Assembly (NCBI GenBank): GCA_963719035.1
Contig: CAVRAO010000012.1
Location: 224,001 to 288,000 of the forward strand
Length of the DNA: 64,000 nucleotides
Source: Methanobacteriota archaeon
Lineage (GTDB): Archaea; Halobacteriota; Bog-38; Methanoflorentales; Methanoflorentaceae
Direction of reading: 5' to 3'
This document shows, piece after piece, positions 1 to 64,000 of this stretch. Numbering within the stretch: the first letter of the stretch is position 1; each line of letters opens with the position of its first letter. The position numbers were made by a program, and so were the translations under genes. Below the pieces are notes generated by a model. That model did no database searches. It saw nothing but the letters and a program-made list of their open reading frames with translations, and was not told the origin of the DNA.

Positions 1-881
1 CAGGAGCTGTGCTGTTTTTATTCGGGCTGACGGTGTTAGGATTTGGCGTCTCGCCGCTGATCACCGCGCCGTTGGGCAACTACATAATCGGCGCTTAAGG
101 GGTGCTCAGCAGCCTTGTGATTTTGGGAGTCGCATTCTTAATCTCATCGTGCTGCTCGGACCCCCCCTGCGATTTCCTGACACTGACTGGCGGCCGAAGG
201 GCTGGACACAGGCGCAAGCGAGCGCGCAGTGTGAAGACATTAACTGGGGCCAAACGGTCCGCACGCGCGGTTGCTGGAGGCTCTGGCTCGGCTTCTTCAT
301 CGGCACCTTGGCCGGCCTGATGGCGATCGGCATTAGCAGCCCCACCGGGCAAGAGGTATTCAAGTAGAGCGTAGCGACCGCTGCCGCCCTAGTGGGTGTC
401 TTTGCTGTGTTAGGTCTTTGCTGTGTTCAACGGTATCGACCGTCCTATTTTTGGCTACCTCGTTGACCGGATACACCCGCAAAACGCAGCGATGGTGAGC
501 TTTATCATTATCGCCGCAGCAGCGTTACTCCTCAGTTTTGGGGCAGCACCTGGCGCTACGGCGGCCTACGTCGTTGGGTTCTGTGCGCTCTGGTTATGCC
601 TCGGGCGGATGGCTCGCAATTGCGCCTGCGTGCGCCGTTGCCTTTTGTGCACCACGTATGACGGGCCAAATTACGGGCTCGTGTTTACCGCGTACGGCGT
701 CGGGGCTGTTAACAGAAACTTACTCGCCGGGCAGTTGCGCGACCTCGTCGGCAATTATGTGGCGGTTTTCTATCCGGTCGCAATGCTTGCCATCGCCGGC
801 ATTGCGATCTCGTTCTTCCTGATCGGTCGCCAAGCCAAACAAGTAGTTAAAGTGGAAGGGCACAATACCTTCCATTTTTAG
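1..881 (+). pseudogene. MFS transporter (oxalate/formate antiporter-like), 5'-truncated by the window edge and frameshifted
   Basis: Hydrophobic TM segments in several frames (WLGFFIGTLAGLMAIGISSP; FNGIDRPIFGYLVDRI; GPNYGLVFTAYGVGA) typical of OFA-family MFS; stops and frameshifts between the pieces. Confidence 0.7.
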
Positions 882-1378
882 TTTTTTATAGTGAACTTCA
901 GTTTCCGCAAAAACAGCAAAAACCGCTATGCTCTCAAAATAAGCAATTTTAAAAACGCTGCCTTCGTGCTTACTGAATTGTTATCTTTCCAATACCGCCA
1001 CTTGAGTTTTTCAGGATCCTGATTTGACTCAGCGTTTCCGCAAAATACATAGCACAGCCGAAGGCATTGAGCAAGCAACGATCGCTAGCTCTCCCTTTAT
1101 GATAATTAGTCGTTTCGGGACAATAACTCCGAATCCGTGATGTTCAAATCTCTATTCTGCCAATGCCAGTCTTTAGAAGATCCCTGGCAATCGGACGTGC
1201 TGGACACCTTGCTTGCGCTATGAGCGCGCTTAGAACGGCAATAGAGTGAATTCGGTTTCAGTCCAAGCTCGAAGTAACCTACACTGTTGTCAGCGGGTAG
1301 GGCATTTAAAAAAACACGTCAAGATTAACGTCTTATAATCCTGACCGTTGAAACCCTATATATAGTGACCTAGCGTCG

Positions 1379-2395
1379 CTAACGCCTCTCTCGCTCGTAG
1401 GGCTCCTCCTCTTCGTATTCATAGTCGTAGTCTTCTCTCCTACCCCGTCGCATGAGGAGGGCGGCTGCAACGATGGCAAGCAGAATAATGCCGGCAACCG
1501 CGAGGACGATGAGCAGCGCGTCGGATCCAAGTCCGATAGCAGCTTGGGCCTGTGAGGCGATGTCGTCGAGTCCCGCTGCAGATGCGTTTGTGGTGTTGGG
1601 TAACGTAGCATCCCCGTTTGATCCTGTGCCCGCATTGCTGTTTGACCCTCCGCCACCGTTCGTTCCGCCACCGTTCGTTCCGCCGCCGTTTCCTCCGTCT
1701 GCTGCGGTGATGGTGACTGCCCGTTCGTCATTCGTCGAAACGCCACCTGAGCATGAACGCGATACGCGCCCGGCTCCTAAACGCGTACGAAGCGGACGCT
1801 CGTCCGTTCGCGTCAGTTGGGACCGTCTGATGGTTAAGCGCTGCCAAGTTCTCTACTGCGTAAAACGTGAAACGTGACTGCATAACCACCTAATGCCCTT
1901 CCGGATTGCGTTACCGATGCGGTATAGGTAATCCGTTTCGCCTGCCTCACCAGTATCTCGGACCAGTCAAGTTTATGCGTGGCGCTTCAGCAATGATTAC
2001 TGTAATCGAACCGACGATGGTCGCGCCCCTATTATAGTATATCGGCCTGCGCTAGTAAACGTATACGATGTTGTTGAATCTACGTATAATATTCCCCGTC
2101 TTTCAATGCTAGGGCCATCTGACAGTTGTGTTGGAAGAGGTTGAGTCTGGCCATTAGGCAAAATTATTCGAAACTCTGGCGCAGTGATCGGAAGCACACT
2201 TGGTGATTGCGGATCATAAATCCTTACCTTAAACTCCAATATGTCGCCGACATTTCCAGTGGTCGGTGCTGAGGTCCAACTACACGTGTCGGCACTCGCT
2301 TTAGTCATCGTTAGACCAACAATACCAAACACGGTAACGGCCACCACCGCAACCGTTGCGAGCACAGAAAATGCGCGTTGTGCGTGAGTATTCAT
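1379..2395 (-). CDS. Secreted surface protein: signal peptide, beta-rich (Ig/PKD-like) region, Gly-rich linker, C-terminal TM anchor; frameshifted
   Basis: ORF 1997-2395 has a signal peptide. Another frame reads GGNGGGTNGGG...DDIASQAQAAIGLGSDALLIVLAVAGIILLAIVAAALLMRRGRREDYDYEYEEEEPYERERR* and ends at 1379. RBS GGAGGTG upstream. Confidence 0.7.
1650..1690. repeat. 15-bp tandem repeat (CCGCCACCGTTCGTT, about 2.7 copies) encoding a GGTNG linker
   Basis: Directly visible in the sequence. Confidence 0.85.
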
Positions 2396-2595
2396 AAATG
2401 TACACCTCCGTAGCTGCCGCTACCGGATTTTAACTGAATAAGAATGCACGCGCTTAGGATAAAACTTTCTTTATATAATTTTGTAGCTCGAAACGATGTG
2501 ATCTAATTCTGCATCTCATTCTGCACTTGAGTATGTTGTCAGAAGCTGCTAAAGGTTAGCGTAAGTCGCGCCGAACTTAGAGATAATATCTTTAC

Positions 2596-3778
2596 CTAGA
2601 AAATCCACGCACCACTAATCCAGAGGAACATGTTCTGTATCGCAACGACTACGGCGATGACACTGATCGTAGCCGTCTTTGTCCAGTCCTCTGACAACAT
2701 AAATCCAAAAAAGAGGTAGAGCGGAAAGATCGCCGCCACGTAGCGCATAAAAGACATCGGGGTGGACAGCGACAAGAATATAACAAGCAAGCCGAGCGAG
2801 TAAACCGAAAGCGCCGGACTCCTTTTAAGGAGGAAAAGTGCTGCGGCCACAACGAGCAACGTTTCTACGAGGAGAATCGGCATTGCAGAGTAGTTTAACA
2901 CGATCTCAGACAGCCCCTCAAAGCCATAGATCCGCACGTTGTCGAACAGGTTGCTGAGCGTCACTGTGTTATCCCACAGCGCGGCTTCAATGTGTAAGGG
3001 GGCAAGTGGGTCGCCGAACGTATAAAAGTAAAAAAGACACAGCAGTCCCACGCCTACGCAGGTCGCCGCGATAACGCCTAGTTGCTTGATGGCGCGCGAT
3101 GGATCGCGCCGCGACACGTAGTCGCAGAGCGCCTCAATGAGAAAGATTACAAGAATAACCACGCTGACTATGCGCGTAAAGATGGAAAGTATCGCTAAAA
3201 GCGCTGAGAGTCCAAATTGTGCGCGTTTCCAAAAGTAGGTACGCCCCTATCGTGAAGGCGAGGAAGAGGGATTCAGAATAGGAGAGAAGACTGCAAACGG
3301 TGAGCACGGGAAACACCATGTAAGCGAGGCACACGCGCAGCCGGTACTTCTCATTAACGACGAGTGGGGCTAATTTGTAAAGGAAGTAGAGCCCGAGGAA
3401 CGAAAACGCATTGGCAATAATCACCCCTATCCACGGCATTAACGTACCATTGTTAAGGCTGAAGAGCTTGATCAAAAAGGGGAACAACGGCGGGAAAACC
3501 GCTGATTTGGGATAAATGAACGAATACCCCTGAGACGCGATGCCCGTGTATATACCCCCATCCCAGCCTGCGAGGAACGTCGGGTTTTCGAACAGCCTTT
3601 CGGGCTGATACAGTAGGCTCACGCCGATCGCTCCGAGCAGAACGACGGCCTTTATTGCCCCGTACGTCACGAGCGTATTTAATAACCGGTCTTTCGCATA
3701 GTAACGGACAGGGCGTGTAAAGAGGTCTTGCGCACGGCGCACGAAAGCATTGCAACCAGACGAGAGTTGTTGGCTCAT
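2596..3778 (-). CDS. GT-C membrane glycosyltransferase (PIG-V/mannosyltransferase-like), split by one frameshift near 3230
   Basis: WDGGIYTGIASQGY, AVFPPLFP, YSESLFLAF and C-terminal SFMRYVAAIFPLY motifs; multiple TM helices over two overlapping ORFs. Confidence 0.8.
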
Positions 3779-4008
3779 GGGCTGCGGATCACAAACAAGC
3801 ACACATTATCCAGCGTGCACTACTTACGCTTGCTTTTTCGAGTAATCGATCGGCGAGGCGCTTACTAATTATTAAGTGCTCTTCTACAGAGGCCGCTGCT
3901 AAGACGTAATACGAATCGCAGATACCCCCCTTAATGGTTGTAATCTACAGTTTGCGCCAGTTTGTCACGCCACCCTCGTTGTATAATCGCCTTGTTGCTT
4001 ATAAGCCC

Positions 4009-4714
4009 CTACCGTCTATAGCGTCTATCTCGCTCGTAATCTCGCTCTCGATCGTACTCGTCATCGCGTCTTCGTCGCATAAGGAGCGCTGCTGCGATGA
4101 TTGCGAGCAGAACAACTGCAATAAGCGCGAGCATGATATACAACGCATTAGACCCAAGTCCGGTAGCAGCTTCGGCCTGTGTAGCGACGTCCTCGATTCC
4201 CCCTTCGATATTGAAGGGAGCTGCCGATGACTGTCCATCTCCGTCGCCATTTACCGAGGCGTCTGCCGAGGCGTCTGCCGAGGCGTCTGCCGAGGCGTCT
4301 GCCGAGGCGTCTACGGCGGTTATGGTTATTGTCCTCGTGTTTGAAGTAGCGCCTAATGAATTAGCAACTAGATAATAAGTGCCCGGATGTTGAGGAGTGA
4401 ACGAGAAAGTAGCGTCTCCTTGCGAATTAGCAACCTTGTTAACGGCCCAATTAGGGTCAGGAGCCGGAGGTCCATTCTAAATTGTACGCCCGCACTACCC
4501 ATTGGCAAGCAGGCTGCAGGGGCTCCGGGACAATCCCTCACGCGTGCGGTATACGTCAACGTGTCGCGTACGTTACCCTGTGTAGACCGGAAAGTTGTAC
4601 CGTCATCTCTGCCGAAACGGGAACCGCCGTTAATCCAACAATGCCAAACACGGTAACGGTCAACATCGAGATCGTTACGAGCGCAGATAATGCACGTTTT
4701 GAATTTGCATTCAT
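4009..4714 (-). CDS. Paralogous secreted surface protein with (DASA)n linker and C-terminal TM anchor; frameshifted
   Basis: Signal peptide MNANSKRALSALVTISMLTVTVFGIVGLTAVPVSA resembles that of the 1379-2395 gene; C-terminus EDVATQAEAATGLGSNALYIMLALIAVVLLAIIAAALLMRRRRDDEYDRERDYERDRRYRR*. Confidence 0.7.
4254..4312. repeat. 12-bp tandem repeat CCGAGGCGTCTG x5, encoding ADAS repeats on the minus strand
   Basis: Directly visible in the sequence. Confidence 0.95.
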
Positions 4715-5104
4715 AAATGTCCACCTTCGTTTTTTAAAACTCCCAAATTTTGAATTGATTAAGAATGCGCGCGCTCGGCATAAAGCTTGCGTCATATGAA
4801 TCAGCCACAGGAAAAAGACAACCGCGAACGCGGGGCAAAAGGCTGCAATAATCCACCATAGACGCAAGCGAGGTTCAATCAGCACGTTCGCCTATGCGTC
4901 TAGCAAGTCCTGATCGCTACCCCCTGCGCACACTGTCGCCGTATCGAATTTTGAAGTTTCGGCACTTGCTAGGGCTCAGACGAATCAAATGCTAACAAAA
5001 GAATTAAGCAGATAATCGAGTGCTTAACAACCCTTTATCTGCGACAAAAATGGATTCCGTTTGCAAGCTCTACCAGCGCGGCGAGGGGAGAACAATAATC
5101 ACCC

Positions 5105-5272
5105 TTATTTTTCGACGACGTCCTTTGTCTTTTCGCCTGTTTTTTTAACCTCTTCGCCTGCTTGTCCTGCGACGTCCTTTGTCTTTTCGCCTGCTTCTCC
5201 GGCAACGTCTTTCGTTTTATCAATCGCTCCTTCGGCTTTCTTTTTTAGGTCATCTAGTCCTACTATAGTCAA
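5105..5272 (-). CDS. Small LEA/CsbD-like hydrophilic stress protein (55 aa, not in the ORF track)
   Basis: TTG start behind GAGAGGT; translation ...GLDDLKKKAEGAIDKTKDVAGEAGEKTKDVAGQAGEEVKKTGEKTKDVVEK* with 11-mer repeats. Confidence 0.7.
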   Translation of the reverse strand: MTIVGLDDLKKKAEGAIDKTKDVAGEAGEKTKDVAGQAGEEVKKTGEKTKDVVEK

Positions 5273-5594
5273 TACCTCTCTTACAATCGCTAAAGCATGC
5301 TTGTTTGTTGCTACAACGTGAGCGCTTACATTCCGTAGTGAACATATGGGCTGCTGGCAGTAATAAAGGTGCGGTGAGCGTTAAGTAATTTTCCCTCGTT
5401 TGGTCATTATCATGCACATCGGAAGGCAAAACTGGTGTGCTGTCTTGTGTCCTAACAGAGATCGATTAAAGTAATCCTGCGATAAGAAAAAAACTTCGAG
5501 CCAACATTTGAAGGGATAGTTGAAAACGAGAAGAACAATGGTGTTAAGAACGATTACGTGAAAGCCCTAAGAGGCATAAATAAGCAATAATTCT

Positions 5595-5903
5595 CTAATA
5601 CCCAGGCTCGTAGGATCTTCCTTCGCCCAAGAGAGTTCGTTTCCTTTCATCGGTAAATCACCACCAGGAGCGAGGCTCTCCATTTTCCATAAAATGAACA
5701 ATCGACATAAATACATCAATAACACAGGGATCAATCCTTCTTCCTGTGGTTCTGCAAAGCGCGTCATATAGCTCGTAAGGATTTTTTCCAATAAGCTTTT
5801 TCGGATCGTCAATGCCGATCATTCGGAGATCGTCAGCCGTGGCCTTGCCGACATTTGGAAGCTCTTCAAGTTGTGTAATTGTTTTTCTGTCCGGGTTTTT
5901 CAT
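5595..5903 (-). CDS. Helix-hairpin-helix protein (Cdd1/mitomycin-resistance-like) with an internal TGA at 5658-5660
   Basis: LEELPNVGKATADDL HhH motif, DPCVIDVF motif, WW*FTDERK tail continuing in frame. Confidence 0.7.
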
Positions 5904-6134
5904 TTGATAGCCTTCCTTGTAGAGGATATTATCTTACGATAGATTAAAAGCCAGCGTAATGCTCGATTTAAGTATGTACGACAACGACGATGTGCAGGGG
6001 TATCTGCCGACCGCAATTCCAGGAAGACGCCCACAAACTCGTGTCAACGAGTACATCAATGCGTACAAATAATGCCGCGGGAACGATCGTTTCTTAAACC
6101 AAGCAAAGCATTATAAGCCATCGCCCTCCGTTTT

Positions 6135-6733
6135 ATGTTTATGAAGCGCACAACGCAAGCGCTTTACGTGATTGTTGCGATTACACTCTTAGTTTCCGCT
6201 TGCGGCTGCTTAACGCAACACGACGTGAACGACACAGCACACGCCACGCAAGCGCCCACGAGCGGGGAATTAACTCCTAACCCGGTCCTCACAACGGGAA
6301 GCTCGTTTGCGTGCATTAACGCGACGCCTAACCGGACAAGTGTTGGCGTCGTTACCAAAGTCGTCGACGGGGATACTATTCACGTGCGCATCGATAATAC
6401 AGATTACACGGTGCGCTATATTGGGATCGACGCGCCGGAAGACACGGCAAAGGGCGAGTGGATGAGCGCTGAAGCGACCACCAGGAACAAAGAACTTGTC
6501 TTAGGTAAAAACGTCACGCTCGTAAAAGACGTCAGGGAAACTGATCGATATAGTCGCCTGCTTCGTTTCGTATTTGTGGGAGATACCCTGGTTAATTATG
6601 AGCTCGTGCGTGAGGGATACGCGCAGGCAAAGCCATATACCCCGACATCTCGTGTAAAGGGACGTTCTATGAAGCCCAACTGTTAGCGCAACAAGAACAC
6701 CGCGTTTTGTGGATCATGCGAGCTGCGTCTTAG
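6135..6733 (+). CDS. Thermonuclease (SNase) family lipoprotein, frameshifted near the C-terminus
   Basis: VVDGDT, VRYIGIDAPE and TDRYSRLLR motifs; lipobox-like SACGC; paralog at 38326-38925. Confidence 0.85.
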
Positions 6734-6775
6734 CGAATCATATTCGTGTGGTCCCGGAAACCAACATTGCTGTTC

Positions 6776-7439
6776 CTATCCTTTTTTCGAGCCGAATAAC
6801 CTGGCCCAGAAGCCAACCTTGGGAGCGGGCAGTCTTAACGTCACGAGCTCAAGCTGCTTCTGGAGTTGTTCTTTATCATTTCTGAGCTCCAAACTGTGGC
6901 TCCGCTCAGCTTGTAAGGTGCTGTCAAGGCTTGTAACCTTCTGCTTCAAAAGCTCGATCTCGTGCTGCAGGCCCGTAATGACGGTATTCTTTGAGGCTTC
7001 TGACGCCTTCAGCTCACTATCAAGCTTATTTGTTATGCTTTCGAGTCGTTCGACGTCTTCTTCCAGCTGTCGCGTCTCTTCGGCCCTTTTTTCGCACTCC
7101 GCGTGAAGCTGCTGCACTTCTGCCTCGTGTTCGTCGACGATCCGCTGGACCCGCTTCTCGTGCTCATCCCGGGCGCGTTGCATGACGTCGGCGCTGCCCT
7201 GACGGAGCTTCTTATGCTCCGCCTCGTGCATTTCTGCGAGCTTTTCTAACTCATACAGCGTGTTTAGTCTTTAGTTCCTCGATAATTACGTCGCAATCCA
7301 CTTCAGACCCCCCAGCGTCCGCATAATGCTGTTCAATATATCTCGCGATAAGCGTTGAGCGTGGAACCCCCTGGTCAGCCACGTCAGCATCAAGATTTTC
7401 AGCAACGGGGTCAGGTAGCGTAATGGTGAATTTCGCCAT
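6776..7439 (-). CDS. Ribbon-helix-helix DNA-binding protein with long coiled coil and C-terminal amphipathic helix; 1-nt frameshift near 7252
   Basis: MAKFTITLPDPVAENLDADVADQGVPRSTLIARYIE (RHH pattern), then heptad-rich EQK sequence, ending GFWARLFGSKKG. Confidence 0.7.
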
Positions 7440-7471
7440 ATATGCCCTCACCGTATCTTCGCTATTTTGCC

Positions 7472-7629
7472 GCTGTATCACGAGCTACGATAATACAGCG
7501 CTTGTCGCCTTACAATACAGCCACATAAAAAAGATGATACAGCCCTTACTAAAAGCCATCGCAATGTCGCTGTATCGCGACTGTATCATCAAGCTGATAG
7601 ATACAGCCTTAACACACTGATGATACAGC
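7472..7629. promoter_or_regulatory. Array of eight ATACAG(C) boxes in both orientations, direct copies at 22-bp spacing; putative operator/iteron
   Basis: ATACAGC at 7493, 7515, 7537, 7601 and 7623; inverted copies at 7472, 7569 and 7581; lies immediately upstream of the RHH gene. Confidence 0.7.
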
Positions 7630-7794
7630 GCCAAACCGCTAATCTTCAGCTATCCGAATAAAGAAAAGATGTTGATGAGAAGGCACGCAATCGTAAAAAG
7701 CATACTGAGCTGGATACATAGAGCTCTATTTCAAAGCTGGCCATTGGATCATCCATAAAATGATTAGTCGGTCGCACGGCCCTGTGACTTAAAT

Positions 7795-8361
7795 TTATCT
7801 TGTCAATGTGATAATCGTATCGCTAAACGATGGATACAAGCGTATGAGCTCGCTCCTGTCTCCGAGCTCAAAATCTGCAAATTCGAAGCCCGGAGATACC
7901 GTTGTGCCGAGCAGCGCATATGTGCCCCCCTCCGCAAGCCGTGCTCCGTGCCAGGTCCCACGCGACACGACGGTCTGCACCTGCGCGCCGCCCGCAATAT
8001 CGTTGCCAAGCGTCACCACGCATCCAGAACCGTCAGGCAGCAATTGAACGAGTTCGACGGGATCCCCGAGATAAAAGTGATATACCTCGTCCGTTTTGAT
8101 TCGGTGAAGGGCAGAAAACGTTTCTCGCGTAAACAAGTAATAGATTGCCGTTCCATAGTTTCTATTCCCAGTATAGCGTTCGGGCAACGCCTCCTTACCG
8201 ATGATCTCATCCGATCTGTACATCTCTCTGTAGTAGCCTCCCTCAGGATGGGGCTTTAGGCCGAGCAGCTTTACGAGTTTTTCTGCGGTGATCATAACTT
8301 GGAAAAACATTGGATCGGCATGACTTAGCCTTATGCTTGTAATGTTTCCAATCGATTCCAC
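7795..8361 (-). CDS. Cupin domain protein (DUF985/YML079W-like)
   Basis: LKPHPEGGYYRE, TAIYYL, HRIKTDEVYHFYLGDP, VSPGFEFADF. Confidence 0.9.
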   Translation of the reverse strand: MESIGNITSIRLSHADPMFFQVMITAEKLVKLLGLKPHPEGGYYREMYRSDEIIGKEALPERYTGNRNYGTAIYYLFTRETFSALHRIKTDEVYHFYLGDPVELVQLLPDGSGCVVTLGNDIAGGAQVQTVVSRGTWHGARLAEGGTYALLGTTVSPGFEFADFELGDRSELIRLYPSFSDTIITLTR

Positions 8362-8483
8362 TCACGCTGTGCGTCGTTATGTATACTTTGTTTGGCTGAT
8401 CCAATTGAATAAGATTGGATATTGCTCAGTTTTCATTGATGACATGAACACTGAGCGACATCATTATTACCTTCTCGACGTGA

Positions 8484-8927
8484 TTGCCGGATATGACAAA
8501 GGCAGAAGAGGCAGTTACGCTTTTTCAGCAAGGTTTCAACTGTGCACAGGCCGTGCTCTCGGTCTTTGCACCGGATTTCGGGATCGACCGGGATATAGCG
8601 CTTCGAATCTCACACGGATTCGGCGCTGGGATTACCCGTACAGACGATACATGCGGGGTTCTCTCTGCGGCGATAATGGCGATCGGCCTACGATACGGCG
8701 GCGTAAGGGCTGATGACATCGCAGCGAAAGAAAAAACCTACGCGGTGGTCGCTGAGTTTCTAAACGAATTTAAAGCACTTTATGGTTCGTTAGCCTGCAC
8801 AGACCTCCTTGGTTACAACCTGTCAGACCCGCAACAGTTCGCTGAGGCGAAGACGCATAAAGTCGTGTTGGAGCGTTGCCCGGCTTTTGTCCGCGGTGCC
8901 GTTGAACTCGTTGAAACACTGATCTAG
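8484..8927 (+). CDS. C-GCAxxG-C-C family putative redox protein
   Basis: GFNCAQAVL, GFGAGI, TCGVLSA, GSLACTDLLG, RCPAFV. Confidence 0.9.
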   Translation: MPDMTKAEEAVTLFQQGFNCAQAVLSVFAPDFGIDRDIALRISHGFGAGITRTDDTCGVLSAAIMAIGLRYGGVRADDIAAKEKTYAVVAEFLNEFKALYGSLACTDLLGYNLSDPQQFAEAKTHKVVLERCPAFVRGAVELVETLI

Positions 8928-9119
8928 ATAAACTACATGACCCATATTAGGTAGGAAGGGCAGCGGTGACCACAGTGAGATTTATTCCTTGGACCTAAAG
9001 TCGATTACTGAGCAACGGGCAAAAGCGTAGCACTATGAGTGATGATTGAGAATGTTTTTTTTACGTCCGTAATCCGTTTCCCTAGATAACAGATTCTTTA
9101 TTGAAAGAAGCACGCTGTC

Positions 9120-9986
9120 ATGTTTGTTAGCATGACTACGATGCACCAGCTACAGCCAATGCACAACAATCCATCAGTATCGATCATTATCCCCACCTAC
9201 AATGAGCGGAACTACATACACGAGATCCTCGAGCGAATTCAGCGATCTGTGGAACCATTGAGAGTTCCTTATGAGATCATTATTGTCGATGACGACAGTC
9301 TCGACGAAACTTGGAACGTTGCTTCACATTATTTAGATGGCCACCCCGTACGAGTTATACAAAGAAAAGGGAAAAAGGGACGTGCAGCAGCGATTTTTGA
9401 GGGGATTAAAGCCTCAAATTACATTATTGTCGTTGTCATGGGTGCTGACTTACAACATCCTCCTGAAATTTTACCTAAACTGATCGAAAACGTAAGCGGC
9501 GGGGCGGACATAGTGATAGGCAGTCGCTTTGTCGAGCCAGGCGCTGTGCAACAGCGCGGTTTGTTTGGACGAACCGTTTCTAGAGGTGCTGATTTACTTG
9601 CTAGAACTGCATTCAGGAAGATTCGAAGTATTAATGATGTTGACTCCAGTTTCTTCGCCTTTCGAAAGGACGTTATTGCACACGCGAATCTCAATCCCGT
9701 AGGAAACAAGATTCTGTTAGAGATCCTCGTCCTAGGCAACTATAAGTCGGTATCAGAGATCGCATACAGCGTTGATATGCGAACAGCAGGAGCTCGTTCA
9801 AGCACTTCGAGATTCGCGCCGCGAGCGAAACAGACGAGGCTCGCATCACGCGTCTTTTGCAGCTGGTTTGGAAAGCGAGCAGATAATTTCATCCTTCAAA
9901 AATACGTGGAAACGGCTCCTCCGGGACCGGAAAAACGGTGTTGGTTCTTTAAACGAACGCACTTAAAAAGACAAAAACGGGGCTAA
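9120..9986 (+). CDS. Polyprenol-phosphate mannose synthase-like GT2; 3' end replaced by a duplicated segment
   Basis: SIIIPTYNE, IIVDDDS, GADLQHPPE, IVIGSRF; sequence after ~9800 matches 34813-35103 inverted. Confidence 0.75.
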   Translation: MFVSMTTMHQLQPMHNNPSVSIIIPTYNERNYIHEILERIQRSVEPLRVPYEIIIVDDDSLDETWNVASHYLDGHPVRVIQRKGKKGRAAAIFEGIKASNYIIVVVMGADLQHPPEILPKLIENVSGGADIVIGSRFVEPGAVQQRGLFGRTVSRGADLLARTAFRKIRSINDVDSSFFAFRKDVIAHANLNPVGNKILLEILVLGNYKSVSEIAYSVDMRTAGARSSTSRFAPRAKQTRLASRVFCSWFGKRADNFILQKYVETAPPGPEKRCWFFKRTHLKRQKRG

Positions 9987-10091
9987 ACAGAGGGCAGCTC
10001 GTTTTTTGAGTGCCCTGGTTTCCGCTTAAAATGGAACTCGCTTAATGTCAGCCTCGCGCACGTTGTCTTCCCACGTCCAAAACCACGCCTC
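9800..10091. repeat. Diverged inverted duplicate of 34813-35103 (3' ends of the DUF1801 and pyridoxamine-phosphate-oxidase-like genes)
   Basis: AAGCACTTCGAGATTCGC...GACGAGGCTCGCATCACGCGTCTTTTGCAG and CGCTTAATGTCAGCCTCG..CACGTTGTCTTCCCACGTCCAAAACCACGCCTC match the reverse complement of that region. Confidence 0.85.
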
Positions 10092-10204
10092 GCACTACAT
10101 AGCACTCAGAAATGGTGGTCGGAAGTTGTAAGCTTTCAACGATGACCGCTTCGTACAAGGTCTAGCGCGCATCATCTCGCTCGCTAACGCGTGACGTGGC
10201 GTGC

Positions 10205-11029
10205 TTATCTCACATCTGCGCTTAAGCGCGTCCCGTTCTTTAGCATGTGAGCGCGCGTGTACAACGTCTTTAACATCTTACTCCCATCATCTAGATTCTG
10301 CTCTACTATCTGCGCGAATGCGCTCCCGATTATCGCCGCGTTCGCCCCGTTGTCGATCACCTGACGGACGTGGGACGGCAACGAAAGCCCGAATCCTACG
10401 GCTAACGGCACTCTTCCTCTTGTGATAGAGGCGGTTCGTTTTATAAACGCGATGCTTTCTTCTTGCACTATGTCGCGCGCGCCTGTAACGCCATTCGCCG
10501 AAACGAGGTACAAGAAACCTGACGAGGCGTTCAACAGCTTTTCGAGTCGCGCCTCCGAAGTCGACTGCGCTGCGAGAAAGATAGTATCAAGACCGTAATA
10601 CATAGCTACCTCTTTATACAGCGTCGCCTCTTCGATAGGAAGATCCGGAGCGATGATACCGTTTACGCCACTTTGTTCAGCTGCGCTGCAGAACGCTTTT
10701 ACGCCCATCTGGTGCACAATGTTATAATACGTCATTACAATTACCGGGACATCGTGCGCCCTCTTTATCGCGCCGGCTATGTCAAAGACTTTTTTAGGGT
10801 TTGTTCCTGCTAGCAACGCCCGCACCGATGCGCGCTGCAACGTTGGACCGTCTGCTATTGGATCGGAGAATGGGATTCCGAGTTCTATGATGTCGGCCCC
10901 GCCGGCAATTAACGCATCGGCAATTTTAACGGTGTGCTTCGGGGTAGGATCACCGGCCATCATGTAAGCGATGAGGCCGCCTTCATTCCTTTGTTTCAAT
11001 TCGCGAAACGTTGCTGCGATGGCGCTCAT
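10205..11029 (-). CDS. trpA: Tryptophan synthase alpha chain
   Basis: [21 protein letters not shown]; GVTGAR; VGFGLS. Confidence 0.97.
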
Positions 11030-12219
11030 ATGTTTGTCCCCAAGTAACGTGCTACGACCTCGACGTCCTTATCGCCTCTACCCGAAAGCGTAACGACGAC
11101 GACGTTGTCCTTGTCCAAGCTAGGGGCCAGCTCAATAGCGTGAGCAACGGCGTGTGCTGACTCCAAAGCGGGCAGGATACCCTCTGTTCTTGATAGTTCG
11201 AGGAAAGCCTCAAGCGCGTCCACGTCAGTCACGGCACTAAAGAGCACGCGCTTCTCGTCTTTCAAAAACGCGTGCTCGGGGCCAACGCCGGGATAGTCGA
11301 GGCCGGCTGAAATGCTGTGCGTTGCCTGCACTTGGCCGTCGGCGTCTTGGAGCAAGTACGTCAACATGCCGTGGAAAACGCCCTCAGATCCTGCGCATAA
11401 CGAAGCGCCGTGCTTTGCCGTCGCCAGCCCCTCTCCCCCAGCCTCGACTCCGTGCATCGCAACGTTATCGTCAAGGAATGGATAGAACGTGCCGATCGCA
11501 TTGCTGCCGCCGCCGACGCACGCGATAAGCGCGTCGGGGTGACGCCCGACCTGTTCCATCGCTTGCTCGCGTATTTCGCGTCCGATTACGCTTTGGAAGT
11601 CCCGGACGATCATCGGATAGGGGTGGGGTCCCACGACGGAACCGATCAAATAGTGCGTCGTACGCACGTGAGCAGTCCAATCGCGTAGGGCTTCATTGAT
11701 CGCATCCTTGAGGGTCCTCGATCCGAGCTCCACAGGATGTACCGTTGCATTGAGCAGTTCCATTCGGAACACGTTGAGCTTCTGACGCTCTACGTCGTCA
11801 GTTCCCATGTAAACTTCACAGCTGAGTCCAAGTGCGGCACACGCAATAGCAGTCGCGACGCCGTGCTGCCCTGCACCCGTCTCGGCGATAACACGCGTTT
11901 TCCCCATATGCTTTGCCATCAGCGCCTGACCAAGCGTGTTATTAATCTTGTGGGCGCCGCCGTGGGCAAGATCCTCACGCTTGAGGTAGATTCTAGCACC
12001 GCCGAGTTTTTGAGAGAGGTTCTCTGCATAATACAAGGGAGTTGGCCTTCCTGCAAACGTTGACAGGTAACCGCTCAGCTTCTGTTGAAATTCATCGTCG
12101 TTGCAAAGACTTACATATGCAGTTTCGAGTTCTGAAAGTGCCGTTGTCAGCGTTTCGGGGACGAAACTGCCCCCATACTGCCCATACTTGCCTTTGATGG
12201 GGAACTCGCTATAGTTCAT
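11026..12219 (-). CDS. trpB: Tryptophan synthase beta chain
   Basis: [46 protein letters not shown]. Confidence 0.98.
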
Positions 12220-12862
12220 ATGACGCCTCCGTGACCGCTTCGATAAAGCCGCGCATCTTTACGTGATCTTTAACGCCGAGGCGGATCTCAACTCCGCTTG
12301 AAACGTCGACCGCATAGGGCCGCACCGTTTCGATAGCTGCTCTTACGTTGCCCGACGTCAAACCTCCTGCTAAGATGAGGGGGGTCGGCGCTACTCGCTC
12401 CCTAATGGCCCGGCTCACGGCCCAGTTATGCGGCATCCCTGTGCCACCGTGCGCGCCTGGAATGTACGAGTCGGTAAGAACTGCATCAAAGCGAGATGCA
12501 GTGGGGAGGGCCGCGTAAGACAGTTGATCATCCATCGCGATGACGCGGATCACGTGCGTTCCGCGGACGTGCTCGTCAATCGAATCATCGCGAGGCATCG
12601 GGCCGGATAATTGCACCGCACCGGGGGCAAGGCACGAGCGCAGTGTCCCAAGACGATCTAGGGTTTGGAAAACAGAAACGACGACGCTTTGGACGAAGGG
12701 TGGCGTTGCTTCTATGAGATCTCGAGCATGATCTAGTGGCACGTTTCTCGGTGACTCAGGCACGTCCACGACAAAGCCGAGCGCATCTGCACCAGCATCG
12801 ACGGCTGCTTCGAGGTCCTCTTTATTCGTTATGCCACAGATCTTAACGCGCACTCGTTTCAT
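12209..12862 (-). CDS. trpF: Phosphoribosylanthranilate isomerase
   Basis: [30 protein letters not shown]. Confidence 0.95.
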
Positions 12863-13656
12863 GTCACCCTCACCAGCATATCTACGGCTTGACGTACATC
12901 GTTTAGCCCGCATCGAGTGCAGAACCGACAAGTAACGCGTCTACGCCACAACGTCTGAGAAATCGCGCGTCTTCGGGGATCGTAACGCCACTCTCACTGA
13001 TGATCACCCTCCCATCGTGGGGGACTTTTTCAAGGATCTCCTTGGTAGTCGCTAGATCTACTTCTAAAGTCCTCAGATCCCGGTTATTGATACCAACAAG
13101 ATCTGCGTCAGTGGACAGGGCACGTTTAAATTCGAAATCGGTGTGTGCCTCCAAGAGCACTTCAAGTCCGACCGTGTGTGCGAACTCGATCATTTCCTCA
13201 ACGCCGCGTGTCGCATAGCCTCGGTCAAAGAGCGCTTGTATCAGCGGTCACAGCGTTTGCACCGGAGTCTCGCGCGGCTTCGACTTGGCGCGCGCTGACG
13301 ATGAAGTCTTTCATAAGGAGCGGGAGTGAGACGCCGCTTCGGACATTTTCCAGCAAACGAGCAGATCCCTTGAAAAAATGGGGTTCGGTCACCACGGAAA
13401 TTCCGGCGGCCCCCCCGCTTCCATTCGCTTCGCGATTGCGTCGGCGCTAATGCTCGACGCGCAGCGCGCCCGTCGTCGGAGATGCGATCTTAATCTCTGC
13501 AATGAGTGGGAGGTGCGTGCACGTCGTGACGCCCTCACTCAAACGAAGCGTGGTAGGGGTGTTTTGTGGTTCGTCGCGCTGTCTGAAATTGGAATAATAA
13601 CCTGACGTGACGGTTTTTTGAGCATTGCGACAGAGGATGTCGAAGAAATCAGGCAC
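12859..13656 (-). CDS. trpC: Indole-3-glycerol-phosphate synthase with several frameshifts
   Basis: IAEIKIASP, LMKDFIV, VLLEAH, GINNRDL, ISESG and LVGSAL across frames; position in the operon. Confidence 0.85.
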
Positions 13657-14710
13657 GCGACCCCTCCAACTCGTCGAGCACTGAAAGGTTGCCGCCAGAG
13701 AGCTCGACAAGCGCTTTGAGTTTCCCGTAGGCTGCACCGGTGGCAATCGATTCGGTCGCTAAATCAACACAATATGGAAGATCGTCACCTAGACCACCAA
13801 CGAGGATGGCTGCAGCTGCATTGGCGAGGGCAAAGCTAGTCTTTGGTTCCTGAACGTCGGGACTCTCGTTGAGCAATCTAACCGTCAGACGAGCACTCTC
13901 GTCAGGATCAGTGACGAGAAGTTGACTCGGTTTGACCGGCTTTAGTGCGAAGTCGCTGGGACTTAGCTCGAGATGCGTGAGACTCGATCCGTGCACTTGT
14001 GCGACGACCGTCTTTCCAAAGAGCGAGACCTCGTCAATTCCGCCGACGCCGTGGACCACCATCGCCTCTTCACAGCCGAGAGCCATCAACGTCTTAGCAA
14101 GTGGCGTCACCCACCCTCGCTCAGCGACACCAAGGAGCTGTGCTTGGGCGTTTGCTGGATTGACGAGCGGTCCAAGAAGGTTGAAAACCGTTCGCACGCC
14201 GATCTCCTGACGTGGCCTGAGGACAGTGCGCATTGCCGGATGGAACCCGGGCGCGAACATGAACCCGAAACCGATCTTTTCGATGGCATTTTTGACCTCG
14301 TCTGGCCCTTGAGATAGGTTCACCCCGAGACGTTCAAGCACGTCGGCACTACCACTGTTGCTGGTAACGGATCGGTTTCCGTGTTTTGCAACTATAACGC
14401 CTGCTCCGGCTGCGATTAATGCCGCGACAGTGCTGACGTTGAAGGTCTTCAGGCTGTCGCCACCCGTCCCGCACGTGTCGACCATCCGCCCTTTGACGTC
14501 AGGATTTATCACGCGGCAGAACTCCTTCATAACCGACGCAAAGGTGAACAGCTCCTCCTCGGTCTCCCCTTTCATGGAAAGGGCAGTTAAGAAAGCGCCA
14601 ATCTGTGCGTCTGTCGCTATGCCCGACAGCATCTCGACCATGACGGCACGCGCCTCATGGGTCGTCAAATTAGCTCCGTTTACAACCTTCGGTATACTCT
14701 CTCTGATCAC
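13649..14710 (-). CDS. trpD: Anthranilate phosphoribosyltransferase
   Basis: DTCGTGGD, NVST, KHGNRSVTS, RTVFNLLGPLVNP. Confidence 0.97.
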   Translation of the reverse strand: MIRESIPKVVNGANLTTHEARAVMVEMLSGIATDAQIGAFLTALSMKGETEEELFTFASVMKEFCRVINPDVKGRMVDTCGTGGDSLKTFNVSTVAALIAAGAGVIVAKHGNRSVTSNSGSADVLERLGVNLSQGPDEVKNAIEKIGFGFMFAPGFHPAMRTVLRPRQEIGVRTVFNLLGPLVNPANAQAQLLGVAERGWVTPLAKTLMALGCEEAMVVHGVGGIDEVSLFGKTVVAQVHGSSLTHLELSPSDFALKPVKPSQLLVTDPDESARLTVRLLNESPDVQEPKTSFALANAAAAILVGGLGDDLPYCVDLATESIATGAAYGKLKALVELSGGNLSVLDELEGSRA

Positions 14711-15294
14711 GCTCTCTCTCCTTTGAGAAAATTACTGATGACGCGCTTGCCGGCTGCGGTCATGATGGATTCGGGGTGAAACTGAACCCCTTCTATCGGG
14801 TAGGTGTGGTGGCGGACTCCCATGATCTCCCCGTCGTCGCATGACTCGGCCGTTATCTCGAGACACGAGGGGAGCGATGCGCGGTCCGCGACGAGCGAGT
14901 GATAGCGGGTTGCAACAAAAGGATTCTCAATGCCGTAAAACAGCCCTGAACCACAGTGGCGGATGTGGCTTGTCTTGCCGTGCATCACTCGCTGAGCAGT
15001 GGTGATGCGACCGCCAAAGGCCGCCACGATTCCTTGATGGCCGAGGCATACCCCGAGCGTCGACGTCGTCGGGCTCAGGCCCTTCAGTATAGGGGAACAC
15101 ACGCCGAAGAAGCGCTTCTCTGTTGGTATACCAGGACCAGGCGAGAGGATGATCCTGTCGGGCTCGAGTGATTTCGCCTCCTCGAGGGTCAACTTGTCGT
15201 TTCGATAAACGAGCGGCGTTCCCCCCAACTCGCCAACGTGTTGGACGATGTTGTACACAAATGAATCGTAGTTATCAATGATGAGCACGTTCAT
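14707..15294 (-). CDS. trpG: Anthranilate synthase component II (glutamine amidotransferase)
   Basis: [33 protein letters not shown]. Confidence 0.96.
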
Positions 15295-16680
15295 CGCGCG
15301 TTACCCCCACTGCCCTCGAGCGCTTTTACCAACGCCCTGGCCTTGAATTCGGTCTCCGTCCATTCGTTCTCAGGCACCGAGTCAGCGACGATGCCCCCTC
15401 CCGTCTGCAGGTGACACTTGCCCCCTTTAGCAAAAAGGGCGCGAATGGTAATCGCGAAATCCATGTCGCCGTTGTACGAAAAGTAGCCGACAGCACCGGC
15501 GTACAGGCCCGCGGCGGACAGGTTCAAGTTCTTCAATGATCTCCATTGCGCGAACTTTAGGCGCGCCCGACACCGTGCCTGCCGGAAACGCAGCACGCAG
15601 GACGTCAAAGCTGTCAGCGCCGTCGCGCTGTTTCCCTACAACCTGCGAGACGATGTGCTGCACGTGGCTGTAGCGCTGGACGTCCATAAAAGCAGGAACG
15701 TGCACGCTGCCCGCCTCGGCAACGCGCCCTACGTCGTTGCGCGCCAGATCGACGAGCATAACGTGTTCTGCAATCTCCTTCGGGTCGTTCAGCAGCTCGT
15801 TGGCAAGCGCGGCGTCTCGGTGTGGTTCGCCGGTTATCGGACGACTGCCGGCTATGGGGTAGCTCTCGATCCTGTCATCGGCGACCTTAACGAGCGTCTC
15901 AGGACTTGTCCCCATTATGGCGCGGTCTTGCATTTTGAGGTAGAACATGTATGGCGAGGGGTTCATCGCTCTGAGCGTGATGTAAACCGGCGCCAAATCG
16001 CCGGTAAATGTGAAACTGTACCGTTTTGAAAGGACGGTCTGAAAAACGTCGCCGGCGGCGATGTGCTGCTTTGCGTTCTCCACCATCGATTCGTACTCCC
16101 TCTTTCCGACGTTCAGGTCAAGAGGCCCCATGGAGAACTCGCCGTGCTCGCAGGGTCTGCGTAAGAGGTACAGAGCTCGTTGTAACGGCTTTTTCCAATG
16201 TGGAAGTAAAACGCCTCGTGGTTTAGGTGGTCAAGCACAATGCCGTCGTCGTAGATGCCCATTTCAAGGTCGGGAAAAGTCAAGATCGTCTGCGGCTGTG
16301 TGCGGGATGCGCTCCCAATAGCGGATGGCATCATATGAGACGTAGCCGACCGCGCCGCCGAGGAATCCGTATCGATGCTGTGTGTGACGCTTGCGGCCGA
16401 TGAGCCTTTGAACAGCGTCTAAGGGGTCTAGTATGTGTTCCTGGCGTTCGTTGACGGTTGCGATACCGTCCTTCACGCGCACTGTGGCGGCCGGGTCAAA
16501 TCCGACGTAGGAGTAGAGCGCGGTGTTTCCCAGGCCAGTTCGAGATTCAAGCAGGAACGCGTAGTCATATTCTGGGGCCAGTTTAAAGAAAATTGACGCG
16601 GGTGAACCGTAGGGAATTCGCTGAAAACGCACGCTACGAGGGTTCGCAGCCAAGTTGTCGGTATCGCCAAAAACAGTCAC
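15291..16680 (-). CDS. trpE: Anthranilate synthase component I with about three frameshifts
   Basis: [44 protein letters not shown] and GGGIVADS spread over four ORF pieces. Confidence 0.9.
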
Positions 16681-16962
16681 CCATTATTGTCACTCCTGAT
16701 GTATAACATTATACATTAATGTACTATAAATAACTTTGTAGTTTTTGTTTTGACTTTAACTTTAACTGAATCTGACACGACAGATCTGTAATGATCTTGC
16801 CTATATAGCCAGATTTGTCGACAACAACGTTTTGGGCAAACCCAACAGTCGTGTGATCCGTATCATAAAAATGTGACTTCAGATGCAAACGCCCCCTTCA
16901 CGAAAGAAACGACAGCTAAGTATTAATTATGAAACGTTTCGTTAGGTAGGGCAGGTTACACC

Positions 16963-18183
16963 ATGAAAGCTGATGCTATAAAGATCACGGATGGCGTCTA
17001 CTGGGTAGGCGTATTGGACTGGGACATACGAAAATATCACGGCTACACGCTGCACGGCACGACGTACAACGCGTACCTCGTCTTCGGCGAGGATCGCATA
17101 GCGCTCATTGACAATACGTATCCAGGCACGTCTGCGCAGATGTGGGGGCGTATTCAGGACGCGTTTGAGAGGGAGGGGCGACCGCTCGCCATCGACATAA
17201 TCGTTCAGAACCACATCGAATTTGACCACAGCGGGGCGTTGACTGAGGTTCATAAAAAGTTCCCCGATGCGCCTATCTATATCACCGAAATCGGGGCAAA
17301 GGGAATCAAGAAACATTTCGCCGCACTCGATGATGTGCCCTTTACCGGAGTCAAGACGGGCGATGAGCTTGCGCTTGGTGGAAAAACGTTCGTATTCCTT
17401 GAGGCGTTCCTGCTCCATTGGCCGGACAGTATGTTTACCTTCCTCAAAGAGGACGGGATCCTGTTCTCGAACGACGCCTTTGGCCAACACCTCTGCTTTG
17501 GACAACGGACTGACGCCGACGTGCCCGAATACGTGCTCATGCAAGCCGCTCAGAAGTTCTTTGCAAATCTCATCACGCCGTCAGCCCGCATCCTCCTCAA
17601 AAAGTTTGAGGAATTCAAAACGCTGGGATTGCTCGACAAAATACGGGTTATTGCGCCCTCTCACGGACAGATCTGGACTGACCCGTCTAAGATCATCAGT
17701 GCTTATACCGACTGGGCCACGGGCGTAGCGAAGGACAAAGCCACGATCGTGTACGACACGATGCATCATTCCACTCAAAAGATGGCACACGCCCTTGCCG
17801 AGGGGCTCATCGCCGGAGGGGCCGACGTCGCGATGCACTTTCTGCACGTCGACGAACGAAGCGAAGTAGTAAAGGATATCCTCGATAGCAAGATCGTCCT
17901 GTTTGGCGCTCCAACGCTGTATGGCGAGCCGTACCCGAGCCTCGGCGACTTGGTCTATTACCTTAGAGGGCTGCGATTTGATAAGACGGGCCAAAAGAAG
18001 CTCGCCGTCACGTTCGGCTCTATGGGGGGGATGGGCGGCGCGCCTAAGAAGCTTGCGGAAGACATTTCAGCGTGTGGCTTTGAAGTGGTTCAGGAGCTAG
18101 AAGTTTACTACGTGCCGACAGAAGACGAGCTTGTTGAGTACTACGAGGTGGGCACGCAACTCGCCTCACGTATAAAAACGTAA
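16963..18183 (+). CDS. fprA: Flavodiiron protein FprA (F420H2 oxidase-type)
   Basis: [38 protein letters not shown] and a C-terminal flavodoxin domain (YDTMHHST). Confidence 0.93.
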
Positions 18184-18364
18184 GGTCGGCCCCCAAGCGT
18201 TTATCACAAGCTTTGCACAAAGGGCCGGGAACTACCCGAGCAGACTATAGACTACAAGATGTTGTACTTTGCAATCGACTCGCCCGAAGACGGACGAGAG
18301 AACGAATTGCGTGGTCCTGCAGGCCTCGGAGCCAGAACAATTAACGAGGAGATGCGTCCCGCCT

Positions 18365-18892
18365 TTAGGGGCCGTCTTGCCCCGGACTAATTTTCGCAAA
18401 ACTAAAATTGGTCACATTTGTTAGTGGGGGCAAATAACCGTCCCATATCGGCGATGGAGAGCTGCTTCCCGCGTGAATAAGTATGGTGGTATTACCCTTG
18501 GCGTAATTCACTGACCAGAAGGTTTGGGTGCTGTTCTCTGTTCCGGAAACGCTATATCCTAACTTGGTCATTTGCGCGCTGTAAAACGCTTTTACACTGG
18601 AAAGGGGGTCCTTAGTCTCAAACGCCCATCCTGTACCGTTCTTGTCAGGGCTAAGGAGCCGAACTGAAGGTTGGTACCGCGGCACGACCGATGGGTCGGG
18701 ATCGGACCCAGCATTGTCAGCTGGGTAGCCCGCTGTTCCCGATTGTCCGGTTTTCGCGGCGGCCGATGCCTTTCCGCTTTCCGATGCGGGACTTGGCGAT
18801 GAGGTCGTCGACGACGTACACCCCGCAGTGCAGGCGACGAGGATCAGCACGGCGCACAAGGCCGCTATGAGGTATCGTGATGGTCTTCCCAT
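18365..18892 (-). CDS. Putative lipoprotein
   Basis: Signal with TAGC lipobox followed by an S/T/P-rich linker. Confidence 0.7.
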   Translation of the reverse strand: MGRPSRYLIAALCAVLILVACTAGCTSSTTSSPSPASESGKASAAAKTGQSGTAGYPADNAGSDPDPSVVPRYQPSVRLLSPDKNGTGWAFETKDPLSSVKAFYSAQMTKLGYSVSGTENSTQTFWSVNYAKGNTTILIHAGSSSPSPIWDGYLPPLTNVTNFSFAKISPGQDGP

Positions 18893-19091
18893 GCGTCTCT
18901 CCTATTTGACACTTCCAAGGCGGCCACTCTTGTATTAAAGCTATTTGCTTTGCGCCCGATAAGGGCAGTTGGCCGCAAACGAGAAGACCTTGGATCGTGT
19001 GGGGGTCAGTTCAATAATGTATAGTGCGCGCAAGGTCAGTATCTACTAGTATATGTAAGAATTATGGGTCATCTAGTAGTAGGAGGTAATT

Positions 19092-20432
19092 ATGAGTTTT
19101 TTTTCCGAAGCAATCGAAACCATGGACCGGGGTGAACTGGACGCCCTGGTTGATGAGCGCATACGCTACACAGTCCAGTTTGCTGCGGAAAATTCTCCCT
19201 TTTATCGCAAATGGTTCCGCACAAACAAGATTGACCCCTCAACCATAAGGGAACACGAAGACCTGCGCGATTTACCTATTATATCTGGCAAAGACGTCAG
19301 AGAAAGGCAGCCCCCTGAGACGGAGGAATTCGAGTTCAAGTGCATAGGCTGGCCGGAGGTGTACACCGTCCACGAGACCAGCGGCACAAGCGGCAACCCT
19401 AAGTCGTTCTTTTTGACCTGGGAGGACTGGAACCGTTATGCGGAGAAGTATGCCCGGGCATTTGTCTCTCAAAACTTCACTTCCGGGGACCGGGTGGTGG
19501 TATGTGCCTCTTACGGCATGAATGTGGGTGCTAACACCATGACCCTGGCCGCCCAGAAGATAAATATGACCATCATCCCCATGGGGCGCTGCACCTTCCC
19601 TGTAAACATAATAAGTAAGTATCATCCCACCGGGATCGTGGGTAGTGTCTTTAAACTGCTTCGTTTGGCAAGAAGGATGAAATCCGAGGGATTAGACCCA
19701 CAAGCATCCAGTATAAAACGTCTGATAGCTGGTGGGGAGAGCTTTGCTGACGAATCACGGGCGTTCCTGGAAGAAGTCTGGGATGTGCCGGTTTATAACA
19801 ACTACGGCAGCACCGAGGGGACCATGTGCGGGGAGTGTTATGAGAAGGTGGGTCTACACGTACCCGAGGACCTGGTGCACCTGGACGTTTACGACCCTAC
19901 ACTGGACAGCTTTGTGGAAGACGGGGAATGTGGCAGGATAGTTTTAACCACTCTGTTACCTCCTGGGGGCAAGACCGGGACACTCCTACTGAATTACGAC
20001 ACGGAAGATACCAGCTTGGTGACGTCCCGGGATCAGTGTCCCTGTGGCCGCACCCATCTTCGGATCATGCTCCCTGAAAGGGAAGCCGAGACGGTGTGGG
20101 TGGCTGGGTCACCCTTTAACCGGGTGGATATAGAGCGGGGCGTATTCCAGCGTGAAAACATGGACTACCTCACGGGGGAGTATGAGGCCTCTCTTTATGG
20201 CGATGCTGAGGAAACCACTCTTCGAGTCAGCATGGAATGTTTGGATACCAGTCACTGTGAAAAGGAGTTAGTTAGGGAGAATTTCCTCAAAAGTCTCCTG
20301 CGGTACCGGCCACTCCTCTCTGAAGCGCACCAGGATGGTACCTTTAAAGTCCTCTTCAACTTTACCGAACCAGGCGGCCTCGAATTTTACCGTATCAAGG
20401 GCCGACCAAAGCGTTTGGTGGACCGTCGCTGA
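19092..20432 (+). CDS. ftsA: Coenzyme F390 synthetase (phenylacetate-CoA ligase family)
   Basis: HETSGTSGNPK, YGSTEG, LLNYDTEDT, CPCGRTH, KGRPKRLVDRR; resembles methanogen FtsA. Confidence 0.8.
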   Translation: MSFFSEAIETMDRGELDALVDERIRYTVQFAAENSPFYRKWFRTNKIDPSTIREHEDLRDLPIISGKDVRERQPPETEEFEFKCIGWPEVYTVHETSGTSGNPKSFFLTWEDWNRYAEKYARAFVSQNFTSGDRVVVCASYGMNVGANTMTLAAQKINMTIIPMGRCTFPVNIISKYHPTGIVGSVFKLLRLARRMKSEGLDPQASSIKRLIAGGESFADESRAFLEEVWDVPVYNNYGSTEGTMCGECYEKVGLHVPEDLVHLDVYDPTLDSFVEDGECGRIVLTTLLPPGGKTGTLLLNYDTEDTSLVTSRDQCPCGRTHLRIMLPEREAETVWVAGSPFNRVDIERGVFQRENMDYLTGEYEASLYGDAEETTLRVSMECLDTSHCEKELVRENFLKSLLRYRPLLSEAHQDGTFKVLFNFTEPGGLEFYRIKGRPKRLVDRR

Positions 20433-20480
20433 GTAAATCAAAAGCGAGGGGGCGTTCCTGAAAGAATATCGATTATAAAG

Positions 20481-21245
20481 TTAAAGGGACACTTCCACAC
20501 CCTTCTGCAATAGATATTCCTTCACTTCCCGGACACTAAATGTACGGAAGTGAAAAACTGAAGCAGCCAGCAGTATGGTGGCACCACCGTCTTTGACTGC
20601 ATCGTAGAAATGCGCTAGTTTTCCTGCGCCGCCAGAGGCGATGACTGGAACGTTAACAGCATTAGCGATAGCACTCGTGTATTCCAAATCATAGCCATCT
20701 TGGGTACCATCACCATCCATACTGGTGGGGAGGATCACTCCTGCACCAAGTTTTTCACACTCTTTCGCCCACTCTACAGCGTCTAAACCCACTGGTTTAG
20801 TCCCGCCGGCCACCACTACCTCAAATCCAGAGGGCATCTCCGGGTTCCGGCAGGCATCAATGGCCACGGTTATACGCTCCGAGCCAAATCTTTCGGCGGC
20901 TTCTTTTATGAGCTCGGGATTGTTCACAGCGGCACTGTTCATGGACACCTTGTCCGCCCCAGCTTTAAGGGTCAGCTCTATGTCTTCCAGGGTCGAAATG
21001 CCTCCGCCAACGGTTAGTGGAATGTCAATAACCGAAGACACATTCTCAACCCATTCCAGGCGGGTTCCGCGGTTTTCCAGGGTGGCGGCTATGTCCAGCA
21101 TGGCCAGTTCGTCTGCACCCTCTTTCTGGTACAAGGTGGCACTTTCTGCCGGGTCACCGGCGTCTTTTAAGTCCACAAAGTGTACACCCTTCACGACACG
21201 GCCGTCTTTCATATCCAGGCACGGCATGATCTTCACGGTTGTCAT
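20481..21245 (-). CDS. hisF: Imidazole glycerol phosphate synthase cyclase subunit
   Basis: IMPCLDMKDGRVVKG, PLTVGGGI, TSMDGDGT, IASGGAG, LAASVFH. Confidence 0.95.
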   Translation of the reverse strand: MTTVKIMPCLDMKDGRVVKGVHFVDLKDAGDPAESATLYQKEGADELAMLDIAATLENRGTRLEWVENVSSVIDIPLTVGGGISTLEDIELTLKAGADKVSMNSAAVNNPELIKEAAERFGSERITVAIDACRNPEMPSGFEVVVAGGTKPVGLDAVEWAKECEKLGAGVILPTSMDGDGTQDGYDLEYTSAIANAVNVPVIASGGAGKLAHFYDAVKDGGATILLAASVFHFRTFSVREVKEYLLQKGVEVSL

Positions 21246-21489
21246 GATTACAACTCCTCACTTTTAATCTAAATTTTAATATGAGTTACCCTCTCTTAAA
21301 ATCAGAAGCGTTCTAAAATCCTTTATACTGCTTGGTTCGAACGGGATTATAGTCCTCTTACCAGCCCACGGTATTCTATTCTAGGCCACTTAATCAAAAA
21401 CGTTTTTCCCTTTTATGTCTTTAGCGACGTTGCCACTTCAAACCGGCAAAGCTAATACGCACTCTCACAGTCATAAGCTGGTTGATTCC

Positions 21490-22029
21490 ATGATCAAAAA
21501 AACCGCTATACTCCTGATCGGTGCCGTCCTGATTGTTTCGGTGCTGGCATCAGGCTGCACCTTCAATGTAGGGAACACGACTACTTCTCCTACGTCGACA
21601 ACGTACACGAGTGCGAAAGGTTACTCGATTAAGTACGAATCAGATTGGGGCAAACCTCAGGAGCAACAAAATGGTGCGTTCGCCGTCTTTTTGACACCCG
21701 CCAACAATGAGACCGAAAATCTAAACGTACAGGAGCTCAATCTCTCCAAGACCTCTTCACTCGCGAGTGTAACGGAAGACGTGACCTCTAACGCCCAGAG
21801 TTATGACAACTTTACGCTAATTGAGGCGACAAACACAACCCTTTCCGGGCTTTCTGCTTCTAAGATCGTTTTTACAGCGACGATTGATGGAGAGCAGCTA
21901 AAAGTGCTTCAAACGTGGACCGTAAAAGACGGCAAGGCATACGTCATTACATACAAAGCTGCCCCCAACAACTACAATACGTATCTAAGCGCTGCGCAAA
22001 AGATGATCGATTCGTTTCAAATTAAGTAG
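21490..22029 (+). CDS. PsbP/DcrB-like lipoprotein
   Basis: LASGC lipobox; YSIKYESDW...TTLSG...KAYVITY...MIDSFQI pattern. Confidence 0.8.
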   Translation: MIKKTAILLIGAVLIVSVLASGCTFNVGNTTTSPTSTTYTSAKGYSIKYESDWGKPQEQQNGAFAVFLTPANNETENLNVQELNLSKTSSLASVTEDVTSNAQSYDNFTLIEATNTTLSGLSASKIVFTATIDGEQLKVLQTWTVKDGKAYVITYKAAPNNYNTYLSAAQKMIDSFQIK

Positions 22030-22086
22030 TACAATCTGATTGACTACAGCTTTGCGCAAAGCGCGAAACCCCGCCAAACGGTGTCG

Positions 22087-22623
22087 ATGAGCAAAAAAAA
22101 GTTAGTGCCACTCATTGGCATCGTTTTCATTTTTTTAGTGCTGGCTGCGGGCTGCACGTCTAACGAAGGCAACCCAACGCCATCAGCTCCGACAAACACG
22201 CATGAAGCGAAGGGTTTCACGATAAAGTATCCATCAGACTGGACAAAGGACGTGCCAAAAAGTGGTCCGATTTCCGTGCTTTTTAGGATGCCAACGAATA
22301 ATGCCGCAGAGAATCTCAACGTGCAAGTGTGGAACCGCTCCACAAACGAGACGCTTAGCAGCAGAACAGCGAGGATACTTGCAGGCGTACAAGATTTTTC
22401 AAACTACACGGAGATTTCAGCTGGAAACACGACACTGGGGGGCAATCCGGCCTATAAAGTCTCATATACGGCAACTTATGATGGGAATAATCTAAAGTTC
22501 ACCCAAATATGGACGATCAAGCACGGAAAGGAGTATATCATTACGTATAAAGCAGATCCTAAAAACTTCGACACCTACGCAAGCACAGCGCAGCAGATGA
22601 TAGACTCCTTCAAGGTTAAGTAG
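22087..22623 (+). CDS. PsbP/DcrB-like lipoprotein (tandem paralog)
   Basis: LAAGC lipobox; FTIKYPSDW, TTLGGNPA, MIDSFKVK. Confidence 0.8.
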   Translation: MSKKKLVPLIGIVFIFLVLAAGCTSNEGNPTPSAPTNTHEAKGFTIKYPSDWTKDVPKSGPISVLFRMPTNNAAENLNVQVWNRSTNETLSSRTARILAGVQDFSNYTEISAGNTTLGGNPAYKVSYTATYDGNNLKFTQIWTIKHGKEYIITYKADPKNFDTYASTAQQMIDSFKVK

Positions 22624-22747
22624 CATAGTTTGCTAACGATTAAAAGCTGCTCGCAAGCTTAATTGGCACGTCGGTGATGACTTGCGCGTAGCATAAGAAG
22701 CGGTGAATCAGCCGTTAAGCTAAAGAACCACCGTTTTTACCTTTATA

Positions 22748-23242
22748 TTGGGGGGAAGTCCAACGGTTAATGTACTCGTCGTGTATTATTCTCGCACCGG
22801 AAACACCAAAGCGATGGCAGAAATAATAGCCGACGCGGCGGGCAAAGAAGAGGCAGGGGTCAGACTTAAAGAGGTGGCCGACGCCTCAAACGATGACCTT
22901 GTTTGGGCCGACTGCATCATTATCGGCTCGCCCGTTTACTTTGGCCTGCCGTCAAGCGAGATCAAGAAGTTCATAGATGACTCGATCAGCGTCAGGAGAC
23001 AACTGGAAAACAAAGTCGGCGCTGCTTTTGTCAGCTCAGGGCACCGCGCTGGAGGCAGGGAGACGGCTATTATGGCACTTCTGGGGGCATTTATCGTGCA
23101 CGGCATGGTCGTGTGCGGCGATCCGATGTCCTCTGGAGGGCATTATGGTGCCGTTGCAAGCGGCAGTCCAGATGATCGGTGTATTCAGGAGTGCATCGGG
23201 TTGGCAAGAAAAGTGGTTATGCTCGCGACGAAATTGAAGTGA
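22748..23242 (+). CDS. Flavodoxin/WrbA-like FMN-binding protein
   Basis: YYSRTGNTKAMA, IGSPVYFG, KVGAAF, GGRET. Confidence 0.9.
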   Translation: MGGSPTVNVLVVYYSRTGNTKAMAEIIADAAGKEEAGVRLKEVADASNDDLVWADCIIIGSPVYFGLPSSEIKKFIDDSISVRRQLENKVGAAFVSSGHRAGGRETAIMALLGAFIVHGMVVCGDPMSSGGHYGAVASGSPDDRCIQECIGLARKVVMLATKLK

Positions 23243-23390
23243 TATAGCTTCCGCTAGTTCGTGTGTCGTTTACGTCGTACAGACGTTGAGCGTTCTTTGC
23301 TAGCGCTGTTTTAGCTAAGGAGAGGTTAAACGAAACGCGCTATGCTGTCCCAGTCTTTCTTATGATGCAACTCGGCGAGGCGTCAAGCGA

Positions 23391-23843
23391 TTACGCTCTG
23401 AAAAGCTCGTTTGATTCGGGTGCCCATTCGTTTTTTGCACTAAGCCACTCTAAGCCTTCATACAACGCGCGTTGATGCTCCGGCATCGAGGGGCGTGGAT
23501 CCGGCTGCGGTAGCACTTCGACGCCTGCGTTTATAAGCGTGTGCAAGTGTCGCTTTATACGGTTCAACTCGGCGCTATTGTCGCGCAAGTCAGTTAACGT
23601 CTCCTTTAATTCCTCGTCGCTACGTGGCTCCGCTACCAGCGCCTTTACCTTGTTCGCTACCAGCGCCTTTATCGCCTTGTTCGCTACCAGCGCCTTCACC
23701 TTGTTCGCTATCTTCGCCTTTATCGCCTTCCGCTGTTGCTCGTGCCCTTTCACTTGTTCTATCGCTTCGTCGAGCGTTAAATAGCGCTCGTCGACGCGCC
23801 GGAAATAGTGCATGAAATCCCAGTCAAGTATAATAACAGTCAT
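23391..23843 (-). CDS. Hypothetical protein with internal KALVANK tandem repeats
   Basis: 150-aa ORF with RBS GAGGTGG; repeat at 23630-23730. Confidence 0.6.
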   Translation of the reverse strand: MTVIILDWDFMHYFRRVDERYLTLDEAIEQVKGHEQQRKAIKAKIANKVKALVANKAIKALVANKVKALVAEPRSDEELKETLTDLRDNSAELNRIKRHLHTLINAGVEVLPQPDPRPSMPEHQRALYEGLEWLSAKNEWAPESNELFRA

Positions 23844-24401
23844 TTATACCACCTCGTTACTCTCGCTGTTTATCTCCGCTCTCATACTTTTTCCAAAGAC
23901 AAAGCACCTGTTAGCGTTTCACGGGCACTTAACGTTTAACCTCAGCACAAGCGCGATAGGCGACGAGGATCGGATGAACGGCGGGTAAGCCCCACACAAA
24001 AAGAACAGAGGATGGCCACGGGCATGCCGTACTCAGCTGTGACATGCTTTGGTTGTTAAGTAGTAGCACGATGCGAGAGCAGATAAGGCTTTTCTATTCT
24101 TCCTTCTTTTTTGCCACCGCCTGCGCTTTATCGTTGCTCGTCAGAAATTGCAGCGCGGCTTTAGAATAATGGAAAACAAACGAATTTGCAGCTCACTAAA
24201 AAATCGTAAGCAGAATAAGCGAGGCAGCTAAAACGTCCGAGCGGCTGTAAGTCAGAATTTTCCTTGACCGAAAAGAAGTGCCCCTCCTCGAACCCCTCCT
24301 TGTACACCTCAAGCCCGTTGTTGTAGAGTTATAGCTCAACACCTTGTTGAAAGGAATGCTCACCGGCTTATTCCCCGGCGTCGGCTGAGCAGGATGCGTC
24401 T

Positions 24402-24908
24402 CTAATCATTTGATACCTCCCCTTTTTTATCCCCATCACGCCTAATCGTCGCCCGTATCGTTCTACCAGGATGCCACGCTGAATCCGCATCAATATCTAC
24501 ACGCAATTTATGATAACGGCAAAAATCAATAATCTCGCATAAATCCTCGAATGATGCACCGTATGGTTCCGTTGTTATGACATACTCGCCGTCGGGATGC
24601 TTATGCGTAGTCGAGTGGTCGAATATGCCGAGAATATTGCCCACGTCGTCCGAGTCTACTTCTACTTTGCGCCCAGGTATCCGCACGTGGCGCTTATGTA
24701 GTAGTTTATCTAGTTGAGCGCCGTTCGGGAATTTACCGCCCGGGTTCCGTTTTACGCTCATAACTTCGGCATATACGTCTTCTAGGTCGTCGAGTTCTTC
24801 AAGCGTTTGAACCGCCTCAATATACTCTGACGAGGGATTAACGTTATACTGCGTTCTGCGCTCGCGTTTAATATCGTCGGACTTCATTCGTTCATACCTC
24901 CTTATCAC
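24402..24908 (-). CDS. Hypothetical protein
   Basis: 168-aa ORF with protein-like composition; GGAGGT precedes the internal ATG. Confidence 0.55.
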   Translation of the reverse strand: MIRRYERMKSDDIKRERRTQYNVNPSSEYIEAVQTLEELDDLEDVYAEVMSVKRNPGGKFPNGAQLDKLLHKRHVRIPGRKVEVDSDDVGNILGIFDHSTTHKHPDGEYVITTEPYGASFEDLCEIIDFCRYHKLRVDIDADSAWHPGRTIRATIRRDGDKKGEVSND

Positions 24909-25578
24909 CTAAAATGAGTAGCTTACCGCCTGTCAGTTCAAAAAATATATGGGCCGCTGCTAAGCCAGGCGCAAGCGGGTAAAGCAAAAGTTACTTTCTG
25001 TTGACATAGACCTAGCTAATTCGTATTATTTGTATGCATATAGGATTCGAGAAAAGTTAAACCAATTTGAAAAGTTACTCATAAGCACAGGTTCCATCAA
25101 ACCAACCTACTTCTGACGACGTTCGAACGCCCTCACCATCAACGAGCCACTTACGGGCCGACGGGACGCTTCTCTCGCATAGCACAGACCTGCCCGGCAC
25201 GACCGAACAAATCAAAAGACGGAAAGCGCTATTTTTGCCTCGTGAGGCATTTTTTGCAAACTTATGGGTAGGATTGCGCTCGATTCTTGTGAAAGGTATA
25301 AATCGAAGCGGCGTGTATATTAAAGGTACGCTCTATAGGATGTGTGGTGGAAAAGGTAGCTGCCAATGGCTTTTGGAGTAGGGCTTTCGGAGTAGTAACA
25401 AACCTCTGCTCTGAAGTATTGGGCGAATTCGCCTTGGCTCTCAAACAAACCATTGGTGGGGATCACTTTCGGGATCTACATATCCTATAGAGTTCAACCT
25501 CACTTTTTTTGTAATGATTCGTTTAATTGTGCTTTTTGTTTCGTTTTGCCTCACGCTCGTAGCTATATGCCGTCAAAA

Positions 25579-25710
25579 TTATCGCAAACCAGCGCTGTCC
25601 CGTTCCATTTGGTTAAAAAGAGTTTTTACCTCGGCTTTTATACCATCGAGACGCTGTTCTAGCTTCTCTAAACGGTCCTTTAAGTCATTTATTTCGCTTT
25701 CGTAGTCCAT
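25579..25710 (-). CDS. Small coiled-coil protein (43 aa, not in the ORF track)
   Basis: MDYESEINDLKDRLEKLEQRLDGIKAEVKTLFNQMERDSAGLR* with upstream GAGGGAG. Confidence 0.55.
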   Translation of the reverse strand: MDYESEINDLKDRLEKLEQRLDGIKAEVKTLFNQMERDSAGLR

Positions 25711-25967
25711 TTTTCTCCCTCGATTCTCAGCTTCTGTCTTGTATGTACACAGTCACAAGCTGCATTTACGAACGTTCATACGCACGTCATATTGGCGGCA
25801 CTGAGCAAAGCGCCAGCACCTTTAGACAACTCCTCGCCGTTGTCGCCGCGCGCTGTCTTGAATCCACGCATCGTGCGCCTCTTGGTGACCTCTGCGTGCC
25901 AACCCTTCAAGCTTGACGCAGGGACGAAGTCGTTGAGTAACAAAAGCGCTTCAAACGAACGGGTGGT

Positions 25968-26264
25968 CTATTTTATGGGTACTTTAACGCCTTCAACTCG
26001 CTCTGCTAACGGTATGACCGCCTTAAAAAGTCCATTCGAGAACGTCGCCGTTGCTTTTTTCGGATCGGTCTTGATCATCGATACCCAGCAGCCCCTATAC
26101 GTTATATCGTCTCGGGGTGCCGTCAGACAAAACCCATTTTCCATCGCTTCAAATTCAATATCCTTCTTATGTACGCCAGGGAGCTCCACTATAATGGTGT
26201 AGGTTTCCTTATCGTGATAGAAAACTGCTTCTGGTGCGATAGGGATTCGTTCTTTTTCAGCCAC
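25968..26264 (-). CDS. Small heat-shock protein (Hsp20/alpha-crystallin)
   Basis: IIVELPGVHKKDI...ATATFSNGLFKAVIP. Confidence 0.88.
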   Translation of the reverse strand: MAEKERIPIAPEAVFYHDKETYTIIVELPGVHKKDIEFEAMENGFCLTAPRDDITYRGCWVSMIKTDPKKATATFSNGLFKAVIPLAERVEGVKVPIK

Positions 26265-26440
26265 TGATGATCACCATCGGAAGTTACATTTCAAACGCTT
26301 AAATAGCTTAGCCGCGTTAAAGTCGCAAAACCAGCTTCTTTTAACGTACGCTGACTTCATCAAGCAAAGAAGCGCTAAGCCACTCATAAGTGACCATCAT
26401 ATAGCTTTAGGCACGCCATTAGTGCACCTTTTGAACCGTA

Positions 26441-26956
26441 CTAGCAGCGCTTCACGTCATGCGCGCCCGTAAGGTGTTTCGATGCGAGGGCCGAGCCAAA
26501 TTCGTACGTAATGACTCTTTCTTGGCCCGAACTTGAAGCATTTCTTTTTGACAGCTGCACCTCGAGCATCCACGCCATTACCGTGCCAGTGAGTCTATCC
26601 TTGAACTCTCCCTTAAGTGTGAGGCGCTGCTTGGCGACGAAATACTTGTTGAGTTTGTAGATTAGCTCCTCGTTTCGTTGACTATCGAGGCTAATTACCC
26701 CGTAGGCGTCTTCTAATTCGGAAACCCTCGCCCATGGTTCGTCAAAGTTTGACGCCGAGAGCTCATCTTGCCCGACCGTAAAATTGACCGTACCGCGACC
26801 GGCGTGAGGCACCTCATTAAGACAAAAGGTAACATCGCCAACGCTCTCAAAAACACGTTCTTGCATCTCAATCACCAGAACAAACTGCGTCGAATTCCTT
26901 AAGGCTATCGTAGTCCCATATGAGAACTGGGTTTTTTTAACACGCGATCGGACCAT
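26441..26956 (-). CDS. Hypothetical protein (likely start MQERVF)
   Basis: Long ORF between two Hsp20 genes on the same strand. Confidence 0.5.
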   Translation of the reverse strand: MVRSRVKKTQFSYGTTIALRNSTQFVLVIEMQERVFESVGDVTFCLNEVPHAGRGTVNFTVGQDELSASNFDEPWARVSELEDAYGVISLDSQRNEELIYKLNKYFVAKQRLTLKGEFKDRLTGTVMAWMLEVQLSKRNASSSGQERVITYEFGSALASKHLTGAHDVKRC

Positions 26957-27146
26957 CTAGTCGAATATGGCGAAGCTCCGAAACCAAAGCGCTTATAAGC
27001 GCGAGTTACTCCTGCGGTGTGCGTGGGATCAATTCTGCAACTCGGGCCATAAGAAGGAACAGGGTACGCCGTTCAGTTCCGCACTCTCGGGTCCTCAGCC
27101 ACCCGCAGCGATGATAAATACGCGGTGGTCCAACGAACTTGGTAAA

Positions 27147-27452
27147 TTATTTTATGGGTACTTTGACGCCCTCAAGCCGTTCAGCGAGCGGTATGGTCAC
27201 TTTAAGAAGGCCATTTGTGAACGTGCCCGTTGCCCCTTCCGGATTGATAGTATGGGAGAGTGCCCAGCAGCCGGCATATTCGATATCGCCTCGGGGTGCT
27301 GTTAGACAAAACCCGTTCTCGCCAGCTTCAACTTTGATGTCCTTCTTATCCACGCCGGAAAGTTCCACCATAATGGTGTAGTTTTCTGCATCGTGATAAA
27401 AAAATGCATTCGGTGCGACAAAGATGCGTTCTTTTTCAGCCAATAGTATCAC
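27147..27452 (-). CDS. Small heat-shock protein (Hsp20 paralog)
   Basis: IMVELSGVDKKDI...GTFTNGLLKVTIP; shares the EGVKVPIK C-terminus with 25968-26264. Confidence 0.88.
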   Translation of the reverse strand: MILLAEKERIFVAPNAFFYHDAENYTIMVELSGVDKKDIKVEAGENGFCLTAPRGDIEYAGCWALSHTINPEGATGTFTNGLLKVTIPLAERLEGVKVPIK

Positions 27453-27609
27453 CGCGTAGCATTCTGTTTGAATGATTAAGTAGCTTTGCCGGGCTTAACA
27501 CCGTAGAATCTCATTTTGCAGCAGCTGAACTGCATAGGTTGCTTCGGGACAAATGACTCCGTGGAAGGGGCGAAATATATATTTAGCTCAGCCCTTTTCG
27601 TTCGTAGCT

Positions 27610-27819
27610 GTGAACAAGACCAAAGAACACCATAAGGAGGAGGCACTGACCCTGTCCATCGAGCACGCTGCACGCCTTATCGGCGTAAGCCGAACGACCG
27701 CTTACCGGATGGTGCGGGACGGTGACCTGCGGGCCATACGAGTTGGAAGGCGGGTGCTTGTCCTAAAGAAGCCCTTGATGGAAATGCTCGAAGCTGAAGA
27801 GGATACGAGCCGCTTGTAA
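27610..27819 (+). CDS. Excisionase-like HTH_17 DNA-binding protein
   Basis: LSIEHAARLIGVSRTTAYRMVRDGDLRAIRVGRRVLV. Confidence 0.85.
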   Translation: MNKTKEHHKEEALTLSIEHAARLIGVSRTTAYRMVRDGDLRAIRVGRRVLVLKKPLMEMLEAEEDTSRL

Positions 27820-28094
27820 AAACTAAGTAGCGAGCCACGCGCTGCTAGCTCTCAATCGCCGAATCGCCTCGAACGCAAACTGGGCAATCACGACTCCCAC
27901 CACTACCCACGCGCCAAGTATCCTAGCCAAACCTTGAGGGCATGCGAGGCGCGATGGTGGGGGCGCCTGCCACCTCTGATCTAGCAATCGCGCTGCTGGT
28001 TAACGAAACAGACAGACTTTTCATAACGTCCCCCCTCGCATCCGCTGGGCGCGACCCTACATAAACGGCAGCCCCCCACCGACGAGACGCAGAT

Positions 28095-28790
28095 TCACTC
28101 TTCAAGGGGCGTAACGTAGCAGGATGCCAGCTTGGTGCTAATGAGCTTCTGTTCGTGAAAAAGGCGCGCTGTGAGGTGGTACATGCCTTCTTCACTCGCG
28201 TAGAGCTCGCTTACAAATCGTTTCGTACCGCCCTGTGCAATGAAGTCGATATCGATCACGTCCATGAGCGTGTGGGATTTCGACGGGGGAGTTGCGGCGA
28301 TTTCGAGCCGTAGATTCGGCACGTCGCGTCGGGCGTGCACTACCGTCTCCGTCTCGATTGTTTCTTCATACGCCCAGTAGGGCCGATTCACGAAAAAGGT
28401 CCGGATCTCGGCGGGATCTTCGATGAGTTGAACCTCATACAAGGGAGAGTACCAGCTCACATAAGCACCGTCGCGGTATGCCTTGACATGCAGATAGACC
28501 CATCCAGTGTGGTTCGCAAAAACGTGAAAGTTGAGCGCTGCCATGTCGTTAGGGCGCAACTCTTTCACGAAATGAAAAGAGCCGCTTGGCAAAATGTCGA
28601 TATCGTGCGTGTTAAAGGTATACAGCGTCGCGCTTACGTCGACGAGGCGCTCCATTGATAGGTTCCTCAGCCGGACGGTGATCCAATGGCGCCCCCGTTC
28701 GAGCACCTCGGGCGTAACAGTTGCCTCGAAGGAATACTTGCGTCGTTCTTCCATGGCGATTCTCTTCTCTCCTCTCTTTTCGCCGGTCAT
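28095..28790 (-). CDS. Hypothetical beta-rich protein (two Ig-like domains, no signal peptide)
   Basis: 231-aa ORF; ITVRLRNLS and EEGMYHLTARL patterns. Confidence 0.6.
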   Translation of the reverse strand: MTGEKRGEKRIAMEERRKYSFEATVTPEVLERGRHWITVRLRNLSMERLVDVSATLYTFNTHDIDILPSGSFHFVKELRPNDMAALNFHVFANHTGWVYLHVKAYRDGAYVSWYSPLYEVQLIEDPAEIRTFFVNRPYWAYEETIETETVVHARRDVPNLRLEIAATPPSKSHTLMDVIDIDFIAQGGTKRFVSELYASEEGMYHLTARLFHEQKLISTKLASCYVTPLEE

Positions 28791-29224
28791 AGTATCATCA
28801 AATTAAGTAGCGCACTGAAGATAATAAGGTATATGCAAGGAAAAAACAGATCACGAAGGAGAAACACGCTGCACTATCATAGCTCGGGCCTACTTGAAAA
28901 GTACCACCCTGAAACTGCATGCTATTTTTTTATTTCATTATCAAAATAATAAACCCCCAATACGGCCCTTTTGTGAGGGTCACGACTCTTTTATAAGTTA
29001 GGGGTGACCTTCCGGCGCTGCGCTTGCATCGCAATTACGCGTATCTCGCAAGAAAAGTTCGCATTGTTATTAATTTGTCGTTTTTCTGTTTTGCGTGTGC
29101 TGCCCGCGCGATTGGACGCATGATAGCGCACAGCGCGTTGAGTCACGTGTAACGACCCAAAGGACAGAGCTATATCTCACAAATGCGCACTCTCTTGCAC
29201 AATCGAGCAGAGGCAAGATTTACC

Positions 29225-29689
29225 ATGGCAAATCAATCACACGTTCAAATGCTCCGGCAGGGAGTATCGGTCTGGAACCAATGGAGAGCGGCGCATCCGG
29301 AGATACGGCCAGATCTCAGTGGGGCTTACCTTACCGGGGTCGACCTCACCAAGGCCGATCTTATCAAAGCTGACCTTAGAGGAACTGACCTCACCCAAGC
29401 TGGCCTTCACGCGGCTGACCTCACCGAGGCTGACCTCACCGAGGCTGATCTCGAAGAGGCTAACCTTACTCGAGCAACCCTTATCAAGGCGGATCTTACC
29501 GAGGCTGAAGTCAACGAGGCCGACCTTTCTGGCGCTAACCTCACCAAGGCGAACCTCACCAAAGCTGCGTTGCGGGGTGCTAAACTTGTCAAGGCTGACC
29601 TCAGTGAGGCGACCTGTATCGGCGCCGACCTTACCGGGGCTGACATGACGGGGGCGGACACGACTGGCGCGATCTTCGAGCATCCTTGA
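29225..29689 (+). CDS. Pentapeptide repeat protein
   Basis: A(D/N)LxX repeats after the MANQSHVQMLRQGVSVWNQWR cap. Confidence 0.95.
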   Translation: MANQSHVQMLRQGVSVWNQWRAAHPEIRPDLSGAYLTGVDLTKADLIKADLRGTDLTQAGLHAADLTEADLTEADLEEANLTRATLIKADLTEAEVNEADLSGANLTKANLTKAALRGAKLVKADLSEATCIGADLTGADMTGADTTGAIFEHP

Positions 29690-30477
29690 TCGGCGAGACG
29701 GACCCGGGCGAAGCGTTACGCAAGTCCTTTGAATTAGGAATTATCGACATCCGCTGCCTGATCACGTGTATAACGTGTATATGCAGTACTGGGCGGACCC
29801 GTGCTTAGATAACGCTGGTTATTGTTGGGAAATCCTTGAAAAAAAGAGCCAACCAAAATTTCGACTCTCTTTGGGAAGAAGAACGTCATGACAAGTACAC
29901 AGTCAATTAGGTTTGATCGAAAGGAAATTGCGAGCCGCAGATCTTCAGAATAGAGACGGAGCATATTTTATTCATGTAAAGAGTAAAAATAGCTAGCGAA
30001 TGCTTGCCTAGTAGTTCTAAAGGTCAAATAATGAGGACGGGAACAAGATCGAGGGACTATCAAGATTACCATAGACCACTCGCGACCTACTCAGAAAAAG
30101 AACGAAACCGGATTTTAGAAAGCAAAGCACAAAGGCGGGCCCGGGCCCAACTACACAAGAAGCTCAGGGGTGCGGTTCCTGGCGTTTTTAACGTGATGCA
30201 AGACACCTCCAATTAAGCGTTCTTGTTTCAGAACAGAGAGACAATCACACCAAGCTTGCGGAAAACGCCCTCGACTTTTTTGTATCCTTTCGTCTTTGAG
30301 AACCACGCTACGCGCCTTTCCTACCTGAACCTGGCTTCGTGAGCTATGTTCATTCGTAGCGGCTTTGCTATTGATCCAGCAAGTGTCACTGAAAAGAATA
30401 TGTAGGTGTTGATTGACGTAGCTGGTGCCAAGTCGAAGGTCTCTACTATGTCAAAGCGAAAAGAGAGGGTAAAACCT

Positions 30478-30705
30478 CTATCGTCTTTGCTGCCTTGTGA
30501 CCTCGCTGCCTTCAAAATGTGGCGGCTCTACAGGATGGAAGTACACGTGCGGACGGTCAGACACTCGATCTGCCTTCCTCTTGTCTAGGTCCTCCACATA
30601 GAACTTGAGCTTCTCACAACACATCTCCAACTCTTTTACGCGTCGTTCTAAGGCTGCTATCCGTTCGTCGTTCGTCTCTGCACCTCCAGCACAGTGGTCA
30701 TACAT
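30478..30705 (-). CDS. Small hypothetical coiled-coil protein
   Basis: ERIAALERRVKELE heptads. Confidence 0.5.
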   Translation of the reverse strand: MYDHCAGGAETNDERIAALERRVKELEMCCEKLKFYVEDLDKRKADRVSDRPHVYFHPVEPPHFEGSEVTRQQRR

Positions 30706-30811
30706 GCCTATCCTATCACGTGCAATCTAACATACTTGACGCTGCCGAATCAGCAAAAGTTCACGAGGCGAGCACACGTTTTTGTATTAACAAGTCGCAC
30801 CCTGTGTCAGC

Positions 30812-32113
30812 ATGGAACCGCTCATAAAGACGAAACCGCCCGGTCCTAACGCTGTCGCGGTCCTTAAAAGGGACGCTGAGGTGATCTCTCAGTCCATGGC
30901 GCGGAATTACCCACTCGTGCTCGAGCGCGCGCAGGACGTTAATTTGTGGGACGTAGACGGAAACCGGTACCTCGACCTCACGGCCGGTTTTGCTGTGATG
31001 AACGTGGGGTGGAATCACCCTAAGGTCGTGCTCGCCATTCAGCAGCAGGCCACGCTGCTCTCTCACGGGGCGTTCTTAGCCTTTTGCTCAGAAACGCCGG
31101 TCACGTTTGCACAACAGCTCACGGAATTCCTGCCTCCCAGCCTCAACCGCGTCTGTCTTGCGAACTCGGGGGCGGAAAGCGTCGAAGCGGCGATGAAGCT
31201 CGCACGCTACCATACCGGGCGAAAATACTTTATTGCGTTCTCCAACGGGTTCCACGGACGTACCTACGGAGCGCTTAGCCTTACTTCAACAAAGTCAATC
31301 CAGAGGGCAGGGTTCGGACCGTTCTTGCCGGTTCTGCGCGCGCCGTTTCCGAACCCATATCGTCCGCAGGGAAGCGAATCAACTGATGTGTCGCTCGGTG
31401 CACTAGAGGACATCTTTAAAAGGGAAGTGCCTGCCGAAGAGGTTGCAGCAATCTTCGTTGAACCGATCCAGGGGGAAGGGGGTTACATCATCCCTCCTCA
31501 GCCCTTTTTGCGGGAGATCCGCGCGCTGTGCGATGAGCTCGGGATTTTGCTCGTCGTTGATGAAGTGCAGACAGGGTGCTATCGGACGGGCACGTTTCTC
31601 GCCTCAGAGCAGTTTGGGGTGACGCCAGATATCGTCTGCCTCTCAAAGGCCCTCGGCGGCGGGCTGCCGCTCGGGGCAATGGTCGCCTCTGAAGAGGTGA
31701 CGACGTGGCTGCCCGGATCCCACGCTGGTACGTTTGCAGGTAACAACGTCGCGTGTGCAGCGGGTCTGGCCGTGCTCGATATTCTAAGTGGCGAGGGATT
31801 TGGCGACTACGTGGTAAGTGCGGGACAGCACTTGTTGCGGCGCCTCAATGAGCTGCAAGAGGACTACGACCTTATCGGAGATGTGCGCGGTATGGGCCTT
31901 ATGGCGGCAATCGAACTCGTCCACAGTAAGGAAACAAAGGAGCCTGCGATAGAAGAACGACGGGTCATCCTCAATGACGCGTTCGAAAACGGTCTGGCCT
32001 TGCTGCCAGCGGGGGAATCGTCGATTCGATTTTGCCCCCCGTTGACTATAGAAAAAGGCGACATTGATAAAGGGGTGGAGATCCTTCGGCGCTCGTTTGA
32101 GAGGGTGGGTTAG
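30812..32113 (+). CDS. Class III PLP aminotransferase (4-aminobutyrate/acetylornithine type)
   Basis: NSGAESVEAAMK, FHGRT, EPIQGEGG, DEVQTG, LSKALGGG. Confidence 0.95.
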   Translation: MEPLIKTKPPGPNAVAVLKRDAEVISQSMARNYPLVLERAQDVNLWDVDGNRYLDLTAGFAVMNVGWNHPKVVLAIQQQATLLSHGAFLAFCSETPVTFAQQLTEFLPPSLNRVCLANSGAESVEAAMKLARYHTGRKYFIAFSNGFHGRTYGALSLTSTKSIQRAGFGPFLPVLRAPFPNPYRPQGSESTDVSLGALEDIFKREVPAEEVAAIFVEPIQGEGGYIIPPQPFLREIRALCDELGILLVVDEVQTGCYRTGTFLASEQFGVTPDIVCLSKALGGGLPLGAMVASEEVTTWLPGSHAGTFAGNNVACAAGLAVLDILSGEGFGDYVVSAGQHLLRRLNELQEDYDLIGDVRGMGLMAAIELVHSKETKEPAIEERRVILNDAFENGLALLPAGESSIRFCPPLTIEKGDIDKGVEILRRSFERVG

Positions 32114-32213
32114 CGCAAAGCTGCAAAAGGCGCGTAAAAAGCGCTCGCGAGGTTAGCGTCTTCGTAAACTGCGCGGTTGTTGCATATCATATAGATACCT
32201 GTTTTGAGACGCG

Positions 32214-33011
32214 TTAGAAGCTCGCGTTGTCAGGCTTAACGCTCACGAGCCTGCGAAGTTCAGCATTACGAGCTATAATGAACGCGTAAAAGCTGTGCAT
32301 CAAAAAGACGTACCTGTTTTTTAGTCTGTCGAACATTGAATTCTCTTTTGTTTTTTCTCCGAAGGTTATCGACCCACCAAACCCCACCTTTCTGAACATC
32401 TTGGATCGGTAAAGTAACTCTCTTACGGCCTTCTTTGGCCCGCCAGACAGCGTGTCATGGAATGCAATAATCCCCCCATCGATGACTTTGGGAAACCAGG
32501 TATCAAAGTCTTTCTTGACGTAGTCGTATTTGTGACAGCCATCGATAAAGAGGAGTTCACACGGTTCAGAAATAAGATCTGCTGCCTCAATTGACGTCCT
32601 GACAATCGGGTTCACGATGCCCCCTAACTGCGCATTTTCAATATTCTTTGTGAATTTCTCATACGTGCCCGTAGCGTCCTCTTTGCTCTGAAAAGGCTCG
32701 CGATGTGGGTCTATCGCGTAGATTTTCACATTTTTACCTGCCATGGATCCTTTGCCTAGGTAAATGGTTGATTTACCTGTGTAAGAGCCGATTTCCACGA
32801 TCGCCCCTCGTCCTGTACACTTTTGAGCCAGAGCATACAGTAATGATCCCTCTATATCAGACAAAAAGCCGCCTGCATCATCAGCTGCCTCTTTTACCAC
32901 TTTCAGTTCTTTTTTGTTGCCATCTATTACTGCTATGATGTCTTTTTGGCAGCATAATCGGTCTATTTTAGCTCGGAAGTTGTCCCACGAAAGAGTCTGC
33001 ATAATTTTCAC
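32214..33011 (-). CDS. Class I SAM-dependent methyltransferase (Methyltransf_24-like)
   Basis: VEIGSYTGKST, YAIDPH, LFIDGCHKY, GGIIAFHD. Confidence 0.9.
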   Translation of the reverse strand: MKIMQTLSWDNFRAKIDRLCCQKDIIAVIDGNKKELKVVKEAADDAGGFLSDIEGSLLYALAQKCTGRGAIVEIGSYTGKSTIYLGKGSMAGKNVKIYAIDPHREPFQSKEDATGTYEKFTKNIENAQLGGIVNPIVRTSIEAADLISEPCELLFIDGCHKYDYVKKDFDTWFPKVIDGGIIAFHDTLSGGPKKAVRELLYRSKMFRKVGFGGSITFGEKTKENSMFDRLKNRYVFLMHSFYAFIIARNAELRRLVSVKPDNASF

Positions 33012-33316
33012 GGATCTGGATTCCTTTGAAGATTTGTCGTCCCGAATTCTGTCGTCTCTAACGGCACTCCATCCTGTGCAAACGCTATTCTACTTGGGCC
33101 TCTGCTGTGGGCAGCTGTAATCACAGTTGGCACTTAGTCTTTTCACCTTTAAGGGGCTTTACCCGTTTAGCAGATAGACCGACGCATTTAGAGCAGTCGC
33201 GATGCCAATCCATGCTAGGTAAGGCGCAAGAAGGTATGGGGCCTACTTGTCCACTTTATAGAACTGGTAGATAGTTGCGGCAGCGACTTCGATATAGCTG
33301 AGGCGCCCAACAACCC

Positions 33317-34021
33317 TCACGACGAGTCGAGCAACTGCGCCAACTGAGCGACGCTATTTTCTTGCGTGACAAACCGCGGCGGTATGCTTCTTTGGATGAA
33401 TCCGGATATCCCGAGCATTTCTTCCATCTCGGATGATAGCGCGTACGTTGGCCGCGCGCTCTTGTCGGGCTTCTTCTGGCTTATCAACAGCGCGCGGTTT
33501 AATAGCCTGCTATCTTTACTGCCTACGACGATGACAAGATTCTCGAAGGCGTATCCGCGCTTAACGTGGGCGTTGGACGGATAACGCTGACGATAAGCGG
33601 CCCTTTCAGAGGCTGATAACCAGTTAAAATCGATCACCTGATCGATCGTGAAATAACCGACGAAGTAAAGCGCTTCGGGATAGTCTGAGTTGTCGTGTTT
33701 GAACGGCTTTAATCCCGCGTAAAAAACGAGCAAATCCCCTTCGTACAACTTGAGGAGATAACGGCGCTTAGCTGAAGGGTCACCGTATGTGTGCGTTTCG
33801 AACTCCGGATCATCGTGCATAGGCACATGCCTGAGCGCCGGGGGCACGTAGGTCGACAGCGGTTTTCCCTTTCTGCCGATTCGTTCACCGTAGGTCGTAG
33901 CCGTGCACGATCGATACGTCTCTGGAATGGGAACGAATTCGAACGATCCGTCGTCAAAAACGGGGCCATATGTTCCGCCGCTTCCCTTGTCGATGCCGAC
34001 GCGGAGCAATAACGCTTTCAT
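33317..34021 (-). CDS. Nmad3-family (nucleotide modification associated domain 3) protein
   Basis: LLRVGIDKGSGG...GPVFDDGSFEFVPIPE, HDDPEF, TYGD, GDLLVFYAGL, NAH. Confidence 0.75.
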   Translation of the reverse strand: MKALLLRVGIDKGSGGTYGPVFDDGSFEFVPIPETYRSCTATTYGERIGRKGKPLSTYVPPALRHVPMHDDPEFETHTYGDPSAKRRYLLKLYEGDLLVFYAGLKPFKHDNSDYPEALYFVGYFTIDQVIDFNWLSASERAAYRQRYPSNAHVKRGYAFENLVIVVGSKDSRLLNRALLISQKKPDKSARPTYALSSEMEEMLGISGFIQRSIPPRFVTQENSVAQLAQLLDSS

Positions 34022-34119
34022 TCTCTAGGTCCAACACCTTCAAGCCTGAAGTATATAACGGCAAGCGGTACGGTGCTTTGGAAGCACCCCGGCGTTGTCG
34101 GTACGCCTTACCGACGCCA

Positions 34120-34302
34120 TCATTTTTCCGCTCTTTTAATCGCTATGCGGTCTATGACGTTTTCGTATGCGTCGCGAAGGCCGCGGAGAGCACGCAGACT
34201 ATCATAACCCTGAGGGTTATCGACGATTGTCGTGCTCTCAAGCGCTTCGATCTCCTTCTTACAGAAGGTAATAACGTCCTCCAATATCTCTTCGCAATCC
34301 AT
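34120..34302 (-). CDS. Small hypothetical protein
   Basis: MDCEEILEDVITFCKKEIEAL... helical 60-aa ORF. Confidence 0.5.
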   Translation of the reverse strand: MDCEEILEDVITFCKKEIEALESTTIVDNPQGYDSLRALRGLRDAYENVIDRIAIKRAEK

Positions 34303-34429
34303 TTTTATTCCCCGCTCCTGCTCACTTATGGCGCAGAAAAAGCATCGCACCGCTAAGCATTCTCTTTGTATGATGAAGAAGCTTTGCAGGGCTTATGTTT
34401 TTATAGCGCAAGCGAGCATTGAGGCGACG

Positions 34430-34879
34430 GTGATTGTTATAAGCTTTGAAAAATGCGTGCAGTTTGCAAACGACCACCCGATATGTTCTGTGGCGACCGT
34501 CGATGGCGATCAGCCGCGAGTGAGGACGTTTGGGTTGTGGTTTGCTGACAAAGACGGCTTCTACTTTTCGACGGGCAAGACAAAGAGCATCTATCGACAG
34601 TTTGCCGCAAATCCGAAGGTTGAGCTCTGTTTTTATACGCCACCGGAGCGTCCGCCCGAAGAAGGAGGGGCGGTTGACATCGGGACGATGATGCGGGCAT
34701 CGGGTACGGTCAAATTCCTCGACGAGGCTGGCCTTAAACAGCGTCTCCTTGATGAGCGACCATTCTTGCGTTCCTTTGCGGAAAATGTCGCTATATTCCA
34801 CGTTCGAAATGGTGAGGCGTGGTTTTGGACGTGGGAAGACAACGTGCACGAGGCTGACATTAAGCGAATTCCCTTCTAA
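34430..34879 (+). CDS. Pyridoxamine 5'-phosphate oxidase-like FMN-binding protein
   Basis: VATVDGDQPRVR, FYFSTGKTK, ANPKVELCF. Confidence 0.88.
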   Translation: MIVISFEKCVQFANDHPICSVATVDGDQPRVRTFGLWFADKDGFYFSTGKTKSIYRQFAANPKVELCFYTPPERPPEEGGAVDIGTMMRASGTVKFLDEAGLKQRLLDERPFLRSFAENVAIFHVRNGEAWFWTWEDNVHEADIKRIPF

Positions 34880-35015
34880 AGCAGAAACCAGGGACGGCAA
34901 CAGAACGAGCCGCTTTCTGTTTCACCCGTTTCTGTTTTTTCAAGTGCGTTCTTTTAAAAGAGGGCCTCCAACCTTTTCTCCAGCAGTCCGGGGGTGATTC
35001 ATTCGTGATTGCTTG

Positions 35016-35348
35016 CTATCGGCTTGTTTCCCATACCAACTGCAAGAGACGCGTGATCTGAGCCTCGTCGATTTCGCCCACGTTGCGAATCTCGACGTGC
35101 TTCATCGTTCCTGAGCCGACAAATTGGCTTACCTCGTCTGCTGAAAGACCGACCATGGAAAAGCCCAGATTCACGTGGTCTTTGAGTGCAACAATGTAGT
35201 AGGCCCCACCGTCGTACGTTGGGACCCCCCACTTCATCTCCTCTCGTATCTGAGGGAGGGCCCGGAGGATAATCTCTCGCAGCCGCTCGCAGATCTCTCT
35301 TTGCGGCGAGGGTTGCTTATTAATGTAGCTCTCGACGTTTTCGGTCAT
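35016..35348 (-). CDS. DUF1801 (YdhG-like) protein
   Basis: VESYI, LREII, EEMKWGVPTY, KDHVNLGF, MKHVEI. Confidence 0.88.
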   Translation of the reverse strand: MTENVESYINKQPSPQREICERLREIILRALPQIREEMKWGVPTYDGGAYYIVALKDHVNLGFSMVGLSADEVSQFVGSGTMKHVEIRNVGEIDEAQITRLLQLVWETSR

Positions 35349-35700
35349 CTTTCCGCTTCATAGCGCTGTCTTTTTTCCGCAGTTCTCGCTGAAGTTAGCC
35401 ACGTAGGGACTAATTTCGTTGCGCACGGTAAAAAGCTATGCTCAGCGGTGAGGCACTATCGTTGGGTTCAGCGCTTTAATGAGCCGTAATAGCGCTCGAG
35501 CCAATGACGCTGAAATATAAAAACTGCACCAAAACTGCATTTTTATATAGCTCCGACTGGCTCAGTTGAACGGGAGGCACTACTAGACGCGCTTAAGGAT
35601 CTAGTTGTTTAATATCGGACGTGCCTTAATCGAAGGATGAAATAAAAAAAAGAAAAATAAAGCTTGATCTTTTTTGAGAACTTCCATGCCAAGCAAATGC

Positions 35701-35937
35701 CTAGCCACTGATCATATGCAACTGAGGACTCATGGATAGCACGCCAGCAACAACAGCAAGTAGCAACCAAGATGTCGATACCAAACCGAGCTTCATGTTC
35801 AAGATATCACCAATGATTCCTAAAGCAACAAATATTAAGGAGAGAATCGTCATAGACGTGGCAGCCTTATTGCAATATCCAATTTCCCTTAATATGTGCT
35901 CACGGTTCTTGAAAGGTTGATGATGTGAATAACTCAT
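35701..35937 (-). CDS. Small two-TM membrane protein, probably frameshifted at the 3' end
   Basis: Two hydrophobic helices; RBS GGAGGTG. Confidence 0.6.
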   Translation of the reverse strand: MSYSHHQPFKNREHILREIGYCNKAATSMTILSLIFVALGIIGDILNMKLGLVSTSWLLLAVVAGVLSMSPQLHMISG

Positions 35938-36155
35938 AATAGGACACCTCCTTTTCAATGCTTATGCAAGAGGTGATTGTTGGCTTAACAATTCCCATTC
36001 TTTTTTCCACAAAACAGCCCGGCCCAGAAGCTAGTATCGTTCAGCTGCGAAACTCAGCTCCAGGTGAGGGCGGCGGTATAGGTCGCAATAGCACGGGCCC
36101 CATCGACCGTAAGGATATAGTCGACACGCTCAAGTCAATGATTGTATCGCGCTCG

Positions 36156-36532
36156 TCATCGTCTCCGCTGTATAGCGGCGAGATTGCGTTCGAAGACTGT
36201 GGCAGTCTTACTAGCCTCCTCCTCGTGACTAAAAATCACAAATTCAGTGCCAGCTTCTATAATCGCTCTATGCATTGGCTCCGCGTAGAACACATCTCCG
36301 GCGTTAAAGACCTCTTCACGGTCTTTGTATATTACTCGACATCTTTCTTTTAAGATATATCCCCAAGCCGCGCGGGGCTCATGTCGTCAGGCAAGCCTTT
36401 GAGGAATGGAGTCTCGTCGTATTCCTTATCGAAGGTAGCTATCTCGGCGCGTATCGCACCCCACACTGTTCCCCGAAAGGCAAACCCTTCTCCTTTTGCT
36501 ATAACTGGCGGCTCTGTCTTTGAGCTTCTCAT
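36156..36532 (-). pseudogene. Cupin-fold protein, frameshifted
   Basis: LKGLPDDM...WGYI...EEVFNAGDVFYAEPMHRAIIEAGTEFVIFS read across frames. Confidence 0.65.
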
Positions 36533-36587
36533 CGTAGCCTCCTTTTAAGGGAGATGTTGTGCGTAATAGTTCGGATAGTTGCTGCAA

Positions 36588-36857
36588 TCAGGCCTTGCGA
36601 CCGTCCGCGCCGCTTTGCCTATCGATAATAGTACCTAGCACAAGGCGCTTACGTAAGGGGCTAAAATACGACTGACGTCTTTCTTCTTCCTGTCCATCAT
36701 TCGCGGTATTCCTGAAGTACGAAACGAGCGCATCGAGCGCTTGCGTATCATCTAATTGAGCTTCTGACTCATCATAGACTTTTGTTTTTACTTCAGAAAG
36801 CGCACGGTTCAATAACTCCGCATCGCTGCCGGTTAAGATTAGTCCCTTCTCAATCAT
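36588..36857 (-). CDS. Hypothetical protein
   Basis: ORF with GGAGGG RBS. Confidence 0.5.
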   Translation of the reverse strand: MIEKGLILTGSDAELLNRALSEVKTKVYDESEAQLDDTQALDALVSYFRNTANDGQEEERRQSYFSPLRKRLVLGTIIDRQSGADGRKA

Positions 36858-37318
36858 TTTTTCCCTCCTTGCTTGTTCGTACTTTTTACATGGACACGCT
36901 TCATCATAGCGTGATGGGTTTTTTCTGACGACCAAACTAGCGACAAACTGGCCGTAATTTCATAAAACCGACGCTTATCGCTTACGTTCCGAAGTAAAAT
37001 AGATCGTGCGTCTCTCGCTTAGGATGGCGGTATAACTCGCAGTAAAACGGAACGCGATCATATTCGCCGCGTCGCTGGCACTGTACATAAAGCTCGCAGC
37101 TTACGCAGTAGGTCATAGTCAATAATGGGTATCGAAGCGCCAATTACCTAATCGACGAGCATAGCGAAAGTAATAGCTGCACTATCAACCGCGCGTAGCC
37201 GAAAATAACTCCTATTGTTGTAACAAGCGGACGTTACAACAACATTTATTTCCTTAGAGCGCCTTTATACGCGTTTAGGAAAACGGCGGTTCTATTATCG
37301 CCGAAAACATGAAATGAG

Positions 37319-37630
37319 GTGAAAGATATGAGTAAATTTTTTGCTAAGTGGTGGATTGACAACTCAAGATTGCCGGCTTCACCGCAAGAAAACGCGGCTC
37401 TCAGGGTAAAGATGCTCGAGATGGTGAAAGCTGAATTGAGCGCAGGCAAGTTTACTGACTGGGGACAGTATGGCAACGGAATGGCCGGATACTGCATTGG
37501 CGAAGGGAGCGAGGAGGACATGTACGCTATCATGTTCAAGTGGATGCCGGTTGTCCAGTTTAAGGTGCTCCCAGTGCTCAGCGTCGACCAATCGATAAAT
37601 ATAATGAAGAAGTTTGTGCAGGGCAAGTAA
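37319..37630 (+). CDS. DUF3303-like protein
   Basis: GKFTDWG...GYCIGEG...W.P.V.F.V.PVLSVD pattern. Confidence 0.7.
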   Translation: MKDMSKFFAKWWIDNSRLPASPQENAALRVKMLEMVKAELSAGKFTDWGQYGNGMAGYCIGEGSEEDMYAIMFKWMPVVQFKVLPVLSVDQSINIMKKFVQGK

Positions 37631-38325
37631 CCTGCATCTTCTCTTTTTTTCTTTTTAGACTTCGCGCATGCAAATTGCATGCAACTAAGTAGCCTGGACT
37701 AAATCCAACGAACTCCAAAAAAGATAGGTAGAATGAGGGACGAAAGCGGATCCGGACCGAGGATATTTAGAATAATCAAAAAAATGATTATCTCCGCCTT
37801 CGTCGGTGCCTCATAACGATAGAAACCAGATATACTTTTCTATTTGCGTTTGTTACTCTGTTTTAAGCAGAAACTTAGGGGTATTTAGCTTCAAGAAGGC
37901 GCTGCACAAGACCTTTTTTAAAACCATCGCACGCGTGGCCTGTCTATGTCGCCGGTCCGCTCACCGTACTATATGACATAGCACAGCGCCATTATCAGGT
38001 CATCTTTAGAAGTCACCTCAGCTCTCAACGTGAGCGCCCCAGCTCGAGGAAATTAGGGAAATTTTTTTGGTGGAAGCGTACCAAGTTGTATGAGGCCCTT
38101 AGCTGCAACTGTTTGCTGCGATCTGTGTCGTATCAGCAGATAAAGCGAACTTCGGCGGGTCAAAGGGGATATTGAACATGGTAGGATTAGACGCCTTACG
38201 TCTGCTGTATTTGTGGAAAGCCTGTCATCTCGTAACGATCTCGTCTTGGATGAACGAAGTGTTTTAGAATCTGACTGCGGCTGGCAGTTGTTAGTGGTTT
38301 CCGACACGGAAACGATGATGATTGG

Positions 38326-38925
38326 CTACGAGGCAGCTCCCACACTCCACAAACCACGGTGCTCTTGCATCGCTAACAGCTGAGCCTCATAGAAAGTCTG
38401 TTTGCACGAGATGTCGGGCGGATATGGCGTCGCCTGAGCGTATCCTTCACGTACGAGCTCATAATTGACTAGGATATCCGCAACAAACACGAAACGGAGC
38501 AGGCGACCATATCTGTCAGTTTCCCTGACGTCTTTGACGAGAATGACGTTCTTGCCTGCGACAAGCTCTTTGTTCCTCGTGGTCGCTTCAGAGCTCATCC
38601 ATTCGTTCTTCACCGTATCTTCCGGCGCGTTGATCCCAATATAGCGCACCGTGTAATCTACATCGTCGATGCGCACATGAACGGTATCCCCGTCGACGAT
38701 TTTGGTAACGACGCCACTCGTTGTCCGAGCAGGCGTCGCGTTAATGCACGCAAATGAGCTTCCTGTTGTGAGAACAGGGGCAGAAATCGGCTCCCCGCTC
38801 GTGGGCGCTTGTGCACTGTGCTCGGTATCGTTGACTTCTTGTTGCGTTAAGCAGCCACAAACAGAAACCAAAAGTGCAATAGCAATTATCACGTAAAGCG
38901 CTGGCTGTTCGCGCTTCATAAACAT
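38326..38925 (-). CDS. Thermonuclease (SNase) family lipoprotein
   Basis: IVDGDT, RYIGINAPE, DRYGRLLR, YPPD, HRGLW; close paralog of 6135-6733. Confidence 0.92.
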   Translation of the reverse strand: MFMKREQPALYVIIAIALLVSVCGCLTQQEVNDTEHSAQAPTSGEPISAPVLTTGSSFACINATPARTTSGVVTKIVDGDTVHVRIDDVDYTVRYIGINAPEDTVKNEWMSSEATTRNKELVAGKNVILVKDVRETDRYGRLLRFVFVADILVNYELVREGYAQATPYPPDISCKQTFYEAQLLAMQEHRGLWSVGAAS

Positions 38926-38975
38926 AAGACGGGGAGCAATGGCTTTCGAAGATGTCACGTTTTGCTTCCAAATGG

Positions 38976-39626
38976 CTACCCTTGAAGTTGGGCAGTGCGA
39001 ACTCCCATGTCAAAAGCTTTTTGGCAATCTTTGGGAAATTCTTCTTTTCGTCTCTTTGCTTTCTCTTGAACATCAAATAATGTTGACTCATACTTAGAAT
39101 AATCGTCAAATTGATAGGTATCGGTAACAAACAGCGATTCTGATTCTCCGAAGATCCTCTTTATCACCCTTTCAGCAACCTTGAGATGCTGATCATAGCC
39201 CATTAGTTTCATCTGGTCTTCTCGCGCACCCATAGTGTAAATTAAACCCATCTTGATCTTCTTCTTAAAAAGCGTTGAATGGTTCATATCATACACCAAG
39301 TACGGAAATATTAACCGTTCCATGAAGGATCTCATCTCGCCGGTAGCGGTTCCCAGGTAGATTGGAGAACCCAAGATAATGGCATCAGCCTCCTCAGCTT
39401 TTTTGAGAATTGGTGTCAAATCGTCATTTACGGCGCACCTGCCATAGCTCTCGCCATTTTTCAATTTGCAGGCAAAACAGCTAATGCAGCCTTTAAAATT
39501 GAGCTTATAAAGATGAACAAGTTCAGTCTCTGCTCCGTGTGAAGCCGCTCCTTCAAGCGCGTTATTTAATAGGGTTGCGGTATTGCATTTAGTTCTCGGA
39601 CTTCCGTTTATCGCTAATACTTTCAC
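38976..39626 (-). CDS. Iron-sulfur flavoprotein / NADPH-dependent FMN reductase family
   Basis: INGSPR, GCISCFAC...C, LGSPIY, FMERL. Confidence 0.9.
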   Translation of the reverse strand: MKVLAINGSPRTKCNTATLLNNALEGAASHGAETELVHLYKLNFKGCISCFACKLKNGESYGRCAVNDDLTPILKKAEEADAIILGSPIYLGTATGEMRSFMERLIFPYLVYDMNHSTLFKKKIKMGLIYTMGAREDQMKLMGYDQHLKVAERVIKRIFGESESLFVTDTYQFDDYSKYESTLFDVQEKAKRRKEEFPKDCQKAFDMGVRTAQLQG

Positions 39627-39764
39627 ACTCTTGCATCTCCCTTATAGCGATTTAACCGTTTGTTTATACGAACGCGTATCCGAACATTGACTCAAACTCA
39701 TACGCCGTGTGTACCGACACTATCAAAGTCCGACAACGTGATTGAGGGGCTTAGTATCAGTCTA

Positions 39765-40505
39765 TTATTCTTGAATTTCGTGAGCCGAAAAGCCTTTCCT
39801 GATTACCCTGTGGCTGCCGTCACAAAAAGGTTTATTCGAAGAGCTGCCACATCGGCATAGGGTGACGCGATTGCGAATTTCGTAAGTCGTTCCATTCGCT
39901 GCTTCTATTGGGATACATCCGCGGACCCAGAGAGGACCGCTATATCCTCTCAGCGGCTCCTCGACCACTGCGATGGAGGGTTCAAACTCAGGCTCAATGG
40001 GTTTTCCAGTTTTTTTATCAAACGCCACTAGGCGACCTGAGTTGCAGTTCGCCACTTCTTCGATGGCAATACGTCGCGCCTCGGGATTATCTGAATGTAA
40101 AGTCAGCTCGCGAATGCCGCCGGCGCGATTACACATGCCCACGTGTGAGCAAAGGTCCCGAACATCATTCAGAATGAGCCCTGGCCCATCTACCTCTCCG
40201 GCGTGAGAGAGATACGGCTCCCTACTAGCGGTCTCCGTGCCACCGAAATGCACTTCTTCGTGAGTGTCGTCGCAAAAAGGTTTGTCTTTGGACTGCCCGC
40301 AGCGACATAACGAATACGCGTCCTGCAAGGGGTAACGTTTGCTCACGTGGTAATCGTAAGGGTAATCATCGGCATCATTTGCAACTGTGAGTTCGAGCAG
40401 AGGAATAGCGCCCGAAACGTTATAAGGGCCGTCTTTGCACACCTTAATATTGCGTTTGTCATTGACCTTCTCTCTTGTGCGTTCTTTTTCACTTGCCATA
40501 ATCAC
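39765..40505 (-). CDS. CDGSH iron-sulfur domain protein (two CDGSH motifs around a divergent Fe-S domain)
   Basis: LCRCGQSKDKPFCDDTH and LCRCGSSSNKPFCDGSH. Confidence 0.92.
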   Translation of the reverse strand: MIMASEKERTREKVNDKRNIKVCKDGPYNVSGAIPLLELTVANDADDYPYDYHVSKRYPLQDAYSLCRCGQSKDKPFCDDTHEEVHFGGTETASREPYLSHAGEVDGPGLILNDVRDLCSHVGMCNRAGGIRELTLHSDNPEARRIAIEEVANCNSGRLVAFDKKTGKPIEPEFEPSIAVVEEPLRGYSGPLWVRGCIPIEAANGTTYEIRNRVTLCRCGSSSNKPFCDGSHRVIRKGFSAHEIQE

Positions 40506-40689
40506 TCGTCCCTCTTTTTGTTAAGGCGTTATTCGCTTCGGTAGCATCATTTATAGTTCTAACCCGCAAGGCGGCCCGTCAAGCGTAGCTAGAAGCTATA
40601 GAACTACGCCTGTGCCTTAAGCAAAAAAAGGTCTAAGCTAATGAATCACTTAGAATAACAAAGCCTGGAGCGCTCAGCGCACGCTTTGC

Positions 40690-41366
40690 TTACGGAAGTC
40701 CCTTGATTATTGCGTATCCTTCTGCTTCCGAAAACGCCTTCAAGGTCTGTATGCTTGCCGCTCCGCGGCCCGCGATAATGAGTACCGCTTTCCCCATTGC
40801 CTCGTCGCTCGGAACCTTTAGCAATTGCAATCATATCGTACTTTCCAAAGACAAAGTAGAACTCTTTAAGGTTTCCACCGACGGACTTGAACGTATTCCA
40901 GGCGAGTTCCACTCGCTGGGGTGTGTCCTTCACCTTCTCGATTCCTGCCTGAGTCCATTTAATAAGCATAACGAACTGCCGCACCATGCCGAGTATATTC
41001 TCATTGTGCCACCATTCGACGATCTTGCCTTTCGCTATGCGAAAGATGCTGGCACGCGTCATTGCAATGGGCTTACCGGTCGGAGCGAGGCCCATGAACT
41101 AGCCCTGATGCGTGCCACGAATAGTCATCCTCACGGCGACCCGATCTCCTTCGGGAATCACGTCCTCGACGGTAACGTGGCTGTCGGGGAAGGCACCGCT
41201 CATCATGCGAAACGTCTGCTTTATGCCGTCCAACCCTGGGGCCTGATGTGGGGGTGGGTTGTGGTCGACGACATCAGGATCGCATACTTCCTCGAAAATC
41301 GTGATGTTAGCGGCGTTGAACGCTTCTGTATAGCGATCGAGCGGCTTTGCTCTCTTCTATTGACAT
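40690..41366 (-). pseudogene. Chimeric pseudogene: SnoaL-like ester cyclase fused to a GYD-domain gene
   Basis: AFPD...EGDRVAVR...GTHQG*FMGLAPTGK (TAG at 41099-41101), running into FVMLIKWTQAGIEKVKD...FGKYD; frameshifts present. Confidence 0.7.
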
Positions 41367-41520
41367 GGACAACGCCGTTCACGTAAGCGTGCTTCGGTTT
41401 TTGTCCGCACTGCTACACGTATCGTGCGTAAGAGCGCCCCTGATAGCAAAAAGAAAAGAAATTGCTGCAACAAACTCAAGCAATGCTCGGGGTTTACGCA
41501 GCAAGGTCGCTTGCAAGCGC

Positions 41521-41820
41521 TTAACGCTGAATGCCCATCTTCTTTGTCCACGCGGTGGCCTCTGACTGCTTCAGTACGGGATGCACCTTGACTTTTCCGA
41601 CAAGCCGGAATGGTTCCACAGCAGTGTTTAAAGCTTCGTTGTCGTTTGCATCAACAACCAAAAAAAACACATGTCCCGGTGCATCGGTGTACATCTCAGT
41701 GAGGGTAACACCGGAGCGCTCCACGTGTTCGACGACTTTTGTAAAAAAATCCTTGTCGGGTCGTACAAGTCCTCCCGGACAGTCATCAGCGGTATGTTTG
41801 GCAATTACCATAAAAAGCAA
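41521..41820 (-). CDS. DUF3303/GYD-like small ferredoxin-fold protein
   Basis: FMVIAKHTADDCP...PGHVFFLVVDA...VKVHPV; RBS GGAGGTG. Confidence 0.7.
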   Translation of the reverse strand: MLFMVIAKHTADDCPGGLVRPDKDFFTKVVEHVERSGVTLTEMYTDAPGHVFFLVVDANDNEALNTAVEPFRLVGKVKVHPVLKQSEATAWTKKMGIQR

Positions 41821-42117
41821 TGAATCACCTCCTGCAATGAGTTGTGCAAACGAGTTGTGTTGACGTGTTTATATCACTTGCGCGCTCTTAACCACGCTGT
41901 GAGTAGATGTTCTGCTGGAATGTGAAGGGGAAGGCCAGAGAGTGCTATTGCCTTTAAGAATTTGGCGTTTGATGCCGAGATGATCGTAGTTGCGCATAGT
42001 GCCGCATTGTCTAAATGACGAATTTACGACGTAAAGCAACACCGCCCGGCGCTATTAAAGCGGCCGGATTTCGTCGGTGGTGATGGCGGTTGACCGCCAT
42101 CATCAAAACTTATATGC

Positions 42118-42381
42118 GTGAAAAAGACGGAACGCACGCTTCACGGAGGTGAGAAAATAACACAAATGCTTCCGCAGTGTTTCAATTGCAAACATTTCCA
42201 TACGGAGGGGGACAAATGTGACGCCTACCCGACTGAAAGGCGGTACAACTGCGACGCGTTCCCTGATCCAAAGCGAGAGATACCTGGGGACCTTCTTTCG
42301 AATACGGTCCTCCATAAGACGCCATATGCAGGAGATCACGGCATTCTCTATGACCCAATCGACCCTAAAATATCTTATTAA
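42118..42381 (+). CDS. Small Cys/His-rich protein of a type seen in phages
   Basis: CFNCKH...CDAYP...CDAFPD..IP...HKTPYAGDHGILY; GGAGGTG precedes MLPQ. Confidence 0.6.
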   Translation: MKKTERTLHGGEKITQMLPQCFNCKHFHTEGDKCDAYPTERRYNCDAFPDPKREIPGDLLSNTVLHKTPYAGDHGILYDPIDPKISY

Positions 42382-42619
42382 GCTATAACTCGCGAGTCTT
42401 TATCGTTGGACAACCTTTTTCTCATCAACCTTCGATTTTGAGCCCCCTAAGAACTTGGCTTTCTGACCGACGCAGCTTCCTATTCTTAACGGTTGCCCTT
42501 TTTCGACAGGGGTGCACCGTCAATTCTTGCCACTTTTTAACGTCACAGCGGATCTAGACGTCCTGCGTTTTGTGGCCGTCTAGGGCATCGATGAGAATGA
42601 ACGAGGTGGGGGGGATAGT

Positions 42620-42855
42620 GACGGTTTGCACCGCTAGGTCCAAGCTGATGCTGCTAACGTAAACTGCCAGTCTCGCAGCGACGCTTGTGGCCAAGTACGT
42701 CGAAGAGCACCTCGGGCGAAAGAAGTTTGCCGTAGACTGTGAGGCAGAAATTGAAAAGTTGCAGAAGGAGCTCGCAGATTACAAGCAACACCATCAGAGG
42801 GAGATAAACTCACTGACCACAGAGCTCACGGCTGAACGCGCCTTTGGACTTTGAG
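42620..42855 (+). pseudogene. Remnant of an RHH/coiled-coil paralog of 6776-7439
   Basis: One frame reads ATLVAKYVEEHLGRKKFAVDCEAEIEKLQKEL, compared with STLIARYIEQHY...EVDCDVIIEELK. Confidence 0.5.
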
Positions 42856-43007
42856 TCTGCGGAAGTGGCACGATTGAAGCAACCTCAGCCAGGTACCTTT
42901 GATTGCCCGCGGCATCGTCGCCTTGTTATGAAGGGTAGCTCCCCTCTCTCGAGCTACTGTCAAAGGTGAGTTGCTTCGGTTTTTAATTCTCTGTCGCGCA
43001 ATATGGT

Positions 43008-43526
43008 CTATCGATCGGGGACGCGCGAACCTTCTAGACTAAAGAATTCGTAATTCGACGAAACATACAAATGAGCAGCTTTTTGAGGCTCACCGCGTGT
43101 CGCAACGACTTCTCCGACAAATACTGTATGGTCCCCTGTCTCAAACTGCCCGACGACTTTACACTCAAACGCCACAGTCGCCCCTTCAATCGTCGGCACT
43201 TGCACCGCGATAGAGTCGATCAATGAGAGGCCCCCCTCTTTGATCTTGTCGATATCTCGTCCCGATCTCGTGCCGCAAAACCAGGCCGCTTCCGCTTGTT
43301 CTGCACTTGGATAGTGGACCACAAACTCCTTGTGAAAGTCAATTCCCGCGTGCGAATAACGCGAATGATCGATCGATATGATCAATAAGAAAGGATCAAT
43401 CGACGTGCGGGTTACCCACGATACGCCGAGGGCGTTCGGTTTTCCGTTTGTGTCGAGCGACGTCACGAGGCTATAAATCATTGGCGCGGCGAGCGCACCG
43501 CCCTCTTTAGGGGTTAATATTTGCAT
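43008..43526 (-). CDS. Flavin reductase-like protein
   Basis: LVTS, CGTRSGRDIDK, ECKVV...TGDHTVFVGEV. Confidence 0.9.
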   Translation of the reverse strand: MQILTPKEGGALAAPMIYSLVTSLDTNGKPNALGVSWVTRTSIDPFLLIISIDHSRYSHAGIDFHKEFVVHYPSAEQAEAAWFCGTRSGRDIDKIKEGGLSLIDSIAVQVPTIEGATVAFECKVVGQFETGDHTVFVGEVVATRGEPQKAAHLYVSSNYEFFSLEGSRVPDR

Positions 43527-43737
43527 GCTTTAGCTCCTCAGGCTGGATATCACATCTCTGGCTTAAAGCTTCCGTCTGCTGCACGCTGCGACCATGTCGA
43601 TGACTCCGACAAATGGAGATGCTGGGCAGGGGAAAGCAATAGTAGTGTATGGGTGCACGAATCTGAGAGAGGATTGCCCCCGACTGTCACACAATGATTG
43701 TCAACGCTGTGTTATTCGCCAAGGGCGCCGCGTGCGC

Positions 43738-44571
43738 TTATGCTTCCGGAGGGCCTTGCTCAAGCAGCTGCTGAATCCGATCTTCGGCGGTGATCCCTTG
43801 GTTCCACAGCCCCTCAAAGGTGGACGTGAGATATTGAGCATAGATAGGATCATCGGTCCACAGCGCAGCAACTGGCTGGCTAAGTGAAAAACGAGTAATC
43901 TCGGCGTTAATCGCACTCATCGCGATTTTTCGGTCAAACACAACGAACAAGATCCCTAGCTGATCGACATGGCGCACCTCTTCACCAATGGATAACATTT
44001 CTCGCACTGGCTCAATGACTTGATACGAAATGTCGACTATGACTCGCACCTTTCCTCCACGCTTGATAAACTCACTGGCTGCGTCATTGATCCCGAAAAG
44101 CGAGGCAAGAATTGTCGCCGTACCAGGGACAACCAGAAGCCACTCCTCTTGCATCGAGTTAACGAGGGGAATGACGGCGGCGATAACTTCCTTGACACTT
44201 TTTACAATCTTAAATGTGGTAACCTCGTCGGACGGCCGAAACCGCTGCTGCTTTGAAAGCTCCTGCAGCTCCCGCTTTCGCACCTCCATCTCGCGTAGCT
44301 CGCTCTCCTGCTTCTTGAGCGCTGATTCAAGCGCGGCGTCGAGGTCGACCGCGGCGTACGTCGTCGGCGAATCGAGCGATGGACGTACCATACCCTTGTC
44401 GATGAGGCTCGTGAGGGTGCGGTGCACGTCTTCGCGATAGGTGTGCAGCGATTTGGCGAGCGGCGACGGCGTCTTGGGGCCGTACTTAAGCAGGTGAAGA
44501 TAGGTCTGTGCCTCTTTTTCGCTGAGCCCGAAACCAATCAAGCGGGTTGTAAATTCGTCATCAGTGGTCAT
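43738..44571 (-). CDS. TrmB-family transcriptional regulator
   Basis: FGLSEKEAQTYLHLL wHTH, coiled coil, C-terminal sensor domain ending LWTDDP..A...FEGLW. Confidence 0.9.
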   Translation of the reverse strand: MTTDDEFTTRLIGFGLSEKEAQTYLHLLKYGPKTPSPLAKSLHTYREDVHRTLTSLIDKGMVRPSLDSPTTYAAVDLDAALESALKKQESELREMEVRKRELQELSKQQRFRPSDEVTTFKIVKSVKEVIAAVIPLVNSMQEEWLLVVPGTATILASLFGINDAASEFIKRGGKVRVIVDISYQVIEPVREMLSIGEEVRHVDQLGILFVVFDRKIAMSAINAEITRFSLSQPVAALWTDDPIYAQYLTSTFEGLWNQGITAEDRIQQLLEQGPPEA

Positions 44572-44860
44572 CAGTTATCACAATGTACATTGTATTAAGC
44601 AATAGGTGTAGGTGCGCTTTAACAACAATAGAGGAGCTAAACACCGTTTTTTGAGCGTTACAGCGCCACAATTCAATGCCTTAATAGCATCGAACTTAGT
44701 TGCCAAGTTCCTCACCTTTTGACCTGTTCTCGAAACCAAGATGGTTCCACCTTGCTCCAGCATGTTCAAACTTACTACTTTTAAAGTGATTACCTTAAAC
44801 CTTGTGATGCCTGATTTTGACAATATTGACTTATTCTATCCTAATAAATTCGCTTGTAGA
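44572..44860. repeat. Duplicated ~290-bp upstream region (copy of 46610-46899)
   Basis: Near-identical sequence by eye, including the last codons of the MFS gene. Confidence 0.92.
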
Positions 44861-45161
44861 ATTATGGGGGCCATTTCGGCTCTCTATTAGCTCTTCGGGC
44901 GGCACTGTGTGAACGTAGGCTACAACGAGCTTGTAGAAGGGTTATTCCTTATCGCCTTTTAGGGTCTGCGGATGTGCTACCTTGCACAAAGGCAGCTTTG
45001 TGTTGACAGTGATAACCCAATTGCGAGAACGTGCTGAAAGTGAAAGATAGATAAGAACAAGTGGGGAAGGGAATGAAGAGTTACCCTCGCAAGAACCCGG
45101 TAGCACCTGCGTAACAATTCGGGTTCAAAAGAGCCTCACATCACCCCAAAATCTTCTATGC

Positions 45162-45652
45162 CTACTGGGGGCCCTGCTCTAAGAGCTCTTCTATGCGCTT
45201 GGTTGCATCGACTGCTTCTTTCCACTCGGATTCGAAGGTGGTGGTAAGGTATTCGGCATAGGACGGGTCATCGGCCCAGAACCCTACTACGCGCTCATCA
45301 AGCGAGAGGTTCCCGAGATCGACTATCTGTTGAGGTATCGAACTGATGCTCTCTCTCCTGTCTACGACCAGCATGAACTCTCCTCGATAAAATCGATGTG
45401 GCGCACGTCTTCACCGATGTCCAACAATTCGCGCACGACACGAACGTCGGTTGCTGAAATCTGAGTGATCCCCCGTACTCGTCCGCCTTTTTCTATGAAC
45501 ATCTTCGATTTGTCAGTTAAGCCGAATTGACCGGCAAAGACCAACATCTGAGGTGGTAGAAGCCACATAATTTCGTTCTGTGCAGATTCCACGAGCGTTG
45601 AACCAGCAGCTATAACATCCTTAACGTTTTCAAGGAGTGTCTTATGGACCAT
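45162..45652 (-). pseudogene. TrmB sensor-domain-only protein (no HTH), frameshifted
   Basis: FIEKGGRVRGI...GEDVRH...FWADDPSYAEYL..TFESEW, homologous to the neighbours' C-termini. Confidence 0.75.
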
Positions 45653-45772
45653 CGCTAAAAAAAAGGACCTTGAGCTTTATAAAGACGCGTGACATCGTTT
45701 ACTACACGTTTGCAGATGATACACTTTGATTGCAGCGGCGGCAAGCTTTTCGTTATCCCCGCGCACCGCCCG

Positions 45773-46609
45773 TCAAGCCTGCGGCGGACCTTGTTTTTGC
45801 AGCTCTTCAATTCGCTGTGCAGCAGGAACTGACTGTTGCCACAGCAAGTCAAATGTGGCTGCAAGGTATTGCGCGTACGTGGGGTCATCGGTATAAAGCA
45901 TTGCAATCGGTTCAGAAAGTGATAGATGTTTGATGTCTAAGTTAATCCCGTGGAGGCAGATCTTTCTATCCAATGCCGCGAAATACATCCCTCGATAACC
46001 ACTGAGGTGGCGTACCTCCTCACCAACGTCTAACGCTTCTTTAATGAATTCAATTCCGGAGTAAGGCACATCAGTTATCATTCTAAAGCTCGCTCCACGC
46101 CCGATAATCTTTTTGACGTCCTCTAGTATACCAAACAGCGAAGCGATAGCGATCACTTCTAACGGCGTTACTAAAATGACCTCATCTTGGCACGCTGCTG
46201 CGGCGGGGACCGCGATACTCACGAGTTCCTTCACACTTTTGATGATTTTGAACGTCGAAACTTCGTCAGAGGGACGGAATCGCTGTTGTTTCGAGAGCTC
46301 GTGAAGCTCCCGCTTACGAGCCTCCATCTCACGCAGTTCGCTCTCGTGTTTTTTTACTGCAGAGTCAAGCGCGGCGTCGAGGTCGACTGCGGCGTAGATT
46401 GTCGGTGAGTCGAGCGAGGGGCGCACCATCCCCTTTTCAATCAAACTAGCGAGCGTGCGGTGCACGTCCTCACGATAGGTCTTTAGTGACTTTGCTAGGG
46501 GGGAGGGGGTCTTGGGGCCGTACTTAAGCAGGTGAAGATAGGTCTGTGCCTCTTTTTCGCTGAGCCCGAAGCCAATTAAGCGCTGGGTGAATTCGTCGTC
46601 AGTGGTCAT
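45773..46609 (-). CDS. TrmB-family transcriptional regulator (paralog)
   Basis: N-terminal ~125 aa nearly identical to 43738-44571; C-terminal domain diverged. Confidence 0.9.
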   Translation of the reverse strand: MTTDDEFTQRLIGFGLSEKEAQTYLHLLKYGPKTPSPLAKSLKTYREDVHRTLASLIEKGMVRPSLDSPTIYAAVDLDAALDSAVKKHESELREMEARKRELHELSKQQRFRPSDEVSTFKIIKSVKELVSIAVPAAAACQDEVILVTPLEVIAIASLFGILEDVKKIIGRGASFRMITDVPYSGIEFIKEALDVGEEVRHLSGYRGMYFAALDRKICLHGINLDIKHLSLSEPIAMLYTDDPTYAQYLAATFDLLWQQSVPAAQRIEELQKQGPPQA

Positions 46610-46899
46610 CAGTCATCACAATGTACGTGGACTAAGCAATAGGTATAGGTGAGCTTTGACAACCATAGAGGGGTTAAACACGGTTTTTTGAGCGTTAAAG
46701 CGCCACAATTCGATGTCTCAGTAGCATCGAACTTAGTTGCCAAGTTCCTCACCTTTTGACCTGTTCTCGAAACCAAAATGGTTTCACCTTGCTCTAGCAT
46801 GTTCAAACTTACTACTTCTAAGGTGATTGCCTTAAACCTTGTGATGCCTGATTTTGGCAATATTGACTTATTCTATCCTAATACATTCGCTTGTAGAAT
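46610..46899. repeat. Second copy of the ~290-bp TrmB upstream region
   Basis: Matches 44572-44860. Confidence 0.92.
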
Positions 46900-48125
46900 A
46901 GCCAGAATATCACTCCTGAGAGCACGATAAAAACTGACGCCACGTATATCGGTGCTGTTGCGACGATCTGTGCAGCAAGATAGCCCGCTATTATTGGCGG
47001 AATTGATTGCGCCAATGCTGCGACGCTCGCGTTGATTCCCAATATCTCGCCTTGCCTCGATTGCTCCGCCGATCTGCTGATAATCGTCGGGAGGAAGGCT
47101 TGTGAAAGTCCGTTTGGTATCCCAAAAAAGGGGACGACAAAAAGCAGTTGCCACCACACCGTGGGCAGGAAAAACGCAAGGATAAGCACCCCTGTGGCGA
47201 TAAGGGTGACGCGGAGTATTTTATAATCAGCAAATTTTGTGAGTTTACGCAGGAGCAACCCTTGTGAGATCACGATCCAGAGGCCGACGTACGCCAGAAA
47301 ATCTCCAATGTTGCCTGAGGTGAAGTTGAATTTGTTAATGAAGTAGACACCAATGAACGTCGTGTAAAACGTGAACCCTCCTTGGAAAAGAAAGGCGGTC
47401 GTAAAGAGCGTCCGAAAGCCTCTGTACGTATAGGCGTGTACGACGTCGGTCAGGGACTGAGCCCACCGTATTTTGACCTCTTTTTGTACACGCACGAGGG
47501 TTTCTGGAAGCAACGTGATGATAAGCACGATATTCACCGCGCTCAGCAGTGCGGCAAACCAGAAGGGCGTGGCTGCGTTGAACCAACTTACGATGGACGG
47601 GTCAGACAGCTTTCCACCGATATAAGGGCCGATAATGAATCCAAGCCCGAACGCCGCTCCAATAAGCCCGAAGTTTTTCGCTCTTTCTTTCGGTGGCGTA
47701 ATATCAGTGACGACCGCCTGTGCGACCGGTATGTTGCCACCCGTCACGCCGTCGAAAGCTCGAGCGAGGAAGAGAAGGGGTATGTTTTTGGTGATGATGC
47801 CGATTGCGAAGAGGATGTATGATATGCAGGTGCCAGCGAGGGAGACACCGAGCACTTTTCTTCTCCCATATTTATCCGAGAGTTGGCCTAAGATTGGAGC
47901 AGCAAGAAACTGACAAAGAGGGTAGATTGCCACGAGCCACCCGAGGAGAATGTAACCCTGTTGCACGGTGTAGCCAGCCGGAAGAATGTAGTAAGGGGAG
48001 CGGGGACCGGCGAGCAATATGGGGATGATGGGAATGAGAATGCCGAGGCCCACTAAATCGAGGAATACAATGGAGAGGATGACGAGAAGCGGTTTTCCTT
48101 TCAGAACCGGAGGCTTTTCTTCCAT
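46878..48125 (-). CDS. MFS efflux transporter (TetA-like DHA1)
   Basis: LGQLSDKYGRRKVL, ARAFDGVTGG, GAAFGLGFIIGPYIGG; about 12 TM. Confidence 0.92.
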   Translation of the reverse strand: MEEKPPVLKGKPLLVILSIVFLDLVGLGILIPIIPILLAGPRSPYYILPAGYTVQQGYILLGWLVAIYPLCQFLAAPILGQLSDKYGRRKVLGVSLAGTCISYILFAIGIITKNIPLLFLARAFDGVTGGNIPVAQAVVTDITPPKERAKNFGLIGAAFGLGFIIGPYIGGKLSDPSIVSWFNAATPFWFAALLSAVNIVLIITLLPETLVRVQKEVKIRWAQSLTDVVHAYTYRGFRTLFTTAFLFQGGFTFYTTFIGVYFINKFNFTSGNIGDFLAYVGLWIVISQGLLLRKLTKFADYKILRVTLIATGVLILAFFLPTVWWQLLFVVPFFGIPNGLSQAFLPTIISRSAEQSRQGEILGINASVAALAQSIPPIIAGYLAAQIVATAPIYVASVFIVLSGVIFWLFYKRMY

Positions 48126-48337
48126 CGCTGGTATAACTCCTCGTCAAACGGGTGAAACCACACAGCATTGATAAGCGATATAAATGTTGCGTTCGCGTGC
48201 TTTGGCTATTCACGCGTTCTGAAATTAGGAAAAAATGCCGGGAAACTCGCGGGCTTGGAATAGCTGAGGCGCAACAGATATCAGCATTCAAAAGTCAAAA
48301 GAGGGTAATCATTCAGACTGAAGACGGGCACTCATCA

Positions 48338-49791
48338 ATGACGAACGGGCAAACGTCGCGGAAGCTTAACCTCTTTGACGTGACGAATCTGGTCATTGGC
48401 GGCACCCTAGGCGCGGACATATACATCGTTGCCTCGTTGAACAGCGCTTATCTTGGGCCTGCTAGTTTGCTCGTGTGGCTTGTTGGGGGTACAATCGCCA
48501 TAATCCTAGCGTTAAACTTCGCAGAAGCTGCCGCGCTCGTGCCTCGAGTAGGGAGATCGTTTGCCTACGTACGTGAAGCGTGGGGAGATTTTTCTGGTTT
48601 TATGGTGGGCTGCCCTCTGGATTGCCTAGATTGCTGCACTCGCCGTCACGCCCGGCACGTTCGTCCGCTATTTAGCCAATTTTGTCCCTTCGCTGAGTTT
48701 TGCTCAGGGTGTGATCATCAAGATCCTCTTTGTTGTCATTATCGCCTACATGAACGTGCGCGGCGCTAAGGAGGCGGGGCGCGCCAATGACGTCCTTACC
48801 ATGGCAAAATTGAGTCCGCTCCTCCTGCTGATCGTCGCTGGATTCGTCTATCTGACGTTAAATCCAGGAACCGCCGCTTCGAACCTTTTACCGTTTGCCC
48901 CGCTCGGCTTCGGCAATTTCGGGCAGGCGCTGATTCTCGTCGTGTGGGCGTACGCCGGTTTTGAGCTAGCCGTCATCCCATCCGGCGAAGTTGAAAACCC
49001 GACAAAGACCGTCCCAAAGGTGATGATAATCGGCATGGCTATTGTGATATTCTTCTACGTCCTCACGAACTTCGTCGTGCTCGCGACGGTGAACTGGACG
49101 GTGCTGCAAACTGATATCACTCCGCTTGCGACAGCGGGGAGCGTCGTCCTATCGTACACGCCGACGCTTGCACTCATTGGCGGTGCCGTGCTCGGAATCG
49201 GAGCACTTATTTCGATTTCTGGGTTTGATGAATCCGGCACACTGTCGACCTCACGATTATCCTATGCAATCTCGCTTGAAGGCTTATTCCCGAAGTTCCT
49301 CAGTCGTCTCCACCCTCGGTTCGGCACCCCCTATTACGCAATCATCGCACAGTCTGTCATCGCGCTCATCGCGTCGTTGGTCGGCGGTCATCACCCAACT
49401 CATCGTGTTCTCAACGTTCAATCTCGCGTTCGTCTATCTTGCCACGAGTGCGGCGGTTCTCACGTTGCGGGAGCGAAAGAAGCAAGTGGCAAGTGAACGC
49501 ACGTACCTTGAGCGGTTTACTGGCCCGGTCATTCCTATTGCGGGCATCATCTTAAGCACGTTTCTCATTTACGAGTGTGGGATTACCGCCGTGGCACTCG
49601 GCGTTGCGTCGATTCTGATAGGTATACCAATCTATGTCCTTTACGCGCCGCGTACCGAGATGGTGACGCTCAAGAAAGATTTCTATTCCACTGAAGCGAT
49701 CCTTGCGCGCAGCGCGCGGACCGAGAAGGTGTTTTTGGGTTACGTGGTGCGGTTGATACGGAAGGCGTTAGCACGTCGATCGAAAACGTAA
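48338..49791 (+). CDS. APC-family amino acid permease with two frameshifts
   Basis: IGGTLGADIY, AYVREAWG, WAYAGFE, SRLSYAI...LHPRFGTP over three ORFs. Confidence 0.85.
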
Positions 49792-50318
49792 AGGATCCGG
49801 CGGTGGCCAAAAGAGAGAGCCTCGGTGGTTAATCAGTATTACGCGCCTTCTTTCTTCTATCCCCCCTCCAAGTCGTAAGAAAAAAGTGAATATCCTATGC
49901 GTGCCCGTGTGGCAATCTGCGAACGTGTATTTACCTACTCCCAACGATGGCAGAAGAACGGGCATGTCGTGCTCCTTAAGCTCACAAAGAGCCTAAGCCG
50001 GTGCTGTGATTTGCACCATTTATAATAGGAATAACTGACTGCTTTTTCTGTCAACACACCACGGATACTCGCTGCTAGAACAAGTTGGGCAGACGCCGGC
50101 TTGGTCGCTTCAAAATTTGGAAAGTTCGTCCTTGTGCTGCATCTGAACACCCGTGGTGCCGTGCAGATGGACAAACCGATCAATTCCTTGATTGCGCTTG
50201 CGTTTACCTTATGAGCCGTTCGACCTTCGACAAATGGAATTAAAAATGGGGTCTAATTGATAAAAGAAGGAAATATTGGCCTTATTTGACAACGAAATCT
50301 TGATTTATTATTAAACAT

Positions 50319-51333
50319 ATGTGGCTTATTAGAGGTATGGATATGGTCGATCAGACTTTAAAGGCTGAACAGCAACGCAAAGCTGCGGAAGCACTGCACA
50401 GGCTCCGAAGCCAGGCAAGTACTCCATTGGGACCGAACGTTACAATCAAACCCTCTGGGTCGGTTGGAAGGATACCTTTAGAAATGGGTGAACTTGCGGC
50501 CGAACATTACCGTTCTGCTGAGGGCTACGATCCAAACTTCCTCGGCGCTGAACACCAGCTTGAACTTCCTAAACTGGCACCTGACCTCCAGCCCAAGGTG
50601 GCACAGCTCAAGAACGGAGGCGAAGTTCTCACTTACCATCACTTCTCGATTGTCATGAATGCCGAACGGCGACTCGCGTTTCATACCGCCGTAAATGTCG
50701 ATGGTCGGCAATTGGAGCACGTAGAGCGTGATCGTGATAAGTGGTACTTCGATCTGCGTCTTGATGAACGGCTCCAGGCGGGGCCAGACCTATACTCCAA
50801 CAATCCACTTGACTGTGGTCATCTGGTCCGTAGGCTCGATCCCTGTTGGGGATCAATAGCAGTTGCTGCGGGCGAAGACACCTTCCACTTTACGAACTGC
50901 TCACCCCAGCATTCTAAGCTCAATCAGCGTGATTGGCTTGAGATTGAAAGTTACGTCCTCAATACCGCAGACAACGCAGATGTACGTATCTCGGTGTTCA
51001 CAGGTCCCGTCTTCCGCGACGATGACATGCTCTATCGCGATGAATACCTGTTGCCTGCAGATTTTTGGAAGGTAGTAGCGTTCATCAATAAGAATGGCCA
51101 GCTTCGAGCTACTGCCTATGTGCGAACCCAGAAGAACTACCTTGAAAGTCTCAAGTTCTTCGATGACGAGTACCAAGACATGGCAGGTGCCAGTAGCACA
51201 GGTCGAAGCGCTCACAGGCCTATCTTTCGGGATACCGCAGGACGCTGACCCATTGACAAGGGTGGGGGTTAGCCGAGAAAGTCACAGACGCAATATCCGA
51301 CAAATTAGATCCGCGCACGATATCCTGTTGTGA
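50319..51333 (+). CDS. DNA/RNA non-specific endonuclease (NucA/EndoG His-Me finger), frameshifted near the C-terminus
   Basis: GYDPNFLG, YHHFSIVMN, LDCGHLVRRLDP (DRGH motif with R changed to C), TFHFTNCSPQH..LN, WLEIE, TGPVF, FWKV; tail WQVPVAQVEALTGLSF in the next frame. Confidence 0.88.
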
Positions 51334-51518
51334 CCATGATCGAGTCCTCTTCAAACCTTAGCGGCTGCGTCTAATATAATACTCCATCGTGCACCGTGGC
51401 AGATACGCGTTGGTAGCCTTGCAAGCAATGAGGTCGTGTGGGGCAACCTAATAGTCGGATAGCTGTAACCTGTTTTTGTAGGAAGGAGCTAGTATTTTTC
51501 TGCTGTGAATCTCCAGGA

Positions 51519-52349
51519 TTATAAGATAGACATATCTCTCTGTGTAGGTTCGCTCTCTAGCTGAGGCACTTGGGTATACTTATCTTTCTTCAAATCGGCT
51601 ATTACCTTCGTCAACAGCTCTTTTCGGGAGAGCTTGTTCTGGGTCGCATTCATCGCTTTGACCAAATAATAGGTAAAGGCCCCATGCCATGTTCCATCAA
51701 TTTTTGCATCAGCGCTGGTCTGATCTGCCCTGCAACCGGCCCACAATATCTGATCAGTTACTCCGGATTCTAGCATTGCGCGATAGAATCCACGTGGACG
51801 CTTTCCATCGACTTTTTCGAAGGCAGCCAGCGATGGGGGAGGTAGATAACGTGGCTTACGATCCAATAGGAGATCAATTGCCTTTAGACCCGTCCCGCTA
51901 TGACAGGTATCGAGGAAAACCTCTAACGATACATTGCTGGGAAGCTGAACGAACAGGTCGTGCAGCTCATCATCTACAATTATATGTGCATGGTCCCACT
52001 CGCCGTCCTTTTCGGCTAGATCATTCGGGCAGAATGCCTCATCCGCTCTGTCAGGTTCATCTCCTTCTTTATCAGGTACCTGAGTGCCGTGACTCGACAT
52101 GCTAAGGACAAGAGATGCATATGTGCCTGCTTTTGCGCCAGCAACCATATCATTAAGATTTTTCATGATATTTGCCTTTGTGGCTTGACTGTCGGTCAAC
52201 TCAACGACATCCGCAGCGGTGTATCCCAGATACTTTGTCAGCGCTGATTTCATATCTTGAACATCATTCACACATCCCTGTAACGCGGCCGAGGGATAGT
52301 TCTGGTATTGATTTATTCCAACACAAAGCGCTCGTCTACCGTTTGGCAT
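51519..52349 (-). CDS. Caspase-like (C14, ortho/metacaspase) cysteine protease
   Basis: RALCVGINQY, LQGCVND, SSHGTQ (His), DTCHSG (Cys), GCRADQTSAD, GAFTYYL, QVPQL. Confidence 0.93.
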   Translation of the reverse strand: MPNGRRALCVGINQYQNYPSAALQGCVNDVQDMKSALTKYLGYTAADVVELTDSQATKANIMKNLNDMVAGAKAGTYASLVLSMSSHGTQVPDKEGDEPDRADEAFCPNDLAEKDGEWDHAHIIVDDELHDLFVQLPSNVSLEVFLDTCHSGTGLKAIDLLLDRKPRYLPPPSLAAFEKVDGKRPRGFYRAMLESGVTDQILWAGCRADQTSADAKIDGTWHGAFTYYLVKAMNATQNKLSRKELLTKVIADLKKDKYTQVPQLESEPTQRDMSIL

Positions 52350-52398
52350 AGTTAACCTCCTGACTTGATTTTTTTTAAAAAGATCCTTTCAAGTTCCT

Positions 52399-53302
52399 TT
52401 ATTCCTTGAAATCGCCCAAGTTAATCCATTCTGCGTGAACAAGGGACCACCAATCGACGGCAAGCCCTTTTAAAACGTACTCATACGGAAGCCAGCCGTA
52501 CCCACCGTCGCCCCATTTGTCGCCCCAAGAGTTCCTGATTAGCAGCGCACCGGTCGTCTCCGTGTTGCAGGCGTTGTTGATCTTCATACCGTCATCATAG
52601 CCCACCGCGACGATGGCGTGGCCCCCCACCACCTGTTCTCTGGGACACGGCATGGGGATCTTTCCGTCGGCTTGTGCTTGTTTGATAGAGCTGTATACGG
52701 TAAAGCCGAACATCGCAGGGAGCTGTGTCGCTAAGGTCGTCTTGATACTTTCGAGCAGGACGTCCGCCGGCGTCGCAGGGGGGTCGAGACGGTAGTACCT
52801 TGATCGCATTATATTGCTGGCCAAAGGCGTAGAGGAAGGCAGGGGGTTCTACATCGAAATCAGGATCGTTATCCGTGTAGGGCCAGTACTCTTCGGGCGG
52901 AACGCCGAATAGGACGAGCGCTTTCATCGTTTCTCGCAGGTATCCACCGGTGTCCCCGGTCTCTTTCATAAGGTTTCTCGTCGCCTTGTAGAGAAAGAGA
53001 CGCGATGCGTCGATAAAAATGCCGTTCGCCTTGTTCTGGAAGTACTCAACGAGCCCAACGCCCGCATTGGCGGTGCACGAACCGAGCTGTCGTTGATTTT
53101 CAACGGGAGAGCACCATTGCCGCAAGTCGACCGTGGAAGGCAGAGCGGCTTTGGTCGATCTGAGTGCCCCGCCTTGCTTCAGGGTCTTATTGACTTCTGA
53201 CGTCTCGGGCGTATAATCGCGGAAATCGGGCAAGTCGCGACGCCATCCAAGACCATTGCCATCTATTGTGTTAGACAACATACTATTTTCCTCTTTTTTC
53301 AC
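52399..53302 (-). CDS. Papain-like C1A cysteine protease with one frameshift near 52810
   Basis: VDLRQWCSPVENQRQLGSCTANA, SRLFLY, GGHAIVAVGYDD, IRNSWGDKWGDGGYG; no signal peptide. Confidence 0.92.
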
Positions 53303-54008
53303 TTAAGTTCGGGTGTGTTTCAAACCAATGCTTCAATTTCGTGAGTCAGCCGTTTAACGCTGCAGATGACGGGCATGCGTAGCTGCTCAATCGAATTTCG
53401 TGAGCTGTTGTTGAGGTAGCTGAATGTGACTCTTTACCAAAGAGTCTATCAGAAAAACGCATACCAGGTTCAAAGGTGGCTTTGCTGCATTGAAGCATGA
53501 TTAATTTTATATTAGTACGATTTCGTAAGAATAACTATATCTAAATTACGTAAAGTTTAAATATTACATTGTTATTTAGATGCAATATTATAGTAACGTG
53601 GCAAAGCTGTATTACTTTGACAACTCGGGATGAACAAACGGATACATCTAGCTATATCGTATTTCCGCACACATTCTTGCAATCCTTGCTTCAAACATCT
53701 TATTTTGCGGTCTGAACAAAACTCGGGACATTAGGATAGAAGGATGGGACATGCTGTGCACATCTGCCCTTCTGTCGGCTATTGTGTCCCTCTGTTTAGC
53801 GGCGCATTTTCAGCAGATGACCCCTAGATCCTGCCGTCTTTAACAGAAGGTAGTGGCTGTTATATCCACTTTCAAAAGCGCGTCAAAACGCTGAATAAAC
53901 AAAATAAGGCAATATTGACGAGCTTTAGCAACACAAGATTTATCGCTGACGGCCGTGATACTTTATCACTTTACGAGAATTGTATGTGTAATTAAGTGAG
54001 GCAAGAGC

Positions 54009-54251
54009 ATGAATCAAGAACAGAAAGTCTTGTTAGTCTTTGGGCCGCCGCAATCTGGAACAAAATCTCTGGATCATCAATTTGACAACATTGAAGTCGC
54101 GCTCGAGGACTTCGCGAGCTACTTTAAAGGATTCAAGATCAAGACGATCGAATTGTCTGTTTCTGGGGCGGTTGAGTCAGGCGGATTTCTGAGGCTTTTT
54201 GTCAGTGGAAAGGCTGAAGCTGCGGCTACCGTCGTCCTGGAACCGATATAA
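54009..54251 (+). CDS. Small protein resembling peptidase co-occurring (Trypco/Pepco-like) domains
   Basis: Helix followed by GFKIKTIELSVSGAVESGGFLRLFVSGKAEAAATVVLEP, a long beta-hairpin pattern; divergent from the protease genes. Confidence 0.5.
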   Translation: MNQEQKVLLVFGPPQSGTKSLDHQFDNIEVALEDFASYFKGFKIKTIELSVSGAVESGGFLRLFVSGKAEAAATVVLEPI

Positions 54252-54423
54252 ACTGGTTATTCACTGAAGAATGCAAGCGAATACCACTTAAAAAGTGTCG
54301 CTAAAGTGAATGGAAGGTCATTGAGTCGCTGTTATCGGAATTCGCACGAGATAAAGCAACTTTTATCCCAAATAGACGTAAAGTAATTCGTTTAAAAAAC
54401 AGGCACCATAAAACGGTTGCATT

Positions 54424-55446
54424 ATGGCTCACGACGTATTCATAAGCTACGCTGCAGAAGACCGATCAGCCGCAGAGGCGGCCCGCGCCGCCCTTGAGGC
54501 ACAAGGCGTGAGCTGTTGGATCGCTCCTCGTGACGTGCTTCCTGGCGAAGACGAGACCGAGTCAATTCTTGCCGCCATCGACGCGAGCGGCGTCGTTGTT
54601 CTTTGCCTTAGTGCGGCTGCCAACGCGTCAAAACTCGTTACCCAGCAGGCGGCCCGCGCTTTTAACAAGAAGATCCCGATCGTTCCGTTAAGGATTGAGG
54701 AAGTTGCGCCAAGTGACGCACTTAGGCTCTTCTTTGGCACGGGTGAGGTCGTTGATGCATATGTGCCGCCACTTGAGAGCAAGCTGCAACGGGTAGTAGA
54801 AATCGTCACTCTGCTCTTGAGGCAGCCGAGGCAGAAAAAACAGGAAGCGGTGTCTGACGTAGTCAGTGCAAGTTCGGCTGACGAAGAGCTGGCGTGGCTC
54901 GAACCGTGGGCCCTCGCAAAAGGGGGCAAGCTGCAGAAAACTGCTTCACCGGTGGCTGGAGAGGACAGGCCCACTCGGAGAAAAGATCAGTCTGGTGGGA
55001 AAAGATCTATAGCGCCTGTGTTTTTAGTTGCGGGCGTCTTGATAATCGGCATAGTCATTGCGGCCGCTCTGGCATCTAATGTATCTCCTTCCGAGCTTAT
55101 TGCTTCCTTTTTGAAACAGGCGAAGCAGCTGCAAGAGCAGATTGAAACGCCGTCCTCCACACCAACGTCAACGGCCAGTTTGACAGTGCTGTACTTTCAA
55201 AGACCAGACTGTTCCCACTGCGTAGAACTAGAGAACACAGCCAGCTTTCAGCAGCTTCAAAAGGAAGTAACCGTGCAATCAGTAAGGACCGATCAAAGCC
55301 CGGCGACGCTCACAAACCAGTATGGAGTGACCGAAGTCCCAACGCTCATCTTGCTAAACAACGGGAAAGAAGTTGGTCGATGGGTCGGTCCTACCGATGC
55401 TTCTGCTATCAACGTAAAATTAGACAGCGTGCGCGTAGCGGGTTAG
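54424..55446 (+). CDS. TIR (catalytic E to Q) - single TM - thioredoxin-like domain protein
   Basis: HDVFISYA, CWIAPRD, IVPLRIE; basic stretch then TM VFLVAGVLIIGIVIAAALA; C-terminal DCSHC and GVTEVPTLILL...GRWVG. Confidence 0.88.
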   Translation: MAHDVFISYAAEDRSAAEAARAALEAQGVSCWIAPRDVLPGEDETESILAAIDASGVVVLCLSAAANASKLVTQQAARAFNKKIPIVPLRIEEVAPSDALRLFFGTGEVVDAYVPPLESKLQRVVEIVTLLLRQPRQKKQEAVSDVVSASSADEELAWLEPWALAKGGKLQKTASPVAGEDRPTRRKDQSGGKRSIAPVFLVAGVLIIGIVIAAALASNVSPSELIASFLKQAKQLQEQIETPSSTPTSTASLTVLYFQRPDCSHCVELENTASFQQLQKEVTVQSVRTDQSPATLTNQYGVTEVPTLILLNNGKEVGRWVGPTDASAINVKLDSVRVAG

Positions 55447-55466
55447 GGTCATAGCATGAGGGCGAA

Positions 55467-55557
55467 GAGCTGTTGGATCGCTCCTTGTGATGTGCTTCCT
55501 GGAAAAGACGAGACTGAGTCAATTCTTGCCGCCATCGACGCGAGCAGCGTCGTTGTG
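55467..55557 (+). repeat. 90-bp orphan fragment of the TIR coding sequence
   Basis: Near-identical to 54510-54599 and 57961-58050. Confidence 0.9.
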
Positions 55558-55601
55558 TGACGTACGTTGTGAGTTAGTTTTAGGGAGGGTAGGGGGATAG
55601 G

Positions 55602-56102
55602 TTAGATGCTCGTGGCCAGCAAATAAAGCGCTACGAAAAGCAACAGGGTGTACGGAACGGCGAATAGTTGTGGCACGTACCGCTCTATACGCGTCAAGGG
55701 TCGGTAAAGCCGAGAGTCTTTTCCCTTTCCAAGAACCTCCCACTCACGCGCATAAAAAGGAAACGCAAGGTTCTTTTCGACTTCGAAGATCACCTTAAAC
55801 TTGCCCGAGCTCAGCTGGCCGTGCGAACGAATGGTTACAAACCACATATAGCAGAGGAGCACGCCTAACATAGCGACCACAAATAAAACAGTGCTCTGAA
55901 TGGCGGTCGCGGTCTTTAGTGATACGACCGCTGCAAGAAGCGCGAGCAGTCCAGAGAGCAGCGATATGTAGAACTTGTTGGCATCCGCTCGGCGGTCGCT
56001 CACCTTGTCCGCCAGCTGGACGTAAAGCTTGTACTGATCGAGCAGCATGCCGACATTCGGATCGTGCTTCTCTTCTACCTTTTCCGTCACGTGCAGCTCC
56101 AT
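55602..56102 (-). CDS. Small multi-TM membrane protein (SLATT-like / RipA-family octameric membrane protein type)
   Basis: LLDQYKLYV..ADKVSDRR..ANKFY, two TM helices, W...I.S...L.SGKFKVI..E, third hydrophobic helix. Confidence 0.65.
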   Translation of the reverse strand: MELHVTEKVEEKHDPNVGMLLDQYKLYVQLADKVSDRRADANKFYISLLSGLLALLAAVVSLKTATAIQSTVLFVVAMLGVLLCYMWFVTIRSHGQLSSGKFKVIFEVEKNLAFPFYAREWEVLGKGKDSRLYRPLTRIERYVPQLFAVPYTLLLFVALYLLATSI

Positions 56103-56312
56103 GCGTGTTCCTAATTTATATGCTCAACGTCATCAAGCCATCACTTGCTACTGATTTGAACTAGTGTGGTCTTTTGACGCACGTTACGATGCTAAATATA
56201 GTCAATATTGCCATTTTTTGTCAATTAAACGTCTCCAGGGTGTCCTTTTAAGGAAACAACGAAAGGTATTACTATTGCCACAGCCAATATTTATGTTAAA
56301 ATTTGTGGGAAC

Positions 56313-57782
56313 ATGGCTCGCGACGTCTTTATCAGCTATTCGTACGACGACAAAGTGATCGCCGACAAGGTTTGCAGCGCGCTTGAGGGCGCTGGTATAC
56401 TCTGCTGGATCGCGCCACGCGATGAGCGACCCGGAGAGACGTGGGCGAGCAAGATCGTTCGGGCAATTGATGAGAGCCGCATAATGGTCCTCGTTCTCTC
56501 TGCGAGCTCGAACAAATCCAAGGACTGCACCAAAGAGGTCGCCATCGCCACCAGCGATGAAAAACTCATGCCGGTCATTCCACTGCGCATCGATGAGGTC
56601 AGCCTCACAGGTGACCTGAAGTACTACCTCGCGGGGATGCACCGGCTGGACGCCCTGCCGCCGCCGATTGATAACCATCTTGAGCGGCTTGTCGTCGACG
56701 TGCGGGATCTTCTCAATTCGGTGTCGTTATCGGAGGCTCAGTTAGAAAGCCCGAAAACCGATGCAATAAGCGCCAAAGTGCGTGACATGGACCTTGAACG
56801 GACGCAAGAGTGGATGGAAAAGGCAGAGAAGCTACGCGAGCTCGACCTTGATTCAGAGGCGCTCACGTGCTACGACAAAGCGCTCGCAAGCAATTCCGAA
56901 AACGCACCTGCGTTGAACGCGAAGGGGCTTATCCTCACCAAGCTTGATCGTCACGAGGAGGCCCTTCAATGTTTTGAGCAGTCGACTGAGGCTGATCCCG
57001 CATCGTTCGAGGCGTGGAAGAATAAAGGGATATGTCTCCAGGAACTCGGTCATTCTCATGAGGCGCTGGAGTGTTACGACCGAGCCCTTGATATCGAGCC
57101 ACTCGACGCAGGAGCGAGAGGGTTGAAATGTTCTGCCCTCCTTGACCTCAACGATGATAAAGCAGCGCTTACGTGCTGCGAAGCGGCGACGAAGATCGAT
57201 CCGACAAGCTTTTCCCACTGGTTTTTCACAGGGGTGTGTCTTGCCAAGCTCGGTCGTCACCAAGAGTCCCTCGAGAGCCTTGATAAGGCGATTGCCCTCA
57301 ACCCTCAAAACGCTGACGCCCTGTATCACAGAGGTGACGTTCTCGCGAAATGTGGCCGTCTCAAAGAGGCGATCGAGTCGTATGATCGAGTACTTCGCAT
57401 TGACCCCGATCACGTACAAGCCTGGTTTAATAAAGGCGTATGCCTTGCGAGCTTTGGGCGGCACAGCGAGGCCATCGACTGTTACGCGAAAGTGCGCACG
57501 ATCGACCCAGCACACCCGGATTTGCAGCAGCAGCGCTCTGCCTCAGAAAAAGCACTTGGCTTTGCTACGTTGTTAGATCGGGCGACTATGCTCACCAGGG
57601 TCAACCGCCACCGCGAGGCCATCGAATGTTACGACAAGGTTTTAGCAAGCGACCCCTATAACGCAGACGCGTGGTACAACAGGGGGCTCTCCTTCGCAAG
57701 CCTCGGCAACGCGAAAGAGGCTGCACGATGTTTTGACCGGTCTTTAGAACTCGCCTCAAATCACGCGAAAGCCGGGGTTTAA
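56313..57782 (+). CDS. TIR-TPR protein with intact catalytic glutamate
   Basis: DVFISYS, CWIAPRD, SKDCTKEVAIA (E75), then roughly nine TPR repeats (AW.NKG..L..LG...EA..CYD.AL..DP). Confidence 0.93.
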   Translation: MARDVFISYSYDDKVIADKVCSALEGAGILCWIAPRDERPGETWASKIVRAIDESRIMVLVLSASSNKSKDCTKEVAIATSDEKLMPVIPLRIDEVSLTGDLKYYLAGMHRLDALPPPIDNHLERLVVDVRDLLNSVSLSEAQLESPKTDAISAKVRDMDLERTQEWMEKAEKLRELDLDSEALTCYDKALASNSENAPALNAKGLILTKLDRHEEALQCFEQSTEADPASFEAWKNKGICLQELGHSHEALECYDRALDIEPLDAGARGLKCSALLDLNDDKAALTCCEAATKIDPTSFSHWFFTGVCLAKLGRHQESLESLDKAIALNPQNADALYHRGDVLAKCGRLKEAIESYDRVLRIDPDHVQAWFNKGVCLASFGRHSEAIDCYAKVRTIDPAHPDLQQQRSASEKALGFATLLDRATMLTRVNRHREAIECYDKVLASDPYNADAWYNRGLSFASLGNAKEAARCFDRSLELASNHAKAGV

Positions 57783-57874
57783 GGCCCTGGATGTTTCAAA
57801 GATAGCCGTTGAAACTCGCACGAAGTCGCAAAAGCTAAGAAGTAGATTAAGCGCACGATCGAACGGATGCACTT

Positions 57875-58669
57875 ATGGCTCACGACGTATTCATAAGCTA
57901 CGCTGCAGAAGACCGATCAGCTGCAGAGGCGGCCCGCGCCGCCCTTGAGGCACAGGACGTGAGCTGTTGGATCGCTCCTCGTGACGTGCTTCCTGGCGAA
58001 GACGAGACCGAGTCAATTCTTGCCGCTATCGACGCGAGCAGCGTCGTTGTCGTTTGCCTGAGTTCGGCTGCCAACGCGTCAAAACTCGTTACCCAACAAG
58101 CGGCCCGCGCTTTTAACAAGAGGATCCCGATCGTTCCGTTAAGGGTTGAGGACGTGGGGCCAAGCGAAGCGCTCAAGCTATTCTTAGGTGCTCAAGAGCC
58201 GGTTGATGCTTATACCCCTCCGCTCGAATCCCCTCTTGCCGCACTTGGTGTGGTTATTGGCTCGCTTTTGGCACAAACTGCAGCACCGGCCGCCGGAATA
58301 ATGTCTCCTCCCGGACTTCCCTACGAGGAGGGGACTCCTGCAGTACGCAAGCGACGAGGCGGCGCGCCGCCTCGTCGTGCCGGGGGGAAAGTGCTCATCA
58401 TCGCTGCCCTCGTTGCCCTTGCGATTATCGTTATCGCCGCGATATTCTTTTTGCTCCCGCAATCTCAGGTTCAGCTCATTGCAGTCTCGTCTGAGACTCC
58501 TGGGGAGTCTCCAAGCCCCACGGAAAAGCCTACCATCCTCCCTACGCAAGAGCCCTCTTTGGTCCCTACGCCCACGACCCCTACACCCACGACCCCTACG
58601 CCCACGACCCCTACGCCCACGACCCCTACACCCACGACCCCTACGCTCCCCCCCTACGGCGCTTGGTGA
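57875..58669 (+). CDS. TIR (catalytic E to Q) - single TM - Pro/Thr-rich stalk protein
   Basis: TIR nearly identical to that of 54424-55446; KRR..RR..K then TM VLIIAALVALAIIVIAAIFFLL; (PTPTT)n tail. Confidence 0.85.
   Translation: MAHDVFISYAAEDRSAAEAARAALEAQDVSCWIAPRDVLPGEDETESILAAIDASSVVVVCLSSAANASKLVTQQAARAFNKRIPIVPLRVEDVGPSEALKLFLGAQEPVDAYTPPLESPLAALGVVIGSLLAQTAAPAAGIMSPPGLPYEEGTPAVRKRRGGAPPRRAGGKVLIIAALVALAIIVIAAIFFLLPQSQVQLIAVSSETPGESPSPTEKPTILPTQEPSLVPTPTTPTPTTPTPTTPTPTTPTPTTPTLPPYGAW
58565..58645. repeat. 15-bp tandem repeat CCTACRCCCACGACC x5.4 (PTPTT)
   Basis: Directly visible in the sequence. Confidence 0.95.
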
Positions 58670-58950
58670 GTGTGACTCCTCGTGTGATCTCATAAAGACG
58701 AGGATCTTTCATGGCATCATAGATCCGATCGTACGCTACGGGTTAGCAGAAGAACAACAGCGTTTGATAACGCAGCTAAATGATCAAGCCTCAAAAAAGC
58801 GCTTAATTGACGAAAAAAAGGCAATATCGACAGTATTAGGCAAAGGAAGATTCATAACCTATTAGGCCTCAAAAGTAGGTGATTTCGAAAACGTGGCAGC
58901 ACAACGAGTGGCTGCCCGACGGCGAACGATTGACTCTTTGAGAGAAGGGA

Positions 58951-60267
58951 ATGGACGAGTCGTATTTCGTTGTTTCTGATGTTCATTTGGGTGCTAAGGA
59001 CTGCTGCAAGGAAGAGTTTGAGCACTTTTTGGAATGGCTCGCGAGCAGTTATAGTGGCGGCACGCTATCTGTCCAGACGCAACGGGGAAAACGTACGCTC
59101 GCCCCGCCAACCACGCTGATCTTGTTAGGTGACATGCTGGAGCTTTGGATCCCCCGCGAATACGAGCGAAGCAGCGTGCTGTGCGACAGCTCGTCTATCT
59201 TCAGCAAGCTCATCGATCTGAGCTGTAAGAAGGTGTATGTTCTCGGTAACCACGACGCCGATTTGTGCGATCACGAGTGCGAGAAAGACAGCCACCAGGA
59301 CAACTCGTTCCAAGCGCTTATAGAGTGGATTTGCGCCAATGATTCTCACTTCGAAGTGGTTCCGCGACACTATCCGAACTGTCCTGATGATGTACTCAAA
59401 CAACGGGTCCGACTGGGGGATAAGGACTACCTGTTCATTCATGGCCAGCAGTTTGACCGAGATTTTAAGACGAGCCGTGGACTTGTTCGGTTTGTTCCGT
59501 TTATGGCAGCAATTGCTTCGGCGTTCGACTTTTTTCCAAAGGCTGGACCGATCTTCTTTGTTCTTTCTCTCGCACTCATTGGGCTCTATGTCGTGGCAGC
59601 CGCCGCCTTACTCCTAATTGATCCCTTGTGGTTCCTTGTACTGTTAGTACTCGTCGGGTACCCGGGTTTTTCTTGGCTCATCGTGAGGCTTTTCAAACCG
59701 GCGTGGGAGTTCAAAAAAACGTTTTCTGCGGTTGTTGCCCTTACTGGTCGATCACAGGATGACGTCTTAAGCTCTCCTTGGGACGTCAATCGGAACATAA
59801 ACAGCCTCAAACACGCGCTTTACGAAATAAAGAAACAACAAGACCGCCCAAAGTACAGGAACATCAACAAAATCATAAGTGAGGGGTATTACCGCTTCGA
59901 CAAAGACGTTTCAAAGCCGGATGTTATCGTCTTTGGCCACACCCACGTGCCCGAAATATGTAATTCAATGCGCGTAGGTGATGATAACGGCAAGCCAGCT
60001 ATGCGACAGTTCGTGAACAGTGGCATGTGGATTCGGCCTGGTCAGCGACAAGAGCACAAGAGCGTACTGCAGAGTGGCGCACCTCTGTGCGAAGAGGACG
60101 AGGACAGTGCGAGGAATGAGGACGCTCTTTATAACACGTTCGTATACATTGACAACGAGGGGGCAACCCTCTGGCGGTGGTGTGACTTGGAACGAACGGC
60201 AAAAGAGATTCCTGCGTCAGACTGCTCATCCAGAACTGTCTCTTCGTCTACAACATCAACAAGTTAA
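58951..60267 (+). CDS. Calcineurin-like metallophosphoesterase with an internal two-TM insertion
   Basis: SDVHLG, LGD, GNHD, IHG, FGHTH and VNSG motifs; hydrophobic hairpin between HG and GHTH. Confidence 0.88.
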   Translation: MDESYFVVSDVHLGAKDCCKEEFEHFLEWLASSYSGGTLSVQTQRGKRTLAPPTTLILLGDMLELWIPREYERSSVLCDSSSIFSKLIDLSCKKVYVLGNHDADLCDHECEKDSHQDNSFQALIEWICANDSHFEVVPRHYPNCPDDVLKQRVRLGDKDYLFIHGQQFDRDFKTSRGLVRFVPFMAAIASAFDFFPKAGPIFFVLSLALIGLYVVAAAALLLIDPLWFLVLLVLVGYPGFSWLIVRLFKPAWEFKKTFSAVVALTGRSQDDVLSSPWDVNRNINSLKHALYEIKKQQDRPKYRNINKIISEGYYRFDKDVSKPDVIVFGHTHVPEICNSMRVGDDNGKPAMRQFVNSGMWIRPGQRQEHKSVLQSGAPLCEEDEDSARNEDALYNTFVYIDNEGATLWRWCDLERTAKEIPASDCSSRTVSSSTTSTS

Positions 60268-60489
60268 CCAACGCACGTTAAGACGCTATAAACCTTCCAA
60301 ATAGAACGAGGGTGCTGTTCAGAATCGACGTTACGCGCCTGCGTATACATAAGCGGACATTGCCTGCTTAATATTGTCGCGACCGTGCGATTAAAAACGC
60401 TCGCGAAGGTCTGTATCATAAAGGCGGCAAGCGCGAAGATACTTTTGTACTCGCCGAGTTTACCGCGGGATAATGTGAAGTAGCGTTAC

Positions 60490-60650
60490 ATGTGGCAATC
60501 GGCGAACGTGCAGCTACCGATGCCAGATTGCGGCTTATCTAGGTGGGTGCGCGACTACGTTCAGGAACTGCTCACCTTCCCCAATGACGTTAACGACGAC
60601 CAGGTCGACGCGACAACGCAAGCGCTGAATCAGCTGCGAGGAACGATATT
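60490..60650 (+). pseudogene. Fragment of a phage terminase large subunit (C-terminal nuclease end)
   Basis: WVRDYVQELLTFPNDVNDDQVDATTQAL matches the FP...HDDQVDA.SQAL end of terminases. Confidence 0.7.
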
Positions 60651-61189
60651 TCCAGAATCCAAAGAATGTGTGGTTTCCTCTGTGCAGGCAAGGCCTTTAG
60701 CAGCTGATATTACGCCAAGGGGTGGATCCCAGCACGCCTCGATGACAAGAGCCCGCTCCTGGTCTACGACGTTCTTAACGTGGCGTACTGCGTGATCGGA
60801 AGCAAACGATGCTATCGCCACAGCTTACCGCATACGTAGCATTTGTGATCCCCTTCATGGTCGGCGTCTAAACCGCATGCACCGCTACACATACTTTGGG
60901 GACACGGTGCTAAGCAAAAGTGCGACGTCATCTTTTCGGGCGGTTGTTCTTGCTCGCTCATTTATGATCACCCCTTTCCTGTTAATCTACTTAAAACAGC
61001 TGAATAAGGACTTGAGCATTGCTCTTTTGCCTTATCTAACGCTTATAGTCCATGTCCTATCCTGCTACTCCGTTCCACCGCCGAGCAGGAACCAAGATAG
61101 ATGTCAAACATCTCAACCGCGCCGGCGTCTTTGACAGGGAAGGGAGAGCCATGTCCAAGTGTGAGGTTAATGTCCTATCTGGTGGTGAG

Positions 61190-61609
61190 CTATGCCATCT
61201 TCGTCCCGGCCTCCACAGAGGCGCCCTCGTTCCAGACCTCGACCGGTGTGAAGGTCCAGACGCCCTGGACGGTCAGACCCATAACCTTGAACTTCTCGGA
61301 CATGGCATCAAACATCGGACCAGAGGTGACGAAGTCCCCCACCGTGCATCTGATCTCAAAGGACTTGGAGCCCTCGAGGACCAGCAACGAGGCGGTTTTA
61401 CCGTCTTTCTTCATCGCTTCAAGGTTCTTTGCGGTCCTCTTCATAAAAATGTCAGCGGCGACGATCATCTCGTTCGATGGCGCATTGATGCTTCCGACAT
61501 GAATCGCGTGTGGAGCTCCATCCGCGTCGACGGTTGCGATGATCTTAGCGTTCTTCTGGTTGTTGATCACTTCTACTACTTCATCAGGCATCTTGACCAC
61601 AATTTTCAC
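61190..61609 (-). CDS. Pyridoxamine 5'-phosphate oxidase-like protein
   Basis: IATVDADGAPH, ADIFMKRTAKNL. Confidence 0.85.
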   Translation of the reverse strand: MKIVVKMPDEVVEVINNQKNAKIIATVDADGAPHAIHVGSINAPSNEMIVAADIFMKRTAKNLEAMKKDGKTASLLVLEGSKSFEIRCTVGDFVTSGPMFDAMSEKFKVMGLTVQGVWTFTPVEVWNEGASVEAGTKMA

Positions 61610-61679
61610 CCAGTCGGCAATGTTCGTTTACAATACGTAAATAGTTGCCTGACTGCCCTTCCCTCCTTTTCGGAAGGCC

Positions 61680-62825
61680 TCATTGTTTACTTAAATCACG
61701 ATGAAATAGCTCATCGAGCGTGCTAGGGGGAACGTTCCGGTCTGCAACGCGATCTGGCACGATTCGATAAATCAAAACGAATAGGACGATCATCAGCGCG
61801 TACAGTGTGACATAAATCCCCACAGCCGGCGTGACGGTATTCCACACAAAGTGAAAAAAGATCGCAAGTGCGAGGAGTAAAACTGCGTAATAGTACTGGC
61901 GACGGCTGGCAATATACATTAAACCCAGTGCAGCGAGAGCGGAGTATATAAAGTGAGTAGGAAGAAAGAGGGTTCTTCCGACAACAACTGCGACGAAAAG
62001 ATGTTTGGGAACGTGCACGAAGTACCATAAGTTCTCTACCGCACCAAACCCCAAACCGGCGACCGCTCCAAATACGGCGCATTTCTTTTTTGAATACAGA
62101 AGGGCGGGGTACCATATCGCTACAACGATGAGTGGAACGAGCTTGGCAGGTTCTTCAATAAACGCGACCACTCCGTCGGGCACCGTCAACACGGTTTCCA
62201 ACGGAAGCGTCACAACGACACCAGCTATCATTCCCCAGAGCAGAGACACGAGGAGTATGAGCAGGTCAACTTGGTTGAAGTGAGACCAACGTGCACTTGT
62301 GTCTTCTGTGCGTAAAGAATCCACATAAGACGACGTGACACGCTGCGCATCTAAGGTCGATAATGCTGCTGCTGAAGCGTTTACACCGGGTGAACTGCAA
62401 AGCTCAGTCGTGATAGGAGCGTGCGTTGCTGGCGATGGAACGTGTGGCGGAGGCGTATTTGTCAACGACTGCGTTTCAGGTGGCGGAACGTAAGACTGTA
62501 CTGAAGGCTCAGCCACGTCCAACGAGGTATCGATCGTCACCGCGACGGTGTCCGCTGTCTGATGCTTGAAAACGACGTAAGCGATCGGTAACAAGAAGCT
62601 GAGTCCAAGCGTAAATGGAGCAAGAACAAATGCTACGATCAGCAGCACAATAATCACACCGACATTTCCCCACGTCCTCTTTTTAAGAAAGGCGGTCTCA
62701 GAGCCTCGACCTTTCACCCCATAGCCTGCGGTGACCATCTCGTCAATCAACCGTTGCATTTCCCGTGCGGAGCTCACTTTTCGAGTTCTCACACGTTTTT
62801 TTACTTTACGATCACTTGCGCGCAT
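61680..62825 (-). CDS. PrsW-family intramembrane metalloprotease with an extra N-terminal TM/Pro-rich region
   Basis: FIEEPAK, GLGFGAVENLWY, PTHFIYS, FHFVWN. Confidence 0.85.
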   Translation of the reverse strand: MRASDRKVKKRVRTRKVSSAREMQRLIDEMVTAGYGVKGRGSETAFLKKRTWGNVGVIIVLLIVAFVLAPFTLGLSFLLPIAYVVFKHQTADTVAVTIDTSLDVAEPSVQSYVPPPETQSLTNTPPPHVPSPATHAPITTELCSSPGVNASAAALSTLDAQRVTSSYVDSLRTEDTSARWSHFNQVDLLILLVSLLWGMIAGVVVTLPLETVLTVPDGVVAFIEEPAKLVPLIVVAIWYPALLYSKKKCAVFGAVAGLGFGAVENLWYFVHVPKHLFVAVVVGRTLFLPTHFIYSALAALGLMYIASRRQYYYAVLLLALAIFFHFVWNTVTPAVGIYVTLYALMIVLFVLIYRIVPDRVADRNVPPSTLDELFHRDLSKQ

Positions 62826-62950
62826 CTTGCTGATCGATCGACTGGCGGTTCATGGCACCGTGGTGGGGATTACGAAAAAAGCCTATGCTTGAGTAGGTGC
62901 AAATATAATAAAGGATTTTAGACCATCTTGATTGAAGGAGAACGAATCCT

Positions 62951-63415
62951 ATGGACAAAATGATTCTGATCGAGTTTCCATTCAGAAAGACAGGAATCCC
63001 CGCAACCCTCCTTATCCAAGAAGAACCCGAAATGTGCCAGACCGTGTGGGATCTTTTAGGTCAACCCATGAAGATGATATGCCACCACACATTGTCTACG
63101 GGGGACTACTTCCATGGTTGTGGCCGGCCTCCGAAGCATCCTATTGCCATAGGTTCACAGGCCACTCCACTGGGAAAGAAACGGCTTCTTCTCAGCCAAC
63201 TGAAGCCCGGCTCCATCGTGTATAGCGGAGGGCACGAAATTGCGATTGCCTATGGACCCGATATGACCGAGCCTTTAGTGGCGCGAGGGCCGGTAGTGGC
63301 ACGAGTCTCTGAAGATCTTCTAGGAGAGCTCTATGAGGCAGGGAGGCAGATCTGGAACGCCCAATTCATTACGCACCACCTGCAGACGATCACGCTAAAG
63401 AGAAAGGATGTGTAA
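62951..63415 (+). CDS. DUF3830 / cyclophilin-like fold protein
   Basis: ATLL...PE.C..VWDLL..P....HH...G...IAIAYG..EP. Confidence 0.6.
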   Translation: MDKMILIEFPFRKTGIPATLLIQEEPEMCQTVWDLLGQPMKMICHHTLSTGDYFHGCGRPPKHPIAIGSQATPLGKKRLLLSQLKPGSIVYSGGHEIAIAYGPDMTEPLVARGPVVARVSEDLLGELYEAGRQIWNAQFITHHLQTITLKRKDV

Positions 63416-63418
63416 GTT

Positions 63419-63979
63419 GTGGCTAAGCACTGGCGAGAAGTAAAAAACGAAATCGAGGAGGAAATAGACCGAATATGGTGGGAGGAGCCTGAGGAAGTCA
63501 CGATGAGCCGACTAGGGATATTCCCAAGTGGGGCAGGGACAGACGGCCAGGTATTGGGGAACCTTTTGTTCCTTGTCGCGGACACTCAGGCCATGGGATG
63601 GTGGACCACCGAGCCTGCGATCCGATCCGCGATCGCAGATCCCGTCTTTACGCTTGAGCACTGCAAGCGAATGTGGAAGTACTTGACTGTGCACATGGCC
63701 AAGCTCTTGGGCGATACCGACCCTCCTAACTGCCCTGCTCCATGGTTAAATTTGCCCAAGCTTGTCGAGCTCTGCAATGACATTGTAGACTCCTTGGACA
63801 CCGTTGAGACAAAGGAGGAGTTTGCCGATCTCATCTGGAGCTGGGAAAATTACGTGAACCGACTGAACAAGTGGTTCTCCCTCGTGTTCCCCTGGCACGT
63901 GGGGCTCGATTTTCCCAGGAGGGGACCAGAGGACATCGACGAGATGGTTCGTCTATCGCACTTGTGGGAAAAACGGTGA
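63419..63979 (+). CDS. Cucumopine-synthase C-terminal helical-bundle-like protein
   Basis: IW.EEPEE....GI.PSGAG..GQ...YVNRL..W....FPW motif. Confidence 0.65.
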   Translation: MAKHWREVKNEIEEEIDRIWWEEPEEVTMSRLGIFPSGAGTDGQVLGNLLFLVADTQAMGWWTTEPAIRSAIADPVFTLEHCKRMWKYLTVHMAKLLGDTDPPNCPAPWLNLPKLVELCNDIVDSLDTVETKEEFADLIWSWENYVNRLNKWFSLVFPWHVGLDFPRRGPEDIDEMVRLSHLWEKR

Positions 63980-64000
63980 CCGTTGTTGCATTAGCGGTTC

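What the first reader, a model, noticed from the sequence alone, without database searches (positions are those of the whole stretch)
50319..60267. Candidate new archaeal immune/signalling island: TIR sensors with caspase, papain protease, nuclease, putative pore protein and phosphoesterase
Seen in the sequence: nine consecutive genes, all of conflict-system type, around an AT-rich divergent intergenic region (53303-54008). One arm carries the C1A protease and caspase, converging on a NucA-type nuclease. The other carries a Trypco/Pepco-like protein, TIR-TM-thioredoxin, an antisense multi-TM protein, TIR-TPR, TIR-TM-PT and a TM-metallophosphoesterase. Established: prokaryotic TIRs cleave NAD+ or make ADPR-derived signals; type IV Thoeris couples a TIR to a caspase-like effector; TPRs act as sensors; small TM proteins and His-Me nucleases are common death effectors. 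Inference: one multi-input pathway in which TPR or membrane receptors trigger TIR signalling, then a protease cascade, nuclease or membrane effector, with the phosphoesterase turning over the signal. I know of no described system with this composition.
Basis: partly seen in the sequence, partly recalled or inferred. Interest (0 to 1): 0.9.

Follow-up and report, generated by a model that had tools for sequence, protein, structure and literature searches.

The report
Composite archaeal TIR and protease island
A 10.6-kb insertable gene cassette in an uncultured archaeon bundles a TIR-plus-membrane-protein module of the Thoeris kind with a separate protease-based module, so it looks like a defence island built from recurring parts rather than one new nine-gene immune pathway.

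Summary
The nine genes and their domains are real. They form a 10,583-bp cassette between 28-nt direct repeats. It lies inside a ~21-kb region missing from two same-genus genomes. One metagenome contig shows the junction without the cassette.

The set does not recur. Caspase, nuclease and the 80-aa protein were found in 0 of 23 other family genomes. The full order appears only on a 91.5%-identical contig.

Three sub-modules do recur separately:
- **8xMP with TIR.** The PF24838 (8xMP/RipA) membrane protein has a TIR gene upstream in 28-40 of 71 loci. The block 8xMP/TIR-TPR/TIR-TM also sits at another site in genome G010.
- **Caspase with papain.** They share 16 of 80 loci.
- **Papain with the membrane metallophosphoesterase.** They are neighbours in two genus genomes.

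Other findings:
- The nuclease's relatives are trypsin-nuclease fusions.
- Only TIR-TPR keeps the catalytic Glu; both membrane TIRs carry Gln, conserved across their clade.
- The caspase lacks the type IV Thoeris C-terminal domain.
- A shared palindromic upstream element hints at co-regulation.

Verdict: a composite defence island, a new variant of known kinds. All function is inferred.

The parts
49908..49935 (.). Left 28-nt direct repeat bounding the cassette. It copies the first bases of the terminase-fragment ORF at 60490.
   Evidence: family D6, 86% over 28 nt, spacing 10,583; alignment. The 20 nt just left of it (49888-49907) are joined directly to 60491 in one contig of run X9.
50262..50304 (+). 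Copy 1 (67% to the reference copy) of a 43-nt upstream element, ahead of the nuclease gene.
   Evidence: family D5; (AAGGAAATATTGGC, 2 mismatches).
50319..51248 (+). NucA-type non-specific endonuclease (DCGH motif). There is no TM or signal-like hydrophobic peak. The C-terminus is frameshifted in this assembly by an extra G at 51173; the reading frame continues to about 51333.
   Evidence: Pfam 3.4e-43; motif. The extra base is absent in L106 and in contigs of X1, X5, X9 and X10. Phylum homologues are Trypsin_2 + Endonuclease_NS fusions.
51519..52349 (-). Stand-alone caspase-family protease (276 aa; His in SHG at 86, Cys in DTCHSG at 147) with no extra domain.
   Evidence: Pfam Peptidase_C14 covers residues 5-269. 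PADLOC caspase model matched only on profile positions 5-158 of 453. 80 metagenome loci at 63-93% identity.
52399..53302 (-). Papain-family (C1) cysteine protease with Cys (GSC), His (GGH) and Asn (NSWG) present. It is split into two frames here by an extra G at 52798.
   Evidence: Pfam on both halves. Single frame of 307 aa in L106 and in G010. The base is absent in four runs.
53901..53943 (+). Reference copy of the 43-nt upstream element with the exact palindrome GGCAATATTGAC, in the AT-rich divergent intergenic region.
54009..54251 (+). 80-aa beta-rich protein of a rare family (38 representatives at E<=0.001); weakly Trypco1/Pepco-like.
   Evidence: Pfam Trypco1 in 6 of 37 and Pepco in 3 of 37 relatives, best E 0.0095. 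hhalign against Trypco1: probability 12.8%, P 0.0023. AF2 pLDDT 69, six strands.
54424..55446 (+). N-terminal TIR with Gln75 in place of the catalytic Glu, one TM (199-217) and a C-terminal thioredoxin with CSHC, predicted to lie outside the cell by the positive-inside rule. Its first 300 nt are 94% identical to those of the TIR-TM-PT gene.
   Evidence: (D1). The fusion is seen only in 2 close homologues of the 120 listed.
55467..55556 (+). 90-nt remnant of a third copy of the Gln-type TIR gene, a scar of rearrangement.
   Evidence: family D2 (93% identity).
55602..56102 (-). PF24838 8xMP ('RipA family octameric membrane protein') with three hydrophobic helices; the candidate membrane effector.
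   Evidence: Pfam 136 bits against a cut-off of 30. Single copy above cut-off in the genome. AF2 pLDDT 81 with three long helices; hydropathy. A TIR gene lies upstream in 28-40 of 71 loci.
56190..56232 (-). Inverted copy of the 43-nt element (GTCAATATTGCC) between the divergent 8xMP and TIR-TPR genes.
   Evidence: I1.
56313..57782 (+). TIR-TPR: TIR with the catalytic Glu75 intact plus about 7 TPR repeats, and no TM. It is the only TIR here expected to be enzymatic.
   Evidence: Glu aligned to the Glu of a TIR-STING chain. Glu75 is invariant in a 46-sequence alignment. 71-87% identical orthologue next to 8xMP in G010.
57875..58669 (+). TIR (Gln75) with one TM (173-191) and a Pro/Thr-rich tail (five TPTTP units).
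   Evidence: (D3). 62% identical orthologue after TIR-TPR in G010.
58813..58855 (+). Copy of the 43-nt upstream element (GGCAATATCGAC) ahead of the phosphoesterase gene.
58951..60267 (+). Metallophosphoesterase with all motifs (DVH, GD, GNHD, GHTH) and a two-helix membrane hairpin (205-245) inserted between them.
   Evidence: Homologues in 19 of 401 phylum genomes, own included. Next to a papain gene in G011:C134 and G014:C157.
60490..60795 (+). Fragment of a terminase large subunit (C-terminal part). Its first 28 nt form the right direct repeat (60491-60518).
   Evidence: PHROGs 8.4e-8. Related DNA is multi-copy in genus genomes.

Best explanation
The finding is a 10.6-kb insertable defence cassette made of at least two modules that recur independently elsewhere.

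**Module A (Thoeris-like).** TIR-TPR is the only TIR with the catalytic Glu. It is inferred to sense a trigger through its TPR array and to convert NAD+ into an ADP-ribose-derived signal. The divergently transcribed 8xMP/RipA-family three-helix membrane protein is inferred to be the ring-forming effector that damages the membrane. The membrane-anchored TIRs with Gln at the catalytic position cannot be ordinary NADases. One has a Pro/Thr-rich tail and the other a recent thioredoxin fusion. They are inferred to act as non-catalytic partners: an anchor, a regulator or a decoy.

**Module B (protease-based).** A caspase-papain pair is inferred to license latent effectors by cleavage. There are three candidate substrates:
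- the small Pepco/Trypco-like protein;
- the membrane metallophosphoesterase, which sits next to papain in relatives;
- the NucA nuclease, whose relatives are fused to a trypsin-like protease.

**Shown:** domain content, catalytic residues, recurrence of the sub-modules, cassette boundaries and the presence/absence polymorphism. **Inferred:** every biochemical step and the defence role itself.
For: **Cassette**
- 28-nt direct repeats lie 10,583 bp apart.
- The flanking anchors are 221 bp apart in G017 and about 1 kb apart in G010, against about 21.4 kb here.
- One X9 contig joins 49888-49907 directly to 60491.

**Module A**
- Of 71 upstream neighbours of 8xMP homologues from bacteria and archaea, 28 match ThsB_TIR and 12 match TIR_2. 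Most are co-directional and abutting.
- G010 carries 8xMP/TIR-TPR/TIR-TM at 76% nucleotide identity at a different chromosomal site, and a second divergent 8xMP/TIR pair.
- Glu75 is invariant in 46 aligned TIRs including TIR-TPR.
- Gln75 is found in 14 of 123 sequences. Thirteen of them form a clade at 70% identity or more to the window's membrane TIRs.
- TIR paired with a small oligomeric membrane effector is an experimentally validated Thoeris layout (types V and VII).
- Islands with several ThsB genes and several effectors are described.
- The genome's other TIR genes are a TIR-PsbP next to a weak SLATT_1-like protein and a TIR-NACHT.

**Module B**
- A papain homologue lies on 16 of 80 caspase loci. 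Peptidase_C1 is the commonest family among 121 flanking genes, with 10.
- Papain and the phosphoesterase are adjacent in G011:C134 and G014:C157.
- The 7 phylum homologues of the nuclease lie in 597-678-aa frames. The 2 of 2 tested are Trypsin_2 + Endonuclease_NS.
- A preprint shows Pepco (also called Trypco1/2) to be a protease-activated pore. It lists a metallophosphoesterase-like enzyme among protease-associated proteins.

**Separateness**
- Caspase, nuclease and the 80-aa protein are each in 0 of 23 other family genomes.
- TIR is on 2 of 80 caspase loci.
Against: - Nothing is tested biochemically.
- The whole cassette moves as one piece. It also carries a shared 43-nt upstream element with a 12-bp palindrome ahead of the nuclease, the 80-aa gene, 8xMP/TIR-TPR and the phosphoesterase. 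Variants lie about 250 nt upstream of two TrmB-family regulator genes nearby. There are 7 matches against 0.47 expected in the window, and 3 of the genome's 6 exact sites are here. This could mean coordinated use.
- 8xMP homologues have a caspase upstream in 6 of 71 loci, so cross-talk between the modules is conceivable.
- The neighbour counts rest on my crude longest-ORF gene calls. Seven of 80 loci were dropped because no 8xMP ORF was called, and two had no upstream gene.
- 10 of 71 neighbours are P-type ATPases in one clade. 8xMP is therefore not always in a defence context.
- Here 8xMP and TIR-TPR are divergent, not operonic.
- The caspase family mostly sits among housekeeping-like genes, so its defence role is uncertain.
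- The 80-aa protein's Pepco likeness is weak, and it lacks the cleavable C-terminal tail described for Pepco.
- PADLOC recognises no system here.
Confidence: 0.6

Rival explanations
1. One integrated multi-input pathway. TPR and membrane TIR receptors trigger TIR signalling, which activates the caspase/papain cascade, the nuclease and the membrane effector. The phosphoesterase degrades the signal.
For: - The nine genes form one repeat-flanked cassette that is present or absent as a unit.
- The same order is seen on contig L106.
- A shared palindromic upstream element lies at four promoters in the cassette.
- Type IV Thoeris couples a TIR to a caspase-like effector (listing).
- 8xMP homologues sit behind a caspase in 6 of 71 loci.
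Against: - The set is not conserved. Caspase, nuclease and the 80-aa protein are in 0 of 23 other family genomes.
- L106 is 91.5% identical DNA, so it is not an independent instance.
- G010 keeps only the 8xMP/TIR-TPR/TIR-TM block, and without the palindrome.
- The caspase has no domain that could receive a nucleotide signal.
- Only 2 of 80 caspase loci hold a TIR.
- The phosphoesterase travels with papain, not with TIR.
Confidence: 0.15
2. Not an antiviral system. The TIR, TPR, caspase and thioredoxin proteins serve envelope or stress signalling, or regulated cell death in the organism's own physiology. They merely sit in a variable region.
For: - This TIR family's N-terminal domain is fused to very many unrelated C-terminal domains, among them Sel1, SH3, RDD, FGE, WD40 and kinases.
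- The caspase family is highly conserved (63-72% identity) and mostly flanked by housekeeping-like genes such as inositol-1-phosphate synthase and carboxylase subunits.
- 8xMP lies behind P-type ATPases in 10 of 71 loci.
- PADLOC finds no system.
Against: - The cassette is strain-specific, repeat-flanked and adjacent to a terminase fragment.
- The G010 counterpart lies among a DNA methylase, a PLD-family protein, a ResIII helicase and a Trypco1 gene.
- The TIR-8xMP pairing across phyla fits the validated Thoeris layout.
Confidence: 0.15
3. A decaying remnant: a degraded provirus or island whose genes are being lost and no longer act.
For: - Frameshifts occur in papain and the nuclease in this assembly, with a split amino-acid permease nearby.
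- There is a TIR gene fragment at 55467-55556, and the TIR-thioredoxin fusion is a recent chimera.
- A terminase fragment sits at the edge.
- The membrane TIRs have lost the catalytic Glu.
Against: - Both frameshift bases are absent from contigs of all four runs laid and from L106, so they look like assembly errors or private variants.
- All catalytic motifs are intact.
- The Gln-type TIR clade is conserved at 70-95% identity over at least 10 further clusters, which argues for selection.
Confidence: 0.1

Closest known systems
Thoeris types V and VII (ThsB TIR with ThsF/DUF2270 or ThsH/SLATT membrane effectors); bioRxiv 10.64898/2025.12.03.692087. I read the abstract, sections 5, 6, 8 and 9, and passages. 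Figures and tables were not available.
   Same: A TIR gene next to a small multi-helix membrane protein predicted to form rings. The pairing is widespread across phyla, and several TIRs and effectors can share one island.
   Different: - The effector belongs to another family (PF24838). It has no Pfam SLATT or DUF2270 hit, and hhalign against a DUF2270 alignment gives 4% probability.
- The TIR carries a TPR array and is divergent from the effector gene.
- Catalytically Glu-less membrane TIRs accompany the pair.
- The host is an archaeon.
- I could not establish whether PF24838 is among that paper's 29 putative types (Figure 1C, Table S1). A search for '3TM' found nothing in the text.
Type IV Thoeris (TIR with a caspase-like effector activated by N7-cADPR); bioRxiv 10.1101/2024.10.24.620036. 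I saw the abstract in a search listing and one Discussion passage.
   Same: TIR genes and a caspase-family protease lie in one island.
   Different: - The effector there has a C-terminal domain thought to bind the signal. This caspase is a bare 276-aa C14 domain.
- It is not in an operon with a TIR.
- Its relatives rarely neighbour a TIR (2 of 80 loci).
Protease-effector modules (Pepco = Trypco1/2, EACC1, MBL, alpha/beta hydrolase, MPE-like); bioRxiv 10.1101/2025.11.14.688446. I read the abstract, sections 4 and 8, and passages.
   Same: Cysteine proteases sit beside a small beta-rich protein, a metallophosphoesterase and a nuclease. The logic would be latent effectors licensed by cleavage.
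   Different: - The proteases here carry no sensor domain (no STAND or similar).
- A papain-family enzyme is involved; the term 'papain' occurs 0 times in that text.
- The 80-aa protein is only marginally Pepco-like and has no C-terminal tail.
- The phosphoesterase has a membrane hairpin.
Trypsin_2 + Endonuclease_NS fusion proteins of related archaea (loci L236-L242)
   Same: The nuclease domain is 53-68% identical to the one here.
   Different: The window's gene corresponds to the C-terminal half only. Its protease neighbours are cysteine proteases encoded separately.

Membership tests
Thoeris (generic: signal-making TIR with an adjacent effector) | TIR-domain protein with the catalytic glutamate | tested here: met
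   TIR-TPR has Glu75. It aligns to the Glu of a TIR-STING chain and is invariant in a 46-sequence alignment.
Thoeris (generic: signal-making TIR with an adjacent effector) | Adjacent gene family recurrently linked to TIR genes | tested here: met
   Of 71 upstream neighbours of 8xMP homologues, 28 match ThsB_TIR and 12 match TIR_2; the overlap is not resolved. G010 has two further 8xMP/TIR pairs.
Thoeris (generic: signal-making TIR with an adjacent effector) | Effector belongs to a validated Thoeris effector family | tested here: not met
   There is no SLATT, DUF2270, DUF6650, Macro, SIR2 or SLOG hit on 8xMP. hhalign against DUF2270 gives 4% probability. The families of ThsJ, ThsK and ThsL could not be read from the text.
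Thoeris (generic: signal-making TIR with an adjacent effector) | Infection-triggered ADPR-derived signal and phage defence | not testable with these tools
   This needs biochemistry and a host-virus system.
Type IV Thoeris | Caspase-like effector with a C-terminal signal-binding domain | tested here: not met
   The protein is 276 aa and Peptidase_C14 covers residues 5-269. The PADLOC caspase model matched only on profile positions 5-158 of 453. The feature is taken from the passage.
Type IV Thoeris | Caspase gene adjacent to, and co-occurring with, a TIR gene | tested here: not met
   The caspase is on the opposite strand, about 2 kb from the nearest TIR and across a 706-bp intergenic region. 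A TIR was found on 2 of 80 related caspase loci, L106 and L121.
PF24838 8xMP / RipA family | Pfam model above its gathering score, with a three-helix membrane architecture | tested here: met
   136.3 bits against a cut-off of 30. Three hydrophobic segments. AF2 gives three long helices. The octameric state was not tested.
Pepco / Trypco1 | Sequence membership | tested here: inconclusive
   The 80-aa protein has no Pfam hit. Among 37 relatives, 6 hit Trypco1 (best E 0.0095) and 3 hit Pepco. hhalign gives 12.8% probability, P 0.0023.
Pepco / Trypco1 | Cleavable, unstructured C-terminal tail after the barrel strands | tested here: not met
   The last predicted strand spans residues 73-79 of 80. 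Relatives end 0-10 residues after the conserved LKP motif.
Pepco / Trypco1 | Recurrent adjacency to a protease gene | tested here: inconclusive
   The gene is divergent from papain here and in L106. A profile of the family found no other copy in the 80 caspase loci or in the genome. The genomic context of the other 36 relatives could not be fetched.
Enzymatic TIR (NADase/cyclase), applied to the two membrane TIRs | Catalytic glutamate | tested here: not met
   Gln75 sits in the motif VTQQA, where 109 of 123 aligned sequences have Glu. The Trp of the PGxxW motif is also replaced.

The most novel reading that the evidence does not exclude
The conserved three-gene unit is 8xMP, a Glu-bearing TIR-TPR and a membrane-anchored TIR that has lost the catalytic Glu. 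It could work as a receptor/adaptor TIR heteromer, in which a non-enzymatic membrane TIR scaffolds or gates an enzymatic, TPR-sensing TIR. That would be Toll-pathway-like adaptor logic in an archaeon, feeding an experimentally untested Thoeris effector family. In this strain the unit would also be wired, through a shared palindromic operator, to a caspase/papain module that licenses a pore-like protein, a membrane phosphoesterase and a nuclease.
Probability: 0.12. Interest if true: 0.8.

Novelty: new variant of a known kind. Interest (0 to 1): 0.5.

Why it matters
- **An untested effector family.** If Module A works as inferred, it adds an archaeal example of TIR signalling to a membrane effector family (PF24838) that no paper I could find has tested. 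I searched '8xMP', 'octameric membrane protein', 'RipA'+octamer, 'RipA'+Francisella+cryo-EM and 'RipA'+TIR+anti-phage and found nothing relevant.
- **Non-catalytic TIRs.** The module includes a conserved clade of Glu-less membrane TIRs. That is a natural case for asking what non-catalytic TIRs do in prokaryotes.
- **New protease links.** The caspase-papain pairing, the papain-phosphoesterase pairing and the trypsin-nuclease fusions extend the catalogue of protease-linked effectors to archaea and to a papain-family enzyme.
- **A warning about gene order.** A striking run of immune-type genes can be a mosaic in a hotspot rather than a pathway.

Tried and rejected
- **Complex prediction.** TIR-TPR's TIR domain with the Gln-type TIR domain gave 'no answer' (score 0.00). 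This is no evidence either way.
- **Fold search.** The 8xMP model against the PDB gave no match at E<=0.001. A PDB sequence search gave only a designed protein at E 0.019.
- **Protein atlas.** The nearest named cluster is PycTM at 0.76, below the level that counts.
- **Profile comparison.** hhalign of 8xMP against DUF2270 (4%) and against the genome's SLATT-like protein (0.3%) found no relationship.
- **Literature.** Searches for 8xMP/RipA returned nothing relevant; 'RIPA' buffer swamps the term.
- **Earlier-agent claim.** Earlier notes say a 2025 preprint lists 'TIR + 3TM'. I could not verify this in the held text; figures and supplements are not available.
- **Other scans.**
  - Rfam over 39000-64000 gave no family.
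  - The sigma-70 and terminator scan is not informative for an archaeon.
  - Folding the multi-copy element at 51340-51520 gave z = +1.79, so it is not structured.
- **Palindrome elsewhere.** Genes next to the three other exact palindrome sites gave only a TrmB-like fragment 1.8 kb from one site. The palindrome is absent from G010's 8xMP locus.
- **Nuclease origin.** I dropped the idea that the nuclease arose by internal deletion of the trypsin domain. The N-terminus aligns to the linker of the fusions.
- **GGTAC idea.** I did not pursue the idea that all frameshifts fall at GGTAC. It fits the two checked sites, but the permease breaks were not located.
- **Expression.** No RNA holder is listed for the stretch.
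- **Weak joint.** A joint in X9 (54777 to 58234, depth 2, side 24) is too weak to use.

Full report
**Observation.**
The ORF list and Pfam confirm the nine genes:
- NucA-type endonuclease, 50319-51248 (+).
- Caspase, 51519-52349 (-).
- Papain-family protease, 52399-53302 (-), in two frames here.
- 80-aa protein, 54009-54251 (+), with no Pfam hit.
- TIR-TM-thioredoxin, 54424-55446 (+).
- PF24838 '8xMP' membrane protein, 55602-56102 (-).
- TIR-TPR, 56313-57782 (+).
- TIR-TM with a Pro/Thr tail, 57875-58669 (+).
- Metallophosphoesterase with a membrane hairpin, 58951-60267 (+).

Hydropathy and catalytic motifs agree with these calls. The divergent intergenic region is AT-rich, with 37.8% G+C at 53500-53999. 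Three of the genome's five TIR_2 matches lie here. PADLOC gives only weak single-domain hits and no system. NCBIfam gives nothing above its cut-offs.

**The cassette and its setting.**
- The window is part of a 2.19-Mb, 13-contig archaeal genome.
- Window 38945-39774 and 61174-61651 match DNA that lies 221 bp apart in the same-genus genome G017 and about 1 kb apart in G010. About 21 kb here is therefore strain-specific.
- That region also holds two TrmB-family regulators, an MFS transporter and a split amino-acid permease.
- Within it, the nine genes are bracketed by 28-nt direct repeats at 49908-49935 and 60491-60518 (24 of 28 identical, 10,583 bp apart).
- The right repeat is the start of a terminase large-subunit fragment.
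- I laid Logan contigs of four runs on 49800-60600. One X9 contig carries, just before 60491, twenty letters identical to 49888-49907. That is the junction expected when the cassette is absent. It rests on a single contig.
- X1, X5 and X9 cover all 30 bins of the stretch. X1 and X5 may be the source sample.

**Frameshifts.**
The window was compared with L106, a 4,963-bp metagenome contig that is 91.5% identical and has the same gene order. Relative to L106, the window has one extra G at 52798 (papain) and one at 51173 (nuclease C-terminus), both just before GTAC. Contigs of all four runs lack these bases (table 4). Both genes are therefore most likely intact in nature.

**Does the set recur?**
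It does not.
- Protein searches of the 23 other genomes of the family found the caspase, the nuclease and the 80-aa protein in none of them. Many of these genomes are incomplete (59-91%).
- A DNA search of 40 relatives found only one large shared block. Window 55611-58518 (8xMP, TIR-TPR and most of TIR-TM) is 76% identical to G010:C1:479117-482001.
- That position is far from the syntenic site at about 1.325 Mb.
- L106 repeats the order, but it is near-identical DNA and so not an independent instance.

**Module A: 8xMP with TIR.**
- G010 has 8xMP (-), TIR-TPR (+), TIR-TM (+) and a papain paralogue (-) in a row. It also has a second divergent 8xMP/TIR pair 24 kb away.
- Around these lie a DNA methylase, a PLD-family protein, a Trypco1 gene, a papain orthologue and a ResIII helicase.
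- 8xMP has at least 122 homologues at E<=1e-5. One bears NCBI's name 'RipA family octameric membrane protein'.
- An alignment-based scan of genome contigs returned 80 loci from many bacterial and archaeal phyla.
- My longest-ORF gene calls recovered the 8xMP gene in 73 of the 80 loci and an upstream neighbour in 71. Most neighbours are co-directional and overlap or abut the 8xMP gene.
- Pfam on those 71 neighbours gave ThsB_TIR in 28, TIR_2 in 12, Peptidase_C14 in 6 and P-type ATPase domains in 10. The ATPase cases are loci labelled Poribacteria, probably clade synteny. The tool does not report the overlap between the two TIR models, so TIR neighbours number between 28 and 40.
- The AF2 model of 8xMP (pLDDT 81) has three long helices.
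- No solved structure resembles the model. No profile link to DUF2270 was found.

The Yirmiya et al. preprint (I read sections 5, 6, 8 and 9) validates TIR with DUF2270 (type V) and TIR with SLATT (type VII). It predicts ring-like membrane assemblies for both. It also describes islands holding up to seven ThsB genes and several effectors. Earlier notes of this scan report TIR + 8xMP pairs in three other genomes, which agrees with my count.

**The TIR domains differ.**
- TIR-TPR has Glu75. It aligns with the Glu of a TIR-STING chain and is invariant in 46 aligned TIRs.
- In a set of 123 N-terminal TIRs, 109 have Glu and 14 have Gln at that position.
- Thirteen of the 14 are the window's two membrane TIRs and a clade at 70% identity or more, which includes G010's orthologue. 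The remaining one, at 50% identity, may be an alignment offset.
- The Trp of the PGxxW motif is also lost in this clade.
- The first 300 nt of the two membrane TIR genes are 94% identical, and a 90-nt third fragment lies at 55467-55556.
- The TIR-TM-thioredoxin fusion is found only in two close homologues among the 120 listed.

I therefore read the thioredoxin fusion as a recent chimera, and TIR-TM with the Pro/Thr tail as the conserved partner.

**Module B: the proteases and their candidate effectors.**
- The caspase has many relatives at 63-93% identity (80 loci kept of 177 confirmed).
- A papain homologue lies on 16 of the 80 loci. A TIR lies on 2, the nuclease on 1 and the 80-aa protein on 1. 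Many of these contigs are short.
- Among 121 flanking genes, Peptidase_C1 is the commonest family with 10. The rest look like ordinary metabolism.
- The phosphoesterase has homologues in 19 of 401 phylum genomes, own included. It lies next to a papain gene in G011:C134 and within 1.5 kb of one in G014:C157.
- Seven phylum genomes hold homologues of the nuclease, all in 597-678-aa open frames. The two I scanned are Trypsin_2 + Endonuclease_NS fusions. The window's gene matches their C-terminal half.
- The 80-aa protein belongs to a rare family of 38 representatives with a conserved beta-rich C-terminal core.
- Its link to Trypco1/Pepco is weak, and it lacks the C-terminal tail.

[quoted passage not shown] It lists a metallophosphoesterase-like enzyme among protease-associated proteins. 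These observations make 'protease-licensed effectors' the best available reading, but no step is shown.

**Type IV Thoeris is not the model for the caspase.**
That effector carries a C-terminal domain proposed to bind N7-cADPR. Here Peptidase_C14 fills residues 5-269 of 276.

**A possible link between the modules.**
- A 43-nt element recurs in the same orientation upstream of the nuclease, the 80-aa gene and the phosphoesterase. It also occurs, inverted, in the 8xMP/TIR-TPR intergenic region.
- Its core is the palindrome GKCAATATTGMC.
- A 14-mer version has 7 matches in the window against 0.47 expected, all between 44819 and 58831.
- The exact 12-mer occurs at 6 sites in the genome, 3 of them here.
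- With one mismatch allowed there are 39 sites, 5 of them here, against 15 for a reversed control.
- Two sites lie about 250 nt upstream of the two TrmB-family genes.
- The motif also occurs in other genus genomes next to unrelated genes. It is absent from G010's 8xMP locus.

I take this as a hint of local co-regulation, not proof of one pathway.

**Verdict.**
- The 'single nine-gene pathway' reading is not supported.
- The best reading (0.6) is a mobile, composite defence island with a Thoeris-like TIR/8xMP module and a protease-based module.
- The most interesting new element is the conserved Glu-less membrane TIR that travels with an active TIR-TPR and 8xMP.
- Supplements and figures that I could not see may already list the TIR + 8xMP configuration.

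Noticed in passing
window 50262-50304, 53901-53943, 56190-56232 (inverted), 58813-58855; also 44819-44832 and 46854-46869: A 43-nt upstream element with the 12-bp palindrome GKCAATATTGMC lies ahead of four cassette genes. It also lies about 250 nt upstream of two TrmB-family regulator genes. Three of the genome's 6 exact sites are here. This is a candidate operator.
   Followed up: partly
window 49908-49935 and 60491-60518; 60490-60795: 28-nt direct repeats bracket the nine genes. The right one starts a terminase large-subunit fragment whose DNA is multi-copy in genus genomes (4 matches in G017). One X9 contig shows the empty-site junction.
   Followed up: partly
window 51382-51516: A ~135-nt element lies between the nuclease and caspase genes. 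It matches many places in genus genomes at 70-84% identity and two other places in this genome. It has no Rfam hit and no stable fold on the + strand.
   Followed up: partly
window 51173 and 52798: Each site has one extra G before GTAC that breaks the nuclease and papain frames. Both bases are absent from four runs' contigs and from L106. They may be systematic assembly errors at one sequence context.
   Followed up: partly
window 48152-49791: An amino-acid permease is split over three overlapping ORFs (Pfam AA_permease_2 and AA_permease_C on separate pieces). The break points were not located.
   Followed up: no
L233 (G000:C6:113000-123000) 3411-5836; L234 (G000:C12:115000-126000) 3026-5885: The genome's other TIR genes are a TIR-PsbP protein directly after a 409-aa protein with a weak SLATT_1 hit (E 1.3e-4, below cut-off), and a TIR-NACHT protein beside a TPR protein.
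   Followed up: partly
L236-L242 (phylum genomes): These are about 600-680-aa proteins that fuse a trypsin-like protease to a NucA-type endonuclease. The nuclease domain is 53-68% identical to the window's nuclease.
   Followed up: partly
L020, L024, L065 and other loci: 8xMP homologues have a caspase-family gene directly upstream (6 of 71 neighbours), so this membrane protein pairs with either a TIR or a caspase. In 10 loci labelled Poribacteria, the upstream gene is instead a heavy-metal P-type ATPase.
   Followed up: no
L009/L010 (G010:C1:470000-505000): G010's counterpart region holds an N6/N4 DNA methylase, a 563-aa PLD-family protein, a true Trypco1 gene, two papain genes, a ResIII helicase and two 8xMP/TIR pairs. 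This looks like a second defence island. G010's TIR-TPR shows a frame break near codon 90.
   Followed up: partly
window 39775-61173: This ~21-kb stretch is absent between the same anchor genes in G017 and G010. Its other genes (CDGSH iron-sulfur protein, flavin reductase, TrmB x2, MFS, permease) have paralogues scattered around G010.
   Followed up: partly

Follow-up and report, generated by a model that had tools for sequence, protein, structure and literature searches.

A candidate Thoeris-like TIR signalling locus with putatively non-catalytic, membrane-anchored TIR paralogues in an uncultured archaeon

In the present study, a cluster of TIR genes was analysed in a window of 64,000 nucleotides from the genome of an uncultured archaeon, and all coordinates given here are positions in that window (Table 1). 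Two genes, termed A and C, encode a TIR domain with glutamine at position 75 (Gln-TIR) followed by a transmembrane (TM) helix, and they flank a gene for a TIR-TPR protein, which is separated from C by 92 nt on the same strand. Beside the TIR-TPR gene, and between the two flanking genes, lie a minus-strand gene for a small membrane protein (8xMP) and the relic of a third Gln-TIR gene (77% identity, one TGA), both absent from the preliminary description of this locus, in which the archaeal nature of the host and the large family of Glu-bearing TIR-TM-ectodomain proteins had also been missed; the relic was also observed in the metagenome contig L026. The Pfam profile TIR_2 (PF13676, cut-off 28 bits) matched A, TIR-TPR and C with 69.6, 77.6 and 68.6 bits, respectively, and the Pfam search of these three proteins revealed TIR with TPR or TIR with thioredoxin only, with no NB-ARC and no LRR domain. 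With regard to the described Thoeris effector families (ThsA-ThsL), a PADLOC search of the locus returned no match. The phosphoesterase gene downstream of C is a possible accessory gene of the module, of uncertain membership, and is kept downstream of the C orthologue in L025 and absent from that place in G010, the genome of a second species. The wider neighbourhood is a mixed island that includes Endonuclease_NS, caspase and C1 peptidase genes.

Table 1. Features of the TIR locus, with positions in the 64,000-nucleotide window
Feature	Position	Strand	Description
Gene A, 340 aa	54424..55446	+	Gln75 TIR (residues 1-135), linker, TM helix, predicted outer thioredoxin domain
Gene A TM helix	residues 199-217, nt 55018-55074	+	single helix
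Gene A thioredoxin domain with CSHC motif	residues 251-333		Pfam Thioredoxin (PF00085), 34.5 bits, cut-off 23.5
Codon 75 of A	54646..54648	+	CAG = Gln, at the catalytic-Glu position
Third Gln-TIR gene, relic (105 nt)	55456..55560	+	residues about 26-60, TGA at end; between A and the 8xMP gene
8xMP/RipA-family small membrane protein, 166 aa	55602..56102	-	three hydrophobic helices; PF24838
Intergenic region, 210 nt, divergent	56103..56312	.	separates the 8xMP and TIR-TPR genes
TIR-TPR, 489 aa	56313..57782	+	TIR residues 1-140, then about 7 TPR repeats
Gene C, 264 aa	57875..58669	+	Gln75 TIR (residues 1-134), TM helix, 73-residue Pro/Thr-rich predicted outer tail
Gene C TM helix	residues 173-191, nt 58391-58447	+	single helix
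Codon 75 of C	58097..58099	+	CAA = Gln
Membrane-spanning calcineurin-like phosphoesterase, 438 aa	58951..60267	+	Pfam Metallophos, E 3.3e-08

First, the glutamine at position 75 proved to be a stable trait of one clade. The preliminary description had assigned Gln75 to both TM proteins and Glu75 to TIR-TPR, and the codons bear this out (CAG and CAA versus GAG at 56535); its ungapped alignment was recovered with MAFFT, LSA(A/S)ANASKLVTQQAARA versus LSASSNKSKDCTKEVAIA, and the reported loss of the Trp of GETW is visible at codon 44, which is GAG in A, TGG in TIR-TPR and GAG in C. The claim that the Gln does not reflect a single read error also held, and chance is likewise insufficient to explain it, as Q75 and E44 are shared by the 12 clade members without exception; position 54648 is A in three sediment metagenomes, where the codon becomes CAA and the Gln is kept. 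Column 75 is Q in the 12 close relatives and E in all homologues outside the clade (110/110), column 44 is E in the 12 clade members and W, Y or F in 107 of the 110 others, and a 13th clade member (P0132, 61% identity) likewise carries Q75. The Glu of column 75 is invariant in a 53-row alignment, and among 167 TIR stretches from 123 further cluster representatives E was found in 161, the sole Q belonging to a clade member. The column coincides with the canonical catalytic Glu, that is, the Glu of the S-x-W-x-x-E-L box in oyster TIR-STING (6wt6) and TLR6/TLR2, and Gln75 is located within helix 70-81 of the AF2 model of C. The hallmark of catalytic TIR domains, the alpha-C Glu, is thus present in TIR-TPR, together with Trp44, His108 and His120, and replaced in A and C.

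Second, this replacement does not stand alone. In the alignment with Glu-bearing homologues, about ten near-invariant residues besides Glu75 are gone from the Gln clade, in which W/Y44, R74, V76, H108, W109, L110, H120, R30, C21 and Y102 have been replaced. Because Glu75 and these other near-invariant residues have been lost together, the flanking TIR domains of A and C are, on their sequences, very likely non-catalytic. The residues associated with the fold and the BB loop are kept (D4, F6, S8, Y9, CWIAPRD31-37, G41, S63, S69, D111, A112 and P115-116), and D37 and G41 of the BB loop occur unchanged in both the Gln clade and TIR-TPR, with an equivalence to plant TIRs given by alignment position only. 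In the AF2 model of C, pLDDT exceeds 90 throughout residues 1-130, and Foldseek searches with this model recovered the TIR fold, with the TIR domains of SARM1, SPARTA, MAL, MyD88 and PdTIR at probability 1.00 (SARM1 TIR, TM 0.74-0.78; SPARTA TIR, rmsd 2.3-2.5). The Gln-TIR domain is still under purifying selection, with dN/dS over residues 1-134, against the orthologue from the other species, of 0.099 for C and 0.18 for A. In the tree rooted on TIR-TPR, the Gln clade is monophyletic (support 0.976), has a stem of 0.30 versus a median internal branch of 0.059, and nests among Glu forms. Since TIR-TM-ectodomain proteins with intact Glu make up a large family, the Gln form is, as placed by this phylogeny, derived, and A and C are lineage-specific paralogues from that Glu-bearing family. 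Members of the latter ('CWIAPRD' TIR_2, from bacteria and archaea) resemble the Gln clade in the N-terminal TIR (41-55% identity), the single helix and the variable outer domain, but they keep E75, W/Y44, H108, W109 and H120, all of which the Gln clade has lost; one of them, in a sister species, has an 8xMP gene immediately after it.

Two further roles for the altered domain were weighed against these losses. Glu-to-Gln is a conservative change used by experimenters to trap substrate in TIRs, and a dead TIR with its fold and BB loop kept might bind NAD+ or a TIR-made nucleotide without cleavage, setting a threshold or relaying the signal at the membrane. The pocket-candidate residues W/Y44, H108, W109, H120 and R74 have also been lost, which argues against a preserved nucleotide pocket in the Gln-TIRs, and we consider such a ligand-binding role quite improbable. 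That A and C are still enzymes is hard to credit: another acidic residue, e.g. from the E42-D43-E44 cluster newly formed around the BB loop, might replace Glu75 or serve a different reaction, the clade having gained D43 and E44 beside E42, and catalytic-residue migration in pseudoenzymes has been described (PMC10211241), but the joint loss of about eleven near-invariant positions speaks against it.

Third, the Gln-TIR proteins are predicted to hold the TIR inside the cell and the C-terminal part outside, as the preliminary description had proposed. This N-in, tail-out topology is supported by the positive-inside rule, with 4-7 Lys and Arg residues on the N-terminal side of the helix and 0-2 on the C-terminal side in each of 11 clade members (for A, 5 and 1, respectively). 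Toll-like receptors nucleate their adaptors, and A and C might similarly, in line with the preliminary description, be outside-in receptors, whose ectodomains would sense an envelope or surface cue and whose clustered dead TIRs would nucleate TIR-TPR assembly. The thioredoxin fold of A with its CSHC motif, the topology common to the clade, the conserved D37 and G41, and the varied outer domains (thioredoxin, DUF4352 and others) carried on a nearly invariant TIR, as would be expected of a receptor family, are consistent with this idea. However, C, the copy most tightly linked to TIR-TPR, bears only its Pro/Thr-rich tail, with pLDDT of about 50 in the AF2 model and no folded ectodomain, as does its orthologue in the second species (Pro/Thr/Ser-rich, no predicted fold), and the TPR array already supplies a cytoplasmic sensor; we therefore regard outside-in signalling as rather unlikely. 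The receptor-like architecture is not special to A and C, since a hydrophobic helix likewise follows the TIR in 80 of the 109 Glu-bearing homologues. The response to cell-surface cues suggested earlier for both proteins is plausible for the thioredoxin-bearing A only, because C is without a folded ectodomain. Likewise, the earlier comparison with Toll-like receptors of inverted topology stands insofar as A and C are membrane-anchored with the TIR inside, and is otherwise a loose functional analogy: both groups are single-pass proteins with a cytoplasmic TIR and, in our model, a scaffold role, but the TIR of A and C is N-terminal and in the opposite orientation, an LRR ectodomain is lacking, and no shared descent of the two architectures is evident. 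The proposed tie between Glu loss and a TLR-type scaffold failed, as TLR TIRs themselves retain Glu at column 75, where A and C carry Gln; Glu loss is thus not what makes a TLR a scaffold.

Fourth, the Gln-TIR genes are linked to the TIR-TPR gene beyond this genome. The order 8xMP (minus strand), TIR-TPR (plus) and Gln-TIR (plus) was found again in G010, the full four-gene order was found again in L026, the divergent 8xMP and TIR-TPR layout is present in G010, L026 and G018, and metagenome contigs span both the 8xMP/TIR-TPR and the TIR-TPR/C junctions. The contexts compared come from a single genus, of which they represent two or three related lineages; the clade members that carry DUF4352 or further ectodomains are on short contigs and fall outside the comparison. 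In G010, a 1-nt deletion that does not lie in a homopolymer disrupts the TIR-TPR frame downstream of about residue 91, and the adjacent Gln-TIR is intact, so the Gln-TIR may persist there without a working TIR-TPR; alternatively, the deletion may have arisen in the assembly, or very recently in the genome. This case speaks for an independent function, in which the dead TIR would serve in the cytoplasm to oligomerise or anchor envelope proteins, namely an extracytoplasmic thioredoxin and surface tails, and would lie near TIR-TPR through common descent or island clustering. Paralogues often remain clustered, and the mixed content of the surrounding island fits such an origin. However, the gene order and a short same-strand gap recur in every context recovered, and the TIR surface is strongly conserved (dN/dS about 0.1), which argues for a specific partner; an independent function appears unlikely.

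The small membrane protein encoded beside TIR-TPR matched the 8xMP profile with E 7.5e-40 and 136.3 bits (cut-off 30), covering 135 of 136 profile positions, and the name given in the Atlas and at NCBI is 'RipA family octameric membrane protein'. Among archaeal loci, counted as all those fetched with E of at most 1e-25, a TIR_2 or ThsB_TIR gene lies within 1.5 kb of 8xMP in 9 of 9, and an annotated TIR gene adjoins the homologue in 8 of 12 plasmid records examined (Proteobacteria, Cyanobacteria, Clostridium and haloarchaea); G010 contains a second 8xMP and TIR pair. The partner TIRs vary (TPR, TM-ectodomain, TrmB or TIR only), and such variation around one constant membrane protein is in keeping with Thoeris systems, in which the effector is fixed and the TIR sensor varies. 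The family namesake, RipA, is a membrane protein of Francisella that is not known to be linked to TIR proteins, and no solved-structure relative of 8xMP was found by sequence search. From its sequence and gene context, the 8xMP protein is probably an effector. A dead TIR partner is not general in these loci, since the multi-TIR loci of Halorubrum and Clostridium perfringens keep the Glu in both full-length TIRs, and in Novosphingobium the adjacent TIR keeps it, the second TIR gene there being a 142-residue fragment without the motif.

The Thoeris systems, especially type V (TIR protein ThsB with ThsF), resemble the present locus in that a Glu-bearing TIR gene adjoins a small three-helix membrane protein, in their defence-island-like surroundings, and in combining varied TIR architectures with a fixed effector family. 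ThsF, a 3-TM protein, has been modelled in the form of an oligomeric ring (10.64898/2025.12.03.692087). The effector families, putative in the present locus, differ, being 8xMP/RipA (PF24838) here and DUF2270 in type V, and no profile similarity was detected between them (hhalign probability 0.3). A survey of Thoeris tabulates 29 putative types; in the main-text sections consulted the 8xMP name does not occur, and the Thoeris descriptions consulted hold no counterpart of the extra dead TIRs. For the latter, the closest analogue is the plant sensor/executor pair RRS1/RPS4, in which the sensor TIR is without the catalytic Glu and further features of the active site, the executor keeps them, and the dead RRS1 TIR restrains the live RPS4 TIR through TIR-TIR contact (PMC13732033). 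As described for the plant pair, the catalytic Glu is present in only one of the two kinds of TIR that neighbouring genes encode here; in contrast, NB-ARC and LRR domains are missing from the archaeal proteins, whose dead partner is anchored in the membrane of an archaeal host, and the BB-loop Asp, lost in RRS1-type sensors, is kept in the Gln-TIRs. The hetero-oligomer of the two TIRs that marks such plant pairs is putative for the archaeal pair.

Herein, we propose that the locus is a Thoeris-like archaeal TIR signalling module in which the dead Gln-TIRs act on TIR-TPR through TIR-TIR contact, and we assign this reading a probability of about 0.5. Because 8xMP homologues recurrently adjoin TIR genes, the core has the appearance of a Thoeris-type pair of catalytic TIR-TPR and membrane effector. 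TIR-TPR, with Glu75 intact, would serve as sensor and signal synthase, and the divergently transcribed 8xMP/RipA-family protein would be the membrane effector answering its product. A and C would hold their catalytically dead TIRs at the inner membrane face by one helix each, might keep TIR-TPR at the membrane next to the effector through TIR-TIR contact, and might restrain its self-assembly until a trigger arrives, as the Glu-less RRS1 sensor TIR does with RPS4. The loss of the catalytic residue set, the purifying selection, the topology, the conserved gene order and the recurrent adjacency of 8xMP and TIR genes are observed and support this model; the effector role of 8xMP, the binding of Gln-TIR to TIR-TPR and the sign of the regulation, positive or negative, are what we infer. 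Taken in this way, the locus points to a defence module that operates by signalling and includes TIR partners of its own without enzymatic activity. Tentatively, and with the odds against it, a fuller picture may be drawn of an archaeal heteromeric TIR complex, in which pseudo-TIR membrane receptors, in some cases bearing redox-active or Ig-like domains on the outside, would gate the catalytic TIR-TPR, whose nucleotide would open an octameric RipA-family pore. If true, this would be a prokaryotic counterpart both of the plant sensor/executor TIR pairs and of scaffold signalling in the style of TLRs, with 8xMP defining a so far uncharacterised Thoeris type that is widespread in bacteria and archaea.

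The stretch 54424-58669 comprises four genes and one relic. Two genes encoding membrane-anchored TIR proteins with Gln at residue 75 (A and C, hereafter Gln-TIRs) flank a gene for a TIR-TPR protein with Glu at this residue and an 8xMP gene on the opposite strand. The relic of a third Gln-TIR gene, located between gene A and the 3' terminus of 8xMP, shows 81-82% nucleotide identity to A and C and was found again in a metagenome contig (L026). Around the locus, the frame of the C1 peptidase is intact in the genome of a sister species of the same genus (G010; L024 16492-17385), and the phosphoesterase keeps its position in a second metagenome contig (L025) but not in G010. A single 221-nt contig of RNA run X20 covers 56313-56533, which does not demonstrate transcription of the locus, and the promoter and terminator scan used a sigma-70 model that is not meaningful for an archaeal host.

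Features of the TIR locus and its surroundings (window coordinates, unless residues are given)
Feature	Position	Strand	Description
DNA/RNA non-specific endonuclease	50319-51248		upstream of A
Caspase-domain protein	51519-52349	-	about 2 kb upstream of A
Papain-family C1 peptidase	52399-53302	-	two overlapping frames in the window
Gene A	54424-55446	+	340 aa; N-terminal TIR_2, 69.6 bits (Pfam, cut-off 28)
Thioredoxin domain of A	residues 251-333		CSHC motif (Pfam)
Relic of third Gln-TIR gene	55456-55560	+	105 nt; residues about 26-60; TGA at end
8xMP gene	55602-56102	-	166 aa; PF24838 "octameric membrane protein family (8xMP)", 136.3 bits (cut-off 30)
TIR-TPR gene	56313-57782	+	489 aa; N-terminal TIR_2, 77.6 bits (cut-off 28); about seven TPR repeats (Pfam)
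Gene C	57875-58669	+	264 aa; N-terminal TIR_2, 68.6 bits (Pfam, cut-off 28)
Calcineurin-like phosphoesterase with internal membrane helices	58951-60267	+	downstream of gene C

As far as alignment can tell, residue 75 is the catalytic position. Column 75 shows no variation in the 53-row alignment, is Glu in all 110 homologues outside the clade of A, C and their close relatives (the Gln clade), and, when aligned, coincides with the Glu in the S-x-W-x-x-E-L box of oyster TIR-STING (6wt6), TLR6 and TLR2. In the AlphaFold2 model of C, with pLDDT above 90 for residues 1-130, Gln75 lies within helix 70-81, and the Foldseek matches of this model include the TIR domains of SARM1 (TM 0.74-0.78), SPARTA (rmsd 2.3-2.5), MAL, MyD88 and PdTIR. 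The codons assigned in the preliminary description are correct (CAG at 54646 in A, GAG at 56535 in TIR-TPR and CAA at 58097 in C), as is the loss of the Trp in GETW, codon 44 being GAG in A, TGG in TIR-TPR and GAG in C. The view that the Gln is not a read error was also upheld, as three sediment metagenomes read 54648 as A, and the resulting CAA still encodes Gln.

The distribution of Glu and Gln was surveyed in 122 proteins, namely the three TIR proteins of the window and 119 homologues of 187-595 aa (the best 120 of 1363 matches, one row being C). Gln75 was observed in 12 proteins, including A and C, and Glu75 in 110. The same 12 proteins, all at least 69% identical to A, are the only ones among the 122 with Glu44 (motif GEDET), and Trp, Tyr or Phe is present at this position in 107/110 Glu75 homologues. 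A search of the whole library gave 19,575 matches at E <= 0.001, and the best 150 of these contributed 123 further cluster representatives, which contain 167 TIR stretches; column 75 was Glu in 161, Asp in 3, and Tyr, Ala and Gln in one each, the lone Gln among the stretches from these best 150 matches being that of P0132, which belongs to the clade (61% identity). A column-by-column comparison revealed that R74, V76, H108, W109, L110, H120, R30, C21 and Y102 are also replaced in the Gln clade, H120 being present in 110/110 non-clade homologues, and that D4, F6, S8, Y9, the CWIAPRD block 31-37, G41, S63, S69, D111, A112 and P115-116 are kept; TIR-TPR retains W44, E75, H108 and H120. A FastTree tree was built from 124 TIR domains without P0015 (which lacks residues 1-37) and rooted on TIR-TPR by our choice; in this tree, the 12 Gln sequences form one clade with support of 0.976, a stem of 0.30 compared with a median internal branch of 0.059, and the Glu-bearing P0016 as sister. 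Because Gln75 is a trait of one clade and is accompanied by wider residue loss and this tree position, the Gln form is a derived and remodelled offshoot of a catalytic family. Two clade peptides searched against 185,579 species genomes matched the G010 record alone, in a search that members with altered peptides, e.g. P0132, would escape. Among the 24 genomes of the class in the collection, the query used for the class found Gln-TIRs in two, G010 and the genome carrying the window (G000; 2.19 Mb, 13 contigs), and the named Glu-bearing homologues are mostly bacterial, e.g. Dehalococcoidia, Anaerolineae and Blastocatellia. In addition, a tandem TIR-TIR protein of a sister species (P0127; L009/L019, G007 contig 32) has a first domain with Asp75 and Arg44 and a second one with the canonical Glu and Tyr, and this fused pair is a further hint of a lineage experimenting with unequal TIR pairs.

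Compared with the G010 orthologue (Nei-Gojobori, residues 1-134), dN/dS was 0.099 for C and 0.18 for A, with dS of about 1.0-1.2, and the putatively dead TIR domain is maintained. Over their first 240 nt, A and C show 93-98% identity, which declines to 58% by nt 301; this points to homogenisation of the 5' ends by gene conversion or recent duplication. Metagenome contigs end exactly at this 5' repeat (54424-54700 and 57875-58150). The proposed topology, with the TIR domain inside and the C-terminal tail outside, gained support, because no signal peptide precedes the TIR domain and, in each of the 11 full-length clade members, the 15 residues preceding the helix contain 4-7 Lys+Arg, compared with 0-2 on its other side. 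The outer part is a thioredoxin in A, P0006 and P0015, DUF4352 in P0009 and P0011, other domains in P0005, P0014 and P0132, and a Pro/Thr-rich tail alone in C, P0010 and P0012. Numerous outer domains occur in the Glu-bearing homologues (FGE-sulfatase and PsbP, among others), and in 80/109 of these homologues the TIR domain is followed by a hydrophobic 19-mer with a mean Kyte-Doolittle value of 2.0 or higher; the predicted TIR-TM-outer part architecture is not peculiar to the Gln clade.

The linkage of the Gln-TIRs to the neighbouring genes was observed beyond the window. In G010, 8xMP(-), TIR-TPR(+) and a C-type Gln-TIR(+) occur in the same order and spacing. In contig L026, an A-type Gln-TIR and the relic are followed by 8xMP(-), an uninterrupted TIR-TPR and the beginning of a second Gln-TIR; in L025, probably the continuation of L026, the membrane phosphoesterase seen in the window comes after the C orthologue. 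In three further metagenomes, contigs span the junction of 8xMP with TIR-TPR, that of TIR-TPR with C, or both. Since these metagenomes represent the same or a very close species, these contigs confirm the assembly and do not add independent lineages. In G010, a 1-nt deletion that does not lie in a homopolymer splits TIR-TPR into two frames (L024 7748-9291), reflecting either a genuine pseudogene or an error in the assembly, and the Gln-TIR is intact, which speaks against strict dependence. Elsewhere, both TIRs around 8xMP keep Glu in Halorubrum and in Clostridium perfringens; in Novosphingobium, the TIR adjoining 8xMP keeps Glu and the second TIR gene encodes a fragment of 142 residues without such a motif. 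As full-length TIRs at other multi-TIR 8xMP loci keep Glu, the seemingly dead partner is a local invention. Two other TIR genes of G000 were observed. A TIR-NACHT/AAA protein of 598 aa (L005, contig 12, 118983-122324), about 160 kb upstream on the same contig, is the fifth TIR gene of this 2.2-Mb archaeal genome. At L021 (contig 6, 116304-119702), a 409-aa membrane protein with a weak, sub-threshold SLATT_1 match (E 1.3e-4) precedes a TIR-TM protein that bears Glu and a PsbP-like outer domain, and this may be a second TIR-effector pair.

The 8xMP gene, which the preliminary description overlooked, is a recurrent neighbour of TIR genes. A PF24838 search across 301 genomes of the phylum placed 16 of them over the cut-off, and a TIR gene was located within 1.5 kb of 8xMP in 9/9 fetched archaeal loci with E <= 1e-25; the neighbours are of the TIR_2 type in L029, L031, L032 and L034, and of the ThsB_TIR type in L028, L030, L033, L035 and L036, with ORFs of 138-320 residues, most about 140. 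A tenth match, the second 8xMP pair in G010, lies 322 nt from another TIR gene, and a strong match on contig 18 of the archaeal genome G006 stands outside these counts. The partner architecture varies, with TIR-TPR in the window, TIR-TrmB in the archaeal genome G018 and TIR plus a small domain in G010, and in G006 a Glu-bearing TIR-TM-ectodomain gene is followed directly by 8xMP. Weak 8xMP-like loci (L037-L057, E above 1e-11), with no TIR neighbour detected by two home-made HMMs, were set aside as other families. On plasmids, tblastn revealed 8xMP homologues in 25 records, and in 8/12 of those opened the homologue adjoins an annotated TIR gene (Haematospirillum, Polaromonas, Halorubrum, Synechococcus, Haladaptatus, Natronosalvus, Novosphingobium and C. 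perfringens). An NB-ARC protein abuts it in Rhizobium, nothing informative is annotated beside it in Leptolyngbya, Streptomyces and Acaryochloris, and the plasmid surroundings include restriction, toxin-antitoxin, PIN, HEPN and caspase genes. The C. perfringens plasmid NZ_CP065633.1 (L081, 11406-16801) carries in order a caspase family protein, a TIR, the 8xMP homologue and a TIR, bringing together 8xMP and the partners found in a caspase-type Thoeris system. Because TIR genes are few in these genomes (five in G000), the 8xMP-TIR adjacency is far beyond chance. PADLOC and NCBIfam gave no match for the 8xMP protein, a PDB sequence search gave nothing meaningful, and no fusion of 8xMP to other domains was found among proteins of 292-2000 aa, which is weak evidence. 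In NCBI and Atlas, the family goes under the name "RipA family octameric membrane protein". RipA is a Francisella inner-membrane protein that is not known to be linked to TIR. No description of the 8xMP-TIR pairing was found in the main texts of the literature searched. Taken together, the gene neighbourhoods point to the 8xMP/RipA family as an effector family for TIR signalling in bacteria and archaea.

Thoeris systems pair a constant small membrane protein with TIR partners that vary, and the 8xMP loci have this layout too. According to the main-text sections of 10.64898/2025.12.03.692087, the type V Thoeris effector ThsF is a three-helix membrane protein modelled as a ring; 8xMP is unnamed in these sections, and 29 putative types are placed in the supplementary tables. 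Profile comparison of 8xMP with DUF2270 (hhalign, 12 8xMP versus 12 haloarchaeal DUF2270 sequences) gave a probability of 0.3, i.e. no profile similarity, and the 8xMP profile weakly touches two DUF2270 genes (E 2.7e-4 and 6.4e-4). The preliminary description had compared the Gln-TIRs to Toll-like receptors. This analogy is only a loose one; the better frame would be a Thoeris-like TIR and membrane-effector module with lineage-specific pseudo-TIR partners. The underlying observation was confirmed and strengthened, and its interpretation is partly supported.

Herein, we propose a mechanism to which we assign an even probability (about 0.5). First, TIR-TPR would sense a cytoplasmic trigger through the TPR array, self-assemble and make an NAD-derived signal. 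Second, an 8xMP ring in the membrane would answer this signal and compromise the membrane. Third, the Gln-TIRs would be co-expressed from the same strand as TIR-TPR and would contact it by TIR-TIR surfaces at the membrane, with no catalytic pocket to offer and the BB-loop region retained. From adjacency and conservation we infer that the Gln-TIRs may bind or regulate TIR-TPR; complex prediction (TIR-TPR 1-140 with Gln-TIR 1-135, 53-row alignments) gave ipSAE 0.00 in two runs with controls not folded, and is uninformative in either direction. We lean towards a role in restraint and tethering because of the analogy with RRS1/RPS4, in which a sensor TIR without the catalytic Glu restrains the executor (PMC13732033). 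For A, nucleation of TIR-TPR, as originally suggested, is equally compatible with the data, and the outer thioredoxin could report the redox state.

TIR domains are known to act as enzymes in bacteria, plants and SARM1, or as scaffolds in the animal TLR pathways. To our knowledge, heteromeric TIR regulation has been described so far mainly for plant paired NLRs, and the main texts of the literature searched gave no description of a live TIR paired, in a prokaryote, with a membrane-anchored TIR that is catalytically dead. Here, a receptor-shaped catalytic TIR family of a prokaryotic lineage appears to have given rise to a conserved, non-catalytic offshoot that is still linked to a catalytic TIR, and the locus is a compact, naturally occurring system for testing heteromeric TIR regulation.
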